A DNA stretch of 64,000 nucleotides from Candidatus Omnitrophota bacterium (lineage in GTDB: Bacteria > Omnitrophota > Gorgyraeia > Zapsychrales > Zapsychraceae): positions 68,451-132,450 of the forward strand of contig JADFXT010000002.1 of the NCBI GenBank assembly GCA_015233405.1, read 5' to 3'. Below are positions 1 through 64,000 of the stretch, one piece after another. The notes below the pieces were generated by a model. That model was given only the letters and a program-made list of their open reading frames with translations, was not told the origin of the DNA and made no database searches. The position numbers and the translations under genes were made by a program. Numbering within the stretch: the first letter of the stretch is position 1; each line of letters begins with the position of its first letter.

Positions 1-2
1 CA

Positions 3-656
3 GGTCCGCTTTCTTTGATTTTACTTTCTGGTTTTATAGTTTCTGTTGTCGCGCATAAGAAAATTGGAACGGATAAGATTTCCATTTTCTGGGCGGTGGT
101 GATATGGATAGGCGTCCTTCTAAGCTTTCACGGCATGGCGCTGCAGGAACGCTTTTGGCTATTTGTTCTTCCTGTTTATTTTGGTGTCGGCTGTGCAGGA
201 ATCAATTACCTTTTGTCTTTTTTTAACAGAAAGACTTCAAAAGATTTGACGTTCGTTGTTCTTATCTTGGCTGCGATAATTTCTGTCGAACTGTCTTATA
301 ATTTATTTTCTTCTCGCCTTATTGAAAGATCCGATCCCGGGATATTTCGAGAGGCTGAAGCCTCAGCTTGTTTTTTAAAGAATAGGCTAAAACCCAATGA
401 TGCGGTCGTAACATCCTGGCTTATTGATCCAGCCCTCGGTTATTATTTCATGTTGCATCATATCCCCGTCGGATTTCTGGAGAAGGATTTAAGTACTGTC
501 GACAGGATTTTTCTTGTTGTTAAAGATAAGGAAGATGCTTCAGATAAACTTATGAGAGCAGTTCTAAGAAGCAATTATCCGAAGCCGCAATTGATTAAGA
601 GATTTGAATCTGGCAGGATTTATCTGATAAATGGAAAGAATACTCGTTCGAATTGA
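3..656 (+). CDS. polytopic membrane protein, C-terminal part (5' end outside window); probably another ArnT/PMT_2-like GT-C family member
   Basis: The frame is open from the first bases of the window, so the listed TTG at 15 is not a real start. Hydrophobic helices are followed by a soluble tail. The tail segment KPNDAVVTS...HIPVGF resembles LPKEILVASD...RPFISLP and TPTDLIATD...RPTVSLP in the 529-aa proteins at 15449 and 13801. Confidence 0.45.
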   Translation, partial: GPLSLILLSGFIVSVVAHKKIGTDKISIFWAVVIWIGVLLSFHGMALQERFWLFVLPVYFGVGCAGINYLLSFFNRKTSKDLTFVVLILAAIISVELSYNLFSSRLIERSDPGIFREAEASACFLKNRLKPNDAVVTSWLIDPALGYYFMLHHIPVGFLEKDLSTVDRIFLVVKDKEDASDKLMRAVLRSNYPKPQLIKRFESGRIYLINGKNTRSN

Positions 657-685
657 TGCTGCACCAAAGAAACACCACTCTTCTA

Positions 686-2353
686 CTACGGCGTAATTCT
701 TTTATAAATTCTTACCGCATGAGGCCATGCCCAGCCGGCGGGATTATTCCAGTCTCCGAAGGATTCAACAAGTTTAAAATGGTTTTTTAAATATGCGGCT
801 AAAAGCGGGCAGTAACTCTTACCGAATTGCCCCAATCCTTGCTCCCGAGAGTTGCTGCGGTTGGACAATAAGATATAATTTGTATTTTTTCTTTCCATGT
901 CAGCGATGATGCGCCGTTCCTGCTCTTCGGGGACATTTAAATAATTAAAGAACATGTGCTCGGGGATAGGATTGGAAATATCTGTTAAATAATAATAAAG
1001 CGGATCATAAGGAAGCGCTAAGAATGTTTCATTCTTCTTGAGGTGTGTTTTAAGATAGCTCGTCGTCTTTGTAACGGTATTTGTCCAATCGGGCGGATTT
1101 CTTGCATATATTTCTGTATGTTTTAAGTGGATAAAAAGACGAGGATTTTGCGTCAAACCTGTTTTGAATTCATACTTATCATGAATCGCCAGAGCAATAA
1201 CATATATAAGCCCAAGGAAGATAATCGTTTTATAGATTCTTTTTAAATTTTTTATGCTTATCCCCACCATAAAGAACACAAATAGAAGAATCAAGGGGTT
1301 CACCCAGCCAAGCCTGTAAATCGTGGCGCTTAAAACAAACTCATGTGATAGCAAAAGAATGAAAATGATTACCGTCGAGATAATCAGCCATGTCGAAGAA
1401 GGTGTTTTTTTCCGATAATCTTTTTTAATGAGAAAATAACTGAAACAAACTATTGAAAACGTGCTGAGCATGATAAAAATTTTATAAGATAAATCTTGTG
1501 AAAGGGTTGACGCCGGCTCTAAGAGAGATGGATTTCCCAAAATATTAGTAAGGATATCCTTTGCTAGGATCTGAAATGCGTGAGCTAAAGATGACCGGTG
1601 GAATTGGTCATAACCAGGAAAAAATGGGAAACATTGCAGGATGTAATAGGTCGGCAGCTTGATGATCAATAGGACATACGTTAAAGCGGATAAGATTATG
1701 GGCAGAAAAAAGATCTTTAAAGATGCGACAGGTTTTTGAAGTTTCCCAAAGTTCTTATAGGTGCTGTTTATAATTAAAATAGAAATGACGGTAGAAATAG
1801 TTGTTGCTACGCCCATATTGATTTTGATTAATAAGAGCGCCAATAAACTTGGCTGTAAGAGATAAATCCATTTTTGCTCTGGTTTTCTAATATATTGCAG
1901 GATGAGGTATAGGATTAATAAGATAACGAATACGCCGCCGAAATGGTTGAAGGAATACATAAAATCAGTATTAAATGTCCAGAACCAAAGAACGGCGAGG
2001 ATGGCGACGGCAGACTCGATAAAAGGAATCAGACTGAGGTATATTAAAATTCCGGACAGAAGATTTAAGAAGGTTTTCCCCAAGATAATGCTTGAGATTT
2101 GAACGCCAAACAATTTAAAACAAGCGGCGTAATAGTAAGGCATGAGTGGCCCATAATTCCAGAAATAGTCCTTGTAAGGAACTCCTCCCTCCAGTGTTTT
2201 CTTAAAGGAATACAGGTTATGGCCGACGTCGCCTTGAATTAAAAGCGGCAGATAATTATAAAAAGGCAAAGAGATGAAGATCCCACAGAGAGTAAGCAGC
2301 GTGAGGATCCGCCAGTTAAATTTAGTATTATTTCCGTCGGGATTAATGGACAT
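686..2353 (-). CDS. polytopic membrane protein, putative GT-C-type glycosyltransferase (DUF2029/GT87-like first loop)
   Basis: 555 aa with more than 10 predicted TM helices. The first loop, QGDVGHNLY...GGVPYKDYFWNYGPL, resembles the PY.DF..YPPL loop of GT87/DUF2029 proteins. A soluble C-terminal domain follows. It is the last gene of the glycan operon. Confidence 0.5.
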   Translation of the reverse strand: MSINPDGNNTKFNWRILTLLTLCGIFISLPFYNYLPLLIQGDVGHNLYSFKKTLEGGVPYKDYFWNYGPLMPYYYAACFKLFGVQISSIILGKTFLNLLSGILIYLSLIPFIESAVAILAVLWFWTFNTDFMYSFNHFGGVFVILLILYLILQYIRKPEQKWIYLLQPSLLALLLIKINMGVATTISTVISILIINSTYKNFGKLQKPVASLKIFFLPIILSALTYVLLIIKLPTYYILQCFPFFPGYDQFHRSSLAHAFQILAKDILTNILGNPSLLEPASTLSQDLSYKIFIMLSTFSIVCFSYFLIKKDYRKKTPSSTWLIISTVIIFILLLSHEFVLSATIYRLGWVNPLILLFVFFMVGISIKNLKRIYKTIIFLGLIYVIALAIHDKYEFKTGLTQNPRLFIHLKHTEIYARNPPDWTNTVTKTTSYLKTHLKKNETFLALPYDPLYYYLTDISNPIPEHMFFNYLNVPEEQERRIIADMERKNTNYILLSNRSNSREQGLGQFGKSYCPLLAAYLKNHFKLVESFGDWNNPAGWAWPHAVRIYKRITP

Positions 2354-2356
2354 GAA

Positions 2357-3826
2357 TTATATGAACTTTATTTTTCGGGCGGCAAAAAACACCATCCGTA
2401 AAAGCAGCCAACCGTGTTTCCAGCGTTGAATATTCGTGGTGCCGTATTTGCGTTCCCGGTATCGGATGGGCAGGTCAACCATCTTAAGATTCAATTTTGC
2501 GGCGCCAAAAATCAGATCGAAGTCTCCAAACGGGTCGAAGTCGCCAAAATATTTTCGGTTTTCAAGGATTTTTAAATAGTCCTCTTTTCTAAGCACTTTT
2601 GTCCCGCAAAGGGTGTCTTTGATATGTTGACCAAGAAGCCAGGAAAAAGCGAAGCTAAAGAATTTATTGGCCAGAAGATTTAAAAATCGCATGGCTTGTT
2701 TTTCCATTGGGTAGACCAGGCGCACGCCATTGACGAAATCTGCTTTTCCCGACGACAGAATAGTATAAAATTTCTCCAGGTCTTCCGGCACAACGGTTAT
2801 ATCGGCATCAAGGATCATGAGGATCTCCCCGCTGGCTTTGGAAAATCCATGCCGGACCGCATCTCCTTTTCCTTTTCCCGGTTGGCGAAACAATGCGGAC
2901 TTTTGGCCAGGAAATTCCGGGATCAATTTTTCGATTGTTCCATAGGTGTCATCTGAGGAATGCCCTTCGACAAAGATGAGCTCAGTCCCTTTTCCCATTT
3001 GAGGAGTGCGTTCAAAGATTTCCCGCATGTTCCCGGCTTCGTTGCGGGCTGGCACGATGACGGATACGGATATCTGTTGGGAATTGTCAGCAGTAGACTC
3101 TAGCGAACTGTTTGGTTTTGCAATAATGAAATTCGTCAGCGCCAGTGAGTTAAAAGGGAAAATTTTGACAAGATACCGGTTAAGAAAAGCGCTTAACAGC
3201 GGAATTGGAAACGGACATAAAATTTCCTGAGATGAGCGGATGACTTCAAAACCCGCGAGTGACAAAAGATTTCGTAGGTCTTCTTGGGTTAACCAGTTTT
3301 GCGGTAATGTCGGTCTAGCGAGTTTGAGCGCCTTGGCTAAAGATAGCGGCTTTTCCCAAATCCGGCTGTAAAAGTTAAGGATGATTCGTGTTTGACGATG
3401 GGAGACTTTTTTTATTTCTTCAAAAACCCTTTGGACATCCCAAAGGTCATTGACGAGATCGGAAAGAATAATAAAATCAAACGTTTCATTTAAATTTAAA
3501 TTGTGGGCGTCGCAAATTTCAAATCGGATGCCGGGATGTTTGTCTTTAGCTTTCGTGATCATCTCCGGTGAGAAATCGATGCCTACGCCATACGAAGGAT
3601 TTAAGGCCTTCAACAAGTCCCCTTCCCCGCTGCCGATTTCAAGAACACGGCTTTGAGGAGGGATGGAAAATTGATAAATTTCTGCCAGGCGTTTTTGGTA
3701 ATATTTCCCTAGCCCTCTTCGGGAAGATTCGTCGAGGATGATTTTTTCCCAATGTTTGATTCGGGTTTCGGTGTATTGTTTTTGGCTTTCGTCGGCGTAT
3801 GGATTGTTTTTAAGATGAACAGTCAT
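2357..3826 (-). CDS. fusion protein: class I SAM-dependent methyltransferase (N-terminal) plus family-2 glycosyltransferase of the polyprenyl-phosphate-sugar synthase (DPM1/GtrB/ArnC-like) type (C-terminal)
   Basis: N-terminal half carries SAM motif I, VLEIGSGEGDLL. C-terminal half carries VSVIVPARNEAGN, DDT, ILDADITV and a PIRYRERKYGTTNI tail, which are typical GT2_2 signatures. Confidence 0.75.
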   Translation of the reverse strand: MTVHLKNNPYADESQKQYTETRIKHWEKIILDESSRRGLGKYYQKRLAEIYQFSIPPQSRVLEIGSGEGDLLKALNPSYGVGIDFSPEMITKAKDKHPGIRFEICDAHNLNLNETFDFIILSDLVNDLWDVQRVFEEIKKVSHRQTRIILNFYSRIWEKPLSLAKALKLARPTLPQNWLTQEDLRNLLSLAGFEVIRSSQEILCPFPIPLLSAFLNRYLVKIFPFNSLALTNFIIAKPNSSLESTADNSQQISVSVIVPARNEAGNMREIFERTPQMGKGTELIFVEGHSSDDTYGTIEKLIPEFPGQKSALFRQPGKGKGDAVRHGFSKASGEILMILDADITVVPEDLEKFYTILSSGKADFVNGVRLVYPMEKQAMRFLNLLANKFFSFAFSWLLGQHIKDTLCGTKVLRKEDYLKILENRKYFGDFDPFGDFDLIFGAAKLNLKMVDLPIRYRERKYGTTNIQRWKHGWLLLRMVFFAARKIKFI

Positions 3827-3837
3827 TTTTAATTTCC

Positions 3838-4587
3838 TTATAAGGATTTTTTAGCGAAGAAATCAATATAAAACAAATCATCGATTTTTTCTCTTGTCAG
3901 ATTTTCTTTCTTAAAATTATTTTCAAATTCAATTTTAAATCCTAGCGTTTCCAAGAAGTTTAAATAATCGCCGGGTTCGATTCCGGATTTTTTTAAGCCC
4001 GAAGGGGAATATTCCCCGACCATGGCGACATTAGCTGACCTTTGTATCGTTTTCTCCATGCCTTTCATGGCGAAATATTCAAACCCTTGAATATCGATCT
4101 TGATGAAGTCCACTCTTTGATTCTGGCTAAGATAGTCGTCGATGGCGATACAGGCAATCTTTGTCTTTTTTCGGTTCTCGCCAGAATCATAAGTTTTACA
4201 ATCGACATTAAGAGTTTCCGAGTGGTAAAGAAACAAATCTCCGCTTTTTTCGCCGACCGCTGCGTTATTCAAAATGACGTTGTCGAGCCCTTTCGTATTC
4301 TTTTTTAGATAAGAAAAATTAAGAGCGTCAGGCTCAAAGGCATGGACTTTCCCCTCTTTTCCAACCAGTTTTGAAAACAAAATGGTGTAATATCCGATAT
4401 TCGCTCCGATATCAAGCACGGTCATGCCGGGCTTAATGATTTTAGTTAATTGGTCGATCTTCTCTCTCTCGCTAATCCCTTTATAAAGAAAATACGCGGG
4501 CTTATATAAAAAGAAAAGCCTCCTATATAGGACGACGTTGATTATTTTACAGACGAAGAAATGAAATTTATACCAAAAGGAATTCAT
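3838..4587 (-). CDS. FkbM-family methyltransferase
   Basis: VLDIGANIGYYT...VHAFEPDALNFSYLKKN...VILNNAAVG matches the FkbM (TIGR01444-like) pattern. Its start overlaps the upstream stop by 4 nt. Confidence 0.75.
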   Translation of the reverse strand: MNSFWYKFHFFVCKIINVVLYRRLFFLYKPAYFLYKGISEREKIDQLTKIIKPGMTVLDIGANIGYYTILFSKLVGKEGKVHAFEPDALNFSYLKKNTKGLDNVILNNAAVGEKSGDLFLYHSETLNVDCKTYDSGENRKKTKIACIAIDDYLSQNQRVDFIKIDIQGFEYFAMKGMEKTIQRSANVAMVGEYSPSGLKKSGIEPGDYLNFLETLGFKIEFENNFKKENLTREKIDDLFYIDFFAKKSL

Positions 4588-6059
4588 TGTGTTGTTCGCC
4601 TTTTATAGAGTTTAACGGGTCCTGCCCCGGCGACTTCTTTCCATTGTTTGAGGAAAGCGTCCAATTTATATTCTGTATAGACGGGATCATTGTTAAGGCC
4701 GTCTTGAATCCAGGTATCATCAAAATTAATAAGAGCATATTGGACATTATAAGGTGTTTTAAAGGGCTTGCCTGTATTAAAAACGTTTAGTTTTATAAGG
4801 TCTGGTTCTTGATAATCTTTCGAATAGATTTTATGGATAGAGTACAGGTTGTTTCTTAGTGATAAAGCCGGAAGAAACTCAAAAGTGGTTATGACTGAGG
4901 CATTCGGCGGGATCATGGAAACGAGCGACCATTTCTCATTAACATAATGATTCGCGTCGAAGCCAATTTTATGCTTTATTTGGCCGCGATGAGGATAAAG
5001 ATTTAATAAGGACGCACCCAATAAAAATAAGCAGAACAGTGTGTGGAATGATGGCCAACGTTTGATCTTTGTTAGAGTTTGAATGGCAGCTAAAAAGATG
5101 ATGGGTGTCATTGTCAAAGAATAAGAATAAAAGATTGTCTTTTCAGGAAAGTGGCTTGAAATGAGATGATAAGCGATCACAGGAGATATTAATGAAAGAA
5201 CTGTAGGACTTAAAATGGCTGGAAGAAGCAGTGCGCCAAACAATTCTTTTAAGAAATCAATGTTCGCTGGAAGTAAGAAAATCCCTTTTAAAGTGCGGAA
5301 TTGAAATAGCTTGTGAAGAATGTCTTTTGGCGTCGAGCCCAAGTAGCTAAAACGGACCCACAACGAGCTTTGTTCCATCCCTCGGAAATGAGGAATAATA
5401 AATTTTGCCGCAATAAGAAAATAACAAAAAGAAATTGCTAGAGGAACTACTCCCCACTTTATACGGTTTCGATCCTGCGCAAATATTCCCCAGAGGCTGA
5501 GCATCCCAACAATGAGCGGCATATTTTCTTTAATCAGAAAAAGAAAAATGATGCTGACAAAGTAGCCGCCCAAATTTTTCTTTCTATAAGAATAAACAGC
5601 TAGTAATAAGAAAAAAGGAGCTAACGACTCGGGATTGCAGTCATGGCACATGGCAAATAAATTCGGAGGAAATACTAGATAGGTCAGTGCGATGATAAAC
5701 GCGGGAAGTTTGCCTAAGCCTTCTTTGGCGATAACATACAACAGGAAAACCGATGAGATGAACAAGGCGATCTGGATAAATGAAAATGTCAGCGGATGAG
5801 GAAATAGCATAAAAATGGGCAAGGCAAATAAGTTAATGAACGTTGAATGGTCGCCGAAACAATTGAATCCATAAAGCGATGAGAATAATTTTCCGTGGGA
5901 AAGGTTCCAGAGGCATTGGTTCAAGAACGCCATGTCCCAGTCGTCATAAGCGAAATGAATATATCTATAGAGGATAAAAAATGCGTAAAGAAAGAAACCG
6001 ACCAGGCACAGCAGGACTATCGACCGATTTTCTTCATAAAATGTTAATAATCTTTTCAA
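4584..6059 (-). CDS. polytopic membrane protein, DUF2079-like putative GT-C glycosyltransferase
   Basis: 491 aa and multi-TM. The first loop, YDDWDMAFLNQCLWNLSHGK, resembles the DUF2079 signature D.g.fdQ..W....G. A soluble C-terminal domain follows. Confidence 0.5.
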   Translation of the reverse strand: MKRLLTFYEENRSIVLLCLVGFFLYAFFILYRYIHFAYDDWDMAFLNQCLWNLSHGKLFSSLYGFNCFGDHSTFINLFALPIFMLFPHPLTFSFIQIALFISSVFLLYVIAKEGLGKLPAFIIALTYLVFPPNLFAMCHDCNPESLAPFFLLLAVYSYRKKNLGGYFVSIIFLFLIKENMPLIVGMLSLWGIFAQDRNRIKWGVVPLAISFCYFLIAAKFIIPHFRGMEQSSLWVRFSYLGSTPKDILHKLFQFRTLKGIFLLPANIDFLKELFGALLLPAILSPTVLSLISPVIAYHLISSHFPEKTIFYSYSLTMTPIIFLAAIQTLTKIKRWPSFHTLFCLFLLGASLLNLYPHRGQIKHKIGFDANHYVNEKWSLVSMIPPNASVITTFEFLPALSLRNNLYSIHKIYSKDYQEPDLIKLNVFNTGKPFKTPYNVQYALINFDDTWIQDGLNNDPVYTEYKLDAFLKQWKEVAGAGPVKLYKRRTTQ

Positions 6060-6075
6060 AAGCCTGTTTCCTTCT

Positions 6076-7938
6076 TTAGTTTTGATGGTTTTTATGAAAT
6101 ACCCGATGCGTCCAGAAAAGCATAATAAATGGAGTTGCCCTTAAAAATAGCCTCGAGAGGACTTCGGGATAATATAATTTTAAGTCTTGCGATGGCCAGT
6201 TGATGCCTGCTGTTAATGAGAACAGAATGAGCAATGTCATCATGGAAAATAAAAATGTGTCTTGCTTCTCCCATTGCTTTTGTTGATTGCTCGACAGCAT
6301 AAATGCGACTCCTAAAATAATAGGAATGATAGACGATGGCGTTAAGAATGTCCAGACCATATTTAGCATGATCAAAATATTTTCCGTTGAGAAATGTTTT
6401 TGAAGGTGAAAAATATACGTCGAAACGCCGTTATTGTGAAGCCACAGCAGCCATCCTAGCGGGATTAAGAAAATAGCTCCAAACGAAACGCCCAGCATTA
6501 ATAATTTCTTTGGGGCAACCTCCTGTCGGCAGGATAAAAATAAAGATAGAAAACAAAAGAATGCAATGACCGCTCCTTCGAATTTTACGCCGCTTAGTCC
6601 GAGAAACATAAAGAAAGCTAAGGTCAATAACCGGTCATCTTTTTCTTTTAAGTTGATCCAGTTTAACAGGAAACCAGCGGCAGTCATTAAAAGTGCAAGG
6701 TATAAATTTTCAGGCAAGGCGGTAAGAAATATCCATTGGAAAAATACCAACAGGTAGACGCAGATAAGAATCTTAGATATGACGGGTTTAAAATTCCAAA
6801 AACTTAAGATCTTTTTTATTTGGGCGATAAAACATAAGAAAATAATAGCTGAGGTCCATTTGGCCGCTTCATCATAAGCGCCATTTAAGAAAAGAAATTG
6901 AACAGCATTATGGATGGGCCACAAGAGCGGATAATAGTTGTTGGCGTTCGAGGTATACTGAAAATCTAGATGTCCTTGATAAAAGAATATTTTGGCTTTG
7001 AGTAGCCATATCCACATTTCATCGACGACAGATATAGGGATAGAAATTGTTTTAAGAAAGATGACGATTAATAATGCGGCATAAAAGAAATGAGCCAAAG
7101 ATTCCCCAAAGAAAGATTTTGGCGCCGCGCCATTGCCGCCTCCTTTTTCTTCTAAACAAAAAGGTGCCGTTTGTCTTTTTCTTCTTAAAAAAAAGATTAT
7201 TCCGGAAAGGCCCCAGAGACCAATAACGGTTTGTTTTGTTAGCGTGCCTCCGATTAAGAGAAATATCCAGACGAGGAAATTGAGAAAGACAAAGCCTAAC
7301 AAATAAGATGTTCCCCAAAGCCAGAATTTATCTGTTTTTTGAGGAAGAATCCCAAAACTCGTCAGCATAAAAAAGCCGATAAGGCTGATAAAAGCGGTTA
7401 TGAGAAAGAAAATAATGATGTTTTTTTGTAAGGGATAGCTCGACGGGCTTTCTTTGGAGGATAAGAAGTTGTGGCCTTCTTGAGCAAATAGTCGAACGCC
7501 ATTTCCAAGCGGGAGTTCTTTAAATTGCTTAGACGAATTGTGGATCATCTGATGAAAATCAATGAAATAATCCCAGTTATCTCTAGAGAATTTGGCGGTG
7601 TTTGTCGGCGTGTAGATATTCGCGGATTCATCTTCTATTTTGAGCGGGTAAAGATTGTATTTTAAGCTGACCGACTCAAACGACATGGTTTTTGTTGGGA
7701 AAGATGTCTGGATTTTAGATTCCGCGGGGATAAGTCTTTTTGCTGATGTCCCGATGCGGTTAATAAAATAATCATTTCGGACGTTCTCATAATTCCCTTT
7801 TAAAGAAATCAACGTTCTCGTAATGATTGAAGCCGTTTCTTCGTTGATTATCTTTAAAGATTGGTTGTATAAGTAGATTGTCGCTAGAAGAATAAGCGCG
7901 ACGGATAAGATATTTCTAAATCGGCGGTTTTCAATCAT
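6076..7938 (-). CDS. large polytopic membrane protein of unknown function (N-terminal anchor, extracytoplasmic domain of about 150 aa, then about 12 TM helices)
   Basis: 620-aa ORF with strong hydrophobic periodicity. I recognise no family motif. Its operon context suggests a role in glycan assembly. Confidence 0.45.
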   Translation of the reverse strand: MIENRRFRNILSVALILLATIYLYNQSLKIINEETASIITRTLISLKGNYENVRNDYFINRIGTSAKRLIPAESKIQTSFPTKTMSFESVSLKYNLYPLKIEDESANIYTPTNTAKFSRDNWDYFIDFHQMIHNSSKQFKELPLGNGVRLFAQEGHNFLSSKESPSSYPLQKNIIIFFLITAFISLIGFFMLTSFGILPQKTDKFWLWGTSYLLGFVFLNFLVWIFLLIGGTLTKQTVIGLWGLSGIIFFLRRKRQTAPFCLEEKGGGNGAAPKSFFGESLAHFFYAALLIVIFLKTISIPISVVDEMWIWLLKAKIFFYQGHLDFQYTSNANNYYPLLWPIHNAVQFLFLNGAYDEAAKWTSAIIFLCFIAQIKKILSFWNFKPVISKILICVYLLVFFQWIFLTALPENLYLALLMTAAGFLLNWINLKEKDDRLLTLAFFMFLGLSGVKFEGAVIAFFCFLSLFLSCRQEVAPKKLLMLGVSFGAIFLIPLGWLLWLHNNGVSTYIFHLQKHFSTENILIMLNMVWTFLTPSSIIPIILGVAFMLSSNQQKQWEKQDTFLFSMMTLLILFSLTAGINWPSQDLKLYYPEVLSRLFLRATPFIMLFWTHRVFHKNHQN

Positions 7939-8029
7939 AATTGCGAACTGTTTTTCTACCCATGTGCCAGAAGGCCAAGGCTTTGCTGTTGACGAATGGC
8001 CTTCCGCTCAGGGTTTCGCCCGTTGGGCT

Positions 8030-8989
8030 TCACAATTTTTTAAGCCAGGCTTGGTTGTTTGTATACCACAGGATCGTTTCTTTGATCCCGTCTTCAAATG
8101 AGGTTTTTGGCTGCCAACCTAATTTACGGATCTTAGAGCAGTCAATGGAATATCGAAAGTCATGGCCGGGGCGATCTTTCACAAATTTAATCAAACGTTC
8201 ACTTTTCCCCATGAGCTTTAAAATAGTTTTAGCTGTTTCGAGGTTTTTTTTCTCAAAATTGCTGCCGATATTATAAATTTCTTTTAACGCTCCCTTTTTT
8301 AAAATTGTAAGGATCCCGTCGGCACAATCTTTAACATAGAGCCACTCTCGAATCTGTTCTCCCTTGCCATAAACAGGAATGGGCTGGTTCTTTAAAATTT
8401 TAGAGATTACCACAGGAAGAAATTTTTCAGGATATTGCCAGGGGCCATAATTATTCGACGGGCGAACGATGGTCGCAGGGAAATCGTGCGTCAAGATGGC
8501 CGCATGCACCAGGTGTTCCGCTGAGGCTTTTGTCGCCGAATAGAAATTGCGCGGTTCTAGCGGTGAAGATTCTTTAAAAAATCCTGTAAGGCTTTGGCCA
8601 TAAACCTCGTCGGTTGAGATATGAATAAATTTTTTGATATTAAATTCTTTGGAAAGCGTGATCAAATTATAGGTGCCTAAAATATTTGTCTGAAGAAATG
8701 GTTGGGCGTCCAGGATGCTTCTATCCACGTGCGTTTCTGCGGCAAAATGGATGATTTCATCGGGACGTTCTTTCGCGAACACGGATTTTAAGACGGAAGC
8801 GTTACAGATATTGATTTTGTAAAAGGAAATATCTTTTAGAACATCTTTAAGCCGCTCTTTTCTTCCGGCATAGGTCAAAGCATCAACGACGATGACTTTG
8901 TATTTCTGAAGGACCGCTTGCCGGACGAATTCGCTACCGATAAATCCAGCGCCGCCGGTCACTAATATTTTACGTATTGAGCCACGCAT
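8030..8989 (-). CDS. rfbB: dTDP-glucose 4,6-dehydratase
   Basis: Carries the [10 protein letters not shown] Rossmann motif, HISTDEVYG, YSATKAS (YxxxK) and a C-terminal PGHDFRYSID motif typical of RmlB. Confidence 0.9.
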   Translation of the reverse strand: MRGSIRKILVTGGAGFIGSEFVRQAVLQKYKVIVVDALTYAGRKERLKDVLKDISFYKINICNASVLKSVFAKERPDEIIHFAAETHVDRSILDAQPFLQTNILGTYNLITLSKEFNIKKFIHISTDEVYGQSLTGFFKESSPLEPRNFYSATKASAEHLVHAAILTHDFPATIVRPSNNYGPWQYPEKFLPVVISKILKNQPIPVYGKGEQIREWLYVKDCADGILTILKKGALKEIYNIGSNFEKKNLETAKTILKLMGKSERLIKFVKDRPGHDFRYSIDCSKIRKLGWQPKTSFEDGIKETILWYTNNQAWLKKL

Positions 8990-9792
8990 TCTTTTAAAAC
9001 CTCCTTAATATTTCGGACGGGAAAGCCTGATTTTGCGAGTTTGTCGACGGACAAGATAAGATTCGTGCGATTTAACTTTAATTGTTTTAGGCGAATCACT
9101 TCATATTGGAAGTCCGGCACCACCTGTTTATAGGCGCGCATTAATTCTGGATACCGTAATCCTCCCCGGCAGGTAACATTATAAATTCCTTGAGCATCAA
9201 TGCGAATTAAGTGCTTAAGCGCTTTTACAAAATCCGGAATATAAGTCGCGGAGTTCGGGGTATCAATGACTTTTTTATAGTTGATCAATTTTGTCAGAAG
9301 ATTTCGTTTGTCCGGATAAATATCCAATGGCACGCGGATCCGGATGGTTAAAATGTTGCACTTTTTTGACAACGTATTAAGTATTTGTTCTGCATAGATT
9401 TTTGTCCTGCTATAAAATAACGTGTAATAATCAGGCATCCTGGTCTCAGCGATCGGTTTTTGTTTGCCGTAGGTATAATTGTAAATACAGCCGCTACTGA
9501 TATGGACCAGCTTAATATTGTTTCGAAAGGCTATTTCTCCAAGCCACGTCGGGAGAAAAGTATTTGCCGTTAAAGTTTTATCAATGTCCAACTCGCAATC
9601 ATCCACGTTATTAATTCCCACATGACCGATGCAATTGACAAGGACTTTGGGCCGATACTTCTCTATTTCTTTCTGAATGTCGGCGTAAGAGGATATTCTT
9701 TTTTCGGACAGCGGGCAGCCCCATTCCTGATGAAGCCTTTTGCCGATAAATCCGCCGCCTAAAATAAGGATTTGATTATTCATTTTCCGCAA
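8962..9792 (-). CDS. NRS/ER-like NDP-4-keto-6-deoxyhexose 3,5-epimerase/4-reductase (SDR); alternatively an atypical RmlD
   Basis: Carries [40 protein letters not shown] and [14 protein letters not shown]. As I recall them, these match the plant/viral NRS/ER blocks ATGCIFEY, FYSKTKAMVEE, RVRMPIS and VVDIPNSMT far better than the E. coli RmlD blocks STDYVF, VYGKTKLAGE and RTSWVY. Confidence 0.65.
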
Positions 9793-10642
9793 TCCTTTCT
9801 AAATATTCCCCATAGGAAGAATGCAAAGGGCTCGAGAGCTTAAGGAGTTGATTCTTTGTGATATATCCCATGCGATAAGCGATTTCTTCGACGCACCCGA
9901 TTTTAAGGCCTTGGCGTTCTTCGATGATTTTTATGAACAAAGATGCGTCGAGCAAGGAATTGCACGTTCCTGTATCAAGCCAGGCAAATCCGCGCCCGAA
10001 GAGTTCTACGTTTAATTTTTTTCTTTTAAGATATACTTGATTGAGGTCTGAGATTTCCAATTCGCCCCGTTTGGATGGTTTTAATGTTTTAGCGATCTTA
10101 ACGACATCGTTGTCATAAAAGTAGAGCCCGGTCACCGCCCAATCGGATTTAGGGTTTTCCGGTTTCTCGACGATATCAATGGGTTTTCCTTTTTTATCAA
10201 AATAAACAACACCATAGCGCTTCGGGTCTCTGACTTTATAGCCGAAAATGGTCGCACCTTCCTTAAAGTTTTTATTTTTGTTGAGTAGTACGCCAAGCTT
10301 GTCGCCATAGAAAATATTGTCGCCTAAAATAAGCGCAACTTGATCGTTGCCGATAAAGTTTTCCCCGATGAGAAATGCCTGGGCGATTCCTTTGGGTTCT
10401 TGCTGCGGCAGGTAGGAAATGTGGATGCCCAGAAATTTCCCGTCGCCAAACAGATTCTGGAAATTGACAAGGTCTTTCGGGGTAGAAATGATCAAAATTT
10501 CACGAATGCCTGCTAAGAGAAGAACCGATAAAGGATAATAGATCATGGGCTTGTCATAAACTGGCAGCAATTGTTTGCACACACCTTTGGTGATGGGATA
10601 CAATCGCGTCGCCTTCCCTCCTGCGAGAATAATGCCTTTCAT
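9776..10642 (-). CDS. rfbA: glucose-1-phosphate thymidylyltransferase
   Basis: [18 protein letters not shown]...[17 protein letters not shown] is the canonical RmlA N-terminus. The 288-aa length fits the family. Confidence 0.9.
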
Positions 10643-10656
10643 GACAGGTCCTTTCT

Positions 10657-12366
10657 TTAATTGAATTGCTTAAAGCGCAAGCCGTTTTTATGTAAGACGA
10701 ATTTAAATAGTGTTTTAAGAATGTTGAGCCCATAAACAATGGACGGCCACAATTTTATCGACGAGGCTTCATCAAAATAACGCGTGCGGATAGGAACCTC
10801 TTCGAATTTCATGAATTTCAAAACGCCCTGGACAATGATCTCGGTATCAAAAACAAATCCATCGGAGTCGGCTTCAAAGTTTACGCTGGTTAAATACTTG
10901 CGGCTATACGCTCGAAATCCGGAATGATATTCCGTTAAATAAATCCCTAAGATGACATTTTCAAGCGCAGTTAAAAGAATATTGGCATTGTATTTCCAAT
11001 TCGGCATACCGCCTTCTAAGGCGCTTCCCTTCATCATGCGTGAGCCAAACACGGCATCGGCTTTTCCTTGTAAGATCGGTTCGATGAGCCGCGGAATCGC
11101 TGTCGGGTCATATTGATAGTCCGGGTGGACCATGACCACAACGTCGGCGCCTAATTCCAAGGCTTTTTTATAGCAAGTCTTTTGATTCCCTCCGTAGCCT
11201 GTATTTTTTTCATGACGAAAGGCTTTTAATCCTAAGCGCTTCGCCTCTTCCATCGTGTTGTCTTTGCTGACATCATCGACCAGAATAATATCGTCCACAA
11301 CATCTTTAGGAATATCGTTGATGGTGATTTCTAAAGTTTTTGCCGCATTATAGGCCGGAAGAACAACGACGACTTTCTTTTTTTTGTTTTGGACTTCTTG
11401 TTCTTCAGGAAGTTCTAATTCATGGAGATATTTCATTTGTCGGCTTTTACGCGCAAAGATCTCTATTTGATCGCCTAAGTCAAAGCTGATGGACATGTTT
11501 GCTAATTTAGGATGACGGTTTAAAAAGGTATTGATAAATTTTAAGGACGTTTTATAAGCGGTCAGATTTGAGAACCAATATCCGAGGGAAAAAGTCCTGG
11601 CATGGGAACGTGTCTTGATAGGGAAAAATCCCGATGCGATAAGAAGCTTCGATAATGTGGATTTGTTAAAATAGTAAAGGTGCGACTGCTTGATCCCCCA
11701 CCATTTGGCTTTTAATACGCGGCTAATGAGGCTGTTAATGTCTGGCGTATTACAGCAAATGACCCCGGAGGGTTTTAGGATCTGCCGGATCTCTTCAAGG
11801 ATCTCTTTGGGGTCCGTCAAATGTTCGATAACATCGGTCATAACCACAACGTCAAAAAAGTTTCTGGGAAATTGGGCTTGTTTAAGAGTCCCTTGTGTAA
11901 TATTGCTTAAGCCCAGTTTTTCTTTGGCATATGTCACTGCCCAAGAGGACAATTCAACGCCGTAAACTTCCCATCCTTGTTTGCGGGCCTCATCGAGGAA
12001 GAATCCTGACGCGCAGCCGATATCTAGTAGGCGGCCGCCCGGTTTTATTTTCTTAAGATATTTTAAAATGAAACGAGCAGAACTTCTGCGGCCTTCTTGC
12101 TCTTGGACATATTTTTCATCGATCATGCCAACGTAATTATCCGTGATTGTTTCTAAATCGAGGCGAGGATTAAGAAAAGAAAGCCCGCATTGACGGCAGG
12201 AAACAATGCGGATAGGCGCACCAACGGCATGGTCGGTTATTTTGTAATTTTCCGGTTTGAATTCTTGGTCAGTTTTTAAACTGTCATAGATAATCTGATA
12301 AGAATTGCTTCCACATAAATGACAACGGACTTCATCGAACATGAACCTCTCCTTATTTGGCGGCAT
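10657..12366 (-). CDS. fusion protein: Zn-ribbon plus class I SAM methyltransferase (N-terminal) and family-2 glycosyltransferase (C-terminal)
   Basis: The CHLCGS...CRQCG pair forms the Zn-ribbon. [12 protein letters not shown] is SAM motif I. Then come [32 protein letters not shown] and [13 protein letters not shown], which are GT2 signatures. Confidence 0.75.
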
Positions 12367-13822
12367 CTATTTTAGAGGCAAGCTTGGTTAAAATATAGAC
12401 CATAATACCTAAATAAAGTAAAAGTGGCAACAAGGTTAATAAAGATAAAGCCGGATTGCTTAGCCATCTTGAAAAACAGTTTATAAGGAAGAATCCCAAG
12501 TTAAAGCTTATTCGGCCGTTTAAAATCGCCGGCAGGCACCAATCCTGTAACGGTCGGGCAATTAAATGGGGAATAAATTCAGGATTGACGGCTGTTCCCA
12601 TTAAAATATAAATAAATGAGATCAACGCCAGCGCCTTAAAAAGAAGCAACATAAAAGGACGGTGTGAGAATCCGTTTAAAAAAAAGATTATCGGAAATGT
12701 TAAGAATGGCAAAATAGGAATCAGATAGCGCGGCCCAAAGCACCATCCTGAATACCAACCGAAGTAAGAAGAAAACCATAAGATATACGCTAAAGATAAG
12801 AATGTAAGTAAAATCCCCTCTTTTCTCAGTTGGCGTTGGCGAAAAAGAAAGCATAATCCAACAAAGGCAAGTGCCAAGAATGGAGAAAAATAAAAAAGTC
12901 CTCTATAAGGGCTGAAGGTGATTCCATATAAGTGCGCGACGTTAAAGGAACTAATGTTAATCCCAAATATGCCCTGTTTTGTTTTTGCATAATATTCCGG
13001 GAACCAGCAGTAATTATACCCAAGATGAAAAATGTTTTGAAAACACAATTTGTTGAAGATAAAAAGAGGAATTAATGACAGAAAAATGCCAAGTCCATAG
13101 TAAAGCAGCTTCTTTTTTTGGTCCAGGATCGTCGTCAGATAGACGCTTAATCCGATTAAGATTAGCCCTGTTTGATATTCACTGATAATCGAGTAGCCGG
13201 CTAGAATACCTGCTAGTAATAACGGAAAGTTTTCAAAAGCTTTTTTCCTCTTCATGTCGAAAATCATCCCGAAGCTTATGAAGCTGCATATTGCAGCGAT
13301 ATGGTGCCCATGAAAAAGAGTTGAGTAAGGGAATGCTAGCGTCGCCAAACCATATGCTAGGGCAAGCCAAAGTGCATAAATTGTTTTTTTGGCGAAAGAA
13401 TTGATGAATCTAAAGAAATAAATAATAAAAAGAGCCGATGGCAAAGAAACCGCCAGCAGAGTTATCAATGATGTAACAAACGTATTATTGGGGTCTTGAG
13501 GTATTGGTAGATGCAGGATGTTTGCTGCTGATTTGATAATAAAATAAACAGGGATTCCAAGGAATACTCCGCCGGGAGCTTTATCAAGATAAAAATGTTC
13601 TTTGAAATAAGCTTTGTCTCCGGTGTTCTCATGATAATCGTCAATTTGTAAGGTCCCTTTTTCAGCTACGGCATAAACAAAATCAAACCTCACCGTCGTC
13701 CCCCATCCTCCTCTGCCTTGAAGAAAATAGGCGTAAGCAAAAAAGATCGTACAAAACAACAATATTTCGATTCGCTTTTGTAAATTCATAGATTTAAGCA
13801 TCAATTCGCGTTTTTTGTCCAA
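12353..13822 (-). CDS. polytopic membrane protein, putative GT-C glycosyltransferase
   Basis: 489 aa and multi-TM. The first extracytoplasmic loop is acid-rich, with IDDYHENTGDKAYFKEHFYLDKAPG (compare the DKPP motif of ArnT/PMT_2 proteins). The gene overlaps both neighbours. Confidence 0.5.
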   Translation of the reverse strand: MDKKRELMLKSMNLQKRIEILLFCTIFFAYAYFLQGRGGWGTTVRFDFVYAVAEKGTLQIDDYHENTGDKAYFKEHFYLDKAPGGVFLGIPVYFIIKSAANILHLPIPQDPNNTFVTSLITLLAVSLPSALFIIYFFRFINSFAKKTIYALWLALAYGLATLAFPYSTLFHGHHIAAICSFISFGMIFDMKRKKAFENFPLLLAGILAGYSIISEYQTGLILIGLSVYLTTILDQKKKLLYYGLGIFLSLIPLFIFNKLCFQNIFHLGYNYCWFPEYYAKTKQGIFGINISSFNVAHLYGITFSPYRGLFYFSPFLALAFVGLCFLFRQRQLRKEGILLTFLSLAYILWFSSYFGWYSGWCFGPRYLIPILPFLTFPIIFFLNGFSHRPFMLLLFKALALISFIYILMGTAVNPEFIPHLIARPLQDWCLPAILNGRISFNLGFFLINCFSRWLSNPALSLLTLLPLLLYLGIMVYILTKLASKIDAAK

Positions 13823-15390
13823 ACATTGACAAATTCTTCATGAAAACCAATATGGTAGCCCAGTTTTATAAGAAATTCATCATAATTATCAGTAATGGTC
13901 AGGATAAATTTAGGGCGATATATTTGCAGATAATCTTTTAGATTCAAAAGCGTGACGCTTTTCTCCGGCGGTAAAGACACGGTCGGTCGATTAAGTGGAA
14001 AAATGCCTTGAATATGGTCGGTGGCAATTAGATCTGTTGGCGTCGAATGCTCTTCGATAAAGTGAAAGGCGGTCAGGTCTTGTTTTTTATAATCTTCCTG
14101 CTGAAGGACAAATTTTTTGTCATAAAAGTAAATATTGCCATGAAATACATCCTTCATATAAATGGTCAGCAGAATTGTGACAGAAATAAAGAAAATGGTT
14201 TTTGGGTGGATGAATTTAAATCGTTCTTTGAGAATTTTTCCAATGCCTTGTGTCAGAATTAAAACAAGAGGAATAATGGCCACATAGGGTATTAAAGAAT
14301 AACGTAAGATTTCAATTTTCGACAGGAAATAGAAATTTAATGAATAGCCAAAGATGTTGCCAGCGAGCAGCATCAGCAGAATAATTTCAACAGGATTTGT
14401 TTGATAAAAAATGTAGAAAATGATCGGGATAATAAGAAAGGACATCCCTCCTAATTGATCAAGAAAATCTTCGATGTGGTGAGGCACGTTATGGATAAGG
14501 AGCGAAAGTTGATCCAGCGTATTTCTTTCAGGCATGTTAAGAATGGGCGTCCCTGCTGTTTTATAATAGGCCCCGGGAAATCTTTCCGCTAAGTTGAACG
14601 TATACGCTGCCCGGGAATACGCGGGATAGAATTCATGGTATCTCAATACGCAAAACAGCTCATACAAAAATAGCGGCAGGACAAGCCCTAAAAAGAACAA
14701 AAACAATGATCTTTTGTTTATGTTTTTAACAAGATGATGAATAAAAAGTAGCGCTAATAAAATAGAAAAAATGACGTAAAGATTGGCGAAGCGTGTTAAA
14801 CAGTTGATGGATGATATGGCGCCGGCAATAAACATTTTCTTCCCGCTCTCCGTTTCCAGCCCGGAGAGCAGAAATAATAGGCTTATCAGTAAAAGAAAAA
14901 GATGAAGTTGCTCCGTCCAGGGGAAGACTGATGTATGGATCATCGACGGACTAATTCCTACCAGAATCGCTGACCAGAACGCTAAACTCGGATTGAATCT
15001 TTTATGTAAAAGTCCATAAAGAATAACGGAATTTGCCGCTGAGAGAATAACGTTAAAGATGTTTATGGCTGCGATACTTTTAAAGATATAGAAAATAGGA
15101 ATGATGACGATGCTAAACAATGGTTGCATATAGGGCAAGGCCGGATAAAAGACGTTGCCGGACCATTTTTGATAAAGATTGTAGGAAATGACCGGTCCGT
15201 GCCCGGAAAGGATATTACGCATGATGTCCAGATAGCCGCAGGCATCTGCAGTAATCCTTCCAAATGATGCAGGAAGAATCTTAGAAAAAAAACATAAAGA
15301 AAATATTAAAAGGATATTAAGAAAGATTGAGGAACGGTTTCGTTCTCTTTGATTCTTGGACATATGTGTTTTTGGGCGGTTTAATGGCAT
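13801..15390 (-). CDS. ArnT/PMT_2-like GT-C glycosyltransferase (paralogue A)
   Basis: 529 aa. The first loop is RITADACGYLDIMRNILSGHG. Shared blocks with the next gene are YMQPL, WTEQLHL, RFANLY and RPTVSLPPEKS. Confidence 0.55.
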   Translation of the reverse strand: MPLNRPKTHMSKNQRERNRSSIFLNILLIFSLCFFSKILPASFGRITADACGYLDIMRNILSGHGPVISYNLYQKWSGNVFYPALPYMQPLFSIVIIPIFYIFKSIAAINIFNVILSAANSVILYGLLHKRFNPSLAFWSAILVGISPSMIHTSVFPWTEQLHLFLLLISLLFLLSGLETESGKKMFIAGAISSINCLTRFANLYVIFSILLALLFIHHLVKNINKRSLFLFFLGLVLPLFLYELFCVLRYHEFYPAYSRAAYTFNLAERFPGAYYKTAGTPILNMPERNTLDQLSLLIHNVPHHIEDFLDQLGGMSFLIIPIIFYIFYQTNPVEIILLMLLAGNIFGYSLNFYFLSKIEILRYSLIPYVAIIPLVLILTQGIGKILKERFKFIHPKTIFFISVTILLTIYMKDVFHGNIYFYDKKFVLQQEDYKKQDLTAFHFIEEHSTPTDLIATDHIQGIFPLNRPTVSLPPEKSVTLLNLKDYLQIYRPKFILTITDNYDEFLIKLGYHIGFHEEFVNVWTKNAN

Positions 15391-15448
15391 TATGGATCAG
15401 ATCTTTTTATTTTAATTCAATGTGTCTTATGATTGCTATAAGTAATGT

Positions 15449-17038
15449 TTATTTTTTTAGCGGATTGTACACTGCTCCCTTTTTGATTCGTAAAAGCCTA
15501 AATGTTCTGTTTGAGAAAATTTGTTCATGCGGGATTCGATTAAAACATTCATTTGATGTATCTGAGGAAAGAAGATAATAATCTGGGGCGTAAATTTTAT
15601 TATAGAGGTTAAGATTATGACAATTATAAGATTCCCCGGGCGGTAAAGAAATAAACGGGCGGTGCATCAGATAGGCTTCTTGGTTTTCGTCGGAAGCCAC
15701 TAAAATTTCTTTGGGTAGGTTTTGGTCGATCCAGCTAAAACTTTTCAGAAAATCTTTATAATAAGGGGATTTTGTTTGAGGGTAATTTATTGCAAAAGGA
15801 TAAAGAATCCGTTGTATTCGAGCGTAATAGCTCTGTAGGGATAAAAAGGTCAGGACAACCAGAACGCCGATGGCAAAAAGCTTCCTCCATTTTTTAGGGG
15901 AGCGGAAGAAAAGTTCATACAAACAAAGCCAGCCGGCCAGGGCGGTTAGAATATGGGGAATCAATGCATAGCGTAAATAATCAAGCCAATCAAGAAGAAA
16001 AGAATATCCTACAATGACAAAAAGGCTTTGACAGAGGCAGTTGAGGATAAAATAACGTTGCTCGATGTTTTCGCGGGGTATTCGGAAAGCCAATGCTAAA
16101 GGAATGGCGAACAAGGAAAGGTGAAGTAGAAAATTTTTCATATGATCAAGAAAAAATGATTGGTGTTTAACGGCTGCCAAGGCCGTCGGTGGAATACAAA
16201 TTCCTGGCGGAAAACGATATGTTGCTAGAGCTGTTTTACTTGCGTAGTAATAATTTGCCCCGGGCTGTGCGTATTGAGGATACAGCGAGTGGAAAAAAAT
16301 TAAATTGAGCAATTCATATGATCCGAAGATAAGAATAAATCCGCTGGAGAAAGATATCAAAGATTTCAATCTGTCTCGAAATGGCTCCCTTCCCTCCTGT
16401 CCGATTAAAATGACCAGAATATACGCAGCGAAATTGTAAAGATGCGCGAATCTGACCAACATCATCAGGCCGTTTAATGCGCCCAACCAAAAAAGGATCC
16501 GTCGGTGGGCGGAAAATTTTATAAAAAGAATAAAGCTTATGATAAACAAAAGAAGATGCAATTGTTCCGTCCAGCAGGCCAGAGCAGAAATAAAGAAATG
16601 AAAAGAGAATATTAATGAGAACAAGAACAAAATGTTTAAACGAGTACGGATAAGGCTTTGAAGAAGAAAGAAAATCAGGGCGGAATTTATTCCTAAAATA
16701 AAAATATTGACGCGAATGACTTGGGTAATTCCTCCATGAGTAACAAATAAGGAGCATAAAATTGGATAAAGCGGCTGCATATACGGCCAAAGCGGGTGAT
16801 ATAATCCCGTAAAACAGTGGTAGAAATTATAACTGACGACAAATCCTTTGTGGTTGGCGATATTTTCCGCGATGTTTAGATAGGTGCTTCCATCGGCGGT
16901 GTTCCATCGCATAAGGGCAAAATCGGCGAAAAAAAGATAGACTCCGATAACGATAATGGAAAAGATAAAGAATGAAGGAGAAAACCGTTGAAAGAATTTT
17001 CTGAGGTTGCTTTCAAAATAGGCCATTAACTTTTCCAA
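15449..17038 (-). CDS. ArnT/PMT_2-like GT-C glycosyltransferase (paralogue B)
   Basis: 529 aa. The first loop is RWNTADGSTYLNIAENIANHKG. Shared blocks are YMQPL, WTEQLHL, RFAHLYN and RPFISLPPGES. Confidence 0.55.
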   Translation of the reverse strand: MEKLMAYFESNLRKFFQRFSPSFFIFSIIVIGVYLFFADFALMRWNTADGSTYLNIAENIANHKGFVVSYNFYHCFTGLYHPLWPYMQPLYPILCSLFVTHGGITQVIRVNIFILGINSALIFFLLQSLIRTRLNILFLFSLIFSFHFFISALACWTEQLHLLLFIISFILFIKFSAHRRILFWLGALNGLMMLVRFAHLYNFAAYILVILIGQEGREPFRDRLKSLISFSSGFILIFGSYELLNLIFFHSLYPQYAQPGANYYYASKTALATYRFPPGICIPPTALAAVKHQSFFLDHMKNFLLHLSLFAIPLALAFRIPRENIEQRYFILNCLCQSLFVIVGYSFLLDWLDYLRYALIPHILTALAGWLCLYELFFRSPKKWRKLFAIGVLVVLTFLSLQSYYARIQRILYPFAINYPQTKSPYYKDFLKSFSWIDQNLPKEILVASDENQEAYLMHRPFISLPPGESYNCHNLNLYNKIYAPDYYLLSSDTSNECFNRIPHEQIFSNRTFRLLRIKKGAVYNPLKK

Positions 17039-18174
17039 ACCAAAGGAATCCAGTCCTTTTGTTCTTCATTGAAGAGGTTTTGTATGCAAATGTTATCTCC
17101 ACGGCAAGGTGGCGTTTCCGTGACATGGACGCATGGAGAACACGGGATCTTTTTATAGTAGACTTCTTCTAGGAGCCCTTCGATCGGACGCAGCCGCGTT
17201 TGAGGGTCTGTGGGTCCCCACCAGGAAGAGCTTTTGATCCTAAAAATTCGGGCATAATGAAGCAAAGCAGAATCAACTCCCCAAAACTCGTCGCTGGAAT
17301 ACAAAACAGACAAGCTCTCTTTTAAGCTGGTTTTACCGCACAGGTTTGAAAATGTGCAAGACGGAAAATCAGAGGTAACGGCGGCGATAATATTTTCCGC
17401 CAGCGGCTTATCCTTGCCGGAGCCCAAGAAAATTATTTCTGCGCCCGCATGCTTCGCAAGTTTTCTTAAGAAAATGGTCTTCCATTGCTCGGCCGTGAGC
17501 ATGCGTTCCGGACTAAAATCAGAACAGGCATGGCCGATACAAATCTGATATTTCTCTTTCTTTACTTTAGGCCACGACGCTGTTAAATGGTCTTTGCATT
17601 CTAAGGTTGAACAGGGACTGACGGAAAATAGCCCAAACGCTTTATCGTAAAAATGATATGCTCCGGAGAAAACATTGAAGTAAAGCAAGTGTGTGCTGAT
17701 TCCTTTACGCCAAAATGCCGATTCTCGATAAAATCCGATGCGGTTCCTGGCACACGTTAATAATGAAAAAATGGTGGATATGCGGCTGTGGACTTCCAGG
17801 TCGACAATGGTATCTGTTTTAAAAGTTTTAAGATACGCTTTAATCCCGCTCAGGGTAAAACTACTGATGGTGCTGCTATCAATCTCTAAAATTTCGTCGA
17901 AAATGTTTAACGTCTGGGCAAACGGGGCAACGTCTTTCATGGTGACCAGGCTTATTCTTACATCAGGAAATTTTTTTCTAAGTCCTAGTAAAGCAGGTAA
18001 GGCGATCACAAGGCTTCCTCCGCCGAGGATTTTAATGACAGTGATTTTATTTTTGATGGTCAGTGAATGATTAATAGGCAAGATATGTCCCAGAATGATC
18101 GTCAAAGGCTTAAATATGACGATCAGTAGGTTTCCTAAATAAAAATCAATAATTTTGATGATCTTTAATTTCAT
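17026..18174 (-). CDS. glycosyltransferase family 9 (heptosyltransferase-like)
   Basis: VIKILGGGSLVIALPALLGLRKKFPDVRISLVT and the C-terminal GVDSALLHYARIF...WWGPTDPQTRLRP match GT9 N- and C-terminal signatures. Confidence 0.7.
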   Translation of the reverse strand: MKLKIIKIIDFYLGNLLIVIFKPLTIILGHILPINHSLTIKNKITVIKILGGGSLVIALPALLGLRKKFPDVRISLVTMKDVAPFAQTLNIFDEILEIDSSTISSFTLSGIKAYLKTFKTDTIVDLEVHSRISTIFSLLTCARNRIGFYRESAFWRKGISTHLLYFNVFSGAYHFYDKAFGLFSVSPCSTLECKDHLTASWPKVKKEKYQICIGHACSDFSPERMLTAEQWKTIFLRKLAKHAGAEIIFLGSGKDKPLAENIIAAVTSDFPSCTFSNLCGKTSLKESLSVLYSSDEFWGVDSALLHYARIFRIKSSSWWGPTDPQTRLRPIEGLLEEVYYKKIPCSPCVHVTETPPCRGDNICIQNLFNEEQKDWIPLVWKS

Positions 18175-18183
18175 GGAGGGTGT

Positions 18184-18753
18184 TTAAGGTTTGAGTGCTC
18201 GTGTGGAATAAACGCATCCACAATAGTTTTGTTGATAAAAGTGTTCGCGCGCTGTGACAGCCAAACTTTTTTGCTGGCCGCCCTCTTTTCTCCAATTGAA
18301 ATCCCAGAATAGGAGATTAGGATATTGGCTGGCGGCCCGCCGGCCGCTTGCATGAACTTGATTGATATCTTTCCACCTAGAAATGCTTAAAGAGGTGGCA
18401 AATAGGTTAAACCCGTTGTCCTGTGCGTACAAAGCACTGCGGACTAATCGCATATCAAAACAAACGCTGCAACGCTTTCCTCTCTCCGGTTCTTTTTCTA
18501 AACCCGTAACATTTTTAATCCAGAGATTTTGATCATAATCTCCGTCGAAGAATGGGACGTTATTTTTTTGGCAGAATCGGACTACTTCTATCTTTCGCCG
18601 TTCATATTCTTCTTTGGTGTCGATATTGGGATTATAAAAGAAAACGGTCATTGTAATTCCGGAATCCAAAAGCCTTTCAATAATGCCGCCACAACATGGG
18701 GCGCAACAGCAATGGAGTAAAAGTTTTTTCGCATTGTTCGGGAGCGTTAACAT
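18184..18753 (-). CDS. queH: epoxyqueuosine reductase QueH (DUF208)
   Basis: The LLLHCCCAPCCGG N-terminal cysteine cluster and the YCGCVYS C-terminal motif match the family, as does the size of about 190 aa. Confidence 0.8.
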   Translation of the reverse strand: MLTLPNNAKKLLLHCCCAPCCGGIIERLLDSGITMTVFFYNPNIDTKEEYERRKIEVVRFCQKNNVPFFDGDYDQNLWIKNVTGLEKEPERGKRCSVCFDMRLVRSALYAQDNGFNLFATSLSISRWKDINQVHASGRRAASQYPNLLFWDFNWRKEGGQQKSLAVTAREHFYQQNYCGCVYSTRALKP

Positions 18754-19598
18754 GATTTTAACGCCTCGGGAATAAGGTCGAGGATATCCGTCGGGATGAG
18801 TGAGATTTTTCCTCGTTTTTTCGCCGCCAAATCTCCGGCCTTGCCATGAATATAGGAGCCAAATTTAGCTGCATCAAAGGCGGATAATCCTTGCGCGACA
18901 AAGGCGGCAATGATCCCGGTTAAGACATCTCCGCTTCCTGCTTTGGCCATGCCGGCATTGCCGGTTTTATTGATATACGTTTTCCCATTGGATGATGCGA
19001 CAACGGTGTGATGTCCTTTTAGCAATAAAGCGCAGTGAAATTTTTTAGCAAAAATGAGGGCAATCTTCCGACGATCTTTTTCGACCTGATCTTTGGATAA
19101 ATCGGTCAACCTTGCCATTTCTCCAGAATGGGGAGTTAGAATTTTGGGAGTTGACGTTTTAATCAAGATGCTTGGATTTTTACTGATGGCGTTTAAGGCG
19201 TCGGCATCAATCACCAAAGGCTGTGTTGCTTTTTGGATCAAGGTGAAAATAAATTTTTGAGTGCTTAGGTTTATTGAGAGGCCTGGGCCTAAGGCAATTA
19301 CGGAATATTTGGTTAATTCTTTGGAAAGCTGAAGGAAGGCTTTATCGCTTATGGTCCCTTCTTTTGTTTCTTTTAAAGGAAACGTCATAACGGAATGGTT
19401 GATTTTCTTTTGGAGCGTTGTGTTAAGGCTTTCCGGGACGCCGACGGTGATAAGTCCTGCTCCACTACGCAGTGCCGCCAGGCTTGTTAAGGCCGCAGCT
19501 CCGAGCATACGCTTGGAACCGGCTAAGATAAGGACATGGCCGAAAGAGTTCTTATGGACGTGAGGATTATTTCGTGACAATTGCGTTGGCAACTGCAT
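18747..19598 (-). CDS. nnrD: ADP-dependent NAD(P)H-hydrate dehydratase (YjeF C-terminal type)
   Basis: Carries KNSFGHVLILAGS, LTPHSGEMARL and GNAGMAKAGSGDVLTG, the carbohydrate-kinase-like Nnr signatures. Confidence 0.8.
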   Translation of the reverse strand: MQLPTQLSRNNPHVHKNSFGHVLILAGSKRMLGAAALTSLAALRSGAGLITVGVPESLNTTLQKKINHSVMTFPLKETKEGTISDKAFLQLSKELTKYSVIALGPGLSINLSTQKFIFTLIQKATQPLVIDADALNAISKNPSILIKTSTPKILTPHSGEMARLTDLSKDQVEKDRRKIALIFAKKFHCALLLKGHHTVVASSNGKTYINKTGNAGMAKAGSGDVLTGIIAAFVAQGLSAFDAAKFGSYIHGKAGDLAAKKRGKISLIPTDILDLIPEALKSC

Positions 19599-19917
19599 AG
19601 TTATGGGTATGCGATAGGGAAATCAAGACCTTATGTTTGAAATTTTTTTTATTGATGAGGCAATAAGGTTTACCATTTTTGTCATTGAGGATCTTGATAT
19701 TTTTCCAGCTGATATCGGTGGTGTCTTTCAAGGCTTTATAAACGGCTTCTTTGGCGGCGAACCTGACGGCATAATGCTGTATAGGGTTCTTATTTTTTTT
19801 GGCGTAGGCAATTTCTTCTTTTAAAAAGATATGCTTTAAAAAGTCGTCGCCCCAACGATCAATGGCTTTCTTAATGCGGCTGAGCTCGATAATATCAATC
19901 CCGATTCCGATGATCAT
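19567..19917 (-). CDS. acpS: holo-[acyl-carrier-protein] synthase
   Basis: MIIGIGIDIIELSRI...FAAKEAVYKAL...ISLSH is the classic AcpS pattern. The adjacency to pdxJ is conserved, as in E. coli. Confidence 0.85.
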   Translation of the reverse strand: MIIGIGIDIIELSRIKKAIDRWGDDFLKHIFLKEEIAYAKKNKNPIQHYAVRFAAKEAVYKALKDTTDISWKNIKILNDKNGKPYCLINKKNFKHKVLISLSHTHNYAVANAIVTK

Positions 19918-20636
19918 GCGTTTCCTTTAATGACTTCTATCATTTCCTTGACGGCTTGGGGTAATCCGACGAATACCGCTCGGGAGATAATCGAGTGCCC
20001 AATATTGAGTTCATTCATCCCGGAGATCTTGGCGACAGCTTTTGTGTTATTGTATTTAAGCCCGTGCCCGGCATTGACGATAAATCCTAAGTCTAAGGCA
20101 TATTTTGTCATGTCTTTGATTTTATTGAGTTCAGCGGCCAGAGATTGTTTTGTTTTGGCGTTGGCATAACTTCCCGTATGGATCTCAATCACTTGTGCGC
20201 CAGTGTCTTTGGCTTTCTGGATCTGTTTTTTGACCGGATCGATAAACAGGCTGACCACAATGCCGCTTGCCTGTAGAGTCTCGACGGATTGCTTGATCTT
20301 GGAAAATTGGCCGATAATATCCAGCCCTCCTTCGGTCGTGATCTCTTCGCGTTTTTCCGGGACAAGCGTCGATTGATTGGGTTTTATTTGGCAGGCGATC
20401 TTAACAATATCGCTTTGAATCGACATTTCCAGATTGAAGCGTGTCTTAATTGATTTCTTAAGACGGAAAACATCCTCGTCATTGATATGACGTCGATCTT
20501 CTCTTAAGTGGGCGACAATGCTGTCTGCCCCGGCGTCTATGCAGATCTGGGCGGCTTTGATCGGGTCGGGATCAAATTCCCGCCGGGCTTGCCGCAAGGT
20601 CGCCACATGGTCGATATTAACACCGAGCTTGATCAT
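19914..20636 (-). CDS. pdxJ: pyridoxine 5'-phosphate synthase
   Basis: LGVNIDHVATLRQAR and HLREDRRHI match the family. I moved the start to the internal ATG at 20636 (MIKLGVNIDH), which has a GGAGA upstream and matches the family N-terminus. The ORF track starts at 20666. Confidence 0.9.
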   Translation of the reverse strand: MIKLGVNIDHVATLRQARREFDPDPIKAAQICIDAGADSIVAHLREDRRHINDEDVFRLKKSIKTRFNLEMSIQSDIVKIACQIKPNQSTLVPEKREEITTEGGLDIIGQFSKIKQSVETLQASGIVVSLFIDPVKKQIQKAKDTGAQVIEIHTGSYANAKTKQSLAAELNKIKDMTKYALDLGFIVNAGHGLKYNNTKAVAKISGMNELNIGHSIISRAVFVGLPQAVKEMIEVIKGNA

Positions 20637-20727
20637 CGAAATTTCTCCATGTTGACAAAGACCCATGTGATGACGGCTAAGAATAAAGCGACCAATTTCA
20701 ACGTTAAATTATGTGTGAGGATTTTCT

Positions 20728-21504
20728 TCATAATGTTTTCTTCTCTTTGGATTCGACCATGAGGATGTCTTTTAGGATCCTGACTAATCGTTCACGATTG
20801 ACAATAGGGATAAAACGCCCGTCGCAGGCAACAGAAATTTCCCCTGTTTCTTCAGAGACAATAATGACCACTGTGTCGGTTTGTTCCGTGATTCCTAAAG
20901 CAGCTCGGTGGCGCGTGCCGATAATTTTACTGAAATTCGGATTGTCGGACAGTGGAAATAAACACGATGCCGCAACGATTTGGTCTTCCCGTAAGATGAT
21001 CCCTCCGTCGTGCAAAGGGCTTTGGGGCGTAAAAATGCTTTGAATCAGCTCCGAGGAAACTTTCGCGCGAATGGCAACGCCGCTTTCAATATATGTTTTG
21101 AGCTTTGTCTCTCGTTCTAGTGCCATCAGACAACCGACTTTTTTTCTCGATAGTTTGAACGCTGCCGAGGTTAATTCCTCAATCACTTCGAGCATGGTTG
21201 ATTCCTCAAGCCCGAAGGAAAAAATATGGTGACGCCCCAGATGCGCCAATCCTTGACGGATCTCTTGCTGGAACACGATCATAAAAACGACAATGGAAAG
21301 CGCAAAAAATTTTGTCAAAAGCCAGTTAAGCGTGTTGAATCCTAAAAGCTGAAAAATAATAAACGCCAAAAGAAGATAGGCAATTCCGCGGAAAACTTGA
21401 AACGCCCGCGTGCCTTCAAAAAAAACAAGAACGCGATAATACGCGAACCATAAGATCGCGATTTCTAAGAAAGGTTTAATATGTCCCCACATTGCAAGTG
21501 TCAT
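20728..21504 (-). CDS. cdaA: diadenylate cyclase (membrane-anchored, CdaA type)
   Basis: Three N-terminal TM helices precede a DAC domain with LHDGGIILR and GTRHRAALGITE. Confidence 0.85.
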   Translation of the reverse strand: MTLAMWGHIKPFLEIAILWFAYYRVLVFFEGTRAFQVFRGIAYLLLAFIIFQLLGFNTLNWLLTKFFALSIVVFMIVFQQEIRQGLAHLGRHHIFSFGLEESTMLEVIEELTSAAFKLSRKKVGCLMALERETKLKTYIESGVAIRAKVSSELIQSIFTPQSPLHDGGIILREDQIVAASCLFPLSDNPNFSKIIGTRHRAALGITEQTDTVVIIVSEETGEISVACDGRFIPIVNRERLVRILKDILMVESKEKKTL

Positions 21505-22394
21505 AATGTTGTCAGAAATCTCCCCTCATTGATAATGGCATCTGTTACTGTAATAGCTTCTTTGAGCGCCGCGACATCGTGGATCCGGACGAGATGTGCT
21601 CCGTTTATGATGCCGGCACAGACGCTGGCGATGGTGCCTATCAGCCGGTCCGAGGTGTCTTTGTTTAAAATTTTCCCAATAAAAGCCTTTCGGGACGTGC
21701 CAATTAATAGAGGCTGATGTAATATTTTAAAAGCTTGTAGACGATTAAGGATTTCCAGATTGTGTTCTACGGTCTTTCCGAATCCTATTCCTGGATCGAT
21801 GATTATTCTATCTTTTTTTATTCCTATTTCCAAGCACTTTTCCAGAGATTTCTGCAAAGTTTCGACGATTTCCTGGACGCAATTCTTGTAGAAAATGTTT
21901 TTTTGCATGGTGCGTGGAGTCCCTTTGATATGCATTAAAACAATCGTGGCATCATAATTCTTGACCATCTTTAGCAGCTTGGTTTGAGGGTTCGTTCCCA
22001 TAATGTTGTTGACGATTGTTGCCCCGGCCTCCAATGCCTTTTGTGCGACTTGGGGTTTATACGTATCTATGGAAATAGGGATCTTAATTTTTTTTGCCAA
22101 GCAAGAAATCGTAGGGATCACCCGGGCAATTTCTTCGTTAGCTGAAATTTGTTTGGCGCCGGGTCGGGTGGATTCTCCGCCGATATCGAGGATGTCTGCC
22201 CCGTCCTGGATAAGTTTATGCGCCTGGCGAACCGCGCGGTCATGAAGATCCCGGTTATTTTTTAGAAGACCGTCGCCGCTAAAGGAATCCGGCGTAAGGT
22301 TCAGGATCCCCATGATCTTTGTTTGTGCCCCAAGTTGTAACTGATAACCTCCCGCATGAAGCGTGTAGGCTTTTCGTGGCACAGAGTTTGGCAT
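21501..22394 (-). CDS. folP: dihydropteroate synthase
   Basis: Carries IMGILNLTPDSFSGDG, DIGGESTRPGA and GTSRKAF. Confidence 0.9.
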   Translation of the reverse strand: MPNSVPRKAYTLHAGGYQLQLGAQTKIMGILNLTPDSFSGDGLLKNNRDLHDRAVRQAHKLIQDGADILDIGGESTRPGAKQISANEEIARVIPTISCLAKKIKIPISIDTYKPQVAQKALEAGATIVNNIMGTNPQTKLLKMVKNYDATIVLMHIKGTPRTMQKNIFYKNCVQEIVETLQKSLEKCLEIGIKKDRIIIDPGIGFGKTVEHNLEILNRLQAFKILHQPLLIGTSRKAFIGKILNKDTSDRLIGTIASVCAGIINGAHLVRIHDVAALKEAITVTDAIINEGRFLTTL

Positions 22395-22397
22395 AGT

Positions 22398-24338
22398 CTA
22401 TTTTATTTCGGGTTCTGGTACAGGTTTTTCTTCCGCCATGCCAAGAAGGATTTTTGCCTCGTCGATATCAATGACTTCTTTTTCAACAAGCCGTTGGGCG
22501 ATTTTATCGAGTTTGTCCTGATTTTCTGTCAGGAGTTTTTTCGCCCGCTGGTAAGATTCTTCGACGAGACTTCGGACCTCTTCATCGATCTTTTTAGCTG
22601 TGGCGTCACTATATTCTTTATGTTCCATTAAATCGCGGCCTAAAAATCGTAATTGATCGCTAGCTCCGTAACTTAATGGCCCTAAGTCTTTGCTCATCCC
22701 GTAAACGCACACCATGTGACGGGCAATATTCGTGACTTTTTCGAGGTCGTTCGAAACACCGGTGGACGTATCTCCGACATGAATTTCTTCGGAAACCAAT
22801 CCGCCCAGCAAAACCACCATCTGGCCTAAGAGTTCCGTTCGGTTAAGGTAATGTTTATCTTCCGTCGGAGGAGTCAGGGTATAACCGCCAGCCATTCCTC
22901 GCGGGATAATGGAAACTTTGGTGAATGTGTCGACCTCCGTCAGTAATAACGATAATAGCGCATGGCCGGCTTCGTGATAGGCCGTCATCTCTTTTTCTTT
23001 TTTGGAAATGGTCCGGCTCTTTTTTTCCGGCCCCATGGTCACGCGTTCGATCGCTTTGTAAAAGTCTTCCTGTTCAATGGCCTGTTTATTATTACGGGCC
23101 GCCAAAAGAGCGGCTTCATTACAGACATTCGCTAAATCCGCGCCGGAAAAATAAACGGTTTGCTGGGCAATCTTGGAAAGATTGACGTTCTCGGCGAGTT
23201 TAAGGGTTTGGGTATGGACTTTTAAGATGCCTTCGCGGCCATTAATATCCGGAAGCCCGACGACAACTTGGCGGTCAAACCGGCCCGGCCTTAATAATGC
23301 TGGGTCGAGTGTGTCTGGCCTGTTGGTCGCGGCAATAAGAATGAGTCCGGCCTGGGTCGTGAATCCGTCCATCTCTACAAGAAGCGCGTTTAAGGTCTGC
23401 TCCCTTTCATCGTTGCCTCCGCCTATTCCGGCAAATCGAAGCCTGCCGACCGCATCGATTTCATCGATAAAAATGATAGCACCTTTTCCCGAGGTTTTGG
23501 AAGCCCGTCGTCCTTTTTCAAATAAGTCGCGCACACGGGAAGCTCCGACCCCGACGAACATCTCAACGAAGTCCGAACCGCTTAACGAGAAAAACGGGAC
23601 ATCTGCTTCTCCGGCCACGGCCTTGGCCAGAAGGGTTTTTCCTGTTCCGGGTGGGCCTATGAGGAGAACGCCTTTAGGGATTTTTCCGCCTAAACGTTCA
23701 AATTTTTTCGGGTCTTTAAGGAATTCAATGACTTCCTGAAGCTCTTCTTTCGCTTCATCGACGCCGGCGACATCTTTGAAGGTGACTTTATTGTCTTTGG
23801 TCTGGGATTGGGTCCGCGCTTTGCCGAAGGACCAAATTTTGTTTCCCATTTGAGCGCCTCGGTGAGACACAAACCAAATGAATGCCAAAATCAAAAGGAT
23901 CGGCATAAACGAGAAAAACACCTGACTCCAGAACGTCTGCGCCGGAGCTACGGAAAAGTTGGGAACATTGTCCCGGATGACCTCAAAGATCTTTTCATCT
24001 TTCGTCGGAATATTGAGGGTAAACTCCGAGCCGTCTTTGAGTTTTCCTTTTAACGTGTTTTCCGTGCTCTCGGTCAATTCCAGGCTCTGGATGTCTTTCG
24101 TCTCTTTATTCTTCAGCAGCATAGAATAAAATTCGCTGTAGGTTAATTTCTTAGGCGGGTTGATGTTTGTTGTCAGCGAGTCATTTCGGCTCATCAAAAT
24201 TAAGAGAATAAATCCTAAAAGGATCCAAAAGAACCAGTTGCCGTTCTTCTTTTTGTTGTTATTGGACGGCCCCTCTTTCTCTGATTTTCTTAAATCTGGT
24301 TCTTCAGGTGATGAATCTTGAAAATTTTCGTCTTCCAT
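22398..24338 (-). CDS. ftsH: ATP-dependent zinc metalloprotease FtsH
   Basis: Walker A is GPPGTGKT, Walker B is IIFIDEIDA, and the SRH and HEAGHA zinc motifs are present. Two N-terminal TM segments. Confidence 0.95.
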
Positions 24339-24441
24339 TTTTGCTCCAATACTAAAAGTAAAAATATTAATAAAAATTTATTTCTTTAGCTTATAGATTA
24401 TAGCTAAAGTCTTGATTAATTCAACATCAAAATCATTGTGG

Positions 24442-25416
24442 TTATTTTGAGATGATGAGGCTGGTTGAAGTTTTCTGGACCTTTATTCCGCCGGGAAGAT
24501 GGACAATGGATTTGACAGGCCGGTTGTCCAAAAGATCGCTGATTTCATCGAGATGGGTTAAGGCCATACGGTTGGTGTTCCCTTTTAAATGAGCAATGGC
24601 TTTGCGAATGACCATGCGCTCAATTGCCTCGGGACACTTCTTTAATTTCTTGATGTCGAGTTGAAGGGAATTTTTTGCGGACGGGTTCTTTACAAGATTT
24701 TGAAAAAAAGCATCAGCCTGCTTGTCGAGATATTCGTAATCTGTAGAAATATTTCTTCCGAGATTGACAAGGAGTTCTTTGATGTTCGGACTATATTCTT
24801 TTTCTAAAAGCGGCAGAAGCTTCAGTCGGATTTTATTACGGAAAAAGTCTGGTTGTTTGTTCGTCGGGTCAATACGAAAAGGAATATTATTTTCCTTCAA
24901 AAAAGATTCAATCTCAAAGCGGCTTGTCTCTAGTAGCGGCCGGATGAACGTGTAGCCATAAAGTGTTTTCTTAGAGAGGATTCCTTGCAGCCCTTGAAGG
25001 CCAGCGCCGCGCAATATTCTCATAAGGATCGTTTCCGCCAGGTCATCCTTGTGATGCGCCAGGACAATGGCATCTGCATTGACTTTTTGGGCTGTTTCGG
25101 TAAGGAATTTAAATCTCTCTTTTCTGGCCAAGTCTTCAACGGATTTTGGATTTTTCCATGATTTGGTATGAAAAGGTAACCCGAATTTTTTAGCCAAAGA
25201 CTCGACAAATACCTGATCTTTGTTGGCCCCTCGTCTTAGCTGATGATTAAAGTGCGCGACGTGGATCTGGATCCCCAGTTCATGCTGAAGCGCCTGTAAG
25301 AGATAAAGCAGCGTCACCGAATCCGCTCCGCCGGAAACCCCGACCACAAGGACATCTCCGCGGTTAACCAGTTTTTTTCTGATGAGACGCTTTTTTGTCT
25401 TCTCAATGAGAGTCAT
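24442..25416 (-). CDS. tilS: tRNA(Ile)-lysidine synthase
   Basis: VGVSGGADS PP-loop. The tilS-ftsH neighbourhood is conserved. Confidence 0.85.
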   Translation of the reverse strand: MTLIEKTKKRLIRKKLVNRGDVLVVGVSGGADSVTLLYLLQALQHELGIQIHVAHFNHQLRRGANKDQVFVESLAKKFGLPFHTKSWKNPKSVEDLARKERFKFLTETAQKVNADAIVLAHHKDDLAETILMRILRGAGLQGLQGILSKKTLYGYTFIRPLLETSRFEIESFLKENNIPFRIDPTNKQPDFFRNKIRLKLLPLLEKEYSPNIKELLVNLGRNISTDYEYLDKQADAFFQNLVKNPSAKNSLQLDIKKLKKCPEAIERMVIRKAIAHLKGNTNRMALTHLDEISDLLDNRPVKSIVHLPGGIKVQKTSTSLIISK

Positions 25417-25428
25417 GAAGTCCTCTGA

Positions 25429-25983
25429 TTAATCGTTCTGAAGTCCGCGCAATTCTTTCTTGGCTTCTTTATAGGCGTCGCGAAGTTGGTCTGCATATTT
25501 TAGATTAAGCGGATTAAGATGCAGAAATGCAAACCCCTGCCGGAGGATTTCTGCGTTAGCGAACAGATTGTTTTCAGTAAGAAAGACATAGGCCTGTTTC
25601 GTCCCGTCTTCATTTCTTATTTCGGTGTCAAACTCAAGACGGGCCGTCTTACCTTCTAAAAGTTTTTTGGCATAATCGAAGGATTGTTCTTCCACGGAGG
25701 TTTCAGGAGAAACCGTTGGCTCAATCACGATACCGTTCGCATCTCGCTCGACGGGTAGGCTTCTGGGTGGTTCTGGTGCCTTTAATCCGATGAGCTTGAT
25801 TCTTTCTTCAGCCCCGTCGCTGTTTGTGATCAGGATTTTATCGGCGCTTAAAACACGGCTAATGGTGACATGGGCATATTTGTCTTTGTTCGTATTTCCC
25901 AATAAGAGCTCAAAATTATTTTGCGCCCAGGCATACGTTGTCAAAAAAGTCATGAAAAAAAAGAGTTTGATCAGATGTTTCAT
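25429..25983 (-). CDS. secreted thermonuclease (SNase)-fold protein with substituted catalytic residues
   Basis: Has a signal peptide (MKHLIKLFFFMTFLTTYAWA). IKLIGLKAPE aligns to the SNase block FRLLLVDTPE, QAYVF to LAYIY, and EILRQGFA to ALVRQGLA. Confidence 0.5.
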   Translation of the reverse strand: MKHLIKLFFFMTFLTTYAWAQNNFELLLGNTNKDKYAHVTISRVLSADKILITNSDGAEERIKLIGLKAPEPPRSLPVERDANGIVIEPTVSPETSVEEQSFDYAKKLLEGKTARLEFDTEIRNEDGTKQAYVFLTENNLFANAEILRQGFAFLHLNPLNLKYADQLRDAYKEAKKELRGLQND

Positions 25984-26034
25984 TTTAGGTCCCTTCTATT
26001 TATGCGCCAGCTGGAGGGTTAAATCCGGTAGGCT

Positions 26035-26385
26035 TTATTTCCGCAAGGCGATGGTTTGAGAAAATATTTTTGCGTAAAGGTCTACAACCGGCCAAACTGT
26101 ATACGAAGCAGCAGATTTCATAAAATCCGCAACTGGCATATGTCCTATGACAACGAGTTTGATGATGTTGTAAACAGAAAGAACAACGACCGGCGTAACG
26201 AATAATAGGCCTAAACTTGCCCAGAGAAATTGAACGGTATTTTCCCGAAAAGTTCTTCGCACGGCTCGTCGGGAATAAGTGGAGCCCCTCATCCCCCGGC
26301 TTGCAATGAGAATCAGCGGCAGCATGATTCCGATAAAGAGTAATGCAGCGCCAATAAAAACTAAATTTTGAGGGTTGGTGTCCAT
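26035..26385 (-). CDS. small two-TM membrane protein, unknown function
   Basis: 116-aa ORF with two clear hydrophobic helices and a basic loop (RRAVRRTFR). Confidence 0.45.
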   Translation of the reverse strand: MDTNPQNLVFIGAALLFIGIMLPLILIASRGMRGSTYSRRAVRRTFRENTVQFLWASLGLLFVTPVVVLSVYNIIKLVVIGHMPVADFMKSAASYTVWPVVDLYAKIFSQTIALRK

Positions 26386-26519
26386 TTAAAAATCTTTCTT
26401 AAAGGATATTTTAATGTCCTCGAGGAAAGAATACAAGATGAAAATTAGGAATACTATAAGCGTTTTATCCGTGAACCAGAAGGCCAAAGACTTCAGCCCG
26501 TGGATGAATGGTTCTTGGT

Positions 26520-26708
26520 TCAGGATGTCGTTTTGCTGGCCTTGCGGATCTGTTCGTCAAGGTTTTTGACAAATACGGTCAATTTGTCCGTCTTGGTGTT
26601 TTCTAAAGGCTTATCGATCTTATCTGATCCTCGTGGCCTTAAAAATTTGGAGGAAAGGATTCGACCGGCTTTTTTATGCCAGGCGGTCAATTTGGGTTTT
26701 TTGGTCAT
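26520..26708 (-). CDS. small basic hypothetical protein
   Basis: 62 aa, Lys/Arg-rich, and co-directional with its neighbours, starting 19 nt after the TamB-like stop. The competing plus-strand ORF 26500-26814 looks like an antisense artefact. The call is weak. Confidence 0.3.
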   Translation of the reverse strand: MTKKPKLTAWHKKAGRILSSKFLRPRGSDKIDKPLENTKTDKLTVFVKNLDEQIRKASKTTS

Positions 26709-26727
26709 GGCGTTATCTCTATGGAAA

Positions 26728-28011
26728 TTAAAAGTTGTTTTTATATTTTATAAATATTTTGTCGTCGGGCAAATTAGGCTGAATTTGTTCTCCGGGCACG
26801 GGTTCTTTCTTTAATTCTTTCTCAACGCTGACGGTCACACAGTCCGTAACTTTAAGATCGCCCAGCATTTTGTATTTGATGTCTTTTGTCTTGTCCGTAT
26901 TTTTTATTTCTTCCACCTCACATCCGACATCAAGGGCATCGGACAAAGATTTCTTTATGCCCGCAGAGCGCGTGTTTTGGTCCATTTTGACCCAACCGTC
27001 TTTGATTCCCAGCTTTTGGGCCATTTTTTCGCCGGAGCCGCCGAGAAAAGCATAATCAAAGAAATCTTTGACCATGTCGGAGGAGATTTCATTTTTATTG
27101 ATCTGGCCCAAAGAATTTTCCAGAGAGTTCCAGCTTTTATTGGTCGCCAGCATCACCAATAACCGGTCTTGGGACAGCGGCGGGTCAGATGTGAGTTTTA
27201 AGATGGGATTCTTCATCGAGCCGCGCAGCGAGATATTTATTTTTGTCGTGTCAATGACGGAAGTCCCATTGACAAACAAAGATGGGCTGCTGCCGGGTTG
27301 TTCGAGGAATACGATGTTGCTTTTAGACAATGTTATTTCTGAATCCCGGGCTTTCAATAAACCTTTTTCACAATAGAGGCCGCCTTTGATCTTTAAGAAA
27401 TTCGGTTCTTTGCTGATATCGAGCGACACGCGTAAAGGCACGTCAAAGAGAGAAAAGTTCTTTGATGTGAATTTTTTAACGAGCATGGTCCCTTCCAGAT
27501 GAGGGTGCGTAACGCTCCCGCTGATTTGAAGTTGTATGCTTTCCATGGCCCCCGTCGTCTTTTCCCAAAAAGCGCTTTTTTTAGGGAACAGGTTGAGGAT
27601 ATTAGCCAGATCAAGGCTTGTGGAATACAGGTCAAGATTAAGGGTGCCGCCATAATAATTGCCTGAAAAGATGATGGGTTCTTCTTGAGACAAGATCAGC
27701 CGGGCGTTTTCTATTTTTACTTTAAACGGAGGGGTTAGTAAATTGAGGTCAAGCGTAAGGTCTTGAATGCGCAAAACATGTTTAGTGGCGATCCATTGGC
27801 TATTCTTGATCTCTACGTTTTTAAAAAAGATCCCTTTTAGAATCGTCCCGCTAATTTTCTCGACGGTGATTTGTTCGGCTTGAAATCGCTGTGTTATAAA
27901 ATAGCGGCCGAATAAGGATGCAGCGCTTTCCGTACAAAGGCCGTAATATAGGCTTGTTAATGCAAGAATTATACTTAAGAATATAAATGTTTTTAAATAA
28001 TTTTGTCTCAT
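26728..28011 (-). CDS. short TamB/AsmA-like (DUF490-like) envelope protein
   Basis: An N-terminal anchor helix is followed by a long region rich in predicted beta strands. The C-terminus, DKIFIKYKNNF, ends in an aromatic residue as in TamB-type tails. Confidence 0.4.
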   Translation of the reverse strand: MRQNYLKTFIFLSIILALTSLYYGLCTESAASLFGRYFITQRFQAEQITVEKISGTILKGIFFKNVEIKNSQWIATKHVLRIQDLTLDLNLLTPPFKVKIENARLILSQEEPIIFSGNYYGGTLNLDLYSTSLDLANILNLFPKKSAFWEKTTGAMESIQLQISGSVTHPHLEGTMLVKKFTSKNFSLFDVPLRVSLDISKEPNFLKIKGGLYCEKGLLKARDSEITLSKSNIVFLEQPGSSPSLFVNGTSVIDTTKINISLRGSMKNPILKLTSDPPLSQDRLLVMLATNKSWNSLENSLGQINKNEISSDMVKDFFDYAFLGGSGEKMAQKLGIKDGWVKMDQNTRSAGIKKSLSDALDVGCEVEEIKNTDKTKDIKYKMLGDLKVTDCVTVSVEKELKKEPVPGEQIQPNLPDDKIFIKYKNNF

Positions 28012-28121
28012 CGCAAGGGCTCCGGTTCTTTTTTGTTCAAAAATATTTTAACTGTTATCTCTTTGAAAACAAGATTAATTATTGGGAAATCTCAGAGAAT
28101 TAGGATAAAATAATTCCGCTT

Positions 28122-30542
28122 ATGAAAAAAAATCTGAATATAGAGCCCTTTCTTTTCTTGTTCGTTGTCCTCATTGAAGTATTCTTTGCTGCCCTTTTTG
28201 TTTTTTCGAAACGGATTGTCCTTCACGATTCTCTGCTGAATTTCTTCTCGCAGTATTACTTTTATAATAGCATTGCCATGCATAAAGAAATTCCGTTATG
28301 GGTTCCTTATATGACCCACGGGATCCCTTCAGCTTGGCGGTATGCCCTTCAAGGTGGAAACACCTTGCTGACGGATGTGTTTACTCTAGGCGGATTTTTT
28401 TTAAATAAGGTTGTTAATTTTCTCATCCTTTACCGGTTAGGGATCTTATTCAACAAGCTCTTTTTTCTCGTCGGCGTATGGCTTTTATCTCAAAAATATT
28501 ACCGGCACAGTTCAACACGTTTCTTTGTGGCCGCGTGCTGTATGGCCTCTACTGTTGTCGAAACACAGGTGAATTGGAATTTCCTGGCGTTTTACGCTAT
28601 CCCGCTTCTTTTTTATTTTTTTCATCAGTTTTTGGAGTCGCCCAAATGGCGCTATATTTTTTTGGGGATTAATTTGTTCTGCCTTCAGATTACAGGTAAC
28701 TACTCGCCGTACATTCCGATAATTTCATTGTTCGTTTTTCTTTATATCGTTTTTTACGGTTTTCTTCATCCGGCGGAGATCCGGTCAGCATTTTCTCAAT
28801 TGAAACGGCAAAGGTTCCCTTGGCTGTTTTTTGCCTGGACGTCCAGCGTGGTTCTTGCTTTAGGCTGCCTTTTGTATTTTGCCAAAGATCCCAATCTCGT
28901 CAGTATGATCTTTGGAAGGCAACAGGACGGCAGCGTTTCTCTTCAAACTTTTTTGACCTATGGCGGCAATTCGGGGTTAAGACTATGGAAAGAATTGTTT
29001 TTTGGATTCTCTCCTGCCATCGACCATACGGTATTTATCGGCTTTTTATCGCTGCCGTTGATGCTCATCGGCATTTTTCTGTCAAACGATAAAAAAAAGA
29101 TGCTTCCCCTCTTGGGAACGGGAATTGTTTTTTTATTATTTAGTTTATCCACGTTTGTTTCGGTCTTCTTTTATTATGTTTGGCCTTTGATGAAATTTTA
29201 CCGTCATCTGGCGTTGTCCGCGCCGTTTATAAAATTGTGTTTATGTTTTTTGGCCGGGTTTGGTTTTGAGACATTATTCTTCGATTTGATTCGTCGAGAA
29301 AGATCGTTAGCAAAAATTATGACGGTCTCTTTATCCGGGGCGATGATGTTTTCGCTGGCCTTATTATTATCAAAGCTGGCGGTTCAAATCCCTCTAGCAG
29401 AAAAAATGATCTCGAAAATGTTTCTTGAGGAAAGCATGTTCATCAATGATACGGTTCTGCCGTCTTTCTTCACAAAGGCATTTTTTTTAGGATCGATATT
29501 CCTGTTTGTTTATTCGATAGCTTTCTTTTGTTTATTCATTCTTCCTAAAAAATGGTTTAAGTTCGCTATCGGCGTATTCCTTCTGATGCATGCGGTCAAT
29601 ATGTGGGGATACGCTTACAGCGAGGGGATTCGACGGACGTTTCCCCTTAACAGCGTTCAATACAATTTCTTACGTTTTAAAAAAATGCCTTTTTATCCCC
29701 GAAGGCAGTTCGTAAAGCATTCTGTGAATGGAACATATTCCTTAAGGTCTAACAATGAAAGGAACATCCTGCTTAATGTAAGAGGTTTGCTGACCTATTC
29801 GCGGGACAATTCGTTAGATGCGTTCTTATTTAATGATTTTTTGTTTCATTTATTTCGGACAGACGTTCTGGAGAAACCCGTCGACAAATTGATTGAGATT
29901 TATCACAAGACGCCTTTTCAAAATACGTTTTTATATCAAAAAAATTTACAGATGGTGGAATTTTTAGGCGCGATCGAGAATATTCCTGTGCCGTATTTAA
30001 AAATAGCCGGAGTTTCCCAAGACAAACTGCAGGTGTTTAGCACTGCTTATGATTGTTCGGATGAGAAAAAGTTGGCAGCGTATTTGGTCGACGAGAAATA
30101 TCAAGGAAGCGTTTTGTTCGTCTCCAAAGGCCCGCAGGGTAATTCTCTGGAAAAAGTGCCGAACGATAACTCGGGATCCTTTTTGTCCGGGGACAATCGA
30201 GTATATATTCCCTGTGAAATTGTCTCTTTTTCTCCGAACACCTTAGAGGTTATTGTAGATATTATTGATAGGCCTTCCGCTTGGCTGTATTACAGCGACG
30301 CATGGCATCCTTTCTGGAAGGCCACGGTAAATGATAAATCGGTAGGTGTTTATAAAGCGGATATCGCTTATAAAGCGGTGCCATTGGTTAAAGGAATGAA
30401 TCGCGTGAAATTTTATTATGAGGACAATAAAACGGTTTTTCTGCAGTTCTTCTTCGCTTTAAATGGTTTGTTTTGGGTTGGAATGGGCCTTTATCTTGCC
30501 GGCAGGATATGCTTTAATCCTTGTAAAAATTCGTCTGCGTAG
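28122..30542 (+). CDS. YfhO-like polytopic membrane protein (putative GT-C glycosyltransferase)
   Basis: 806 aa and multi-TM. The C-terminal block, DAWHPFWKATVNDKSVGVYKADIAYKAVPLVKGMNRVKFYYE, matches the characteristic YfhO tail (GW.a.vdGk...i...n..f.gv.l..G.h.v.f.Y). Confidence 0.55.
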   Translation: MKKNLNIEPFLFLFVVLIEVFFAALFVFSKRIVLHDSLLNFFSQYYFYNSIAMHKEIPLWVPYMTHGIPSAWRYALQGGNTLLTDVFTLGGFFLNKVVNFLILYRLGILFNKLFFLVGVWLLSQKYYRHSSTRFFVAACCMASTVVETQVNWNFLAFYAIPLLFYFFHQFLESPKWRYIFLGINLFCLQITGNYSPYIPIISLFVFLYIVFYGFLHPAEIRSAFSQLKRQRFPWLFFAWTSSVVLALGCLLYFAKDPNLVSMIFGRQQDGSVSLQTFLTYGGNSGLRLWKELFFGFSPAIDHTVFIGFLSLPLMLIGIFLSNDKKKMLPLLGTGIVFLLFSLSTFVSVFFYYVWPLMKFYRHLALSAPFIKLCLCFLAGFGFETLFFDLIRRERSLAKIMTVSLSGAMMFSLALLLSKLAVQIPLAEKMISKMFLEESMFINDTVLPSFFTKAFFLGSIFLFVYSIAFFCLFILPKKWFKFAIGVFLLMHAVNMWGYAYSEGIRRTFPLNSVQYNFLRFKKMPFYPRRQFVKHSVNGTYSLRSNNERNILLNVRGLLTYSRDNSLDAFLFNDFLFHLFRTDVLEKPVDKLIEIYHKTPFQNTFLYQKNLQMVEFLGAIENIPVPYLKIAGVSQDKLQVFSTAYDCSDEKKLAAYLVDEKYQGSVLFVSKGPQGNSLEKVPNDNSGSFLSGDNRVYIPCEIVSFSPNTLEVIVDIIDRPSAWLYYSDAWHPFWKATVNDKSVGVYKADIAYKAVPLVKGMNRVKFYYEDNKTVFLQFFFALNGLFWVGMGLYLAGRICFNPCKNSSA

Positions 30543-30632
30543 TTTTTCCTAAAATTAGATTTTGAGGGTGAGTTCCTTATAGTCAATGGGGAGATTTTTT
30601 ATGATCTCGTCGTGGAAAGAATTTGAAAAAAA

Positions 30633-30708
30633 TGGTAGCGAGGGACGGGGTCGAACCGTCGACACTGCGGGTATGAACCGCATGCTCTACCAACTGAGCT
30701 ACCTCGCC
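30633..30708 (-). tRNA. tRNA with CAT anticodon (elongator Met, or Ile2 if lysidine-modified); CCA encoded
   Basis: The reverse complement reads GGCGAGGTAGCTCAGTTGGTAGAGCATGCGGTTCATACCCGCAGTGTCGACGGTTCGACCCCGTCCCTCGCTACCA. It folds as a cloverleaf with a 7-bp acceptor stem (G1:U72), a D-arm, anticodon stem TGCGG/CCGCA, loop TTCATAC and a GGTTCGA T-loop. It lacks the initiator features of three GC pairs in the anticodon stem and a 1:72 mismatch. Confidence 0.9.
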
Positions 30709-30856
30709 ACGAAATGAAATATTGATTAAGCGGTAATTTTTCTTCACAAAGAACGGTTGCAAATGGGTCCCGACCAAAGCGTCGGGGGCTGAACTATCCC
30801 ACGTGAACGGAAATTATAGCATAGATTTATTGGATTTCTACAGAAAAATTATTCGC

Positions 30857-31054
30857 TTATTTTTTATAAGTTTTAATAAAATTTTCAATGGAGCGGTCAT
30901 AGGTTTTCTCTGCATCCGACGGGAAATAGCAAGCCGGTAACGCGCCTTTTTTTCTGTGGTAATGCAGGCATTCGCAGCACAAACCTTTCCTCGAGCACCC
31001 CGAATAACTGCAGGTGCAAATCTCTAAATTTCTTATTTTATTTGGGCAGTTCAT
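30857..31054 (-). CDS. Cys-rich miniprotein (probable metal-binding), unknown function
   Basis: 65 aa, with 8 Cys and 2 His in the first 44 residues: C..(9)..CTC....C.....CCEC.H.H........C. Confidence 0.5.
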
Positions 31055-31082
31055 AAAAAAGCAAACTCCTTTCTGGTGTTAC

Positions 31083-32396
31083 TTATGGGGCAGTCAGAAG
31101 AAGCGAGGTGTTGGTAAAAAATGCTCCGGCCACACAGGCGGTCATTAAACACGCTAGCGTTGCTGCAATCAACGCCTGAAACGCTACTTTGCTAATGGTG
31201 GCGGTCCTTTCTGGCGCCAAGGCTGAAATCCCGCCGACAAAGATAGCCATTGATGCTAAATGGGCAAATCCGCACAAGGCATAGGTCGCAATCACGGCGG
31301 ACCGAGGATCTGTTAAAAGGTGCTGTTTTAGTGCTTCAGCAAGGTCTTTATAGGCCACGACTTCGGTGACGACCATCCGCTCTCCGATGATTTTAGAAAT
31401 AATACTAACGTCCTGCGCAGGAACACCTAAAATCCACGTCAGCGGATAGAAAATATATCCCAGGATGTTTTTTAGCGACCAGATGAATTGCCAATGGAAA
31501 ACCGTGTTCATTTTTCCGCCGAGAAATCCTAGGAAAAGGTCAAACAAGGACACCAGCCCTAAGACGGCGATCAAAAGAGCCACAATACCGACGACCATTT
31601 TAAGCCCCTCATTTGCGCCTTTGATGATCGTTTCAAAAAGTGAGCTGTCTTTATCATAATGCGGATGGATATGGACGCCTAAGGTCTTGGGCGTTTCCGT
31701 TTCCGGAACCATGATCTTGGACATCACAATGGCGGCGGGCGCGGATAATAAAGACGCGGCCATCAGATGGGCGGTAATCGTCGGAAATTGTTCGCGCAGC
31801 GTAAAGACGTACAGCGACAAGACGTTGGCCGCGATGGTCGCCATGCCGGCGGTCAGGATCGTGCAGAATTCCGAGCGGGTCATTTTTTTAATATGCGGCT
31901 TGACCGTTAAATTGGATTCGATGCCCATAAAAATATTGCTGGCCGTGACTAAGGATTCCGCGCCGGAGACTTTCATCAGTTTGGTAAACATCGTCGAGAA
32001 TGTGCGGATAATAATCGGCATAATGTTACAAAAATATAGGATGTTGATAAGTGCCGAGAAAAAGATGATCGTCGGGAAGCCCTGAAAGGCCAGGATAAAT
32101 CCCAGCGACCCCTCTCCGGCTCCATTGGTTTGCCCCGGGGACAGCGCCAGGCGGCCGAAGATGAATTCGGAGCCTGCGGACGCGGAGTTTAAAATTTTAC
32201 CGACGAGATCATTGAGGAATAGAAAGAATTTTGAGCCCGCGGGGACGATAAAGACAAAAAAGGCGATCAGGATTTGAAGAATGACCCCCCAGGCAATAAC
32301 GCGCCAATTCATTTTCCGTTTGTTATCGGAAAAAAGCCACGCTAAGGCCATGAGGATAAAAATGCCGCAGAAACTGATCAGGTTATAGATCGTCAT
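31083..32396 (-). CDS. concentrative nucleoside transporter (NupC/CNT family)
   Basis: 437 aa and multi-TM. GFILAFQGFPTIIFFSALINILYF and the C-terminal ALCGFAHLASMAIFVGG block are typical of CNT/NupC proteins. Confidence 0.8.
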   Translation of the reverse strand: MTIYNLISFCGIFILMALAWLFSDNKRKMNWRVIAWGVILQILIAFFVFIVPAGSKFFLFLNDLVGKILNSASAGSEFIFGRLALSPGQTNGAGEGSLGFILAFQGFPTIIFFSALINILYFCNIMPIIIRTFSTMFTKLMKVSGAESLVTASNIFMGIESNLTVKPHIKKMTRSEFCTILTAGMATIAANVLSLYVFTLREQFPTITAHLMAASLLSAPAAIVMSKIMVPETETPKTLGVHIHPHYDKDSSLFETIIKGANEGLKMVVGIVALLIAVLGLVSLFDLFLGFLGGKMNTVFHWQFIWSLKNILGYIFYPLTWILGVPAQDVSIISKIIGERMVVTEVVAYKDLAEALKQHLLTDPRSAVIATYALCGFAHLASMAIFVGGISALAPERTATISKVAFQALIAATLACLMTACVAGAFFTNTSLLLTAP

Positions 32397-32397
32397 T

Positions 32398-32700
32398 TTA
32401 AGTATAGAAAATGATGTAAAGAAGCAGAGCGATGAGGATTCCGGCTAACAAGTAAAAGTCGTTAAAATAAAAGAAGTCTTTGACCCTATCTATGGGAGAG
32501 TGCGGATATTCCAGGTTTTCTTTGACGACGTGCCCGCTATTACGCAGGGATAAAACCTCCGCTTTTTTAAGGCGCAGGAATTTATTGGCAATCCGGTAAG
32601 CCTGAAGTTTCTTTTCTTCAATCAGGTCCATGACCTTTTTTTCGGTTATGCCTAAAAGTTGCGCGGTTTCCCGCACGGATATGAATTGGGATGTTGACAT
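32398..32700 (-). CDS. excisionase-type HTH DNA-binding domain with a C-terminal transmembrane anchor
   Basis: The N-terminus, ISVRETAQLLGITEKKVMDLIEEKKLQAYRIANKFLRLKKAEV, fits the HTH_17/excisionase pattern. The C-terminal LLAGILIALLLYIIFY is a TM helix. Confidence 0.6.
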   Translation of the reverse strand: MSTSQFISVRETAQLLGITEKKVMDLIEEKKLQAYRIANKFLRLKKAEVLSLRNSGHVVKENLEYPHSPIDRVKDFFYFNDFYLLAGILIALLLYIIFYT

Positions 32701-32709
32701 AGAGAATTA

Positions 32710-33231
32710 TTATCTGCTTTGTGTCGCCCATCGGTCGATTTGGGCGCGTTCAAATTTCCAGGAATTATCAATTTTTTTCCCCGGGATCTCGCCGGAGTTT
32801 GCTAACCGTTCGATCTCGGACATGTCAATCTCGAGGTATTTTGCCACTTCGCCAAGGTCGAGAAGTCCGCTGTCTTCGGGCATCTGGCAGTTACCCTGGA
32901 AGAATGCGCCTTCGACGATATTGAGTTTTGGCGTCGAGATGTTTCCTCGTAAAACCGCCGTGGGCATGAGGACCAGCATTTTACGGGCCAGGATGTCGCC
33001 TTTGACTTTTCCCGCGATAATGATGCTGTCGCCGTTAACGTTCGCTTCCACCTGGGCGGTATTACCAATAGTCAAGGTCCCTTTGGTTTCGAGGCTGCCG
33101 TTAAAATCCCCGTTAATTTTTAAATTGACCGGGTCATTAAAAACCATGGTACCTTGCATCTTGGCATTGATTTCAATGATCTTATCGATTTCAGGTTCTT
33201 GCTTAAGATTTGATTTTGGTTTAAAGGCCAT
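32710..33231 (-). CDS. bactofilin (DUF583 beta-helix) fused to a C-terminal excisionase-type HTH domain
   Basis: The bactofilin repeat pattern is INGDFNGSLETKGTLTIGNTAQVEANVNGDSIIIAGKVKGDILARKMLVLMPTAVLRGNISTPKLNIVEGAFFQGNCQM. Then LDLGEVAKYLEIDMSEIERLANSGEIPGKKIDNSWKFERAQIDRW is HTH_17-like. A strong AAGGAG RBS lies upstream. Confidence 0.75.
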   Translation of the reverse strand: MAFKPKSNLKQEPEIDKIIEINAKMQGTMVFNDPVNLKINGDFNGSLETKGTLTIGNTAQVEANVNGDSIIIAGKVKGDILARKMLVLMPTAVLRGNISTPKLNIVEGAFFQGNCQMPEDSGLLDLGEVAKYLEIDMSEIERLANSGEIPGKKIDNSWKFERAQIDRWATQSR

Positions 33232-33260
33232 TTGGACTCTCCTTGATAAGGAAAATATTT

Positions 33261-33701
33261 TTAATTTTGTTCCTCTTTTGCATTTTGATGCAAGCGGCTG
33301 TCAATTGAACGCATACCGACGAGGACGATAAAAACAACCAGGGTCACCATCACGGCTGCGGTGTAATGACCGGCGCCGACGCTAATGCCGATACAAGACA
33401 CGATCCACAATGTCGCTGCGGTCGTAAGGCCGATGACCGACGGGCCGGAACGGATAATGGTTCCCGCGCATAAAAATCCGATTCCTGTGATGATATTGGC
33501 GATCATGCGGGTTGGGTCAATCACAACGACACCTTTGTATATATCAAAAAGGTATAGTGAAGTCAACACAATCAGGCAAGATCCTACCCCCACTAAAATG
33601 TGGGTCCGAAGTCCCGCAACTTTGGAGCGGACTTCTCTTTCCGCGCCGATGACGCTGCATAAGAAAATCGTTAAGACAATTTTAATAAATTCTTGCAGCA
33701 T
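33261..33701 (-). CDS. MgtC/SapB-family membrane protein (membrane domain only)
   Basis: Carries the GAEREVRSKVAGLRTHILV signature and four to five TM helices. At 146 aa it lacks the soluble C-terminal domain. Confidence 0.75.
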   Translation of the reverse strand: MLQEFIKIVLTIFLCSVIGAEREVRSKVAGLRTHILVGVGSCLIVLTSLYLFDIYKGVVVIDPTRMIANIITGIGFLCAGTIIRSGPSVIGLTTAATLWIVSCIGISVGAGHYTAAVMVTLVVFIVLVGMRSIDSRLHQNAKEEQN

Positions 33702-33715
33702 AAAAATTCTCCTTT

Positions 33716-34651
33716 CTATACATAATGATATGCCATTCCCGCGACCATGGCTGCGTTATCGACGCATAAAGCGATCGGCGGGAAGAAGGTTTCAATTCCC
33801 GATTTTCCTGCTGCCTCTTGTAATTTATTCCGTAAACTAGAATTGGCCGCAACACCTCCACCGACCAAGAGCGTCTTTGTTTTTAATTTTTGGCACGCGT
33901 CTAAGCATTTGTAGACGAGATTTTGGACCACGCTCTCCTGGAAAGCAAAAACGACATCTTCCACCTTTGCCTTAGGGTTGGATTTGGTGTAATAAAGCAC
34001 CGCGGTTTTAATTCCGCTAAAACTGAAATTAAATGTGTCTTTTAAAGGCGCGCAGCTAAATCGGATATTATTGTTCTTGCTGCTTTTTTGAGCCAAGCGG
34101 TCAATGACCGGCCCGCCGGGATATCCTAAATTTAGTATTCGCGCAACTTTGTCAAATGCTTCACCGGCAGCGTCATCAAGCGTGTGCCCAAGTAGTTTAA
34201 AGTTTTTAAACGAAGTGATCTGATACAAGCTTGTGTGTCCGCCGGAGACGATAAGCCCGATGGCCGGAAGTTTTGGCGATTTCTCCAATAGGAAATTCGC
34301 GTACAAGTGGGCTTTGATGTGATCTATCTCGACCAAGGGTTTGTTTAAAGCAAAACTTAAAGCCCGTGCAAACGACGTCCCGACAAGCAAGGATCCAATA
34401 AGCCCTGGCGAAGCGGTGACCGCAACAGCGTCGATATCGTTAAGTTTGATATGGGCATCGATTAAAGATTGCTCGACGATGCTGTTAATGAATTCTAAAT
34501 GATGGCGTGAGGCGATTTCCGGAATGATCCCGCCGAACTTAGCATGTTTTTTTAAACTTGTGACAACGACGTTGGACAGAATCGTTCGGCCGTCTTTGAC
34601 GACGGACGCAGCGGTTTCATCGCATGATGTTTCAATGCCTAAAATATTCAT
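33716..34651 (-). CDS. tsaD: tRNA N6-adenosine threonylcarbamoyltransferase
   Basis: Carries MNILGIETSCDETAA, SGGHT and VGGGVAANS. Confidence 0.9.
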   Translation of the reverse strand: MNILGIETSCDETAASVVKDGRTILSNVVVTSLKKHAKFGGIIPEIASRHHLEFINSIVEQSLIDAHIKLNDIDAVAVTASPGLIGSLLVGTSFARALSFALNKPLVEIDHIKAHLYANFLLEKSPKLPAIGLIVSGGHTSLYQITSFKNFKLLGHTLDDAAGEAFDKVARILNLGYPGGPVIDRLAQKSSKNNNIRFSCAPLKDTFNFSFSGIKTAVLYYTKSNPKAKVEDVVFAFQESVVQNLVYKCLDACQKLKTKTLLVGGGVAANSSLRNKLQEAAGKSGIETFFPPIALCVDNAAMVAGMAYHYV

Positions 34652-34786
34652 ATTAAATCATAAATTCGGAGCGCGAAATTCGAAACAAATCTAAAATTCT
34701 AAGAAGCAAACATTTTGGGCTTCGAATTTAGAAGTTGTTTCGGATTTTGAATTTCGGTTTTCCGATTTCCGACAGATAAAGGCTAT

Positions 34787-36169
34787 TTATTTTGTTTTTT
34801 CTATCTTCTTTTCTGTCGCCTCTGTTGTATCAGTCGCCGGAGTATTGAGAAGATCTGTTCCAAACCCCTTATAAACTCGAATGCCTTTTAACACATTGAT
34901 AGCGGTTTGAACTTGATTGTCCGCTAATAACGCTGCATGAATATCCGCTGCACTTTTTTTGGTTCCTTCGGGTTCTTTATCTTTGGCAGGCTCTTTATTT
35001 TGTTTTTCGACATTTTCAAACAATTCATCGACCTTGGCTTTGGTGTCGTCTTTATCGTCTTTGGACAAGGCCATAGGTTCGACGATAATATCGGGAACGA
35101 TCCCTTTTTCATGGATAGAGGCCCCGGACGGCGTATAATATTTGCTCGTCGTTAACCGTAAGCCTGACCCGTCGGGTAAAGGAATCACGGATTGGACAGA
35201 ACCTTTTCCAAAGGATTTTGTTCCGATAAGAATACCGCGTTTGTTGTCTTTGATGGCACCAGCCAAGATCTCACTTCCTGAGGCGCTTCCCTCATTAATC
35301 AAGACCACCAAGGGCCAGTCGATCAAATGATTTTTATTTTCAGAAAGCGTGATCGTGTTCTGCGACGGATGACGGCCTCGAGTAGAAACAATCACTTCTC
35401 CGGCCGGAATGAATTCTTCCGTAATTTTAATCGCCACGTTTAAAAGCCCGCCGGGATTATTACGAAGGTCCAAAACCAGACTATTAGCGCCGAGCGTTTG
35501 GAGTTGATTTAAGGCTTTACGAAATTCCGTTGCGCTGTCTTCGCGGAATTCTGTCAAACGGATATAGCCTACGTTATCTTGCAGAATTTGCGTATTTTTC
35601 ACGTCCTGAATATGGATGATTTCTCGTTTCAAGGTCTCTTCGATAATTTCAAAAGGTTTCTCTCTTAAAATGGTAATGTGAACATCCGTTCCCGGTTCGC
35701 CGCGTAATTTTTTGACGGCGTCATTTAAAGTGATATCCTTTGTCATCTTCCCTTCGATCTTAACGATGCGGTCACCGGATTTTAATCCCGCTCGCCATGC
35801 CGGAGTGTCTTCAATGGGGCTCACGATAGTCAAAAGCCCGTCTTTGATGGAAATCTCAATGCCTAACCCTCCGAATTTCCCTTGGGTTTCTGTCTTAAGT
35901 TCGGTGTATTCTTCCGGGTCGAGGAATTGGCTATGGGGATCAAGTGAGGCGAGCATCCCTTTTAAGGAGCCGTAGATCAAGTCTTTGGGTGTGAGCTCGT
36001 CGACATAATCGGATTGGATGGTCGTTAAGCTGTAGCTAAAAAGTTCGATCTCAGAATACAGATCGTCTTTCTTGTCTCTGCTTTTATCGGTATCAGCAGC
36101 CATTACGGCCGTTGTGACCGATAATGCAAACAGCGTGGATAAAACAATGAGCGGCAGTTTCTTAAACAT
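34787..36169 (-). CDS. ctp: carboxy-terminal processing protease (S41) with PDZ domain
   Basis: Has a signal peptide, a PDZ domain (GGLGIEI...AGLKSGDRIVKIEG), the catalytic region LINEGSASGSEI and KSFGKGSVQ. Confidence 0.85.
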   Translation of the reverse strand: MFKKLPLIVLSTLFALSVTTAVMAADTDKSRDKKDDLYSEIELFSYSLTTIQSDYVDELTPKDLIYGSLKGMLASLDPHSQFLDPEEYTELKTETQGKFGGLGIEISIKDGLLTIVSPIEDTPAWRAGLKSGDRIVKIEGKMTKDITLNDAVKKLRGEPGTDVHITILREKPFEIIEETLKREIIHIQDVKNTQILQDNVGYIRLTEFREDSATEFRKALNQLQTLGANSLVLDLRNNPGGLLNVAIKITEEFIPAGEVIVSTRGRHPSQNTITLSENKNHLIDWPLVVLINEGSASGSEILAGAIKDNKRGILIGTKSFGKGSVQSVIPLPDGSGLRLTTSKYYTPSGASIHEKGIVPDIIVEPMALSKDDKDDTKAKVDELFENVEKQNKEPAKDKEPEGTKKSAADIHAALLADNQVQTAINVLKGIRVYKGFGTDLLNTPATDTTEATEKKIEKTK

Positions 36170-37613
36170 CGAGAATCCTCCTTTTTAACAACTCTGTGAT
36201 TTTTTTCGGATTTGCTTTTCCTTGCATTTTTTTCATTCCTTGTCCGACGAGAAATCCAATGGCTTTTTCTTCGCCGGCTTTAATTTGTCCTACAACTTTT
36301 TCATTTTCTTTGATCAATTCGTCAACGATTTTTAGAAGCGCGCCATCATCGGATACTTGCGCTAAGCCTTGACTTTGAATGATGTCTCCTGCATCCTGGC
36401 CGGTTTCCAAAATGTTTTTTAATATATCTTTCCCGACGAGATTGCTCACAACGCCTTCCTCGACTTTTTGAATGAGCGTCGTTAGATTTTTCGGTGACAG
36501 CTTTAGTTCTGTGATAGGCACTTTCTTGGCGTTTAACTCCTGAAGAACAGGCCCGGTGATCCAGTTACAGATCTTTTTAGCGTCGGGGTAAAGCGTTACG
36601 CATTCTTCAAAGAATCCGGCAACCAAGGGGTCTTGGACCAGGATAAACGAGTCATAATCGTTAAGTCTGTAACGCTCTTTTATTCTCGCTTGTTTTTGAA
36701 GTGGAAGTTCGGGCAGAGCTGTTTTTATTTCCTCAATTTTTTGTTCCGAGACCGTAAAAGGAACCAGGTCCGGTTCAGGGAAATAACGGTAATCATGCGC
36801 CTCTTCCTTGCTTCGCATCGAAAAGGTCATTTGCTTGTTTTCATCCCACAGCCGTGTTTCCTGGACAATGACTCCGCCGGAACGGACAACACTTTCCTGG
36901 CGGCCGATTTCATAAGACAGCGCCTCTTTAACGGCTTTAAAGGAATTCATATTCTTGATCTCTGTTTTGGTCCCGAGGTTTGTTTGTCCGACGGGCCTGA
37001 TGGAAATATTGGCGTCGCAGCGTAGGCTTCCTTTTTCCATGTCGCAATCGGAAACGTTAAGATATTGTAGAGTCAATTTGAGCATCTGAAGATATTCATA
37101 GGCGTCCTGAGGCGAATGCATGTCCGGCTCTGAGACGATTTCCATCAAAGGCGTTCCGGTCCGATTGTAATCGACCAGGCTGCAGTTTGCAGCATCGTCG
37201 TGAATGAGCTTGCCGGCATCTTCTTCCAGGTGTGCCCGATGGATGCGTATTTTTTTACTTTCCCCATTCTGCGATGGAGCCATGATAAAACCGTTTCGGG
37301 CAACAGGCATATCGTATTGGGAAATCTGATAAGCCTTCGGCAGGTCAGGGTAATAATAATTCTTTCGGTCAAATTTGATAAATGAACTAACGGTACAGTT
37401 TAAGGCCAGCCCGATCTTGATGCCGTATTCCAGGACCTGTTTGTTAAAGACTGGCAGACTTCCCGGAAGCCCTAAGCAGACGGGACACGTCAGCGTATTC
37501 GGCTCATGGCCAAAGGCATTGGCGCAGCCACAGAAAATTTTCGTCTTCGTGTCCAACTGTAAGTGGACCTCAAGGCCGATAACGGTTTCAAATTGTTGTG
37601 TTTGTTGGTTCAT
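36162..37613 (-). CDS. gatB: Asp/Glu-tRNA amidotransferase subunit B
   Basis: FETVIGLEVHLQL, KIFCGC and NRTGTPLMEIVSEPD match over the full length. Confidence 0.95.
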   Translation of the reverse strand: MNQQTQQFETVIGLEVHLQLDTKTKIFCGCANAFGHEPNTLTCPVCLGLPGSLPVFNKQVLEYGIKIGLALNCTVSSFIKFDRKNYYYPDLPKAYQISQYDMPVARNGFIMAPSQNGESKKIRIHRAHLEEDAGKLIHDDAANCSLVDYNRTGTPLMEIVSEPDMHSPQDAYEYLQMLKLTLQYLNVSDCDMEKGSLRCDANISIRPVGQTNLGTKTEIKNMNSFKAVKEALSYEIGRQESVVRSGGVIVQETRLWDENKQMTFSMRSKEEAHDYRYFPEPDLVPFTVSEQKIEEIKTALPELPLQKQARIKERYRLNDYDSFILVQDPLVAGFFEECVTLYPDAKKICNWITGPVLQELNAKKVPITELKLSPKNLTTLIQKVEEGVVSNLVGKDILKNILETGQDAGDIIQSQGLAQVSDDGALLKIVDELIKENEKVVGQIKAGEEKAIGFLVGQGMKKMQGKANPKKITELLKRRILDV

Positions 37614-37650
37614 TTGTTACGTTTTTTTATTTGTTATTCTAACCCTTTTT

Positions 37651-37718
37651 GTCATTCCCGCGAAGGCGGGAATCCAGGTGGAAATGCTGGATCCCCGCTA
37701 AAAGATTGCGGGGATGAC
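37651..37718. repeat. composite palindromic (REP/MITE-like) element between gatA and gatB
   Basis: The sequence is GTCATTCCCGCgaagGCGGGAATCCAGgtggaaatgCTGGATCCCCGCtaaaagattGCGGGGATGAC. It contains two GC-rich hairpins, and the termini GTCAT/ATGAC and CCAG/CTGG are themselves inverted. It is the GC-rich island in a 109-bp AT-rich spacer. Confidence 0.6.
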
Positions 37719-37722
37719 AACC

Positions 37723-39126
37723 TTACTTGTTTTGTTCAAACGTAAATCCGATACGAAATAGCATTTCCTCGTCGAATGGTTTAGCCATGATCTGAAGCCC
37801 GATGGGCAAATTATCTTTGGATAGTCCGCAGGGAATCGAGATCGCAGGAATGCCGCTTAAGTTTGCTGAGATCGTATAAATATCCGATAAATACATCGAC
37901 AACGGATCGTTGGTCTTCTCTCCGATTTTAAATGCCGTGGTCGGAGATGTCGGGGTGATGATGGCATCAACTTTTTTAAAAGCTTCATCAAAATCTTTTT
38001 TTATGAGAGTCCGGACCTTGAGTCCTTTCAGGTAATAGGCATCATAATATCCGGACGATAAGGCGTAAGTCCCGAGCATAATGCGCCGCTTGGCTTCTGT
38101 GCCGAATCCGATGTCACGGGTTTCTTCATAGAGATCAATGAGCGGCGTTTTTCGGATGTGGTCGGGTTTACGGCGCAGTCCGTATTGAATGCCGTCAAAC
38201 CGCGCCAAGTTCGAGCTGGCCTCGGCGGTGGCGACGATATAATAGGTCGAAACAGCATATTCGGTATGAGGCAGAGAGATTTCTTCAAATGTGGCACCGC
38301 ATTTTTTTAAAATTGCAATCGCGTCAAATACGGATTTCTTCACCTGCGGGTCAATCCCCTCGATGAAATATTCTTTAGGAATGCCGATCTTTAATCCTTT
38401 GACATCATTACGAAGGGCTTTTGTGTAGTCAGGAACCGGCAAGTCAACGGATGTGGAGTCATGCTCATCGTGACCGGCAATAATGTTCAGCAAAAGCGCC
38501 GCGTCCGTAATGTCTTTGGTGATCGGTCCGATTTGGTCCAAGCTGGATGCGAATGCGATTAAGCCATAACGGGAAACGCGTCCATACGTCGGCTTTAATC
38601 CAACGACACCGCAGAGCGCTGCTGGTTGGCGGATTGAGCCTCCGGTGTCGGATCCCAGCGCCCAAATAGCTTCGTTGGCGGCAACGGCCGCGGCAGAGCC
38701 GCCGCTTGAGCCTCCGGGAACGCACGCGAGGTTCCAGGGATTCCGTGTCGGTCCATAATAGGATGTCTCCGTCGAGGAACCGAACGCGAATTCATCCATG
38801 TTCGCGTGTCCGGTAAAGACAGCGCCGGATGCTTTGAGCTTTTGAATAACCGTCGCATCATAAGGCGGTTTAAATCCGGAAAGGATCTGAGAACTGCACG
38901 TCGTGAGCTCGCCTTTAATACAGATGTTATCTTTAATGGCAATGGGAATCGGAACCGCGGCATTTTCTTGGATTTGTGGGGCATCAAAAATTGTTGCGTA
39001 GGCATGAACGTCTTTTTCTGTTTTTTGGATTTGAGCAGACACCGACGCGAAAACATCCTTTGCAGAAAGTTTTTTCTGTTTGATGAGGTCAAGGATTGCG
39101 TGGGCTGTTAGTGTATTCGGTGTCAT
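37723..39126 (-). CDS. gatA: Glu-tRNA(Gln) amidotransferase subunit A
   Basis: Carries the amidase signature [13 protein letters not shown] and [12 protein letters not shown]. An ATGA overlap joins it to gatC. Confidence 0.95.
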
Positions 39127-39407
39127 TCGATGATTTTAGGGACTTTAAAGAAGCCATTCTGTTGTTCGACGGAAATCTTCAAGGCTTCTTGTTGTGAGAA
39201 TGAAGGTTTAATGATATCTTCGCGGAAAACATTTTTTAACGGCAGAACATGACTTGTCGGTTCGACATGGGATGTGTCGAGTTTTTCCAGGTTTTTAATA
39301 TAGCCGAGGATTCTCTCCAGGTCTTGGGTCAAGGCTTGCACTTCCTCGTCTTTGAGATGAATTCTGGAAAGGCTTGCGACATATTTGACGTCGTTTTTAG
39401 ATATCAT
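39123..39407 (-). CDS. gatC: Asp/Glu-tRNA amidotransferase subunit C
   Basis: 94 aa. [16 protein letters not shown]...LDT..VEPTSH is the typical GatC pattern. Confidence 0.85.
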
Positions 39408-39487
39408 AAGTTACTCAATAATATAAATATTTGTAGGAATTAATAGGGTTCATGTTACCATTCCCGGCATAAATTGACAAGATAAAA

Positions 39488-39886
39488 CTAGACTAAGAGG
39501 GCTTTGATGCGTTCCGGAATCGGGGTTGGTTTAAAATCTTTATCGAGGCTGACAAGGGTCACCTCAGCTTCCAGGATAAGGCGGCGGGTTTCTTTTTCAT
39601 AGATCTTCTGGTCAAAAATAAGTTGCGCTGCTGTCATTTTTTTAAGGGTTGATTCACATCTAAGGACATCGCCGTAACGCGCAGGGCTTTTGTAGGAAAT
39701 CGAACATTGCCTAACCGCATAAAAGAAGTGATTTTGATGCATTTCTTTGATGGAGATGCCCTTTTGTTCCAGGAATTCCGTGCGGTCTTCTTCGAGGAAT
39801 TTTAGATAATTGGCATAATAAACAACGCCGCCGGCGTCGGTGTCATGGTAATAAATCCTTTTTTCGATCATAATAGCTCCCTTCAT
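39488..39886 (-). CDS. acyl-CoA thioesterase, 4HBT/YbgC family
   Basis: YYHDTDAGGVVYYANYLKFLEEDRTEFL is the hot-dog fold catalytic Asp motif. Confidence 0.7.
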   Translation of the reverse strand: MKGAIMIEKRIYYHDTDAGGVVYYANYLKFLEEDRTEFLEQKGISIKEMHQNHFFYAVRQCSISYKSPARYGDVLRCESTLKKMTAAQLIFDQKIYEKETRRLILEAEVTLVSLDKDFKPTPIPERIKALLV

Positions 39887-40042
39887 TTTTAATATATCAT
39901 AAGATAAATATTCCTAAATAAAAACAAAAATCAAAAGAAAATTTTTTCTTGTAAGAGATATATGGATGTGTTAGCTTAAAATTGAAAGTCAGGATTCGAG
40001 ACGACGTAAGATCAACGGTCATTGAGGCCTAGGAGGTGACAG

Positions 40043-40441
40043 ATGGCTCCTTTAGGAAATCAGAAAAATACAAGTTCGCAAGATTCTGATCAAAGATATA
40101 TCCCCCGCTGGGAAGTGAGAAACCGCGTTTTATATTATCTCGACGATGAGAAAGTCCCGCATGAAGGTCAAACCAAGGATTTAAGTTGCGCTGGCGCCTG
40201 TCTTTGCTTAAACCAAGTCCCTGCCTCCGCTCAAAGAGTTAACATGGAGATCTTTTTGTCGGAAAAGAAAGTCGCTAAATTAGAAGGGCAGATCCGTTGG
40301 GTGAAAAGAACTAAAGATGAAACACAGGTAGGTGTTTCTTTTTCAAATGTGACCATTAAAGCTCAGGATTTGATCCTCGAGCATGCCTTCGCGATTTCTC
40401 CTAAGAATTATAATAACCTTTGGTTTCGAGGCTGGCAATAA
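40043..40441 (+). CDS. single-domain PilZ protein (putative c-di-GMP receptor)
   Basis: RYIPR (RxxxR) is followed about 24 residues later by DLSCAG (DxSxxG). A strong AGGAGG RBS lies upstream. Confidence 0.65.
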   Translation: MAPLGNQKNTSSQDSDQRYIPRWEVRNRVLYYLDDEKVPHEGQTKDLSCAGACLCLNQVPASAQRVNMEIFLSEKKVAKLEGQIRWVKRTKDETQVGVSFSNVTIKAQDLILEHAFAISPKNYNNLWFRGWQ

Positions 40442-40466
40442 TCCTTCTTTGTTGTTCTCTTACCTT

Positions 40467-41267
40467 TTATTTTTTTAAAGCATCCGCAATTTTTATATAA
40501 TCATCGACAGTAAGATTCTCCGGCCTTAACTGGGATTTGATCTTAAGGTCGGAGAGAATTTTTTCTAGTTCGTCTTTCGGGGCGGCAAATGACAGGGCGT
40601 TTAGCAAGGTCTTTCTTCTTTGCTGAAAAGTTTGGCGGATGATCTTAAAAAGGAAATCCTCGTCGTTGGATTTTAGCTGGCTCTTGTCTTTGAAGGTCAA
40701 TTCCAAAAAACAAGATTGCACTTTGGGCGCAGGCGAAAAACAGGTGTTTTTTATTCTAAAAAGTATTTTAGCGTTGGAATAATATTGAATAAAGCAACTC
40801 AACGGACTGTAATCTTTTGTGTCGGGTTTGGCCACCATCCTGTTGCCGTATTCTAGCTGCACGGTAATATAAAATGAATGGATCTTTTCCCGATGCTGAA
40901 AAACTTTCTCAATGATGGGTGTGGCGATATTATACGGCAGGTTCCCGATGATTTTTGTGTTTGAAAGAAGTGAATCAAAAGGATATCTTAAGATGTCGTC
41001 GTGAATAACACTAACAGAGCTTTCTTTAAATGCTTCTTTAAGTTTTTCTGCAAGAAATCCATCTTTTTCGACCGCCGTTACTGTTTTTACCTTTGCGGCA
41101 ATCCCATGAGTCAAGGCTCCCTTCCCTGGGCCAATTTCAAGGACATTGTCGTCGCTATTGAGATGACAAGAGACAATGATTTTTTCTCTGGTTTTGGGGT
41201 CGACGAGAAAATTCTGGCCTAATGATTTTTTGGGAACAAATCCGTTAGATGAATGTTTCCGTGGCAT
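40467..41267 (-). CDS. rsmA: 16S rRNA (adenine1518/1519-N6)-dimethyltransferase
   Basis: Carries KSLGQNFLVD, VLEIGPGKGALT and GNLPYNI. Confidence 0.9.
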   Translation of the reverse strand: MPRKHSSNGFVPKKSLGQNFLVDPKTREKIIVSCHLNSDDNVLEIGPGKGALTHGIAAKVKTVTAVEKDGFLAEKLKEAFKESSVSVIHDDILRYPFDSLLSNTKIIGNLPYNIATPIIEKVFQHREKIHSFYITVQLEYGNRMVAKPDTKDYSPLSCFIQYYSNAKILFRIKNTCFSPAPKVQSCFLELTFKDKSQLKSNDEDFLFKIIRQTFQQRRKTLLNALSFAAPKDELEKILSDLKIKSQLRPENLTVDDYIKIADALKK

Positions 41268-41268
41268 T

Positions 41269-42216
41269 TTAGGATAATTGCGCGGCTAATTTGATGGCTT
41301 GAAACATGGACGATTCATCGGCCTGCCCTTTGCCGGCGATGTTAAACGCCGTGCCGTGCGCCGGCGATGTGCGGACGAACGGTAAGCCGACGGTCATGTT
41401 GACTAATCCTGAGAAAGCGAGCGTCTTGGCCGCGATCAATCCCTGGTCATGGTACATCGCAACGACCGCGTCATAACGGTTCGCGATATCCGGAGAAAAA
41501 AGCGTGTCCGCAGCGAAAGGTCCAACGGCATTGATGCCTTTTTGAACAGCTTTCTTAATGGCTGGGATAATCAAGGTCTGCTCTTCGGTCCCGATTTTTC
41601 CTCCCTCACCGGCATGAGGATTGACGCCGCAAACAGCCAGAACAGGATTTTTGACCCGATAGAAATTTTTTAAAGAGTCTGCCGTCAGCTCAATGGCGTC
41701 AAAGATATTGGCAATCGTTAAGGAAGATACGACTTTGTTTAAAGGAATATGCCGGGTCACCACGATGGTGCGGATTTTATCTGAGACAAAAAGCATCCCA
41801 AACTTTTTTACGCCAAAAGACTCGGCGAGAAATTCCGTGTGGCCTTGAAAAGAATTGTGAATTTCTCGGATCGTTTCTTTGCAGACGGGCCCCGTCGCTA
41901 AAGAATGGATTTTTCTTTCTTTAAGAAGTGTCACCGCGGTCTTTAAATATTCTAAAGAAGCTCGAGCCCCGTCTAAAGACGGCTGGCCGATCTTAAAGTT
42001 CTTGGAAAACTCCGTAGGGACATGGAGAAAAGAAACATTGGGATATTTGTGCGCTGAATACCGGGCGTAATTTTTTTCATCGCCGATAAGCAGGAAACGC
42101 CCCATTTTTCGTAAGGTCTGGTTTGCCAAAGATTTGGCAATCACTTCCGGCCCGATCCCGGCGGGATCCCCTAAGGTAATTCCGACGATCTTGTTATTTG
42201 ATTTCAATGTAGGCAT
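41269..42216 (-). CDS. pdxA: 4-hydroxythreonine-4-phosphate dehydrogenase
   Basis: Carries ITLGDPAGIGPE, GHTEFL, NPHAGEGG and MYHDQGL. Confidence 0.9.
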   Translation of the reverse strand: MPTLKSNNKIVGITLGDPAGIGPEVIAKSLANQTLRKMGRFLLIGDEKNYARYSAHKYPNVSFLHVPTEFSKNFKIGQPSLDGARASLEYLKTAVTLLKERKIHSLATGPVCKETIREIHNSFQGHTEFLAESFGVKKFGMLFVSDKIRTIVVTRHIPLNKVVSSLTIANIFDAIELTADSLKNFYRVKNPVLAVCGVNPHAGEGGKIGTEEQTLIIPAIKKAVQKGINAVGPFAADTLFSPDIANRYDAVVAMYHDQGLIAAKTLAFSGLVNMTVGLPFVRTSPAHGTAFNIAGKGQADESSMFQAIKLAAQLS

Positions 42217-43138
42217 CTTTCTTAAGTTTTTCTATCCATTCGACGAGTTTTTCTTTGAACTTGATTTTATAAAGCAGCTTTTCGACGTCATTTTTAACGT
42301 CCTGAAGGCTCGCGATTTGAGCGGGAAATTTTCCGGTAACTTTAAAAACATAGACGCCTGTTTCGACTTCAATGGGATTTGACACTTCATTGACGTTGAG
42401 AGCAAAAAGGACATTCTCAATCGCGGGAAGGAATTTGCCTTTCTCAATGATCCCTAACGACGGAGCGTCGGAGATGTCCTTGGCGACATCTTCAAATTTT
42501 TCGCCATTTTTCAGTCGTGTTAACGCGCTTTGCGCCAGTTCTTGAATCACGGTCTTATTCCTTTTATCGAATGACAAGAAGATCGACTGGACATTGACCT
42601 TAGGCTCCCGCTTAAACTTGTCCTGATTGTCTTTATAAAATTTGGTGACCTCTTCCGGATTGACAAAAACTTTTGATTTGACCTGGTCTTCGATGACATA
42701 TTGAATCTTGAGCTGGTCGGTGATCTTTTTCCTTAATTCGGTTAGACTCGCCCGGTTTTCAATCAAGGCGTTGATAAGATTATCTTCCGATCCGTATCTT
42801 TTCTTAAGATCTTCGATTCTGTCGTCAATGGCTTTCGGATTGATGGTCATTTGGATTTGGTTGGCTTTGCTTAAGATCAATTTGTCTTCGATCAATTTCT
42901 GGATACCGTTTTGTTTTAGGTCATCCATGACTTCTTTGATCTTGTCTTGATCTTCCCCTTGGGTCACCATCGTAACATAGGCGGAGTGGATATAATCACG
43001 CAAGTCCTTTAAGGTGATGACTTCATTATTGACGACGCCAATAATAGCGTCCTCCAGAGCTGGCGCGGATTTGGTCAAGAAACATAATAAAAATAATGCG
43101 AGAATGGATATACGTAAAACTTTTAATAATGGACTCAT
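42194..43138 (-). CDS. surA: SurA-like periplasmic chaperone / parvulin-type PPIase
   Basis: I moved the start to the ATG at 43138 (MSPLLKVLRISILALFLLCF, a signal peptide), which forms an ATGA overlap with the mfd stop. A SurA_N-like region is followed by a parvulin domain. The surA-pdxA-rsmA order matches E. coli. Confidence 0.7.
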   Translation of the reverse strand: MSPLLKVLRISILALFLLCFLTKSAPALEDAIIGVVNNEVITLKDLRDYIHSAYVTMVTQGEDQDKIKEVMDDLKQNGIQKLIEDKLILSKANQIQMTINPKAIDDRIEDLKKRYGSEDNLINALIENRASLTELRKKITDQLKIQYVIEDQVKSKVFVNPEEVTKFYKDNQDKFKREPKVNVQSIFLSFDKRNKTVIQELAQSALTRLKNGEKFEDVAKDISDAPSLGIIEKGKFLPAIENVLFALNVNEVSNPIEVETGVYVFKVTGKFPAQIASLQDVKNDVEKLLYKIKFKEKLVEWIEKLKKDAYIEIK

Positions 43139-45027
43139 GATTTGGTATCCTTTGAGGTTTTTTTCAAGTTTTCCACAGATTCTTTGAGGAGTCGACAATA
43201 TAAATCAAATCCAATCGATACAATATAGCCGTGCTGTTCTTGTCCTAAAAGGTTTCCAGCGCCCCTGAGTTGCATGTCTTCAAACGCAATGGAAAAGCCC
43301 GAGCCTAGTCCGCTATATTTTTTAATAGCTTCAATCCGTAATTTGCCTTCGTGCGATAAAATCCTTTCCGGCGGCACGATAAAATAAGCGTAGGCTTGTT
43401 GGTTCGCTCGCCCGACCCGACCGCGCAACTGATGAAGGTCCGCTAGGCCGAAATGGTCGGCATTGTTCACGATCAACGTGTTGGCATTAGGAATATCAAT
43501 TCCCGACTCGATGATCGTCGTGCAGATCAAAACATCGATCTGTCCTTCTAAGAATTTGAGCATAATATCTTCTAGCTCTTTAGGCCGCATCTGTCCATGC
43601 CCGATAGCCATACGGGCATCCGGGACTAATCGCCCTACTATTCTAGCAATTTTTTCGATATCTTCAACGCGGTTATGAAGAAAAAAGACTTGGCCTTTTC
43701 TGTTGAGTTCTTTGCGGATGGCGGTTTGAATGGTTTCTTCATCAAACTCGACGATGTTGGTCTCGACCGGAATCCGATTTTGCGGTGGCGTTGAGATGAT
43801 GGACATATCTTTCGCGCCGGTCAAGGCCATGTGGAGCGTTCGCGGGATCGGTGTGGCGGTTAACGTTAAAACGTCCGCGAGCAGGCGAAAATGTTTAAGC
43901 CGTTCTTTAGCTGTAACGCCGAAGCGCTGCTCCTCGTCGATGATAATCAGCCCGAGATCTTTAAATCCGATGTCTTTGGATAAAAGCCGGTGGGTTCCGA
44001 TAACAATATCGACGCTGCCTTCTCTTAAATCTTTGATGATCTTGTCCTGTTCGGTTTTCGTGCGAAACCGGCTTAACATGGCAACTTTGACAGGATATTT
44101 TTTCATTCGGCTTGAGAAGTTGTAATGATGTTGTTCGGCTAAGATTGTCGTCGGGACTAAGACCGCGACTTGTTTATTGTCCATGACCGCTTTAAATGCG
44201 GCGCGTAAAGCCACTTCGGTCTTTCCATAGCCGACGTCGCCGCACAAAAGCCTGTCCATCGGTTGCGGGGATTCCATGTCTTGTTTGACTTTTTGTGTGG
44301 CTAAAAGTTGGTCTGGAGTTTCTGTAAATGGAAACGCGTCTTCAAATTCTTTCTGCCATTCGTTATCTTTAGAAAAAGAAAATCCCTCGAGGCTGGCGCG
44401 CAGAGCCTGGGTATGGAGAAGCTCGGCGGCAAGCTGTTGGATCTTTTTTTGAATCTGGGTCTTCACCCTCTTCCACTCGGCGCTGCCGAGTTTGTAGAGC
44501 CTAGGTGGGCGCTTGTTAAAACTGATATATTTTTGGATAAGCCGAATATCCTGCTCGGGGACAAAGAGCTTGTCGCCTCCCTCGTATTCAATGACTAAAT
44601 GCGTCTTGTGTTCTTTATTGATCTCAAATTCGGTAAGCCCGAGATATCGTCCGATGCCATGGTTATTATGGACGACATAATCGCCTTTTTGGATATCGAC
44701 GAAATTGCTTAGAGGAATGTCTGCGGAAAATATTTTTTTTCTTTGAGCTTCTTTACAGGGCAGGATGATGACAATCTTGTGCTGCCAGAGGGATTTGCCG
44801 GTCAAGATGTTGACGCTGGCGATACGTTCAATGCGGGTTTCGGTAAAGTCGATGCGTAGCGGGCTGTCGAAGCCGCTGGGGAAAATATCCAGGATTTCTC
44901 CCCGTTGGCTGAACTCTCCTTCTTCATTGGTTTTCTTCGCCCGGTGATAATTTAAGGCTACCAAGTTCTGAAGGAGAGTTTCAAGCTCAATCGTCTGTCC
45001 GACGAAAAGTTCTAAGGATTCAAACAC
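43135..45027 (-). CDS. mfd: transcription-repair coupling factor, unusually short form (630 aa)
   Basis: A UvrB-homology remnant (GEFSQRGEILDIFP) is followed by the CarD/RID block (GDYVVHNNHGIGRY...GGDKLFVP). SF2 motifs are GDVGYGKTEVA, DEEQRFGV and QLRGRVGR. The protein ends right after GFDLYCRLL. Confidence 0.85.
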   Translation of the reverse strand: MFESLELFVGQTIELETLLQNLVALNYHRAKKTNEEGEFSQRGEILDIFPSGFDSPLRIDFTETRIERIASVNILTGKSLWQHKIVIILPCKEAQRKKIFSADIPLSNFVDIQKGDYVVHNNHGIGRYLGLTEFEINKEHKTHLVIEYEGGDKLFVPEQDIRLIQKYISFNKRPPRLYKLGSAEWKRVKTQIQKKIQQLAAELLHTQALRASLEGFSFSKDNEWQKEFEDAFPFTETPDQLLATQKVKQDMESPQPMDRLLCGDVGYGKTEVALRAAFKAVMDNKQVAVLVPTTILAEQHHYNFSSRMKKYPVKVAMLSRFRTKTEQDKIIKDLREGSVDIVIGTHRLLSKDIGFKDLGLIIIDEEQRFGVTAKERLKHFRLLADVLTLTATPIPRTLHMALTGAKDMSIISTPPQNRIPVETNIVEFDEETIQTAIRKELNRKGQVFFLHNRVEDIEKIARIVGRLVPDARMAIGHGQMRPKELEDIMLKFLEGQIDVLICTTIIESGIDIPNANTLIVNNADHFGLADLHQLRGRVGRANQQAYAYFIVPPERILSHEGKLRIEAIKKYSGLGSGFSIAFEDMQLRGAGNLLGQEQHGYIVSIGFDLYCRLLKESVENLKKTSKDTKS

Positions 45028-45030
45028 GGA

Positions 45031-47232
45031 CTATTTTTTTCTATTCTCCCAAGCCAAAACCAACGGAGCGGCTACGTAGACGGAAGAAAAAGTTCCGATC
45101 ATAAATCCTACAATGAGACATAATGCGAATGTATTTAAGACTTCTCCTCCGAAGAAGAAAAGCCCGAAAACAACCAATAATGTTGCCAAAGACGTAAAGA
45201 TGGTCCGGCTTAAGGTTTCATTGATGCTGATGTTGATAATTTCCGATAAGCTGTTTTTTCTGAGTTTCGGCATGTTTTCCCGGATACGATCATAGACGAC
45301 GATGGTATCGTTGATGGAATAACCGGCGATGGTCAAGAGCGCGGTCACAACCAAAAGATCGATCTGGCGGTTAGCGATAATGACGGCGCCAAAGGCAATA
45401 ATGACGTCGTGCAGAAGCGCAAAAACGCCTGCGGCCGCGAAATCAAAGTGCTTAAAGCGGAAGGCAATATAGATCAAGATCCCTCCCAGCGCACAGATGA
45501 TCGCCAAGATCGCTTGTCTTTTTAAGGCTTGCCCGACGACGGGACCGACTTTCTCGATCCTTAGAACATCAAAATTATTGTCGGGAAAACTTTTCTTAAG
45601 GTTTGCAGACACTTTTTCATATGTATCCAGCGGTGTCCGGATGATGATGTTTTCCGGGTCTTTATCAAATTGTTGAATAACCGCATCCTGGATGTTGTTG
45701 GCTTTAAGGATTTCGCGGACTTTAGCTGCATCGACAGGTTTCTTAAAACGATACTGCTGAATCTGCCCGCCGGAGAAATCAATGCCGTAAATATGCTCTT
45801 TCTTTTGATGCCAGGCATAGAAGCTCGCGAGAATGAGAATCCCGGAAAGGGCAAAACAATAATATCTTTTGCCGATGAAGTCGATCTTGGTCTTGGTCAA
45901 GAATTTTAACATCGAAGCACTTTTGATCCAGTTGTTTTTAAGGCCGATCAAAAAGAACGTCTTAGAAACATAAATGGCTGTAAAAAGGCTTGCAATAATA
46001 CCAATGATCATTGTGACGGCAAAACCTTTGATGGGGCCGGACCCGAATTGGAACAGCATGAAAGAAGAAATCAGTGACGTACAGTGTGTGTCAATGATAG
46101 CTGAAAAGGCCCGAGCAAAACCGGTGGTGATGGCGGCTTGAAGCGGCCGGCCATTGGTAACTTCTTCCCTGATACGTTCATTGATAAGGATGTTGGAATC
46201 AACCGCCATCCCTAATGCCAAGATGATACCGGCAATACCCGGCAAAGTCATCGTGAGTTTAGCGTCGGGCATTGTCATGTTGATAAAGCCCATTGTTCCT
46301 AAAATGATCAGTAAATTGAGTATGAGCGCAAAGTTGGCGATAATCCCGGTCTTGTGATAATAAATCAACATAAAAAAGAAGACCAAACAAATACCAATAA
46401 CAGCAGCCTTGACCCCTGCATTAATAGAGTCTTGGCCTAAGAGCGGGCCGATGGTGCGTTCTTCTTCAATATGCATGGGAACGGGTAAGGCACCGGAACG
46501 AAGTGCTAAAGAAAGCATGGAGGCTTCCTCAAATGTAAATTGCCCGGTGATCTGGGCGCTGCCGCCTAGAATCGCATCTTTGATATTCGGAGCGGACAAA
46601 ACTTCATTGTCCATAATAATCGCCAATCTGCGGCCGATATTATTACGGGTGAGTGTCCCAAATTTATTGGCTCCCTCCGCATTAAATTTAAGCGAGATAT
46701 ATGGCTGGCCAAAACTTTGACGGTCGAAATCAACACGGGCATCTGCAATGGTGTCCCCATTCATGGCGACCGTGTCTTCCAACAGGATGGGTTCCCCGTT
46801 TTCTTTCTTCACGGACTTTAAGACGAACCCGGCCGGAGTATTCCCGGCAATGGCGGCTCTGAGTTTTTCCGGATCGTCATTGACTAAGCGGAATTCCAAC
46901 TGAGCCACACGGCCGACAATTTCAAGCGCTCGTTCTCTTTCTGTGACGCCCGGCAACTGGACGAGGATTTCATTGTCGCCTTGGCGCTGAATAACCGTTT
47001 CTCCGACGCCTAAATTATCAATGCGGTTTCGTAGAACTTCAATGGCGCGTAAGACGGAATCGTTTTTGGCCTTGGGTTCTAATTTTTCATTGTCGACTTT
47101 AAGGACCAGGTGCATCCCTCCTTTTAAGTCGAGGCCTAAATTAATGTGCTTTTGGAGAGGAAAAGCGAAAAAGATACAAGCTACGGTAACTCCCAGAATA
47201 ACAAAGATCCGGTTTCTTAATGATTTGTCCAT
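45031..47232 (-). CDS. secDF: protein translocase subunit SecDF (fused)
   Basis: The SecD periplasmic domain and the SecD and SecF TM bundles lie in one ORF. I moved the start to the ATG at 47232 (MDKSLRNRIF), which has AAGGAG 6 nt upstream. The ORF track starts at 47289, overlapping yajC. Confidence 0.9.
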   Translation of the reverse strand: MDKSLRNRIFVILGVTVACIFFAFPLQKHINLGLDLKGGMHLVLKVDNEKLEPKAKNDSVLRAIEVLRNRIDNLGVGETVIQRQGDNEILVQLPGVTERERALEIVGRVAQLEFRLVNDDPEKLRAAIAGNTPAGFVLKSVKKENGEPILLEDTVAMNGDTIADARVDFDRQSFGQPYISLKFNAEGANKFGTLTRNNIGRRLAIIMDNEVLSAPNIKDAILGGSAQITGQFTFEEASMLSLALRSGALPVPMHIEEERTIGPLLGQDSINAGVKAAVIGICLVFFFMLIYYHKTGIIANFALILNLLIILGTMGFINMTMPDAKLTMTLPGIAGIILALGMAVDSNILINERIREEVTNGRPLQAAITTGFARAFSAIIDTHCTSLISSFMLFQFGSGPIKGFAVTMIIGIIASLFTAIYVSKTFFLIGLKNNWIKSASMLKFLTKTKIDFIGKRYYCFALSGILILASFYAWHQKKEHIYGIDFSGGQIQQYRFKKPVDAAKVREILKANNIQDAVIQQFDKDPENIIIRTPLDTYEKVSANLKKSFPDNNFDVLRIEKVGPVVGQALKRQAILAIICALGGILIYIAFRFKHFDFAAAGVFALLHDVIIAFGAVIIANRQIDLLVVTALLTIAGYSINDTIVVYDRIRENMPKLRKNSLSEIINISINETLSRTIFTSLATLLVVFGLFFFGGEVLNTFALCLIVGFMIGTFSSVYVAAPLVLAWENRKK

Positions 47233-47242
47233 AATGAGCTCC

Positions 47243-47536
47243 TTACTCCTTTGCTTTATTAAGTACGACAACGACAGCTTCTCTGTCAAATTCTATTTTT
47301 GTATTATCATCAACGCGAAGGACCACGGTTTTATCTTTGACCTGAACAACCGTTCCATGAATGCCGGACGTTGTGACAACCTCGTCGTTCTTTTTCAGGT
47401 TGCTGAGCATATCTTTCAGTTCTTTTTGTTTGTCTTTTTGCGGTTTTATCAAAAGAAAATAGAAAATAAGGAAGATAAGTGCATAAGGAATGATCATGTG
47501 CATTAAAGGGTTTGAAGCAGCTTGATCAGCAGGCAT
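47243..47536 (-). CDS. yajC: preprotein translocase subunit YajC
   Basis: 97 aa with a single TM helix. GDEVVTTSGIHGTV is the YajC signature, and the gene sits directly upstream of secDF. Confidence 0.8.
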   Translation of the reverse strand: MPADQAASNPLMHMIIPYALIFLIFYFLLIKPQKDKQKELKDMLSNLKKNDEVVTTSGIHGTVVQVKDKTVVLRVDDNTKIEFDREAVVVVLNKAKE

Positions 47537-47571
47537 AAAAAATCCTTTCTTAAAACGGCGATCTTAAAAAA

Positions 47572-47829
47572 TTACTTTATTTTGGCCTTGGCAGCTTGTT
47601 TGGCTAGAGCTTTGACCGTTGCTGACATCTGAGCTCCGACTTTCACCCATTTGTTCAGTTTTTCCTGGTCGATAGAAAGTCCGGCCGGCTTTTGATACGG
47701 TTCATAATGCCCGAGGATATCGAGCGTGGCCCCGTCTCTTTTTGTGCTTTTGCTGATGGCCACAATACGAAAATTGCGGCAGTTTTTGGGTGATTTTCCA
47801 ATGCGTTGTAATCTAATACGTACTTCCAT
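47572..47829 (-). CDS. rpsP: 30S ribosomal protein bS16
   Basis: MEVRIRLQRIGKSPKN..FRIVA...KRDG...LGHYEP matches the family. Confidence 0.9.
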   Translation of the reverse strand: MEVRIRLQRIGKSPKNCRNFRIVAISKSTKRDGATLDILGHYEPYQKPAGLSIDQEKLNKWVKVGAQMSATVKALAKQAAKAKIK

Positions 47830-47852
47830 TAATGTTTACTCCTTCTTTGTTT

Positions 47853-49367
47853 TTAAAACGTTGATTGGTGCGCCATTTGAATGGCTGTTATTTGCGCTTT
47901 AGCTTTGTTCACTGTTTCCTGATATTCGTTCGCTGGTTTGGAATCGGCAACAATCCCGCCGCCGGCTTGAACATAGGCTTTTTTATCTTTTGCGACAATG
48001 GTTCGAATCGTGATGCAAGTATCTAAATTACCTGAGAAACTAAAATATCCTACGCATCCGGCATAAGGTCCGCGTTTGACGTTCTCGAGTTCATTGATGA
48101 TTTCCATGGCTCGGATTTTTGGAGCGCCGGAAACCGTTCCGGCCGGAAATGTCGCCGGTAAAATGTCAAAAATATCTTTGTCGTCGCGTAAAATGCCTTT
48201 GACGTTGCTGATAATATGCATTACGTGAGAATACTTTTCAATGACCATGAACTCCGATAAATGCACGGAGCCTTTTTTACAGATGCGTCCTAAATCATTT
48301 CGGCCCAAATCGACCAGCATAATATGCTCGGCCTTTTCTTTAGGGTCAGCCAAAAGTTCTTTGGCTAAGCGGACGTCTTCCTTTTCATCTTTGCCTCGAG
48401 GCCGAGTGCCGGCAATCGGACGCGTTTCGACAATGCCATTTTCACACCGGACAAAAACTTCGGGAGACGCTCCTGCGATATCAATTCCGTCAAAATGCAG
48501 ATAATACATATAAGGCGACGGATTAAGCGCCCGTAAAGTTCTATATATATTAAACGGATTTGTCTTTAAGTCAACCATAAATCTTTGCGATGGCACCACT
48601 TGAATGATCTCGCCTGCACGGATTTCTTTTTGAGCTTTACGGACCGCGGCTTCAAATTGTTTCTTGGTGAAATTGGAAGTCACTTTTAATGCGTTTACCG
48701 ATGCGGGTTTGCCACTTCTCGTCGATGGAATGTCCAAAGGTTGGCGTAATTCTTCGGTGAGCCGTTCAATTTTTTTAAGCGCCTGATTATATGCCGCAAG
48801 CTTCTCTTTATTTGAGGCCTTTTGATCTATATAAGCGCAGGAAATAATTTTGATTTTGTGGTTGAGGTGATCAAAGATAATTAAATCTTTGGCCAGGACC
48901 AGCAGGATGTCAGGCAGATTTAAGTCGTCTCTTTTTGGTTCGGGGAGCCTTTCAAAGAACCGAACGGTATCATAACTCATATATCCCACAAGCCCACCGC
49001 AAAAGATCGGCAATCCTCCAACAGCAACGAATTTATATTGTTTCATAATGTTTCTTAAAAAGGACAACGGCGTGTCTTTGATCGGATGAGTCTCTGTTTG
49101 GGCGGTATCCTTTTCAATCCGCGTAATGGTCACTTCCTTCCCCTTGCTTTGGAAAATGAGCTCGGGGTCTTTGGCCAAAAACGAGAATCGCGCGAATTTC
49201 TCTTCTCCTTCAATGGATTCGAGAAGAAAAGAATATTTGGCGTCTTTGGCGATTTTAAAATAAGCGGAAACTGGCGTCTCCAAATCCCCGAGGATTTCTT
49301 TATAGACGGGAATCAGGTTGCCTTTTTTCGTTAATTGTAGGAACTCTTTTTCTGATGGATAAATCAT
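47853..49367 (-). CDS. trpE: anthranilate synthase component I
   Basis: Carries the FLLESIEGEEKFARFSF regulatory motif, GAPKIRAMEII and the chorismate-binding C-terminal domain. Confidence 0.85.
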   Translation of the reverse strand: MIYPSEKEFLQLTKKGNLIPVYKEILGDLETPVSAYFKIAKDAKYSFLLESIEGEEKFARFSFLAKDPELIFQSKGKEVTITRIEKDTAQTETHPIKDTPLSFLRNIMKQYKFVAVGGLPIFCGGLVGYMSYDTVRFFERLPEPKRDDLNLPDILLVLAKDLIIFDHLNHKIKIISCAYIDQKASNKEKLAAYNQALKKIERLTEELRQPLDIPSTRSGKPASVNALKVTSNFTKKQFEAAVRKAQKEIRAGEIIQVVPSQRFMVDLKTNPFNIYRTLRALNPSPYMYYLHFDGIDIAGASPEVFVRCENGIVETRPIAGTRPRGKDEKEDVRLAKELLADPKEKAEHIMLVDLGRNDLGRICKKGSVHLSEFMVIEKYSHVMHIISNVKGILRDDKDIFDILPATFPAGTVSGAPKIRAMEIINELENVKRGPYAGCVGYFSFSGNLDTCITIRTIVAKDKKAYVQAGGGIVADSKPANEYQETVNKAKAQITAIQMAHQSTF

Positions 49368-49373
49368 ATATTA

Positions 49374-49733
49374 TTAGATTTTGATTTTACGATAAAAACA
49401 GCTCTTTTTAAACGTATGGCATGCGGCGCCGACCTGACGGACCGGAATTAAAAGCGTGTCACAGTCACAGTCATAATAAACCGCCTTCACAAATTGAAAA
49501 TGGCCCGACGTCATGCCTTTGACCCAATATTCTTTTCGTGAGCGCGACCAGAAACAGGTCTTGCCGATCTTAAGGGTTTGCTTTAAGGAGTCGATGTTCA
49601 TGTAGGCCATCATCAAGACTTCTTTGGTTTTGTAATCTTGGACGATCGCCGGGATGAGCCCGTTGTCGTCGAATTTTAATTTGTTGAGGTTCCTAGTTGT
49701 GATTTGGATTTCTTCAGGTTTTATCTTTGTCAT
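49374..49733 (-). CDS. hisI: phosphoribosyl-AMP cyclohydrolase (monofunctional)
   Basis: Carries [21 protein letters not shown] and DCDCDTLL. Confidence 0.85.
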
Positions 49734-50485
49734 AGTCGAACCTTAATGTCCCTTTCTTGTAAGAAGTTTTTCACGTCGTTAATCGAGAGTTCTCCGTAAT
49801 GAAACACCGACGCAGCTAAAGCGGCATCGGCTAAAGTTTTATCAAATATATCATAAAAGTCCTGCAATTTACCAGCGCCGCCCGAAGCGATCACGGGAAT
49901 GTTGACGGCCTTACAAATAGCATCGGTCAAAGCAATATCATAACCATTTTTGGTGCCGTCAAAATCCATGCTCGTTAAAAGAATTTCGCCCGCCCCTAAG
50001 CTTTCCGCCTCTTTGGCCCATTGAATGGCGTCTTTGCCCGTCGCTGTCCGCCCGCCGTGCGTATAGACCTCAAAATGATCTTTTACCTTTTTGGCATCGA
50101 TCGCGACAACAATGCACTGGCTGCCGAATTTTTCAGCCGATTCTTTTACGAGACTAGGGTTCTCGACCGCGGAGGTATTCATCGAAATCTTGTCCGCCCC
50201 GGCATTTAGCAGTTTACGAATGTCTTCGACATTTTTAATCCCGCCGCCGACGGTTAAGGGCATAAAAACCTTTTCCGCTGTTTTTGCGACCACATCTAAA
50301 ATAATAGAACGCTTTTCGTGACTGGCGGTAATATCTAAGAATACAATCTCATCCGCCTTCGCTTGGTCATAACTTTCCGCAACCGCCACAGGGTCTCCGG
50401 CGTCGCGTAAGTTGACAAAATTAATGCCTTTAACCACGCGTCCGTCTTTAACATCCAAACAGGGAATAATCCGTTTTGTTAACAT
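49730..50485 (-). CDS. hisF: imidazole glycerol phosphate synthase cyclase subunit
   Basis: [20 protein letters not shown] and [11 protein letters not shown] match over the full length. Confidence 0.95.
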
Positions 50486-50487
50486 TT

Positions 50488-51207
50488 TTAAGCGGCCTTT
50501 AAGGCTTCCTTTAAGTCGAGTTTGCCTTCATACAAAGCTTTGCCCGTAATAGCGCCGACAACACCTTTTTTTTCAAGTTTCTTAAGTTTCTTGATGTCTT
50601 CCAAACAGGAAATTCCGCCCGAGGCAATCACCGGTATCGTCGTCTTGTTGAGTAATTCTTCCAAAGCCTGAAAATTTGGGCCAGAGAGCATTCCGTCTTT
50701 AGCAACGTCCGTATAGATCAGGCAACTTAATCCAAAATTTTTTAATTCTTTGACGAGGTCGATCGCTTTAATGTTCGTTGCGGCGGTCCAACCTTTTTGA
50801 AGGACAATGCCGTTCGAGCAATCTAAACTGACCGCGATTTTATCTTTCCAAATGGACAAAACATCCTTTAAGAACGTTCGGTCTTCGACGATCTTTGTCC
50901 CTAAGATAACGCGAGCCACGCCGCCATCGAGGAGTTTTTGAATATCTTCTTTCGTTCGAATTCCGCCGCCAACTTGAATAGAGGCTTTAACCGATTTCAC
51001 GATCTTTAATATCGCGTCGGTGTTCTTCATTTGGCCTTCTTTAGCTCCGTCGAGATCAATAACGTGAATCCACTTGGCTCCTTGGCTCTGCCATTCCTGA
51101 GCAATGGCGATGGGGTCTTGGGAATATTTTGTCACTTGATCGAACTTGCCTTGAACCAGCCGGACCACGGAGCCTTCTTTTATGTCGATCGCGGGAAAAA
51201 TAATCAT
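50488..51207 (-). CDS. hisA: 1-(5-phosphoribosyl)-5-[(5-phosphoribosylamino)methylideneamino]imidazole-4-carboxamide isomerase
   Basis: Carries [23 protein letters not shown] and ASGGIS. Confidence 0.9.
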
Positions 51208-51809
51208 ACTGTCATTTCCGTAAAGTTTTTAAGGATTTTAAGCCCTAACGCCTGGCTTTTTTCTGGGTGAAACTGAACGCCAAAAATATTTCCTGTTGCA
51301 ATCGACGACGTGAAGTCAATGCCATAATCAGTTAGCGTTGCAATGTTTTTTCTGTCCGTCGGGTCAACATAATACGAATGGCAAAAATAAAAATTTGAGC
51401 CATTATTAATGCCTTTATATAATGGGCAATTTTTTTGCTGAATCTGAATTTGATTCCATCCCATCTGCGGCACTTTCAAGGATTGGAATTTTCGGACAGT
51501 TCCTTTAAGGATGCCAAGTCCTTCAACGTCTCCGCCCTCGTCGCTCTTTTCAAATAACAACTGGAGCCCCAGGCAAATGCCTAAAAAAGGCTTCCCTTCC
51601 TTGATCGCTTCTTTTATCGGCGTAATAAGTTTTAATTCCTTGAGCTTGTCAATGGCAGGCTTTATTGCCCCAACACCGGGAAGAACGATCTTTTCCGCCT
51701 TTTTAATATCCAAAGCGTTTTGCGTGATGAGGGCATTCGCGCCGACCTTTTCAAAGGCTTTCTGGACGCTGCGTAAATTTCCCATTCCGTAGTCGATGAT
51801 AGCAATCAT
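51204..51809 (-). CDS. hisH: imidazole glycerol phosphate synthase glutaminase subunit
   Basis: Carries IAIIDYGMGNLRSV, LPGVGA, GICLGLQLL and FHPEKS. Confidence 0.9.
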   Translation of the reverse strand: MIAIIDYGMGNLRSVQKAFEKVGANALITQNALDIKKAEKIVLPGVGAIKPAIDKLKELKLITPIKEAIKEGKPFLGICLGLQLLFEKSDEGGDVEGLGILKGTVRKFQSLKVPQMGWNQIQIQQKNCPLYKGINNGSNFYFCHSYYVDPTDRKNIATLTDYGIDFTSSIATGNIFGVQFHPEKSQALGLKILKNFTEMTV

Positions 51810-52430
51810 TTAATCAATGATTCCTTTGGTCGACGGAACAGCATCTTTACGCCGGGGATCTATTTGTGTCGCTTGGTCCATCGCGAGTCCTAAGGCTTTA
51901 AAGACCGTTTCTAAATTCGTGTGTAAATCTTCACCTGGATAATTAATTTTGACATGGAGTGTTGCGCCTAAGTTTTTCGCAAAGGATTCCAGGAAATGTT
52001 CGAGATAGGTAATAGCATAGCCATCGATCACGGACATCGCTGGATACGGCGGCTCCTGCTCTCCGATATGCAAGGACAAATACCCGCGGCCGCTGACGTC
52101 GATAATGCAGCGTCCGAGCGTATTTTCCATCGGAGCGAGTCCTACGCCGAACCGTTTAATGCCGGAACAGTTTTCTCCCAAGGCCTTCTTAAAAAGTTTT
52201 CCTAAAACAATACCGATATCTTCATTGGTGTGATGGATATCAATATTGAGGTCGGCTTTTTTGACTTCGAGGTTCAGGTCAAAATAGCCGTGAAAAGCGA
52301 ACAGTTCGAGCATATGGTCCAGGATGCCAATGTTGGTCTTGATTTTAGCTTTTCCAGTCCCGTCGACATTAAGTTCTGCAATGATCTCAGTTTCTTTACT
52401 TTTTCGTTCCAGTTTTGCTGTTCGGTCCAT
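51810..52430 (-). CDS. hisB: imidazoleglycerol-phosphate dehydratase (monofunctional)
   Basis: RKSKETEI and HHTNEDIGIVLG match the family. I moved the start to the ATG at 52430 (MDRTAKLERK), which has GAGGGG upstream and avoids overlap with hisD. Confidence 0.9.
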   Translation of the reverse strand: MDRTAKLERKSKETEIIAELNVDGTGKAKIKTNIGILDHMLELFAFHGYFDLNLEVKKADLNIDIHHTNEDIGIVLGKLFKKALGENCSGIKRFGVGLAPMENTLGRCIIDVSGRGYLSLHIGEQEPPYPAMSVIDGYAITYLEHFLESFAKNLGATLHVKINYPGEDLHTNLETVFKALGLAMDQATQIDPRRKDAVPSTKGIID

Positions 52431-52440
52431 AGTCCCCTCT

Positions 52441-53664
52441 TTAGTTAAAGCGCTGTTTAATGGATTCACAATGTTTAACCAATCCTTCTAAGGTGGAAAT
52501 TTTGACAATATGATCTTTGACGTTTTCCAGTGCTTTCTTCGAATAGGAAATCACGTGGCTCTTTTTGACAAAGTCTGAGACGCAGAGCCCTGAGAAAAAT
52601 CGGGCAGATCCCAACGTCGGAAGAACGTGGCTTGGTCCGGCGGCATAATCGCCCAAGGCCGTCGGGCTGTAAGGCCCTAAGAATATGGCTCCGGCATGCC
52701 GGATCTTCTTGGCCACGGCCGCTGGATTATTGGTGAGGATTTGAAGATGCTCCGGCGCAATTTTATTAACAATATCAGTTGCTTCATCGATGTTTTTCGC
52801 GTAGATGGCGTATCCAGAAGAAACTCTTTTACGGACCTGGCGCAAAATGTCTTTGGATGTCGTCACCAAAATCGCAAGCCCGCCTAAATGTTCTGCTTGC
52901 CCTTCAAGGTCTGCGACGATAAAATTGGGATTGCTGTAACGATTAGCGATTATGACAAGCTCCGACGGTCCTGCCAGCATATCGATATCGACAAAACCAA
53001 AAAGTTGTCTTTTCGCTTCGGTGACATACATATTGCCTGGGCCGATGATTTTATCCACCCGCGGGATTGTTTTTGTTCCGAAGGCCATTGCGGCAATGGC
53101 TTGGGCCCCGCCGACTTTATAAATTTCAGTGACTTTTAAAAGGCTGGCGACCGCCAGGATATGAGGATTGATATGCCCATTTTTATCTGGTGGCGTCGTG
53201 AGGACGATGCGTTTGACGCCGGCAATCCGTGCCGGGATGACCGCCATATAGACGGAAGACACCAAAGGCGCTGTTCCTGCCGGAATGTAAACCCCGACGG
53301 TATCGAGCGGCAAAATGTTTTCCTTAAGAAGTACCCCGTCGGCATCCTTGACGCGGCAAGGTTTTTGGACCTGTTTTTTATAAAATAAAGAGACATTGTT
53401 CATCACCACTTTGAGGGTTGCGATAAAATCGCTCGTGATCCCCTGAAAAGCGCTGCTGATCTCGCTTTCGCTCACCGCGATCTGTTTGGGGGTCAATTTC
53501 ACCTTATCAAACATTTTGGTGTATTTAATGATCGCGTCGTCCCCGTTGGAGCGGACATTCTCGATGATGTTACAAACTTTTTCGGTGACCACCCTTTTAT
53601 GGGAAAACAGGTTGCGGTCGTAAATTCTTTGAAGAGTTTGGCCTTTTTGCGTGACTATTTTCAT
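52441..53664 (-). CDS. hisD: histidinol dehydrogenase
   Basis: Carries VGVYIPAG.APL.SSV.M, GGAQAIAAMAFGT and GPSHVLPT. Confidence 0.9.
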   Translation of the reverse strand: MKIVTQKGQTLQRIYDRNLFSHKRVVTEKVCNIIENVRSNGDDAIIKYTKMFDKVKLTPKQIAVSESEISSAFQGITSDFIATLKVVMNNVSLFYKKQVQKPCRVKDADGVLLKENILPLDTVGVYIPAGTAPLVSSVYMAVIPARIAGVKRIVLTTPPDKNGHINPHILAVASLLKVTEIYKVGGAQAIAAMAFGTKTIPRVDKIIGPGNMYVTEAKRQLFGFVDIDMLAGPSELVIIANRYSNPNFIVADLEGQAEHLGGLAILVTTSKDILRQVRKRVSSGYAIYAKNIDEATDIVNKIAPEHLQILTNNPAAVAKKIRHAGAIFLGPYSPTALGDYAAGPSHVLPTLGSARFFSGLCVSDFVKKSHVISYSKKALENVKDHIVKISTLEGLVKHCESIKQRFN

Positions 53665-56294
53665 CGTAAACTCTCCTTGATAATGGTTTTGGCTTGCTCA
53701 ATGGCCTTTGCGATCTTCGACGGTTGTTTGCTGCCGGCCTGCGCTAATTGCGGGCGTCCGCCACCGCTACCTTCTATCAATATTGCCAAGGGTTTAATGA
53801 GCTCATTGGCTTTGATCTCTTTTTTGACAAGATCGTCGGAGACTGTGACTAAAAGAGATGCAGCGTCTTCGTTTGTCGCCCCTAAGACGGCAATCGCTGA
53901 CGGTGCTTTTTGTTTGATGAGATCGGCCACTTTTCGTAATGTTTCCATGTCGACATTTGTAAAACAATGGGTAATGATTTTGACCCCTCCGACGCTATCT
54001 GCGTGCGCAATAATTGTGTCTACGGATGCTTTGATCACATCAAAACGGTATTTTTCCAGTTCTTTCTCGAGGTCCCGGGTTTTCTTGATCTGATGATCGA
54101 TGCGTTCGACGATCTCAGCCGAGGGGACTTTTAATAGGCGTGAGATTTCCAAAAGCTGTTTTTCCTGGCCTTTGACATATTCAAAGGCATTGATCCCTGT
54201 CTTGGCCTCGATTCTTCGAATTCCTTGCGCGATAGCGCTTTCCCCGACGATCTTAAAAAGGCCGATTTGGCCCGTTGAATCCAAATGCGTACCGCCGCAA
54301 AATTCTTTGGAATAATTGCTGACGGAAACCACGCGCACCACGTCCCCATATTTTTCTGCAAAGAACGCCAGGGCCCCGCTGTTTTTTGCTTCTTCAATCG
54401 ACAAGTAATCTTTGGTCACGGTATCGCAGTAGAGGACAAAATTGTTCACGCTCTCTTCAATTTTTGTGATCTCCTCGTCGGTTAAGGCCTTATGGTGCGT
54501 AAAGTCAAAGCGCAAGCGTTCTTCATCGACGAGAGAACCTTGTTGTTTGACATGACTTCCTAAAATTTCCCGCATCGCGGCTTGAAGTAAATGGGTCGCG
54601 GTGTGATTACGCATAATAGCCAGGCGGCGGTCCAGATCAATTTGAGCCTTGACCTGGTCGTTCATTTTTATGGCGCCTTCCTCGATAACGCCGATGTGAA
54701 CGATCACATCCGCCATTTTTTGGGTGTCTGTGATACGGATGGTCAAATTGTCCTTGGTCAATGTTCCCGTGTCTCCGACCTGCCCGCCGGATTCCGCGTA
54801 AAACGGTGTTTTATCCAAAATGATGCGAACTTGATCATCCTTTTGAGCTTCGGACGTTTTTCGGTCCTCGACAAAAATGGCTAAGACCGTACTCGTCGTA
54901 AAAATATGATTATGACCTAAGAAATCCGTCTTAGGGACATTTAAGTTCAATTCGGAGTTCGTAAAGACATCGCCGGTCATTTTGCTGGTGGCGCGGGATT
55001 GCTCTTGTTGCTTTTCCATGAGGGTTTTATAAACATCAAGCGCCTGTTTTAACATTTTTTCTTCTATAACAATGGATTTCAAACTGGATTCGATCGTCGA
55101 GAGCGTAAGTCCGTAGGTGTCTTTATAAATAAAAACAAGCTGGCCTAACTCTTGAGCTGTCTTAAGCGTCTTGGCTTTAGCAATGAGTTCCGGAATTCGT
55201 TCTTTACGGACCTTTAGATACGATTCTTCGATGTTTCGGATAATCTCTGCAATATCTTTAGCTTTGTTCAGCAATTCCGGATATGGGGTTTTCATCGCCT
55301 CGACGACCGCCGGGACGAATTTATAGACGGTGGCTTTTTGTTCACCATGCCTAAAAATAATATCGGCACTATCAATGATAAGTTTTTTCATGACATAGCC
55401 CCGGCCTTCGTTGGAAGGAACAACGCCGTCCGCAATGCCGAATGTCACGGCCCGGATATGGTCAGCCAAAACATAGCGTTCGTTTCTTTCTCCGGGAATA
55501 GGGGTTATCTTAATATTCTCGTCGATAACTTTAAGGATGGGCGCAAAGATGTCCGTCTCAAAATTGCTTTTCTTGGCTTGCATGACCGCGCTTAAGCGTT
55601 CCAATCCCATGCCGGTATCGATATTTTTATTCGGGAGCGGCTCTAAGATCCCGCCGTCTTTGCGGTTAAATTGCGTAAAGACCAGGTTCCAGATTTCCGC
55701 GAATCGTCCGCAGTTACAACTCGGGTCGCATGTTGCGCTTTTACAATTCGCATTGACGCCATAATCGAAAAAGATTTCCGAACATGGTCCGCACGGCCCG
55801 TTAGGTCCCTTTTCCTTGGCATCCGCCGGCCAGAAATTGCTGTGATCTCCGAGCTTGACCAGTTTATGTTTCGGGATTTTGATTTCTTCCAGCCAGATTT
55901 TTTCTGCTTCTGTATCCTCTTTATAGACTGAAACCCACAGTTTTTCCGTCGGAATTTGAAGCTCTTTGGTTAAGAATTCCCACGCCCAGCAAATCGCGTC
56001 TTTTTTGAAATAGTCGCCAAAAGAAAAATTCCCGAGCATCTCAAAGAACGTATGGTGAAAATTGGTCCGGCCGACTTCATCAAGGTCGTCGGTGCGCAAG
56101 CATTTTTGAGATGTGGATGCGCGGGAAAAGCCTTCCAAGTGGCCTAAAAATTGGCGTTTAAATTGTTGCATCCCAGCGGTCGTAAAAAGCACGGTTGGGT
56201 CGTCTTTAGGGACGAGTGAGTCGCTAGCGATGATCTTATGGCTTTTGGAAGCGAAAAAATTAAGGAATTTCTGTCGGATTTCGTTTGTGGTCAT
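53661..56294 (-). CDS. alaS: alanine--tRNA ligase
   Basis: FLNFF..K.H, FTTAGM and the HTATHLL editing-domain motif are present, with a C-terminal DHHA1 domain. 877 aa. Confidence 0.95.
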   Translation of the reverse strand: MTTNEIRQKFLNFFASKSHKIIASDSLVPKDDPTVLFTTAGMQQFKRQFLGHLEGFSRASTSQKCLRTDDLDEVGRTNFHHTFFEMLGNFSFGDYFKKDAICWAWEFLTKELQIPTEKLWVSVYKEDTEAEKIWLEEIKIPKHKLVKLGDHSNFWPADAKEKGPNGPCGPCSEIFFDYGVNANCKSATCDPSCNCGRFAEIWNLVFTQFNRKDGGILEPLPNKNIDTGMGLERLSAVMQAKKSNFETDIFAPILKVIDENIKITPIPGERNERYVLADHIRAVTFGIADGVVPSNEGRGYVMKKLIIDSADIIFRHGEQKATVYKFVPAVVEAMKTPYPELLNKAKDIAEIIRNIEESYLKVRKERIPELIAKAKTLKTAQELGQLVFIYKDTYGLTLSTIESSLKSIVIEEKMLKQALDVYKTLMEKQQEQSRATSKMTGDVFTNSELNLNVPKTDFLGHNHIFTTSTVLAIFVEDRKTSEAQKDDQVRIILDKTPFYAESGGQVGDTGTLTKDNLTIRITDTQKMADVIVHIGVIEEGAIKMNDQVKAQIDLDRRLAIMRNHTATHLLQAAMREILGSHVKQQGSLVDEERLRFDFTHHKALTDEEITKIEESVNNFVLYCDTVTKDYLSIEEAKNSGALAFFAEKYGDVVRVVSVSNYSKEFCGGTHLDSTGQIGLFKIVGESAIAQGIRRIEAKTGINAFEYVKGQEKQLLEISRLLKVPSAEIVERIDHQIKKTRDLEKELEKYRFDVIKASVDTIIAHADSVGGVKIITHCFTNVDMETLRKVADLIKQKAPSAIAVLGATNEDAASLLVTVSDDLVKKEIKANELIKPLAILIEGSGGGRPQLAQAGSKQPSKIAKAIEQAKTIIKESLR

Positions 56295-56758
56295 AATATT
56301 TTGATGGCTTTCTGGGTTGCGCTTATGCTAAATCCTCGTCGGAGAAGATAATTAAATATCCGTTGTTTTAATTTTTCTTTTTCAACTGTTTTAGAATGCG
56401 CGGTGCGTTTTAAGGCTAATTGAGCCGCCGCTTCGTTCTCATCAAAAGTCTCAAGGGCTTTCCCGAGTTCTTCTTTGAGAATCTCATCCGTGACGCCTTT
56501 TTGCTTTAATTCGTGTTCAATCCGTCGTTTTCCAAAAGGTTTATTGAGCCGTGAGCTGATCCATCCTTTGGTGAATAACCGGTCGTCAATAAACCCGGCA
56601 GTTTTTAAATATTGAACCGTTTGTTCTATAACGTCGGCGGAAAAATCCTTCTTCATGAGTTTGTCGCGGATTTCCTTCTCGCTGCGGTTGCGTATCTTTA
56701 ACAGGCGATACGCAGCCGCTTGAGATTCTTTAAACGTTTTATCTTTTGTGTCCGCCAC
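56291..56758 (-). CDS. recX: recombination regulator RecX
   Basis: 155 aa with the helical-repeat pattern LL..R.RSEKEIRDKL...F. It sits between recA and alaS, as in E. coli. Confidence 0.8.
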   Translation of the reverse strand: MADTKDKTFKESQAAAYRLLKIRNRSEKEIRDKLMKKDFSADVIEQTVQYLKTAGFIDDRLFTKGWISSRLNKPFGKRRIEHELKQKGVTDEILKEELGKALETFDENEAAAQLALKRTAHSKTVEKEKLKQRIFNYLLRRGFSISATQKAIKIL

Positions 56759-56764
56759 CGTTGG

Positions 56765-57808
56765 TTATGCGACTTCGGATTTTGCCCGAAGTTGTTTTTC
56801 TATTTTTTGCGCGATCTTAGGGTTCTCTTTAAGGAATTTGCAGGCATTGTCTTTTCCTTGCCCGATCTTTTCCCCTTCAAATGCAAGCCAAGCGCCGGAC
56901 TTCTCGACGACGTTTAACTTGATCCCTAAGTCAATTAAGTCGGCCGTATAGGAAATGCCTTCGCCGAAATGGATCTCAAATTCAGCTTCCCGAAACGGAG
57001 CCGCGACTTTATTTTTAACGATCTTAGCCCGGATACGGTTTCCAGTGATCTGGTCGCCTTGCTTGATGCTTTCAATTCTGCGTAAGTCAATCCGCACCGA
57101 CGCATAAAATTTTAGCGCATTACCGCCGGTCGTGGTTTCCGGATTGCCGAACATGATCCCGATTTTCATGCGGATTTGGTTAATGAAAATAACGCAGGTG
57201 TGCGATTTGCTGATAGCGGCTGTAAGTTTACGTAAGGCCTGCGACATAAGTCGCGCCTGAAGTCCCATATGCGAATCGCCCATGTCCCCTTCGATTTCTG
57301 CACGAGGAGTCAAGGCAGCGACGGAGTCGATGACGACCAGGTCTACGGCATTGGAGCGGACCAAAGTCTCTGCGATTTCTAACGCCTGCTCGCCGGTATC
57401 CGGCTGTGACATCAACAGATCTTCTAGTTTTACGCCGATTCTTTGAGCGTATGAGGAATCAAAGGCATGTTCTGCGTCGATAAAAGCCGCTGTCCCGCCC
57501 AGTTTCTGTATTTGATGGATGATGCTTAACGTAAGCGTTGTTTTTCCGGAAGATTCTGGCCCGAAAATTTCAATCACGCGGCCTCGAGGAATTCCTCCCA
57601 CACCTAAGGCTAAATCAATCGCCAAAGACCCTGTAGGGATAACATCGATATTGGCTTTAACGGTCCCGTCGAGTTTCATGATGGACCCTTTTCCAAATTG
57701 TTTTTCGATTTGGGTCAAGGCAAGTTCGAGGGCTTTTTTCTTATTTTCTTGGTCAACAGCGACTTTTTCAACGTTCTTTTCAGCGGGTTTCTTTGCGTCT
57801 GACGTCAT
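56765..57808 (-). CDS. recA: recombinase RecA
   Basis: [10 protein letters not shown] Walker A, and the L1 and L2 loops, are present. I moved the start to the ATG at 57808 (MTSDAKK), which has GAGGAG 6 nt upstream. The ORF-track start at 57856 has no RBS. Confidence 0.95.
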
Positions 57809-57893
57809 GAGTTTCTCCTCTTTTTTTAGGTGAAATCGAGATGGTCTGTTTGCCATTGGGAGATTTCTTCAATTAATTTGATTCGAGGAGGAA

Positions 57894-57922
57894 ATTATAC
57901 ATGAGCCGATTTTGATTGTCAA
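57894..57922 (-). promoter_or_regulatory. consensus sigma70-type promoter upstream of recA
   Basis: The minus strand reads TTGACA-atcaaaatcggctcatg(17 nt)-TATAAT, which is perfect at both -35 and -10 with optimal spacing. It lies about 85 nt upstream of the recA ATG and is bracketed by a 9-bp inverted repeat (57895-57903 and 57923-57931). Confidence 0.55.
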
Positions 57923-57964
57923 CATGTATAAAAATCTATAAATATTAATTATATATATAATGGC

Positions 57965-58702
57965 TTATACGGAAAAATAGAGATTTGCGCAGGAAATTGA
58001 TGAAATTGCTGCGGTTTCGACCCTTAAGACCGTGTTTCCTAGAGTTACGGCCTTTGCGCCTTTTTCTTGCGCCAAGGCGTATTCTTCAGGCGTAAAATCG
58101 CCTTCCGGGCCAATAAGAAAGGATATTTTGAGGGAATGTTTGACTTCTTCCAAAGTTTTAAGCAGATTCTTTGGTTCGCCGCATAAGCTTGGGATTAGAA
58201 CGGTTGACGTTTTGGATAAAAGTTCCAGCGCCTCCCGGAATTTCATGGGTGGATGGATTTGGGGAACGGTCAGCCGGTGTGATTGTTTAGCAGCGCTCAC
58301 GGCGATGGTTTGGTAGCGTACAAGTTTTTTATCCAGTCGTTCGTCTTTTAGGTTGACTTCGGTCCGTTGGGTCATCAAAGGAATGATTTCATCAACGCCG
58401 AGTTCGGTGCATTTTTCAATAATGATCTCAAACTTGCTCTTTTTAGGAATGGCACAGGCTAAAATTAGATGCGGCATGTTTTTCTTTGTTTTGACTTTTA
58501 CGTCGAGAATATTGATAACAGCCTCATGAGATGAGACGCGCGTGATCACCCCTAACGCCTCCTCTGCGTTACCGTTAAAGATGGTAATCTGACTGTTCAC
58601 TTTCAGGCGCAAGACATTTTTTAAATGATGCAATTCTTCCGGATTATTGAGAACAATCTTTTTGTTTGAGAAATCAGCGTTGGGATAATAAAATCGGTGC
58701 AT
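57965..58702 (-). CDS. rsmE: 16S rRNA (uracil1498-N3)-methyltransferase
   Basis: MHRFY...HHLKNVLRLK gives the PUA-like N-terminus. The SPOUT C-terminus carries LIGPEGDFTPEE and LGNTVLRVETA. Confidence 0.85.
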   Translation of the reverse strand: MHRFYYPNADFSNKKIVLNNPEELHHLKNVLRLKVNSQITIFNGNAEEALGVITRVSSHEAVINILDVKVKTKKNMPHLILACAIPKKSKFEIIIEKCTELGVDEIIPLMTQRTEVNLKDERLDKKLVRYQTIAVSAAKQSHRLTVPQIHPPMKFREALELLSKTSTVLIPSLCGEPKNLLKTLEEVKHSLKISFLIGPEGDFTPEEYALAQEKGAKAVTLGNTVLRVETAAISSISCANLYFSV

Positions 58703-58751
58703 AATATTTTTTTATTTACTGTTTTGTTTGAAAAACTTTAATAAGTTTCCA

Positions 58752-59242
58752 TTATGGATTAAAACAGCTGCCGACTGCTGAAAAATTTCCAAATGTTGCA
58801 AAATTGCCAGAGCCGTAGGTCTTAGATTGTCCTGTTGAAGTGTCGTAATGGAATCTGATCTGCTCTCCGTTCATGTTGCTATGGTCTGATGGGCCTCCAT
58901 CCAGAGAATTTCTGTTAGCTAAGATTTGCACACATCCTGCTGGCATTGATCCGGTCTATTGATGCTGGTTAATATTGTGTAAAAAAAGTGAGCTCCACCG
59001 GCAGCGCCAGGGTCAGGGATATCCAGGTTAGTGAAATCATAGCAGTTCGTGTAGTCTCCATTATTCCATGAGGCGCAGCGATCCATGGCGCGGCGAACAG
59101 CGCTTAAAGCATTAAGAGCTTCGGAACTTCGCGAGAATTCAAGCGTTTGAAAATATCGCGGCAAAGCTATAGCGGCGAGGACACCAATGATGATAATGAC
59201 GATAATGATTTCTAATAATGTAAATCCGCTTTTTAGTTTCAT
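58752..59242 (-). pseudogene. type IV pilin-like gene interrupted by a frameshift (paralogue of 59372-59839)
   Basis: ORF 58919-59242 encodes the pilin N-terminus (KSG|FTLLEIIIVIIIIGVLAAIALPRY...). ORF 58752-58946, in another frame, encodes the C-terminus (ILANRNSLDGG...RFHYDTSTGQSKTYGSGNF), which aligns to IYATRNTLDGG...RLHYDISTGQTKTFGSGSF of the intact neighbour. The frame switch lies within roughly 58925-58955. Confidence 0.65.
59092..59182. repeat. 91-nt near-identical tract shared by the two tandem pilin genes (copy 1)
   Basis: By manual alignment, 90 of 91 nt are identical to 59686-59776, including a 72-nt perfect run. The flanking coding sequence of the same genes is clearly more diverged. 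Confidence 0.8.
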
Positions 59243-59371
59243 TCTAATATTAAGTATAACTTAAATTTAATTAGGCGGGCAATATTTTAAGAAATTATTT
59301 CTGAAATAGTCAGACGGACTTGCTTAAGCAAGTTAACAGGCATAAAACCTGCACTTAATTTTCGGTTTTCT

Positions 59372-59839
59372 TTAATCTCCCATACAGTAATGGGTGATAT
59401 AACGATATTGGCCCAATGGTTGAAAACTGCCAGAGCCGAAAGTTTTAGTTTGTCCTGTTGAAATATCATAGTGGAGTCTGACTTTGTCATTGGTGTTTCC
59501 TCCATCCAAAGTATTTCTGGTAGCATAGATCATTATACAATTTGGGTCAAAGGATGTGTGCATAGAAGCTCCGTAGCTAAAATGCGTTCCAGAGCTTGCG
59601 GAGATGTCAGAAATATCGAGTTGGGTGAGATCGAGGCAGTTTGTGTAGTCCCCATTATTCCATGTGGCACAACGGTCTATAGCACGGCGAACAGCGCTTA
59701 AAGAATTAAGAGCTTCGGAACTTCGCGAGAATTCAAGCGTTTGAAAATATCGCGGCAAAGCTATAGCGGCGAGGACGCCAATGACGATGATCACGATAAT
59801 AAGTTCTAATAGGGTAAATCCTTTTTGTTTCATCGTCAT
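59372..59839 (-). CDS. type IV pilin-like protein (prepilin N-terminal cleavage/methylation domain)
   Basis: MTMKQKG|FTLLELIIVIIVIGVLAAIALPRY carries the Glu at +5 and the hydrophobic alpha1-N helix. 155 aa. Confidence 0.8.
   Translation of the reverse strand: MTMKQKGFTLLELIIVIIVIGVLAAIALPRYFQTLEFSRSSEALNSLSAVRRAIDRCATWNNGDYTNCLDLTQLDISDISASSGTHFSYGASMHTSFDPNCIMIYATRNTLDGGNTNDKVRLHYDISTGQTKTFGSGSFQPLGQYRYITHYCMGD
59686..59776. repeat. 91-nt near-identical tract shared by the two tandem pilin genes (copy 2)
   Basis: See 59092-59182. The offset between copies is 594 nt. Confidence 0.8.
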
Positions 59840-59869
59840 TATTATATCAATTGAGAGAATTTTTTAGAA

Positions 59870-61915
59870 TTATTTTTTTAAAAGATTTTTGGCTTTTATT
59901 ATATTTGTTTTAATTTTTTGATTGGAAGGGTCAATCCTCAGCCCTTTTTCCCAAAGAGCGATGGCTTGGTCTAGAAGGCCGAGGTTTCCCGCTAAAGACC
60001 CAGCTTCAAAATATGTTTTGGCATTATTAGAGTCCAGCTTGAGAGATTTTTCAAAGAAATTAAGGGCTGTTTCATTTAGATTGCGCGAGGCATAAATGCT
60101 GCCTAGATCAGTCAAAGTGTTAGCATCTTGACAGATTGAAAGGACCCTTTTCGCGATGAGCGTTACCATCTTATATCTTTTATGGTTTAAATAAACGTCA
60201 GATAGAGAATATAACACGTTGTATCTATTAGGGTATTTTTGGATGATTTTATGATAGAGCATTAATCCTTTGTAGAAGTTTCCTTTTAGTGTATAGAGTT
60301 GTGCTAGGTTTTTATTCGCTTCAATTTGATTAGGATTAATTTTAATGGCATGGAGAAACATTTTTTTTGCTTCTGAGTAGTCCCCCTTCTCCCCGAGAAT
60401 AAATCCAAGATTATTATAGTAGGATTCATTTTGAGGGTCGATTTGGATCGCTTTACGGATTTCTTGTATGGCTAGATCGTACTGTTTTTCTTTGCCGTAC
60501 AAAATCCCTTTATTGTTGTAAGCCGTGTCGAGCTTAGGGTCTATTTGGATGGCTTTGTTGTAATCCGCTAGGGCTAAACTGTACTGATTTTCATGGTCCA
60601 TGTAATATGACCCGCGGCTGTTATATGCGTTAGCAAATGTGTCTTTATGGTGTTTTATTAAATCATTCCAGAGGGTGAGACTGTCTTTCCAAACCAAGCA
60701 TTGAGAATGTGTTTTGTAGGAAAAAAATGAGAACAAGATAATTAAGAACGCTAGAACTAGGTTTTTTATACTGACTTTTATTTTAGAAGTTGTTATGAGG
60801 TGATCGCCCAGAAATCCAAGAAAAATGCATATCCCAAGGCTTGGGAGGTACATAAACCGGTCGGCGACGATATTGAAGTCGGTGCCATAGTCAAATCTTA
60901 ATAGGAAAAAGATCGACAGGAAATAGAAAGCGAAAGCAAAAATGAGCGTACGGTTTTTAGGCTTAAAAATTAAATAGCCAATAAGGAAAATAAAGAATAT
61001 GACGGGAAGAAAAAAAGAATGATCAAGAATGGAAATGCGATTGGGCACGGCATAGATAGGCAAAAGGTCGAACGGTAAAAGAAACTGTTTTATATAAAAA
61101 ACGAACGATCGTATCCAAATAAGCAAGGCTTGTGAAATATTTTTGATTGGGACTCTTGCATGCAAGGTGTATGTTATCCAAGCAAGTGGGACAACATAGC
61201 TAAAGTGCGGAATTTTATCGAAGAGGGCTTCCTTGCTCCAGCTTCTTTTTTTAAACCAATCCAATAAAAAGAATATTAACGGAAGGCTTAGGGCCATGGG
61301 TTTGGATAGCATGCTCAACAGTCCGAAGACAATCGTCAAGGAATAGGTCTTGATTTTTTTGTTCTCGAGATATCTTAGATAGCTGCATAACGACAGCAGA
61401 TAAAATAAACTATATAAGACGTCCTTGCGTTCTGTTGCCCAAGCTACGGATTCGACATGCATAGGATGAATTGCAAATAATAATGTGGCAAGGGCTGCTG
61501 CAAATATTGGAAAGCCAAGGAGCATGACCAGCCAGAAAATAAGCCCTAAGTTTGCCAGGTGAAGTAAAAGGTTGTCCAAATGATAAATAAATGGGTTATA
61601 TTCGAAAAAGTGGTATTCAACGGCAAACGAAAGCGTTGTTAAAGGAGAATAAACTTGTAAGACGGTATTCGTAAAGATGTTTTTTATGTTATAACTAGCC
61701 AGTGATCGTACGGTTTCATTTTTTAAAATATAAGCCTCATCATCCCAATTGAGTAAGTTGGCTTTTAGAACAGGCTTAAAGGAAAGAACCGTGATGATAA
61801 TGATAAGAAAAAGCGCCAGAAAGACCGCCGTCTTCCTTGATTGAGGATTGGAGATGTTTTTCTTTAGGTAATAAAAAAGCAAAAGAATTAGAGGTGTTGT
61901 TAGAAGTAGGTTCAT
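59870..61915 (-). CDS. TMTC-like protein: GT-C-type membrane glycosyltransferase domain fused to C-terminal TPR repeats
   Basis: The N-terminal half has about 11 TM helices, with the first-loop motif LLNWDDEAYI, YSPLTTLSF and HVESVAWATERKDVLYSLFYLLSL (compare the eukaryotic TMTC/DUF1736 blocks). The C-terminal 260 aa or so contain several TPR units (AYNSRGSYY..., AYNNKGILY..., YYNNLGFIL...). Confidence 0.65.
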   Translation of the reverse strand: MNLLLTTPLILLLFYYLKKNISNPQSRKTAVFLALFLIIIITVLSFKPVLKANLLNWDDEAYILKNETVRSLASYNIKNIFTNTVLQVYSPLTTLSFAVEYHFFEYNPFIYHLDNLLLHLANLGLIFWLVMLLGFPIFAAALATLLFAIHPMHVESVAWATERKDVLYSLFYLLSLCSYLRYLENKKIKTYSLTIVFGLLSMLSKPMALSLPLIFFLLDWFKKRSWSKEALFDKIPHFSYVVPLAWITYTLHARVPIKNISQALLIWIRSFVFYIKQFLLPFDLLPIYAVPNRISILDHSFFLPVIFFIFLIGYLIFKPKNRTLIFAFAFYFLSIFFLLRFDYGTDFNIVADRFMYLPSLGICIFLGFLGDHLITTSKIKVSIKNLVLAFLIILFSFFSYKTHSQCLVWKDSLTLWNDLIKHHKDTFANAYNSRGSYYMDHENQYSLALADYNKAIQIDPKLDTAYNNKGILYGKEKQYDLAIQEIRKAIQIDPQNESYYNNLGFILGEKGDYSEAKKMFLHAIKINPNQIEANKNLAQLYTLKGNFYKGLMLYHKIIQKYPNRYNVLYSLSDVYLNHKRYKMVTLIAKRVLSICQDANTLTDLGSIYASRNLNETALNFFEKSLKLDSNNAKTYFEAGSLAGNLGLLDQAIALWEKGLRIDPSNQKIKTNIIKAKNLLKK

Positions 61916-62011
61916 TTCTTATTTTCTAAAATTTTTAACATCTATTTAAGCCTGTTGGTTGCTGATGGGTCATGGCTGTGAAAATAGTTTTTTTCATGGG
62001 CGAGTTAAAAA

Positions 62012-62644
62012 TTACCAGCTATGCCCAGGAGGGCTGATTCGGGTCGAGATTGTTGTTTCGGGATTGGTTATGGGATCAATATTAGTGTTAGGTTTATCTC
62101 GTAAGGTAAGTGATATTTCAACATAGCCATAGTGGGCTTCTGGGTCAACTTTTAGCCAAAATGTTACATCTTTGACTTTTTTGGAGAGAGTTTTAGCTTT
62201 ACTAGTAGAACACTGTCCTCCCGCACCAAGACTAGGACTTGCTCCTCCTTGATCTTCTGTCTGTTCGCAAATTCTCAGCGTGTGGGCATTAGGGTCGTTT
62301 ACATAAATAACCCAAGTATCATCATTAAAATCAGTGGGAGTGTTCTTTCTATCTTGGCGAAAAGAAACTGTGCCATGCAGGCTTTCAGGGAAAGGACTAT
62401 TGACATCTATAATTCCATAGTTTCCGGCATACCCAACAGCTTTGGATGCGTTTCTGGTTATATTGCTTATTATGGTTGCAGCTTGCAAAGATAATAAAGC
62501 GGATTTATTGGTCGAGCTTTGAATTTGCTGAATAGCATAATTAAAAGAGACAACGCCAACCATAACAATCCCGACGAGAATTGTGGAAACCATTAATTCT
62601 GTTAAGGTTAGCCCGGAGATGTTTTTCTTATTATGGCAACGCAT
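62012..62644 (-). CDS. minor pilin/pseudopilin (PilW/GspJ-like) with prepilin N-terminus
   Basis: ISG|LTLTELMVSTILVGIVMVG is the prepilin N-terminus. 210 aa. Confidence 0.7.
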   Translation of the reverse strand: MRCHNKKNISGLTLTELMVSTILVGIVMVGVVSFNYAIQQIQSSTNKSALLSLQAATIISNITRNASKAVGYAGNYGIIDVNSPFPESLHGTVSFRQDRKNTPTDFNDDTWVIYVNDPNAHTLRICEQTEDQGGASPSLGAGGQCSTSKAKTLSKKVKDVTFWLKVDPEAHYGYVEISLTLRDKPNTNIDPITNPETTISTRISPPGHSW

Positions 62645-62660
62645 ATTTTTTTATGCTCTT

Positions 62661-63023
62661 TTATTGATCCGGATAATCGATGGTCATCTGAAGTTTTCGC
62701 ACATCGCTGTTAGCGACTTGTTGAAGCCACCAAGTGACCTCAAAATTCCCTTCACTAGTATCGATTGTCTGGGTGTGTTCTATATTGACGGATAAAAGAC
62801 TGTCGGGGTCATTCCAAACTTGAGCATCGATGTAGCCGCGTAGGTCATCGATAATGCCTTTGCCTAGGTAGAGAGCTTTTAATTTTTTTGAAGATTGAAC
62901 TGCATGAGGTCTCAGACTTGTGATCGTTGTAAAAATACCAAAAGCAGCAATAATAAAGATAATTGAGGTCACAACAACCTCAATCATTGAAGCAAATCCG
63001 TTTTTCTTTAGAGATCGCAGCAT
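62661..63023 (-). CDS. minor pilin/pseudopilin (PilV/GspI-like)
   Basis: KNG|FASMIEVVVTSIIFIIAAFG is the prepilin N-terminus, with the Glu one position later than canonical. 120 aa. Confidence 0.6.
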   Translation of the reverse strand: MLRSLKKNGFASMIEVVVTSIIFIIAAFGIFTTITSLRPHAVQSSKKLKALYLGKGIIDDLRGYIDAQVWNDPDSLLSVNIEHTQTIDTSEGNFEVTWWLQQVANSDVRKLQMTIDYPDQ

Positions 63024-63048
63024 AATCTTTGATTCCTTTATTGCTCTA

Positions 63049-63555
63049 TTACCCCCAACATTGCCAGAACCATTCTGGAAAAACGTCTTCTGAACAGGGA
63101 GACAAGCTTGGACATGCCCCCCACCCCGACAAGCAACAAGGATTATTAGAATCGGTTGTTGTCTTAGAGCTTACGCCAATTTCATAGGAACCTGAGGAGT
63201 CGCTTTTCCATGCTCCTGCAACAAAAATTTTTCCAGAGTCATCATAATCGCCGCACTCATCACTTCCATCGCCATCATAATAATAATAATTAAATCCATT
63301 AGAAATAATATTAGTGTGAAAGACTTCATTTATTGCGGCAGTGCCTGATAGTTCGCCATGATAAGGATGGCCATTTTCGGACTCGTACAGTTCGGCCGCA
63401 GAGTGCAGAAGCTTGAGTTGCGCAATGGCATCTTTCTCATGGGCTTTCTCGACGGATTTTGTATAGCTTGGAATGGCAAAGGCCGCGATGATGCCGACAA
63501 TCGTAACGGTTATTATGACTTCAATAAGAGTGAAGCCTGCTAATTTATTTTTCAT
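63049..63555 (-). CDS. type IV pilin-like protein with Cys-rich C-terminus
   Basis: LAG|FTLIEVIITVTIVGIIAAFAIPSY is the prepilin N-terminus. The C-terminal 70 aa contain 6 Cys, including NNPCC. Confidence 0.75.
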   Translation of the reverse strand: MKNKLAGFTLIEVIITVTIVGIIAAFAIPSYTKSVEKAHEKDAIAQLKLLHSAAELYESENGHPYHGELSGTAAINEVFHTNIISNGFNYYYYDGDGSDECGDYDDSGKIFVAGAWKSDSSGSYEIGVSSKTTTDSNNPCCLSGWGACPSLSPCSEDVFPEWFWQCWG

Positions 63556-63980
63556 TGGCAGTTATTAGTAGAAGAAAGTAAACAGTCATAGTAACAGGGG
63601 TTATTATTACCGAGATCTTCGCTTCTGATGATGATTGTACAATTTGCCGCAGTTTTCGCTTGCGCTAAAAATTGAGAACCGCCTGATGAAGAAAAAGAAT
63701 AAGCTGTTCCATCCTTGGAAACAAGATTAATATGAAATGTGCTATTGATGGATGCAATGTCCGTTAAAGATATAGAAGGACTTTGTCCTGCCTGTGCTTT
63801 GTAAATGAGCGCTGCTGCGCGTAAGGCTGTGAGTTGGATAAGAGCGTCCCTCTCGTCTGCTTTTCGTACAGCTTTAGCGTAGTTTGGAAGGGCAAAAGCG
63901 GCAACAATGCCAATAATAATCACCGTTGCTATGAGTTCAATCATAGTAAAACCTTTTTTCTTGCCGTTTATTTTTGCCAT
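63552..63980 (-). CDS. type IV pilin-like protein
   Basis: KKG|FTMIELIATVIIIGIVAAFALPNY is the prepilin N-terminus. It is a paralogue of the preceding gene (AKAVRKADERDALIQL versus TKSVEKAHEKDAIAQL). The C-terminus has 4 Cys, including NNPCYYDC. Confidence 0.75.
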   Translation of the reverse strand: MAKINGKKKGFTMIELIATVIIIGIVAAFALPNYAKAVRKADERDALIQLTALRAAALIYKAQAGQSPSISLTDIASINSTFHINLVSKDGTAYSFSSSGGSQFLAQAKTAANCTIIIRSEDLGNNNPCYYDCLLSSTNNCQ

Positions 63981-64000
63981 GGTCTTTAATATCCGATTTT

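Follow-up and report, generated by a model that had tools for sequence, protein, structure and literature searches.

What would a bacterium gain from a single protein that joins a zinc ribbon and a class I SAM methyltransferase (MT) to a GT2 glycosyltransferase domain? This question is raised by an intact minus-strand gene of Candidatus Omnitrophota, found in the 64,000-nucleotide stretch of DNA that was analysed here as a whole (the window). The gene, termed ZnR-MT-GT2, is widely conserved yet uncharacterised.

Integrity and conservation of the fusion gene

The longest open reading frame of the fusion starts with ATG and covers 10657..12366 (minus strand, 569 aa), with zero N bases and zero internal stops. 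The preliminary description of this ORF as a combination of ribbon, SAM motif I and GT2 domain was borne out, and all motifs quoted for it were found: CHLC at aa 15, CRQC at aa 57, one 12-residue stretch at aa 113 and another at aa 335, VDDVSKDNT at aa 363 and HPDYQYDP at aa 414. The true start, however, is probably the ATG at 12342, because a GGAGAGG ribosome-binding site lies just 5' of it and because the resulting 561-aa product has the length seen in all orthologues and is identical to NCBI entry MBF0521784.1. Translation from 12366 would lengthen the reading frame by 8 codons overlapping the upstream gene's stop. Residues are numbered according to the 569-aa ORF. The gene and its domains are:

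10657..12342, minus strand: ZnR-MT-GT2 fusion gene, 561 aa if translated from the likely start (identical to MBF0521784.1; alignment of 39 orthologue sequences)
12187..12324, minus strand: Cys4 zinc ribbon (C15, C18, C57, C60), from conservation, MtmC alignment and a shuffle test
11437..12087, minus strand: class I SAM MT core with helical extension (aa 94-310), from Pfam, orthologue alignment, AF2, structure and profile searches
10762..11376, minus strand: GT2 (GT-A) domain, DPM1/ArnC-like (aa 331-535), from Pfam, NCBIfam, profile search and orthologue alignment
10687..10752, minus strand: hydrophobic amphipathic C-terminal helix (aa 539-560), putative monotopic membrane anchor, from the AF2 model and hydrophobicity

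A frameshift or an assembly join could in principle have merged an MT gene with a GT2 gene, and some genomes do carry MT and GT2 as two neighbouring genes (L010, L011). This artefact is effectively refuted. The ORF is continuous with no stop between the domains, GC content is uniform along it and an identical protein is present at NCBI. More than 120 full-length Omnitrophota clusters, which are independent orthologues from many samples, encode proteins of about 560 aa with 58-73% identity, all of them MT+GT2. The 39-sequence orthologue alignment has no gaps across the MT/GT2 junction, the linker is conserved, and SAM-binding and GT2 residues are kept.

The two halves are also found in other arrangements. 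Among the best 150 representatives, the GT2 stood alone in 76 and the ZnR-MT in 53, while 8 carried the order MT>GT2 and 13 the reverse order GT2>MT, a Rosetta-stone signal that is joined by split adjacent gene pairs (e.g. L010, L011, L052, L053 and L058). These data support the view that the fusion is real and under selection.

The window contains another fusion, which had been described as sharing the overall architecture of ZnR-MT-GT2:

2357..3826, minus strand: MT-GT2 fusion of 489 aa without zinc ribbon and with a classic DAD motif (identical to MBF0521777.1)

The likeness holds for MT and GT2. It does not extend to the zinc ribbon, because this protein has no CxxC motif and only three cysteines in all. 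As previously stated, the two genes are not recent duplicates (22% identity over 474 aa in pairwise alignment), and their description as independent was confirmed as well. The MT and GT2 halves of ZnR-MT-GT2 are 54% and 61% identical to unfused proteins and only 25% and 22% identical to the matching halves of 2357..3826, so the two fusions arose separately. A common ancestral fusion was rejected on these half-by-half identities; the collinear profile match between the two reflects shared domain families only. The architecture can hardly be called unusual, as had been suggested, given more than 120 orthologue clusters for ZnR-MT-GT2 and at least 8000 candidates for 2357..3826, where all 8000 scored were significant and spanned several phyla. 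Likewise, the two copies in one operon, which had been said to argue for function, are not the strongest argument for it; that is conservation together with the reverse-order and split versions.

The methyltransferase and glycosyltransferase halves

The zinc ribbon is not a product of chance, since a CxxC-(20-60)-CxxC pattern within the first 80 aa was obtained in 0 of 20000 shuffles of the protein. Its four cysteines are conserved in the 39 orthologues and invariant in 41 stand-alone relatives, and they align with C13, C16, C56 and C59 of MtmC, a sugar C3-methyltransferase of solved structure. The Pfam match of Methyltransf_13 to the zinc domain alone was non-significant (E = 0.14). Behind the ribbon, Methyltransf_23 matched aa 94-247 with 100.8 bits (cutoff 27), and Methyltransf_23, _11, _12, _25 and _31 all exceeded their Pfam cutoffs on the MT half. 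Motif I reads LLDIGCASG. In the orthologues G117, G121 and D172 are invariant and D115 and E138 nearly so; the class I hallmarks are present, as is the fold in the AF2 model. E138, D172, E181-H182 and H229 are conserved in the MT half, and the core set of G117, G121, E181-H182 and H229 is invariant in the stand-alone relatives also.

In Foldseek the MT half matched TcaB9, MtmC and KijD1 best, over their zinc and SAM domains (about 1e-13); the profile search gave about 1e-13 as well, and both domains were spanned. Identity to sugar C3-methyltransferases amounts to 13-15%. For the active site we compared Y76, H181, Y222, E224 and H225 of TcaB9, the residues mutated in PDB entries. The conserved Y78, H182 and H229 would take the positions of Y76, H181 and H225, a mapping that uses coordinate offsets because the weak MtmC alignment was the only one obtained. 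By the same alignment and offsets, the positions of E224 and Y222 show no conservation. Pfam found no C-terminal NDP-sugar-binding domain (Methyltransf_14) in the fusion, where the SAM domain is followed by a short helical extension and then by the GT2.

The GT2 half was matched by Pfam Glycos_transf_2 (PF00535) over aa 334-492 with 73.2 bits (cutoff 23.3). Conserved features are D364-D365, H414-P415-D416-x-Q418, G441-S442-R443 and TRYFDE at 528-533. Judged by its sequence, this half is closest to the polyprenyl-phosphate sugar synthases DPMS and ArnC: the profile search against the PDB gave 1e-21 for Dol-P-Man synthase of P. furiosus (PfDPMS), including the acceptor-side GSR region, about 1e-11 to 1e-10 for ArnC and 1e-6 for GpgS. 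The best NCBIfam models were AglJ, PpgS and a Dol-P hexose transferase. Since scores stay far under the curated equivalog cutoffs (AglJ 101.6 bits against 325; PpgS 64.2 against 370; the ArnC cutoff is 529), the GT2 half falls within this broader kind and outside every named equivalog. The DxD site, DADLQH in PfDPMS, corresponds to HPDYQY in the alignment: D416 and Q418 remain, and the position of the first Asp is occupied by a His that is invariant in the subfamily. With Foldseek, the soluble glucosyl-3-phosphoglycerate synthases (GpgS, E about 1e-10) ranked above DPMS.

No TM-like segments (0) were predicted in the ZnR-MT-GT2 protein. The C-terminal helix, with a hydrophobic moment of about 0.4 and a mean hydrophobicity of about 0.45, is conserved. 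The AF2 model of the whole fusion has a pTM of 0.67, which suggests that the orientation of MT and GT2 relative to each other is uncertain in the model.

Membrane proteins and sugar genes around the fusion

ZnR-MT-GT2 is surrounded by genes for polytopic membrane proteins and for nucleotide-sugar enzymes:

686..2353, minus strand: polytopic membrane protein, weakly PMT_2-like (5.4e-4, under the cutoff), 9 TM-like segments
3838..4587, minus strand: FkbM-family methyltransferase (Pfam and NCBIfam)
4584..6059, minus strand: DUF2079 membrane protein (Pfam 5.7e-53)
6076..7938, minus strand: polytopic membrane protein, 11 TM-like segments, no Pfam or NCBIfam match
8030..8989, minus strand: RmlB, dTDP-glucose 4,6-dehydratase (TIGR01181, 414.6 bits, cutoff 365.1)
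8962..9792, minus strand: divergent SDR, weakly RmlD-like, candidate 4-ketoreductase (TIGR01214, 38.9 bits, cutoff 224)
9776..10642, minus strand: RmlA, glucose-1-phosphate thymidylyltransferase, directly downstream of ZnR-MT-GT2 (TIGR01207, 448.7 bits, cutoff 360.65)
12353..13822, minus strand: GT-C fold glycosyltransferase, directly upstream of ZnR-MT-GT2 (AF2 pLDDT 93; Foldseek)
13801..15390, minus strand: PMT_2-type GT-C membrane protein (Pfam PMT_2 4.9e-11), 10 TM-like segments
15449..17038, minus strand: paralogue of 13801..15390 (phmmer 1e-35 between the two), probable GT-C, 8 TM-like segments

The stop codon of 12353..13822 lies 10 nt ahead of the fusion start. All top Foldseek PDB matches of its product are GT-C enzymes (ALG12, STT3, AglB, ArnT, PglB, ALG9, Pmt4 and AftB), and D61 and D69 in its first loop are invariant. 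The preliminary description had spoken of downstream GT-C enzymes; of the six polytopic membrane protein genes, three lie upstream and three downstream of ZnR-MT-GT2. A GT9 gene is also part of the same gene run. Scans for promoters and terminators revealed nothing above chance. RmlC was absent among the window ORFs scanned, no flippase gene was recognisable in the cluster, and none of the cluster genes scanned matched a family of ABC transporters, of Wzx/Wzy or of initiating phosphoglycosyltransferases.

The association with membrane proteins recurs in other genomes. A large same-strand polytopic membrane protein was adjacent in 42 of 84 loci of the GT2 subfamily, drawn from many phyla, compared to 54 of 623 control genes (odds ratio 10.5, p = 1.5e-18). 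Pfam scans of 64 of these neighbours matched about half of them to GT-C-type families (PMT_2 12, DUF2079 8, YfhO 6, PMT 3, GT87 2), and MT, GT2 and GT-C co-occur with DUF2079, PMT_2 or YfhO partners in several phyla. The link to GT-C-type membrane proteins holds for each of the two fusions, here and elsewhere. A homologue of the DUF2079 protein (4584..6059) is encoded directly upstream of the fusion in L001, L004, L005, L006 and L011 (phmmer 2e-41 to 2e-59), and four of these five loci are labelled Omnitrophota/Omnitrophica. In L001 and L005 the pair of fusion and membrane protein sits amid housekeeping genes, without other glycan genes. The comparison of DUF2079 with the GT-C neighbour family by hhalign gave a probability of 55%.

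An MT is no constant companion of the GT2 subfamily. Because 60 of the 84 loci lack a nearby MT, we consider the MT an accessory of this subfamily, and the 29% share of loci with MT is inflated, because loci were ranked by the full-length query. The rml genes accompany the fusion elsewhere in L003 only, with RmlB-like genes in L015, L036 and L076, and the divergent SDR (8962-9792) has no counterpart in the other loci. The link to dTDP-sugars is thus a peculiarity of this cluster.

A proposed route to methylated sugars and its relation to known systems

Periplasmic GT-C glycosylation needs lipid-phosphate monosaccharide donors, which are made by DPM1-like GT2s such as ArnC, GtrB, PpgS and CsbB. 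We propose that ZnR-MT-GT2 is a bifunctional enzyme that supplies GT-C enzymes in the periplasm with a methylated lipid-phosphate sugar, a reading to which we give about even odds (a probability of roughly 0.5). It builds on four observations: the arrangement of the domains, conserved residues of catalytic type, the Rosetta-stone signal that connects the two halves, and the recurring presence of large membrane proteins, many of which are GT-C-type, next to the gene. The protein would be bound peripherally to the cytoplasmic face of the inner membrane, where its GT2 would act like DPM1, ArnC or GtrB and use a nucleotide sugar to place a single sugar on polyprenyl (undecaprenyl) phosphate. The zinc-ribbon MT would methylate the same sugar, which at that point could still be bound to the nucleotide, just before transfer, or already be linked to the lipid phosphate, just after it. 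Once flipped across the membrane, the methylated lipid-linked monosaccharide would serve as donor for the GT-C encoded next to the fusion, which would be 12353-13822 in this cluster and DUF2079 in most Omnitrophota. The target of this decoration would be a glycan, lipid or protein of the envelope. Within this scheme we infer the polyprenyl-phosphate acceptor, the sugar as methyl acceptor, the step order, the sugar identity, the methyl position and the final acceptor. Because SAM chemistry takes place in the cytoplasm and GT-C transfer in the periplasm, the methyl group must be added before flipping; for the same reason, it is plausible that the two fusions supply two differently methylated donors, as had been suggested. 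Counting against the proposal are the lack of TM helices in the GT2, HPD in place of DxD, the sub-cutoff scores, the Foldseek rank of GpgS above DPMS, the lack of a recognisable flippase gene in the cluster, the missing sugar-binding domain of TcaB9 together with its unconserved E224 and Y222, the weak match between DUF2079 and GT-C, and the many loci without MT.

The adjacent rmlA and rmlB genes and the GT9 gene in the same gene run would also suit a cytoplasmic chain builder of the WsaE/WbdD kind, in which the GT2 extends a lipid-PP-linked glycan and the MT methylates the terminal residue as an elongation stop or export mark. WsaE of Geobacillus stearothermophilus sets the precedent, as its N-terminal methyltransferase is fused to two rhamnosyltransferase domains and it builds a lipid-PP-linked rhamnan with a 2-O-methyl cap in an ABC-transporter pathway (PMC2943079). 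We regard this as unlikely for ZnR-MT-GT2, whose GT2 is nearest to single-sugar polyprenyl-phosphate synthases and not to polymerising GT2s, and whose conserved partner is a large GT-C-type membrane protein; the transporter, Wzx/Wzy and initiating enzyme families are unmatched in the scanned cluster, and other glycan genes are absent around the pair in L001 and L005. The MT might instead act on a lipid head group, the polyprenyl carrier or a protein, or be structural or regulatory, and the GT2 would then make an unmethylated lipid-phosphate sugar. Sequence matches dominated by general class I MTs, including phosphoethanolamine and phospholipid N-methyltransferases and UbiG, fit such a role, as does the fact that most members of the GT2 subfamily work without MT. 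However, the orthologues conserve the residues for SAM binding and the candidates for catalysis, a core set of which is invariant in stand-alone relatives as well, both fusion orders and the split adjacent pairs argue for consecutive steps of one pathway, and the only solved relatives that share the zinc ribbon are sugar methyltransferases. We regard a different MT target as unlikely too.

The zinc-ribbon MT could also be a true TcaB9-like C-methyltransferase in a dTDP-branched-sugar route. RmlA and RmlB would provide dTDP-4-keto-6-deoxyglucose, the MT would methylate C3, the SDR (8962-9792) would reduce the 4-keto group, and the GT2 would load 3-C-methyl-6-deoxyhexose onto polyprenyl phosphate for periplasmic GT-C transfer. 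We hold this version to be distinctly improbable. If it were true, it would provide the first branched-chain, or indeed any methylated, sugar carried by a lipid-phosphate monosaccharide, and DUF2079 would gain a function. Very unlikely, finally, is a GT2 of the GpgS/MpgS type with a small soluble acceptor, whose glycoside the MT would methylate to give a methylated compatible solute or the primer for a methylated polysaccharide. The glucosyl-3-phosphoglycerate synthases as best Foldseek structures of the GT2 (E about 1e-10) and the missing transmembrane helix speak in its favour, whereas the profile search prefers DPMS to GpgS by 15 orders of magnitude with the acceptor-side GSR covered, the amphipathic C-terminal helix is hydrophobic and conserved, and the linkage to large membrane proteins, many of them GT-C-type, is strong.

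A methylated lipid-phosphate sugar donor, the reading preferred here, would have several consequences. An MT fused in either order, or adjacent, to one GT2 subfamily that is itself tied to GT-C-type proteins in many phyla would constitute a modular way of placing methylated sugars on the cell exterior. It would give DUF2079 and an unannotated GT-C family a testable function, and would suggest that Omnitrophota, whose DUF2079-fusion pair sits in a syntenic housekeeping region, share a conserved modification of the envelope. Otherwise, ZnR-MT-GT2 would be one more uncharacterised bifunctional glycan enzyme. We know of no characterised system that adds a methyl group at the lipid-phosphate monosaccharide stage. 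Full-text literature searches combining MT, polyprenyl phosphate and GT-C returned no methylation at this stage, and nothing relevant on DUF2079.

With the GT2 polyprenyl-phosphate synthases (PfDPMS/DPM1, ArnC, GtrB, PpgS, AglJ) the fusion shares the GT-A fold, the D-D pair after beta-2, the metal-site Asp D416 with Q418, and the GSR motif as aligned to PfDPMS. Mycobacterial PpgS, with about 240 aa and no TM, is similar in size to the GT2 half. Polyprenyl-phosphate sugar synthases have GT-C partners (PMT/ALG enzymes, ArnT, GtrC, Rv3779), and here a GT-C gene is adjacent. The fusion differs in HPD for DxD, in its C-terminal amphipathic helix in place of TM helices, in its sub-cutoff scores and in the fused MT, which none of the characterised enzymes has. 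TcaB9, MtmC and KijD1 likewise begin with a Cys4 zinc domain followed by a class I SAM domain, but their C-terminal NDP-sugar domain (Methyltransf_14) is replaced by the GT2 in the fusion. WsaE resembles it in the N-terminal SAM methyltransferase fused to a glycosyltransferase and in the rml genes of its cluster, whereas ZnR-MT-GT2 has a single DPM1-like GT2, GT-C-type membrane partners and no transporter match among the scanned genes. Sugars are tailored on lipid carriers in other pathways: ArnD deformylates Und-P-Ara4FN, DprE1/E2 epimerise decaprenyl-P-ribose and AglP methylates a dolichol-P-linked glycan. To our knowledge, none of these is a methyltransferase fused to a lipid-P-monosaccharide synthase, and all are precedents for a sugar being modified while it sits on its lipid carrier on the cytoplasmic side, ahead of GT-C or OST transfer.

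One unbroken gene for both enzymes

Two genes of the window join a methyltransferase (MT) half to a family 2 glycosyltransferase (GT2) half:

2357-3826, minus strand: fusion 2, 489 aa, MT and GT2, identical to MBF0521777.1
10657-12366, minus strand: fusion 1, 569 aa, Cys4 zinc ribbon, SAM methyltransferase and DPM1/ArnC-like GT2

Fusion 1 is a single unbroken ORF that contains no N bases. All motifs quoted for it in the preliminary description were recovered, namely CHLC at residue 15, CRQC at 57, [12 protein letters not shown] at 113, [12 protein letters not shown] at 335, VDDVSKDNT at 363 and HPDYQYDP at 414 (569-aa numbering). Pfam scores of 100.8 bits for Methyltransf_23 (residues 94-247) and 73.2 bits for Glycos_transf_2 (residues 334-492) clearly exceed the gathering thresholds, and CxxC-(20-60)-CxxC within the first 80 residues was found in 0/20000 shuffles of the protein. 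The gene more likely starts at the ATG at 12342 than at 12366: GGAGAGG lies just before this ATG, which is located 10 nt beyond the stop of the upstream gene and corresponds to the start of all fusion 1 orthologues in a 39-sequence alignment. The resulting 561-aa product is exactly NCBI MBF0521784.1, encoded on a 217-kb contig and entitled [quoted passage not shown]. The sequence is already public, and no function is assigned there. In a 90%-identity protein collection the cluster that contains this entry is represented by a 55-aa fragment, which is why the homologue search returned no 100% match. The initial observation on this gene is confirmed, with amendments to the start, the strand and the zinc ribbon attributed to fusion 2.

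An artefactual origin of the fusion was considered and rejected, because more than 120 orthologue clusters (about 560 aa, 58-73% identity; Candidatus Omnitrophota where named) were found in a protein search, all with both domains, the 39 orthologues align end to end without a gap at the junction, the linker is conserved too (R306, R309, E316, E318), and GC content is level along the whole gene. Fusion 1 is genuine. Among these 39 sequences the four Cys are invariant or nearly so, as are the SAM-motif residues D115, G117, G121, E138 and D172, E181-H182 and H229 of the MT half, and D364-D365, H414-P415-D416-x-Q418, G441-S442-R443 and T528-R-Y-F-D-E533 of the GT2 half.

Relation of the two fusions and their unfused relatives

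The preliminary reading of two independent, unusual zinc-ribbon fusions, possibly supplying two differently methylated donors to GT-C enzymes (polytopic membrane glycosyltransferases), is supported in part. Fusion 2 contains no CxxC motif and three Cys in total, and therefore is not a zinc-ribbon fusion. Nor is the architecture unusual, since the fusion 2 family is very large and found in several phyla, with members from Omnitrophota, Chloroflexota, Acidobacteriota and Deltaproteobacteria that are at least 60% identical; so high an identity over at least four phyla is remarkable for a glycan enzyme. Independence of the fusions, on the other hand, holds. Aligned over 474 aa, the two proteins are 22% identical, and a comparison of their family profiles gives a collinear match (probability 99.1). 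Stand-alone zinc-ribbon MTs match the MT half of fusion 1 with 54% identity (345 bits), against 25% within 123 aa (40 bits) for the MT of fusion 2. For the GT2 half of fusion 1 the values are 61% (300 bits) with stand-alone GT2s and 22% (31 bits) with the GT2 of fusion 2. Each half is thus far closer to unfused proteins, and the two fusions arose separately. Both fusions occur three genes apart in one other Omnitrophota genome (L003). Fusion 2 relatives have a PMT_2 protein (L088) or a polytopic protein (L086) upstream and, in both loci, a small second MT downstream.

A search of 1.84 billion representatives gave 1828 proteins at E <= 1e-30, and the best 150 were sorted into architectures by half-profiles. 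Stand-alone GT2s (about 240-270 aa, 50-62% identical) account for 76 of these 150 and stand-alone zinc-ribbon MTs (about 300 aa, 38-58% identical) for 53, next to 8 MT>GT2 fusions and 13 fusions in the reverse order, most of which keep both CxxC pairs mid-protein. Neighbouring separate genes for MT and GT2 were found in one Zixibacteria locus (L010), two Omnitrophota loci (L011, L052) and two further loci (L053, L058). An MT is fused to, or lies within two genes of, the GT2 in 24/84 loci versus 17/499 control positions, a figure biased towards MT-containing loci because 80 genome loci were ranked by the full-length query. Both fusion orders together with split pairs are the classic signature of two enzymes that presumably act in one pathway.

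Predicted identity of the two halves

The AlphaFold model of the whole fusion 1 protein (pLDDT 85.7) has the sugar C3-methyltransferases TcaB9, MtmC and KijD1 as best PDB matches (Foldseek, E about 1e-13). The MT-half profile also matches them at about 1e-13 over zinc and SAM domains, and they are its sole matches that extend over the zinc-ribbon region. In a weak alignment the four Cys coincide with the Cys pairs of MtmC. The family-invariant Y78, H182 and H229 align with MtmC Y77, H182 and H226 and correspond, by coordinate offsets, to TcaB9 Y76, H181 and H225. These three belong to a set of five residues that carry mutations in deposited TcaB9 structures. Positions E224 and Y222 of TcaB9, mapped via the MtmC alignment, are not conserved in the MT half. 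Since the third domain, which holds the dTDP-sugar in TcaB9, is absent and Methyltransf_13 alone is not significant in Pfam, the MT half is predicted to be sugar-methyltransferase-like with a His base, outside the TcaB9/MtmC/KijD1 family.

A profile of the GT2 half and its stand-alone relatives, searched against solved structures, matched Pyrococcus furiosus dolichol-phosphate mannose synthase (PfDPMS) at 1e-21 over profile positions 3-200, followed by three ArnC structures (about 1e-11 to 1e-10) and, more weakly, GpgS (1e-6) and GtrB (7e-6). The top NCBIfam models (AglJ, PpgS and Dol-P hexose transferase) all score far under their cutoffs. As the profile favours DPMS and ArnC yet these cutoffs are not reached, the GT2 half, judged by sequence, forms an unnamed subfamily of its own among DPM1-like enzymes. 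Compared with DADLQH of PfDPMS it has HPD, in which His replaces the first DxD aspartate, while D416 (the second Asp) and Q418 (the Gln) are kept. No transmembrane segment is predicted in the fusion 1 protein; a C-terminal hydrophobic amphipathic helix is conserved in the GT2 subfamily. Foldseek ranked the soluble GpgS highest among GT2 structures for the fusion 1 model, so that a GT2 half acting on a soluble acceptor is retained as a weak rival reading.

Membrane partners, gene cluster and proposed role

Immediate neighbours were called polytopic if encoded on the same strand, with at least 330 aa and at least 5 TM-like segments. This holds for 42/84 loci of the GT2 subfamily, from many phyla, versus 54/623 control genes of the same loci (odds ratio 10.5, p = 1.5e-18). 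Pfam assigned 12 of 64 such neighbours to PMT_2, 8 to DUF2079, 6 to YfhO, 3 to PMT, 2 to GT87 and 6 to LPG_synthase_TM, the flippase-related membrane region of lysyl-phosphatidylglycerol synthase. A DUF2079 gene homologous to window 4584-6059 lies directly upstream of the fusion or the split pair in five further loci, of which four carry an Omnitrophota or Omnitrophica label; MT-containing loci from other phyla have PMT_2 or YfhO as partner.

The window island spans about 17 kb and is tightly packed, with intergenic gaps of at most 91 nt. Its order and two features near fusion 1 are:

First part: QueH, GT9, three GT-C-type genes, fusion 1, rmlA, SDR, rmlB
Second part: unassigned polytopic protein, DUF2079, FkbM methyltransferase, fusion 2, polytopic protein
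12353-13822, minus strand: GT-C-fold protein by AlphaFold and PDB search (HQL24_01890, "hypothetical protein"), directly upstream of fusion 1
8962-9792, minus strand: SDR, 276 aa, weakly RmlD-like (39 bits versus an RmlD-model cutoff of 224)

No Pfam domain or family assignment was found for 12353-13822. Its model (pLDDT 93, pTM 0.93) has exclusively GT-C proteins as top PDB matches (ALG12, STT3, AglB, ArnT, PglB, ALG9, Pmt4, DPY19, AftB), and acidic residues in the first loop are invariant. The model thus points to a compact GT-C of an unannotated family. Lipid-phosphate monosaccharides are the donors of several enzymes among these top matches. The family comprises 212 proteins at E <= 1e-10, some with C-terminal TPR repeats. 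The adjacent genes 13801-15390 and 15449-17038 (minus strand, 529 aa each) encode polytopic paralogues (phmmer 1e-35), and the PMT_2 threshold of Pfam is reached by the former, not by the latter. Between rmlB and DUF2079, 6076-7938 (minus strand, 620 aa, about 11 TM-like segments, no Pfam or NCBIfam match) may encode a further GT-C of divergent sequence, or a flippase.

In both L001 and L005, CdaA-PdxJ-AcpS-NnrD (in L005 also FtsH-FolP) precedes the DUF2079-fusion pair, and the window shares this upstream synteny. The pair thus seems to serve a conserved housekeeping role in the Omnitrophota envelope that is expanded in the window genome. The arrangement FtsH-FolP-CdaA-PdxJ-AcpS-NnrD (18184-26000, minus strand), then DUF2079 and fusion, is conserved in other Omnitrophota; at this point the window has inserted QueH, GT9 and the extra glycan island. 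Elsewhere in the window, an Mfd-like ORF (43135-45027, minus strand; UvrB_inter, CarD_TRCF_RID, DEAD, Helicase_C) has only 630 aa and a GTG start, overlaps the SurA-like gene 42194-43198 by 64 nt and may be truncated or of atypical architecture. Two ORFs, 28122-30542 (806 aa) and 32630-33331 (233 aa), are on the plus strand, opposite to most genes, and have no Pfam match at 1e-5.

From the observed architecture, conservation and linkage we infer a route, including its acceptor, sugar, methyl position and step order. The GT2 domain would put one sugar on polyprenyl phosphate, and the fused MT would methylate the same sugar, either as nucleotide sugar or lipid-linked. Methylation by SAM takes place in the cytoplasm and GT-C transfer in the periplasm, so the methyl group would have to be added before the lipid-linked product is flipped across the membrane, where the neighbouring GT-C would pass the methylated sugar to an envelope acceptor. 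Such a supply of methylated lipid-phosphate sugar is the most economical reading, with a probability of roughly 0.5. A bolder version, which we consider improbable, has the MT half methylate dTDP-4-keto-6-deoxyglucose at C3 in TcaB9-like fashion, before the sugar is reduced and attached to the lipid. The bona fide RmlA and RmlB directly downstream, with the SDR between them and no RmlC among the window ORFs scanned, permit this, yet the rml link was not seen in most other loci. The SDR has no homologue in the 88 other loci. Given the low SDR score and no RmlC among the ORFs scanned, the dTDP-sugar of this cluster is probably not L-rhamnose. A full-text literature search found no published description of such a fusion. 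As a putative supplier of methylated lipid-phosphate sugar, fusion 1 compares with known systems as a lipid-phosphate sugar synthase and GT-C system with a built-in methyltransferase.

What the first reader, a model, noticed from the sequence alone, without database searches (positions are those of the whole stretch)
32398..33231. Bactofilin fused to a DNA-binding HTH, paired with an HTH protein carrying a membrane anchor: a candidate DNA-tethering module
The gene at 32710-33231 encodes a full bactofilin beta-helix followed by an excisionase-type HTH (LDLGEVAKYLEIDMSEIERLANSGEIPGKK...RAQIDRW). Nine nucleotides downstream, 32398-32700 encodes the same kind of HTH at the N-terminus of a protein ending in a TM helix. 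Bactofilins are polymer-forming scaffolds. In Myxococcus they position ParB-parS through the adaptor PadC, and in Bacillus the MerR-type HTH protein RacA anchors the chromosome to DivIVA. Here DNA binding appears to be built directly into the polymer, with a second DNA-binding protein inserted in the membrane. That suggests a self-contained system tethering the chromosome, or another DNA, to a cytoskeletal or membrane site. I am not aware of a characterised bactofilin-HTH fusion.
Basis: partly seen in the sequence, partly recalled or inferred. Interest (0 to 1): 0.7.

Follow-up and report, generated by a model that had tools for sequence, protein, structure and literature searches.

The report
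Omnitrophota bactofilin-HTH fusion with membrane partner
A filament-forming scaffold protein fused to a helix-turn-helix domain, always encoded next to a small membrane-anchored helix-turn-helix protein, is a conserved, unstudied gene pair of the uncultured phylum Omnitrophota; the fused domain looks more like a protein-docking module than a DNA binder.

Summary
Window 32710-33231 (-) encodes a 173-aa bactofilin (PF04519, E 1.5e-24) with a C-terminal HTH_17 winged helix (E 7e-10). Nine nt downstream, 32398-32700 (-) encodes a 100-aa protein with an N-terminal HTH_17 and a C-terminal TM helix. The fusion is not an artefact: hundreds of independent contigs carry it, and every named one is Omnitrophota. 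In 80 of 80 loci with enough downstream sequence the small gene follows directly, often with an ATGA overlap. The setting is housekeeping (GatCAB, CtpA, TsaD, MgtC, then SNase, TilS, FtsH), not a mobile element.

The DNA-tethering interpretation is only partly supported. The fused HTH is always acidic (mean net charge -3.5). It has glutamates, or variable residues, where BldC contacts DNA phosphates and bases. The partner HTH is basic (mean +3.7) and resembles Pukovnik Xis and BldC.

My best reading (about 0.4): the tail-anchored partner is the membrane receptor or client of the polymer, through charge-complementary HTH contacts, as RodZ is for MreB and PbpC for BacA. Any DNA binding would come from the partner. 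I rate it an uncharacterised new variant of a known kind, of moderate interest.

The parts
32710..33231 (-). bacHTH gene: 173-aa bactofilin with a C-terminal HTH_17 domain (stop codon included)
   Evidence: ORF; Pfam; exact protein P0001 annotated 'polymer-forming cytoskeletal protein [Candidatus Omnitrophica bacterium]' on a 217-kb contig.
33237..33244 (-). Shine-Dalgarno sequence AAGGAGAG, 5 nt before the ATG
   Evidence: Sequence. A strong AAGGAGG-type site lies at the same place in all 63 related loci inspected.
33181..33231 (-). N-terminal tail (aa 1-17), MAFKPKS..., a basic membrane-targeting-like peptide followed by an acidic stretch
   Evidence: Family consensus M-A-[LF]-R-x-[RK]-[KR]. 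It resembles the global bactofilin membrane-targeting consensus MFSKKKK (PMC12448750). pLDDT is below 50 for residues 7-15.
32884..33180 (-). Bactofilin beta-helix core (aa 18-116)
   Evidence: PF04519 E 1.5e-24. The AlphaFold2 model has pLDDT 92-97 here. Foldseek: 6rib rmsd 1.5 A, 2n3d rmsd 2.0 A. Invariant glycines and F111.
32866..32883 (-). Short linker (aa 117-122); its length varies from about 5 to 30 aa in the family
   Evidence: Alignment A1.
32716..32865 (-). Acidic winged HTH (HTH_17, aa 123-172) fused to the bactofilin
   Evidence: PF12728 E 7.4e-10. Predicted winged-helix topology. Nearest folds are BldC 6ama, RdfS 8dgl and RacA 5i44. Net charge -3 here; family mean -3.5.
32701..32709 (-). 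9-nt intergenic spacer between the two genes
   Evidence: In relatives the spacing ranges from -4 (ATGA overlap, at least 9 loci) to +82 nt.
32398..32700 (-). Partner gene: 100-aa tail-anchored HTH_17 protein (stop codon included)
   Evidence: ORF; Pfam and NCBIfam; 769 homologues, almost all of 100-106 aa, every named one from Omnitrophota.
32545..32682 (-). Basic Xis/BldC-like winged HTH of the partner (aa 7-52)
   Evidence: PF12728 E 1.8e-7 and TIGR01764 above its cut-off. PDB sequence match to Pukovnik Xis 4j2n. Foldseek 4j2n rmsd 1.1 A at 32% identity, then BldC and RacA. Net charge +5 here; family mean +3.7.
32464..32496 (-). Juxtamembrane aromatic helix (aa 69-79, IDRVKDFFYFN); this motif is the most conserved feature of the partner family
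   Evidence: Alignments A3 and A5. The motif DFFYFN[DS]FY is kept in the deep-branching pairs L090 and L091. Predicted helix 69-79.
32401..32460 (-). C-terminal transmembrane helix (aa 81-100); nothing follows it, so this is a tail anchor
   Evidence: AlphaFold2 helix 81-99 with pLDDT 91-93; hydropathy.
33261..34651 (-). Conserved upstream context: tsaD (33716-34651) and mgtC (33261-33701), same strand, short gaps
   Evidence: Pfam. TsaD lies upstream in every related locus with enough sequence. MgtC lies between in roughly two thirds of loci.

Best explanation
The two genes encode a two-protein cytoskeletal module specific to Omnitrophota.

Protein 1 is a bactofilin subunit. It has a basic N-terminal peptide that resembles a membrane-targeting sequence, a normal beta-helix polymerisation core and, on a flexible linker, an acidic winged helix. 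Once polymerised, the filament displays a regular array of these acidic domains.

Protein 2 is made from the same transcript, often by coupled translation. It is a tail-anchored inner-membrane protein with a basic, Xis/BldC-like winged helix facing the cytoplasm, held about 20 residues from a strongly conserved aromatic juxtamembrane helix and the TM helix.

I propose that the partner is the dedicated membrane receptor or client of the polymer. The acidic HTH on the filament docks onto the basic HTH of the partner, or onto its juxtamembrane region. This fixes and patterns the filament on the membrane, or clusters the partner along the filament. It would work as RodZ's cytoplasmic HTH domain does for MreB and as the cytoplasmic tail of PbpC does for BacA. 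If the module touches DNA at all, it does so through the partner's basic HTH. The fused HTH could then either bridge to it or compete with DNA for it.

Shown here: domain content, predicted folds, membrane topology, phylum-wide strict co-conservation and gene order, opposite charges, and loss of canonical DNA-contact residues in the fused HTH.

Inferred: polymerisation, physical interaction of the two proteins, the HTH-HTH interface, and any DNA binding.
For: - Domains and folds.
- Obligate pairing: 80 of 80 assessable loci have the partner 6-98 nt downstream by tblastn on the same strand. At least 9 loci have an ATGA overlap. The pair is kept in deep-branching lineages whose flanking genes differ (L090, L091).
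- Opposite charge: fused HTH mean -3.5 (range -7 to -1, n=119); partner HTH mean +3.7 (range +1 to +6, n=117). Reference DNA binders: BldC +6, Pukovnik Xis +4.
- The BldC DNA contacts T27, T29 and K33 (phosphates) and K26 and R30 (bases), listed in PMC5859096, align with E139, E141, N145 and two unconserved positions in the fused HTH.
- The top inter-protein covariation is fused-HTH E139 and E141 with partner wing K40, a perfect 23/25 split.
- The partner's juxtamembrane and TM segments are more conserved than a passive anchor would need.
- Precedents: the RodZ cytoplasmic domain, which contains an HTH motif, binds MreB (PMC6052060). The bitopic client PbpC binds BacA and can replace its membrane-targeting peptide (PMC12448750). 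Bactofilins bind the HTH protein BacR, suppress its DNA binding and hold it at the membrane (PMC13649987).
- The setting is housekeeping, not mobile-element or defence.
Against: - No interaction was computed or measured.
- The E139/E141-K40 covariation coincides with one deep clade split, so shared ancestry may explain it.
- Every close structural neighbour of both HTH domains is a DNA-binding protein.
- The fused HTH keeps some basic wing residues (K/R153, K159, R162).
- A paralogous bactofilin-HTH clade has an equally acidic HTH (-7) but no tail-anchored partner. The acidic HTH must therefore have a function that does not need this partner.
- The partner HTH of the complete genome CP070807.1 has a net charge of only -1, so charge complementarity is not universal.
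- The bactofilin already carries a peptide that resembles a membrane-targeting sequence, so a separate anchor is not obviously needed.
Confidence: 0.4

Rival explanations
1. DNA-tethering module. Both winged helices bind chromosomal or other DNA. The polymer provides multivalent binding and the tail-anchored protein pins the DNA-polymer complex to the membrane, for nucleoid anchoring, segregation or occlusion.
For: - Both domains pass the HTH_17 threshold, and the partner passes the excisionase-domain threshold.
- The nearest folds are DNA-bound BldC, RacA, RdfS and Xis.
- BldC and RdfS bind DNA as head-to-tail oligomers (PMC11963761 abstract). An array of HTHs on a filament would suit that mode.
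- The partner HTH is basic, and very basic (+11) with a canonical recognition helix in lineage L090.
- Phylum-wide conservation in a housekeeping neighbourhood fits a core cell-cycle role.
Against: - The fused HTH is acidic in every clade and has Glu at phosphate-contact positions. The base-contact positions are not conserved. In BldC, single substitutions that remove a contact or add a negative charge (R30A, H46E, G44E) abolish binding.
- The partner has an invariant Asp and a conserved Glu at the BldC R30 and K33 positions.
- No conserved repeat or operator-like motif was seen next to the locus.
Confidence: 0.28
2. Partner-switch regulator of the BacR-BacEF kind. The small protein is a membrane-held transcription factor or nucleoid-associated protein. 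The acidic HTH on the polymer acts as a decoy that occupies its DNA-binding face. The assembly state of the filament would then control how much partner can reach DNA, or the reverse.
For: - In Bacillus and Geobacillus, bactofilins bind the operon-encoded HTH protein BacR near its HTH, reduce its DNA binding and keep it at the membrane (PMC13649987).
- Acidic against basic HTH.
- The top covariation involves the fused 'recognition helix' and the partner wing.
Against: - The partner is permanently membrane-inserted and has no extracytoplasmic part, so no obvious release or sensing step exists.
- There is no DUF4004 domain.
- No operator was found.
- The operon lies within housekeeping genes and often has its own constitutive-looking promoter.
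Confidence: 0.15
3. Excisionase, recombination directionality factor, mobile-element regulator or defence component that happens to be fused or adjacent to a bactofilin.
For: JGI names many members 'excisionase family DNA binding protein'. There are weak hits to MADS Mad1 (41 bits against a cut-off of 80) and to PADLOC mad1 (E 2e-4).
Against: - No integrase, transposase or defence genes are nearby.
- Synteny with GatCAB, CtpA, TsaD, then SNase, TilS and FtsH is conserved across the phylum.
- The Mad1 hits fall below the cut-offs and reflect only the shared HTH_17 fold.
Confidence: 0.02
4. The two proteins act independently: adjacent conserved genes with no physical or functional coupling.
For: No interaction has been shown. 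The paralogous bactofilin-HTH clade lacks the partner.
Against: Adjacency is 80 of 80, the order is fixed and start/stop codons overlap. The pair is also retained where all other neighbours differ.
Confidence: 0.08

Closest known systems
RodZ-MreB (membrane-anchored HTH protein bound to a cytoskeletal filament)
   Same: A single-pass membrane protein has an N-terminal cytoplasmic domain containing an HTH motif. That domain binds a cytoskeletal polymer rather than acting as a transcription factor, and links the polymer to the membrane (PMC6052060).
   Different: RodZ has an XRE-type HTH and a large periplasmic domain, and its filament is actin-like MreB. Here the HTH is the excisionase/MerR-like HTH_17 type and the protein ends at the TM helix. 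The filament is a bactofilin that carries an HTH of its own. The weak RodZ_C hit (E 0.07) is noise.
BacA-PbpC of Caulobacter (bactofilin plus bitopic membrane client)
   Same: A membrane-associated bactofilin with an N-terminal membrane-targeting peptide recruits a bitopic membrane protein through that protein's cytoplasmic N-terminal region. The client can substitute for the membrane-targeting peptide (PMC12448750).
   Different: PbpC is a cell-wall synthase with an unstructured tail, and it is not strictly operon-linked. Here the client has no extracytoplasmic domain, and both proteins carry folded HTH domains.
BacR (YhbD, DUF4004)-BacE/BacF of Bacillus
   Same: An HTH protein is encoded in one operon with bactofilins. 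The bactofilins bind it near its HTH, lower its DNA binding and hold it at the membrane (PMC13649987).
   Different: BacR is a soluble 200-plus-aa DUF4004 dimer encoded upstream of the bactofilins. Here there is no DUF4004. One HTH is fused to the bactofilin and the other is membrane-inserted, and the gene order is reversed.
RacA-DivIVA of Bacillus subtilis (chromosome anchor)
   Same: A MerR-like winged helix of the same fold (5i44 is among the top Foldseek hits for both proteins) connects DNA to a membrane-associated scaffold.
   Different: RacA is basic. It uses an Arg equivalent to BldC R30 and reaches DivIVA through a C-terminal coiled coil. The fused HTH here is acidic and lacks that Arg, and the scaffold is fused to the HTH rather than recruited.
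BacNOP-PadC-ParB/ParA of Myxococcus xanthus
   Same: A bactofilin scaffold positions chromosome-segregation proteins (PMC5703909).
   Different: That link runs through the ParB-like adaptor PadC. No ParB-like or ParA gene lies in this locus. A ParA/MinD-type ATPase is seen only next to the paralogous clade (L089).
BldC / Xis / RdfS family of minimal winged-helix DNA binders
   Same: Same fold and Pfam family. The partner HTH is 32% identical to Pukovnik Xis over 47 residues. These proteins oligomerise head-to-tail.
   Different: They are free-standing, strongly basic proteins. Neither protein here is free-standing, and the fused HTH has lost the DNA-contact chemistry.

Membership tests
Bactofilin (PF04519) | Bactofilin domain scoring above the Pfam gathering threshold | tested here: met
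   86.5 bits against 27.9, covering profile positions 2-98 of 98.
Bactofilin (PF04519) | Right-handed beta-helix core superposable on solved bactofilins | tested here: met
   AlphaFold2 pLDDT 92-97 over the core. Foldseek 6rib TM(target) 0.90 at rmsd 1.5 A; 2n3d rmsd 2.0 A. This is a predicted model, not an experimental structure.
Bactofilin (PF04519) | Short N-terminal membrane-targeting peptide (global consensus MFSKKKK) | tested here: inconclusive
   Family consensus M-A-[LF]-R-x-[RK]-[KR]. It has the hydrophobic-then-basic pattern described in PMC12448750, but membrane binding is untested.
Bactofilin (PF04519) | Nucleotide-independent polymerisation into filaments | not testable with these tools
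   Only indirect support: an intact core and an invariant terminal hydrophobic residue, F111.
Excisionase/MerR-like winged HTH (HTH_17, BldC family): fused domain | HTH_17 profile match and winged-helix fold | tested here: met
   39.4 bits against 27. Predicted beta-alpha-alpha-beta-beta-alpha topology. BldC and RdfS rmsd 1.3-1.7 A.
Excisionase/MerR-like winged HTH (HTH_17, BldC family): fused domain | Electropositive DNA-binding face: basic or polar residues at recognition-helix and wing contact positions | tested here: not met
   Net charge -7 to -1 in 119 sequences. E139 and E141 align with BldC T27 and T29. The K26 and R30 positions are unconserved. N145 aligns with K33.
Excisionase/MerR-like winged HTH (HTH_17, BldC family): partner | HTH_17 or 'excise' profile match and winged-helix fold | tested here: met
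   HTH_17 31.8 bits against 27; TIGR01764 32.3 against 28.8. Foldseek 4j2n rmsd 1.1 A. pLDDT of the HTH is only 56-68.
Excisionase/MerR-like winged HTH (HTH_17, BldC family): partner | Electropositive DNA-binding face | tested here: inconclusive
   Net charge +1 to +6. K21, K22, R36, K40, R43, K45 and K46 are conserved. However, an invariant D25 and a conserved E28 sit at the BldC R30 and K33 positions. Deep lineages range from +11 (L090) to -1 (L091).
Excisionase / recombination directionality factor (functional class) | Encoded in a mobile element next to an integrase or recombinase | tested here: not met
   Conserved housekeeping synteny; no integrase in the window or in the related loci.
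BacR/DUF4004-bactofilin operon | DUF4004 domain in the HTH protein | tested here: not met
   No DUF4004 hit for either protein at E up to 1.
BacR/DUF4004-bactofilin operon | Bactofilin binds the HTH protein and lowers its DNA binding | not testable with these tools
Only charge complementarity and one covarying contact candidate are available.
RodZ | N-terminal cytoplasmic HTH followed by a single TM helix | tested here: met
   Topology from Pfam, hydropathy and AlphaFold2.
RodZ | XRE-type HTH and periplasmic RodZ_C domain | tested here: not met
   The HTH is HTH_17, and the protein ends at the TM helix. It resembles RodZ in how it may work but is not a member of the family.
RacA-type chromosome anchor | Basic MerR-like wHTH with the base-reading Arg, plus a C-terminal coiled coil that binds DivIVA | tested here: not met
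   The fold is similar (5i44). The Arg position is variable in the fused HTH and Asp in the partner. No coiled coil is predicted.
PadC/ParB-bactofilin scaffold | ParB-like adaptor and ParA associated with the bactofilin genes | tested here: not met
   Neither is present in the window neighbourhood or in syntenic loci.

The most novel reading that the evidence does not exclude
Omnitrophota, a phylum of mostly ultra-small uncultured bacteria, carry a self-contained nucleoid-membrane tether as a core housekeeping feature. A bactofilin filament displays a periodic array of winged helices. Together with a tail-anchored Xis/BldC-like DNA binder, these assemble head-to-tail on DNA. The chromosome would then be fixed, segregated or excluded from the division site by a polymer with built-in DNA or adaptor domains. 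No ParB-like adaptor is encoded in the locus.
Probability: 0.25. Interest if true: 0.8.

Novelty: new variant of a known kind. Interest (0 to 1): 0.55.

Why it matters
Bactofilins are widespread scaffolds, but few of their clients and modes of attachment are known.

This pair would be the first case in which a folded adaptor domain is built into the polymer subunit and matched with a dedicated, co-translated membrane protein. It is conserved across an entire uncultured phylum and sits among core housekeeping genes, which suggests a basic role in cell organisation in Omnitrophota.

The system is small (173 and 100 aa) and easy to express. It makes three questions directly testable. Can an excisionase-type winged helix be repurposed as a protein-protein connector? 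How is a bactofilin coupled to the membrane? Is DNA part of the complex?

If DNA is involved, this would be a minimal chromosome-membrane tether of a new design.

Tried and rejected
- **Co-folding of the pair.** No complex model exists.
- **Metagenome scan with the diverse alignment A1.** It failed for lack of a conserved stretch. The closer alignment A2 worked.
- **PDB sequence search with the fused HTH.** It found only a designed TPR protein, which is noise.
- **Operator or repeat upstream of bacHTH.** I looked in 63 loci and found only the Shine-Dalgarno sequence and, where MgtC is absent, a sigma70-like promoter.
- **Inter-protein mutual information.** The top pairs (E139/E141 with K40) coincide with one clade split, so I treat them as a hint only. 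The charge correlation across pairs is weak (r = -0.23).
- **Recent duplication of the two HTHs.** Rejected for the window pair: BLASTP finds no in-register similarity. The deep-branching L091 partner does share 'LANSG.IP' with the fused HTH.
- **MamR, Mad1 and defence-system readings.** All hits fall far below the curated cut-offs.
- **Assembly artefact.** Rejected, because the fusion is found on hundreds of contigs from NCBI, JGI, ENA and Logan.
- **Taxonomic spread outside Omnitrophota.** Every named fusion protein is Omnitrophota. Two GTDB-set records are titled 'uncultured Planctomycetales' but share the Omnitrophota synteny.
Full report
**What is there**

On the minus strand, window 32710-33231 encodes a 173-aa protein and 32398-32700 a 100-aa protein. 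They are separated by 9 nt and lie in the same reading frame.

The larger protein matches Pfam Bactofilin over residues 18-116 (E 1.5e-24, 86.5 bits against a 27.9 cut-off). It matches HTH_17 over residues 123-172 (E 7.4e-10, 39.4 against 27).

The smaller protein matches HTH_17 over residues 7-52 (31.8 against 27) and the NCBIfam 'excise' domain (32.3 against 28.8).

An AlphaFold2 model of the larger protein (mean pLDDT 87) shows a beta-helix followed by a beta-alpha-alpha-beta-beta-alpha winged helix. Foldseek places the core on Thermus bactofilin 6rib (rmsd 1.5 A) and Caulobacter BacA 2n3d. It places the C-terminal domain on BldC, the RdfS excisionase, RacA and Pukovnik Xis.

The smaller protein is predicted as a winged helix (only moderate confidence, pLDDT 56-68). 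A linker follows, then a helix at 69-79 and a confident helix at 81-99 that ends the protein. Hydropathy agrees. Its nearest folds are Pukovnik Xis (32% identity, rmsd 1.1 A), BldC and RacA. Pukovnik Xis is also its only solved relative by sequence.

**Is it real and is it conserved?**

The exact protein is in NCBI as a 'polymer-forming cytoskeletal protein' of a Candidatus Omnitrophica MAG, on a 217-kb contig. The 120 best of 745 homologues all carry both Pfam domains at 62-80% identity, and they come from NCBI, JGI, ENA and Logan assemblies. An exhaustive HMMER search of 1.8 billion cluster representatives shows about 25-30 clusters at 50% identity that match over the full length. It also found distant fused members at 28-40% identity, which still score for both domains.

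A profile of those distant members recovered only fused proteins named Omnitrophota or Omnitrophica. The hits from other phyla lacked the HTH. Two genome records are titled 'uncultured Planctomycetales', but they share the Omnitrophota synteny.

The small protein has 769 homologues. Almost all are 100-106 aa, and every named one is from Omnitrophota. Mean column identity is 64-74%, and the juxtamembrane and TM segments are included in that conservation.

**Pairing**

I fetched 88 loci. Every one of the 80 with roughly 100 nt or more of sequence downstream of the fusion gene has a homologue of the small gene on the same strand, 6-98 nt downstream by tblastn. The eight without a hit have fewer than 145 nt of sequence left.

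Exact ORF calling in 52 loci gives spacings from -4 to +82 nt. At least nine loci have an ATGA stop/start overlap, which indicates translational coupling. All loci have a strong AAGGAGG ribosome-binding site.

The pair is also kept in deep-branching lineages whose other neighbours differ (L090). It is present in a complete 1.82-Mb genome (L091, CP070807.1).

**Context**

The wider synteny is GatC, GatA, GatB, an S41 (CtpA-like) protease, TsaD, MgtC in roughly two thirds of loci, BacHTH, HTH-TM, then SNase, TilS, FtsH, FolP and CdaA.

The window keeps this order. It has a lineage-specific insert of about 6.4 kb between the pair and SNase, holding NupC, a DUF6485 protein, tRNA-Met, an 806-aa membrane protein and a TamB-like protein.

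Nothing here suggests a prophage, an integrative element or a defence island. The Mad1 and MamR hits are sub-threshold echoes of the HTH_17 fold.

**Does the polymer carry a DNA-binding domain?**

- Over a 50-residue window, the fused HTH has a mean net charge of -3.5 (range -7 to -1, n=119). The partner HTH has a mean of +3.7 (range +1 to +6, n=117).
- The distant fused clades are also acidic, at -5 to -7. BldC is +6 and Pukovnik Xis +4.
- The BldC-DNA structure paper lists the contacts. Phosphate contacts are T27, T29 and K33. Base contacts are K26 and R30. Wing contacts are H46, R47 and R48. The substitutions R30A, H46E and G44E abolish binding (PMC5859096).
- Aligned by the conserved hydrophobic pattern, T27 and T29 correspond to E139 and E141 in the window's clade. 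In the second clade the acidity moves to position 142.
- K26 and R30 correspond to positions that vary freely. K33 corresponds to N145.

A recognition helix with glutamates at phosphate-contact positions and unconserved base-reading positions is not what a conserved DNA binder looks like.

The partner is better equipped. It has conserved K21 and K22 at the start of the recognition helix, and R36, K40, R43, K45 and K46 in the wing. It also carries an invariant D25 and a conserved E28 at the R30 and K33 positions. In lineage L090 the partner HTH is strongly basic (+11) with a canonical recognition helix. In L091 it is -1.

**Most likely mechanism**

The evidence has four parts:
- the pairing is strict and the two genes are often translationally coupled;
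- the two HTH domains carry opposite charges;
- the partner's juxtamembrane motif DFFYFN[DS]FY is strongly conserved;
- the polymer's N-terminus, M-A-[LF]-R-x-[RK]-[KR], resembles the bactofilin membrane-targeting consensus MFSKKKK (PMC12448750).

From these I infer a membrane-attached bactofilin scaffold whose dedicated receptor or client is the tail-anchored protein. The acidic HTH on the filament would dock onto the partner's basic cytoplasmic domain.

The strongest inter-protein covariation supports this. It links E139 and E141 of the fused 'recognition helix' with K40 of the partner wing. The pairing is E with K in 23 pairs and A/S/T with Q in 25 pairs, with no exceptions at position 139. 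However, it coincides with one deep clade split, so it is only a hint.

Three precedents exist:
- RodZ's cytoplasmic domain, which contains an HTH motif, binds MreB (PMC6052060).
- PbpC's cytoplasmic tail binds BacA and can replace its membrane-targeting peptide.
- Bacillus bactofilins bind the operon-encoded HTH protein BacR near its HTH, suppress its DNA binding and keep it at the membrane (PMC13649987).

I give this reading about 0.4. DNA tethering through one or both HTHs gets about 0.28. A BacR-like decoy or partner switch gets about 0.15. These readings overlap, because the partner could bind DNA and the polymer at once.

**What argues against my reading**

- All structural neighbours of both HTH domains bind DNA.
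- A paralogous bactofilin-HTH clade has an equally acidic HTH and no tail-anchored partner. It sits next to a ParA/MinD-type ATPase in one locus, and next to a histidine kinase and a sigma54 regulator in others. The acidic HTH must therefore have at least one other target.

**Comparison with known systems and novelty**

The larger protein is a bona fide bactofilin by sequence and predicted fold. Both HTHs are members of the HTH_17/BldC-Xis fold family, but the fused one fails the DNA-contact test.

The pair is not a member of the RodZ, BacR/DUF4004, RacA or PadC systems, because a defining feature of each is absent. It may work like the first two.

I found no paper that mentions this architecture. 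I therefore rate it as a new variant of a known kind: a bactofilin scaffold with a membrane client. It is phylum-specific, uncharacterised and of moderate interest. Interest would be high if DNA turns out to be part of the complex.

Noticed in passing
L089:866-5168 (Omnitrophica WOR_2, MHHD01000054.1); also L092, L093, L094: A paralogous Bactofilin+HTH_17 clade (P0327/P0434, about 28% identical to the window protein, HTH net charge -7) lacks the tail-anchored partner. In L089 it follows a 465-aa ParA/MinD/MipZ-type ATPase with a C-terminal AMPK1_CBM/CBM48 domain and two ORFs without Pfam hits. An MscS-like membrane protein and a PAS histidine kinase come after it. In L092-L094 it is followed by a histidine kinase, a sigma54 NtrC-type regulator and a receiver protein.
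   Followed up: partly
window 26728-32396: In other Omnitrophota the pair is followed directly by SNase, TilS and FtsH. This window has an extra block of about 6.4 kb inserted there: NupC nucleoside transporter (31083-32396), a Cys-rich DUF6485 protein (30857-31054), tRNA-Met (30633-30708), an 806-aa polytopic membrane protein with no Pfam hit on the opposite strand (28122-30542), and a TamB-like protein (26728-28011).
   Followed up: partly
L090:739-1056 and L091:4622-4930: The deep-branching partners differ strongly in HTH charge. L090 is +11 with a canonical basic recognition helix (SQRKLKRLVKKGRL). L091 (complete genome CP070807.1) is -1 and shares the motif 'LANSG.IP' with the fused HTH, which hints that the two HTHs are ancient paralogues. 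Both keep the juxtamembrane motif DFFYFN[DS]FY.
   Followed up: partly
L030, L075, L014, L028 (about 40-90 nt upstream of the bactofilin start): Where MgtC is absent, a sigma70-like TTGACT-N17-TATA(T/A)A promoter lies immediately upstream of the bactofilin-HTH gene. The pair can therefore be its own transcription unit. In the window it appears to be co-transcribed with tsaD, mgtC and nupC (gaps of 14, 29 and 1 nt).
   Followed up: no
L002 and L003 (CAYZIY010000006.1, CAZAPN010000031.1): Two genome records that carry the pair with typical Omnitrophota synteny are titled 'uncultured Planctomycetales'. Either the bins are mislabelled or the pair reaches a second PVC lineage.
   Followed up: no
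window 32630-33331 (+): A 233-aa ORF lies antisense to the bactofilin-HTH gene. It is a shadow ORF, and all homology evidence supports the minus-strand genes.
   Followed up: yes
window 40043-40441 (+): A stand-alone PilZ-domain protein (132 aa) is one of the few plus-strand genes in an otherwise minus-strand housekeeping stretch. A CdaA diadenylate cyclase lies at 20728-21504.
   Followed up: no

What the first reader, a model, noticed from the sequence alone, without database searches (positions are those of the whole stretch)
58752..59839. Tandem pilin genes: one frameshifted, and both sharing a 91-nt tract that is far better conserved than the rest
Two adjacent pilin genes are about 80 percent identical in protein over the first 88 residues or so and diverge in the C-terminal domain. 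Within them, 59092-59182 and 59686-59776 are 90/91 identical, with a 72-nt perfect run encoding AALPRYFQTLEFSRSSEALN. The adjacent TM-helix codons, equally conserved at protein level, carry several synonymous changes. That pattern indicates recent gene conversion or a nucleotide-level functional element, not just purifying selection on the protein. The downstream copy needs a frame change near 58925-58955 (...TSINRPDQC | CVQILANRN...) and there is no homopolymer at that site. It is therefore either a decaying copy, a silent donor cassette for pilin variation, or an assembly error.
Basis: seen in the sequence. Interest (0 to 1): 0.55.

Follow-up and report, generated by a model that had tools for sequence, protein, structure and literature searches.

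The report
Tandem pilin genes, one frameshifted
Two neighbouring pilus-subunit genes in an uncultured Omnitrophota bacterium are old duplicates that recently copied a roughly 90-base stretch between each other, and the downstream copy is broken by a frameshift, which is ordinary paralogue evolution and not a new kind of system.

Summary
Both genes lie on the minus strand: A at 59372-59839 (155 aa, intact) and B starting at 59242.

**Shared tract.** The tract is real. It has a 72-nt perfect run and is 91/92 identical over 59091-59182 versus 59685-59776. Inside it, 29 identical-residue codons carry no synonymous change. In the flanks, 17 of 38 such codons do (dS about 1.3; Fisher p = 9e-6).

**Cause of the tract.**
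- Synonymous sites of the same codons vary freely in relatives and in three other tandem pilin pairs.
- The RNA fold is no better than shuffled sequence.
- Codon preference is not higher in the tract.

The tract is therefore a recent, lineage-specific gene conversion between old duplicates, not a nucleotide-level element.

**Frameshift in B.** B changes frame by a net -1 within 58922-58955. There is no slippery site. B's 3' part still carries the family motifs, and B shows no more decay than A. The lesion is either recent or an assembly error. No reads and no close relative exist in any searched collection to decide between these.

**Silent-cassette reading.** This is not supported. B has its own start codon and signal peptide, and the window holds no further cassettes or G4 motif.

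**Verdict.** A new instance of a known kind, of low interest.

The parts
59372..59839 (-). Pilin gene A, 155 aa, intact. It is a type IVa-like pilin: a short leader (MTMKQK) ending in Gly, then Phe+1 and Glu+5, with four Cys residues.
   Evidence: ORF. PF07963 at 33.5 bits and TIGR02532 at 33.7 bits, both above cut-off. AlphaFold2 model with pLDDT 84.8, helix 10-60 plus four strands. Best solved-structure match is full-length PAK pilin 1oqw_A, E 1e-4, TM 0.61/0.65. Identical to NCBI MBF0521832.1.
58919..59242 (-). Pilin gene B, 5' part in frame 0. It encodes 107 aa ending ...RPDQCQQDVCKS*, with an intact start codon, leader, Gly-1/Phe+1/Glu+5 and the alpha-1 helix.
   Evidence: ORF. PF07963 at 28.2 bits. 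Annotated in NCBI as the 107-aa CDS MBF0521831.1.
58752..58955 (-). Pilin gene B, 3' part, open only in the -1 frame (...SMPAGCVQILANRNSLDGG...GSGNF...SCFNP*). It keeps the family motifs A-x-R-N, D-G-G and G-S-G-x-F and the C-terminal Cys.
   Evidence: Three-frame translation. Alignment with the family. tblastn of A finds this segment at 44% identity.
58922..58955 (-). Zone in which the net -1 (equivalently +2) frame change must lie. Relative to A, there is a net 11-nt length difference here. The zone contains (TG)3 at 58929-58934 and no X XXY YYZ slippery heptamer.
   Evidence: Positions of the frame-2 and frame-0 stops and the repeat listing. The MAFFT alignment shows an 11-nt gap in A.
59091..59182 (-). 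Gene-conversion tract, copy in B (codons 21-50 plus two bases of codon 51, about mature residues 15-44 of the alpha-1 helix, including Pro22). It is 91/92 identical to the copy in A, with a 72-nt perfect run at 59111-59182.
59685..59776 (-). Gene-conversion tract, copy in A. The perfect run is at 59705-59776.
59243..59371 (-). A-B intergenic spacer of 129 nt, not similar to the region upstream of A. It holds a promoter-like match, TTGCCC-18-TATACT (59282 to 59253), which is a consensus match only. The scan found no terminator-like site on the minus strand.

Best explanation
A and B are two tandem paralogous type IVa-like pilin genes of an uncultured Omnitrophota bacterium, at the downstream end of a larger pilin gene cluster.

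- **Age of the duplication.** The duplication is old, because synonymous sites are saturated outside the tract.
- **Origin of the tract.** A short, recent, non-reciprocal homologous exchange (gene conversion) made 72-92 nt identical in the two copies. This segment encodes the second half of the N-terminal helix. The single Ser/Ala difference inside it is either a later mutation or the joint between two patches.
- **State of B.** B carries a net -1 frame change between the first and second beta strands. As assembled, it yields a 107-aa truncated pilin without the beta sheet, so it is a very young pseudogene.
- **State of A.** A is intact and fit to be a functional pilin. Whether either gene is expressed was not tested.

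What is shown: the tract, its lack of synonymous change, the frame change and the pilin fold of A. What is inferred: the recombination mechanism, the non-function of B, and that the frame change is biological and not an assembly error.
For: - **Tract against flanks.** 0 of 29 identical-residue codons in the tract have a synonymous change, against 17 of 38 in the flanks. dS is 0 against about 1.3.
- **No family-wide conservation.** The same codons vary freely at synonymous sites in 17 relatives. The tandem pairs in L003, L005 and L008 show no such N-terminal tract.
- **Codon preference.** It is not higher in the tract: relative adaptiveness is 0.71, against 0.87 and 0.75 in the flanks.
- **RNA signal.** There is none.
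- **Frame change.** It lies at 58922-58955, and the 3' part stays open in the -1 frame and keeps the family motifs.
- **Recency.** B departs from family-conserved columns 8 times in 53, against 6 for A.
- **Paralogue clustering.** In-genome paralogues cluster together in every genome examined.
- **Fold.** A has the pilin fold.
Against: - No reads and no second assembly of this organism could be found, so the frame change may be an assembly or consensus error.
- De Bruijn assemblers can merge near-identical repeats, so the perfection of the 72-nt run may be slightly overstated.
- With only two sequences, the direction and exact ends of the conversion cannot be fixed.
- Three further paralogues lie just beyond the window end. 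Their DNA could not be obtained, so one of them could be the donor.
Confidence: 0.65

Rival explanations
1. The frame change is an assembly or consensus error, or a minority variant fixed in the MAG consensus. On this reading B is an intact second pilin of about 160 aa. The gene-conversion reading of the tract is unaffected.
For: - The 3' part is fully open in the -1 frame and keeps every family motif.
- B shows no excess decay compared with A.
- All three other tandem pairs in related genomes have two intact copies.
Against: - The site is not a homopolymer and not inside the repeated tract, so the usual causes of indel error or repeat mis-join do not apply.
- Relative to A, the length difference is 11 nt, not a single base.
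- B has Asn in place of the nearly invariant Thr of A-T-R-N.
- B has 4 departures at conserved columns after the shift, against 1 for A. These numbers are small.
Confidence: 0.25
2. B is a silent storage copy in a minimal pilin-variation system. The identical tract serves as the upstream anchor for recombination that moves B's C-terminal domain into the expressed gene A.
For: - B is frameshifted yet otherwise well preserved.
- A 72-nt perfect direct repeat, long enough to serve as a substrate for homologous recombination (my own inference), lies just upstream of the variable domain.
- Pilin paralogues cluster by genome, as expected if exchange is frequent.
Against: - B has its own start codon, leader and full conserved 5' end, unlike pilS cassettes.
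- There is only one such copy, and no other partial cassettes were found in 64 kb.
- There is no G4 motif.
- The converted tract covers conserved residues only, and the variable parts remain 44% identical.
- Moving B's 3' part into A would import the frame change.
- There is no second anchor of comparable identity downstream. The best is 70 nt at 80%.
Confidence: 0.05
3. The tract is kept identical by selection on the nucleotide sequence itself, for example as an RNA structure, an antisense or regulatory site, or a recombinase site.
For: - There is perfect identity over 72 nt, including non-preferred codons such as ATA, AGT and TTC.
- There is a weak Rfam match on the plus strand of copy A only.
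Against: - Fold energies equal those of shuffled sequence, with z of -0.01, 0.43 and -0.21.
- The Rfam match scores 25.8 bits against a gathering score of 49 and is absent from copy B.
- Synonymous sites are not conserved in any relative or in other tandem pairs.
Confidence: 0.03
4. B is expressed through programmed -1 ribosomal frameshifting, or is a deliberate gene fission into two products, as with Geobacter PilA-N and PilA-C.
For: - The two frames overlap by 34 nt, and the second frame has an ATG at 58946.
Against: - There is no X XXY YYZ heptamer in the overlap.
- The 64-aa second ORF has no signal peptide or membrane segment.
- The break falls between beta strands 1 and 2, not at a domain boundary.
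- No relative shows the same split.
Confidence: 0.02

Closest known systems
Gene conversion (concerted evolution) between duplicated bacterial genes, e.g. tufA/tufB of enterobacteria (own knowledge)
   Same: Old paralogues carry short stretches of nucleotide identity without synonymous change, produced by homologous recombination between the copies.
   Different: Here the tract is very short (72-92 nt) and covers only part of the conserved region. One copy is frameshifted. The rest of the genes have diverged to saturation.
Neisseria pilE/pilS pilin antigenic variation (own knowledge; reviewed in PMC4534519, which appeared in the search but was not read here)
   Same: A pilin gene lies next to a non-expressible pilin copy, with gene conversion between them.
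   Different: pilS copies lack the promoter and the conserved 5' coding part, are multiple, donate variable-region sequence, and depend on a G4 element. None of these features holds here.
Tandem major-pilin paralogues such as Pseudomonas stutzeri pilAI/pilAII or Kingella kingae pilA1/pilA2 (own knowledge)
   Same: Two complete pilin genes sit head to tail, each with its own start codon and leader, conserved in the N-terminal part and divergent in the C-terminal part.
   Different: In those cases both copies are intact. Here the second is frameshifted. Tandem pairs of this same Omnitrophota family in L003, L005 and L008 are intact.
Pseudomonas aeruginosa PAK pilin PilA, type IVa (PDB 1oqw)
   Same: The fold matches: a long N-terminal helix plus a four-stranded sheet. 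Both have a short leader, Gly-1/Phe+1/Glu+5 and a C-terminal Cys pair.
   Different: Sequence identity is 23%. A has an extra Cys pair in the alpha-beta loop that is shared with the Omnitrophota family, and a C-terminal helical extension.
Geobacter PilA-N / PilA-C split pilin (own knowledge)
   Same: A pilin is encoded as an N-terminal helix gene followed by a gene for the rest.
   Different: Here the break lies inside the sheet, the two parts overlap out of frame, and the second part has no export signal. This is a lesion, not a fission.

Membership tests
Type IV pilin / prepilin-type proteins | Class III signal peptide: short basic leader, Gly at -1, Phe (or another hydrophobic residue) at +1, Glu at +5, followed by a hydrophobic helix | tested here: met
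   A reads MTMKQKG|FTLLE and B reads MKLKSG|FTLLE. PF07963 scores 33.5 and 28.2 bits (cut-off 21.2). TIGR02532 scores 33.7 and 30.5 bits (cut-off 16.3).
Type IV pilin / prepilin-type proteins | Fold: extended alpha-1 helix packed on a four-stranded antiparallel sheet | tested here: met
   The AlphaFold2 model of A has pLDDT 84.8, helix 10-60 and strands 87-93, 101-108, 119-125 and 131-135. Foldseek's top hit is full-length PAK pilin 1oqw_A, E 1e-4. B as assembled would lack strands 2-4.
Type IV pilin / prepilin-type proteins | Cleavage and N-methylation by a prepilin peptidase, and assembly by a type IV pilus machine | not testable with these tools
   No PilB/C/D/M-Q genes lie in the 64-kb window.
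Type II secretion major pseudopilin GspG | Score above the equivalog cut-off of TIGR01710 | tested here: not met
   The scores are 41.1 and 41.8 bits against a cut-off of 88.85, and the match covers the N-terminal 60 residues only.
pilE/pilS-type pilin antigenic variation | Silent copies lack the promoter and the conserved 5' coding region | tested here: not met
   B has an ATG, a leader and the complete conserved N-terminal part.
pilE/pilS-type pilin antigenic variation | Several partial cassettes that donate variable-region sequence | tested here: not met
   tblastn and blastn with the C-terminal parts find only A and B in the window. The converted tract lies in the conserved helix. The rest of the genome was not searchable.
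pilE/pilS-type pilin antigenic variation | G-quadruplex-forming sequence near the expressed gene | tested here: not met
   No G3+N1-7 x4 motif occurs on either strand of 57900-60200.
Programmed -1 ribosomal frameshift | Slippery heptamer X XXY YYZ in the overlap of the two frames | tested here: not met
   The overlap at 58922-58955 reads ACCGGATCAATGCCAGCAGGATGTGTGCAAATCT and contains no such heptamer.
Gene conversion tract between paralogues | Synonymous divergence in the tract is significantly below that of the flanks and is not explained by codon preference or a family-wide nucleotide constraint | tested here: met
   dS is 0 against about 1.3, with Fisher p = 9.3e-6 and run permutation p = 1.7e-4. 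Codon adaptiveness is 0.71 in the tract against 0.87 and 0.75. Synonymous sites vary freely in relatives.

The most novel reading that the evidence does not exclude
The 72-92-nt identical direct repeat is kept by repeated exchange because it acts as the upstream anchor of a minimal two-copy pilin switching system in Omnitrophota. On this reading, the C-terminal domain of a stored, frameshifted copy can be recombined with the expressed gene, or the 594-bp interval can be deleted or duplicated, to change or switch off the pilus surface in these host-associated nanobacteria.
Probability: 0.05. Interest if true: 0.55.

Novelty: new member of a known kind. Interest (0 to 1): 0.15.

Why it matters
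It matters little beyond annotation.

- Gene B (MBF0521831.1) is deposited as a 107-aa pilin. It is better described as the 5' part of a frameshifted pilin gene.
- The case is a clean small example of how a conversion tract can be told apart from protein-level constraint, using synonymous sites and out-of-genome relatives.
- Type IV pili are thought to be central to the host-dependent lifestyle proposed for Omnitrophota (PMC10066038). The turnover of pilin paralogues may therefore be of some interest to people who study that phylum. That turnover includes lineage-specific expansion, exchange between copies and loss.

Tried and rejected
**Searches for the source contig or relatives that found nothing useful**
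- Exact look-ups of A, RecA and the paralogue P0003 to fetch the source contig found nothing on record.
- The genome-contig scan with the family alignment did not find the source genome. The closest locus is 48% identical.
- Two metagenome scans used back-translated peptides specific to the A/B clade (PRYFQTLEFSRSSEA and HYDxSTGQxKT[FY]GSG). Both returned 0 matches.
- A protein search with B's C-terminal half found only B itself and one 40% relative.
- As a result, no independent copy exists to test the frame change.

**Explanations tested and rejected**
- RNA element: rejected on fold z-scores of about 0 and on Rfam.
- Codon-bias explanation: rejected.
- T7 run at 58981-58987 as the slip site: rejected because of the frame-2 stop at 58956-58958.

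**Tested but left undecided**
- (TG)3 expansion as the lesion: removing one TG restores the frame (...DQCQQDVQILANRN...). However, homology with A (Cys-x4-A-x-R-N and the nucleotide alignment) places the shift upstream of that TGT. The event therefore stays undetermined.
- An 11-nt tandem duplication (CCGGATCAATG / CCAGCAGGATG): the two units match at only 6 of 11 positions, which is not convincing.

**Side check**
- The N-terminal membrane domain of the neighbouring TPR protein gave no Pfam or PDB sequence match.

Full report
**What is there**

Both genes are on the minus strand.
- Gene A (59372-59839) encodes an intact 155-aa protein.
- Gene B starts at 59242 and reads 107 codons in frame 0, to a TAG at 58919-58921. 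The remainder of the gene is open only in the -1 frame and ends at 58752-58754.
- The two frames can only be joined within 58922-58955. Frame 2 has a TAG at 58956-58958 and frame 0 stops at 58919-58921.
- The deposited annotation calls A as MBF0521832.1 and the 107-aa stump of B as MBF0521831.1. Both belong to a Candidatus Omnitrophota MAG contig of 217,472 bp.

**The shared tract**

- 59092-59182 and 59686-59776 are 90/91 identical, with a 72-nt perfect run at 59111-59182 / 59705-59776.
- Identity extends one base further, giving 91/92 over 59091-59182.
- The tract is bounded by synonymous differences at 59183 and 59090.
- The only mismatch, at 59110 / 59704, is nonsynonymous (Ala in B, Ser in A).

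Codon by codon:
- The tract (B codons 21-50) has 29 identical-residue codons and no synonymous change.
- The flanks (codons 6-20 and 51-88) have 38 degenerate identical-residue codons, of which 17 carry a synonymous change.

Nei-Gojobori dS is 0 in the tract and about 1.3, which is saturated, in the flanks. Fisher's exact test gives p = 9.3e-6. A permutation of the longest run of unchanged codons gives p = 1.7e-4. A permutation of the nucleotide run gave 0 of 200,000.

**Is the tract a nucleotide-level element?**

I extracted members of the same pilin family from related Omnitrophota and neighbouring-phylum loci. I lined up the same codons.
- The residues are strongly conserved (ALPRFFxTVEFSRSxEAL).
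- The third positions vary freely between genomes.
- They also vary between the two members of tandem pairs in L003, L005 and L008.
- In L005 the first 37 residues after the cleavage site are identical between the two copies, yet many of their codons differ at synonymous sites.
- None of those pairs has an N-terminal run comparable to this one. Their longest identical runs are 35, 16 and 11 nt.
- The tract as RNA, on either strand, folds no better than shuffled sequence, with z of -0.01, 0.43 and -0.21.
- Rfam gives nothing above a gathering score. The best match is a group II intron domain model at 25.8 bits against 49, on the plus strand of copy A only.
- The tract's codons are not more preferred than those of the flanks. 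Geometric mean adaptiveness is 0.71, against 0.87 and 0.75. The tract includes rare choices such as ATA and AGT.

Protein constraint, codon bias and an RNA or DNA element therefore all fail to explain the identity. A recent gene conversion between old duplicates explains it directly.

**What the genes are**

- Both carry the prepilin leader with Gly-1, Phe+1 and Glu+5, and both pass the Pfam and NCBIfam domain cut-offs.
- They do not reach the cut-off of any specific equivalog, such as GspG, PpdD or Myxococcus PilA.
- An AlphaFold2 model of A (pLDDT 84.8) has a helix at 10-60 followed by four strands.
- Its best solved relative is full-length PAK pilin, with E 1e-4 and TM 0.61/0.65.
- The family has two invariant Cys residues in the alpha-beta loop. 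A and B share an additional Cys pair and a C-terminal extension.

**Gene neighbourhood**

- Upstream on the same strand lies a 681-aa multi-pass membrane protein with a TPR array (59870-61915).
- Further upstream are four more pilin-like genes (62012-63980).
- By accession order, three more paralogues of the family (P0009, P0003, P0005) lie just beyond the window end.
- Downstream lie rsmE, recA, recX and alaS.
- No pilus assembly genes lie in the window.

**The frame change**

- The overlap contains no homopolymer and no X XXY YYZ heptamer. Its only simple repeat is (TG)3 at 58929-58934.
- Removing one TG restores a single ORF. However, the alignment with A puts the homologous Cys and the following strand (CVQILANRN against CIMIYATRN) in the -1 frame. 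MAFFT shows a net 11-nt length difference just upstream of it. The exact lesion therefore cannot be named.
- The T7 run at 58981-58987 is excluded as the site by the frame-2 stop between it and the overlap.
- After the shift, B keeps A-x-R-N, D-G-G and G-S-G-x-F and the terminal Cys.
- B departs from family-conserved columns about as often as A: 8 against 6 of 53 columns, and 19 against 17 of 74.
- The lesion is therefore either very recent or not real.
- As assembled, the product would end between strands 1 and 2 of the model and lack most of the sheet.

**Could it be checked independently?**

It could not.
- Exact look-ups failed.
- The source genome is not among the species representatives.
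- No protein above 50% identity to A or B exists in the 5.8-billion-protein collection apart from the two themselves.
- Two metagenome scans with clade-specific back-translated peptides returned nothing.

**Silent cassette?**

The features that define the Neisseria system were tested and not met.
- B has its own start codon, leader and full conserved 5' part.
- There are no other partial cassettes in 64 kb.
- There is no G4 motif.
- The exchanged tract lies in the conserved helix, while the variable domains remain 44% identical.

The 72-nt direct repeat could in principle mediate deletion of the 594-bp interval or act as one anchor for exchange. In-genome paralogues do cluster together in every genome looked at, which is compatible with either repeated exchange or lineage-specific duplication. 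I keep this as the low-probability novel reading.

**Verdict**

- The gene-conversion reading is supported.
- The nucleotide-element and donor-cassette readings are not supported.
- The pseudogene reading is likely but unverified against reads.

This is an ordinary case of paralogue evolution in a pilin cluster, and a new instance of known processes in a little-studied phylum in which type IV pili are common (PMC10066038).

Noticed in passing
window 59870-61915 (-): This is a 681-aa protein between the minor-pilin-like genes and pilin A. It has a multi-pass membrane N-terminal domain of about 425 aa, with no Pfam match even at E <= 10 and no PDB sequence match, followed by a TPR array. The TPR part resembles PilW/PilF-type TPR proteins below cut-off (77.9 bits against 154). 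It could be a GT-C-like pilin-modifying enzyme or a pilus biogenesis factor. This is untested.
   Followed up: partly
window 62012-63980 (-) and beyond 64000: Four more prepilin-like genes (210, 120, 168 and 142 aa) lie upstream on the same strand. By accession order, three further paralogues of the A/B family (MBF0521839, MBF0521840, MBF0521843) lie just past the window end, giving a cluster of at least nine pilin-like genes. The 120-aa protein (62661-63023) has an atypical N-terminus, GFASMIEV, with Glu at +6, and has no Pfam hit.
   Followed up: partly
window 59637-59771 (+): A weak Rfam match to group-II-D1D4-4 scores 25.8 bits (gathering score 49, E 0.0026). It is antisense to gene A and overlaps the tract, and it is absent from the B copy. 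I treated it as chance.
   Followed up: no
window 58981-58987 and 58929-58934 (-): A T7 run lies in codons His-Phe-Phe-Tyr of gene B, and a (TG)3 lies inside the frame-change zone. The T7 run cannot be the shift site. Loss of one TG would restore an ORF, but it fits the homology with A less well.
   Followed up: yes
L003 1533-2691, L005 9003-10417, L008 3660-4652: Tandem pairs of the same pilin family recur in other Omnitrophota genomes, and both copies are intact in each. In-genome copies always cluster together in a neighbour-joining tree, which suggests lineage-specific duplication or long-term exchange. The L003 pair shows a mildly mosaic identity profile in its C-terminal half, with a longest run of 35 nt (p = 0.04).
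   Followed up: partly
window 686-18174 (-): This is a large glycosylation-type cluster. It includes GT2 enzymes fused to methyltransferase domains, an FkbM methyltransferase, DUF2079, a PMT_2-type membrane glycosyltransferase, GT9 and sugar-nucleotide enzymes. It is interspersed with ORFs of 489-620 aa that have no Pfam match: 686-2353, 6076-7938, 12353-13822 and 15449-17038.
   Followed up: no
window 28122-30542 (+): This 806-aa ORF has no Pfam match. It is the longest plus-strand ORF in a window where the long, annotated ORFs lie almost entirely on the minus strand.
   Followed up: no
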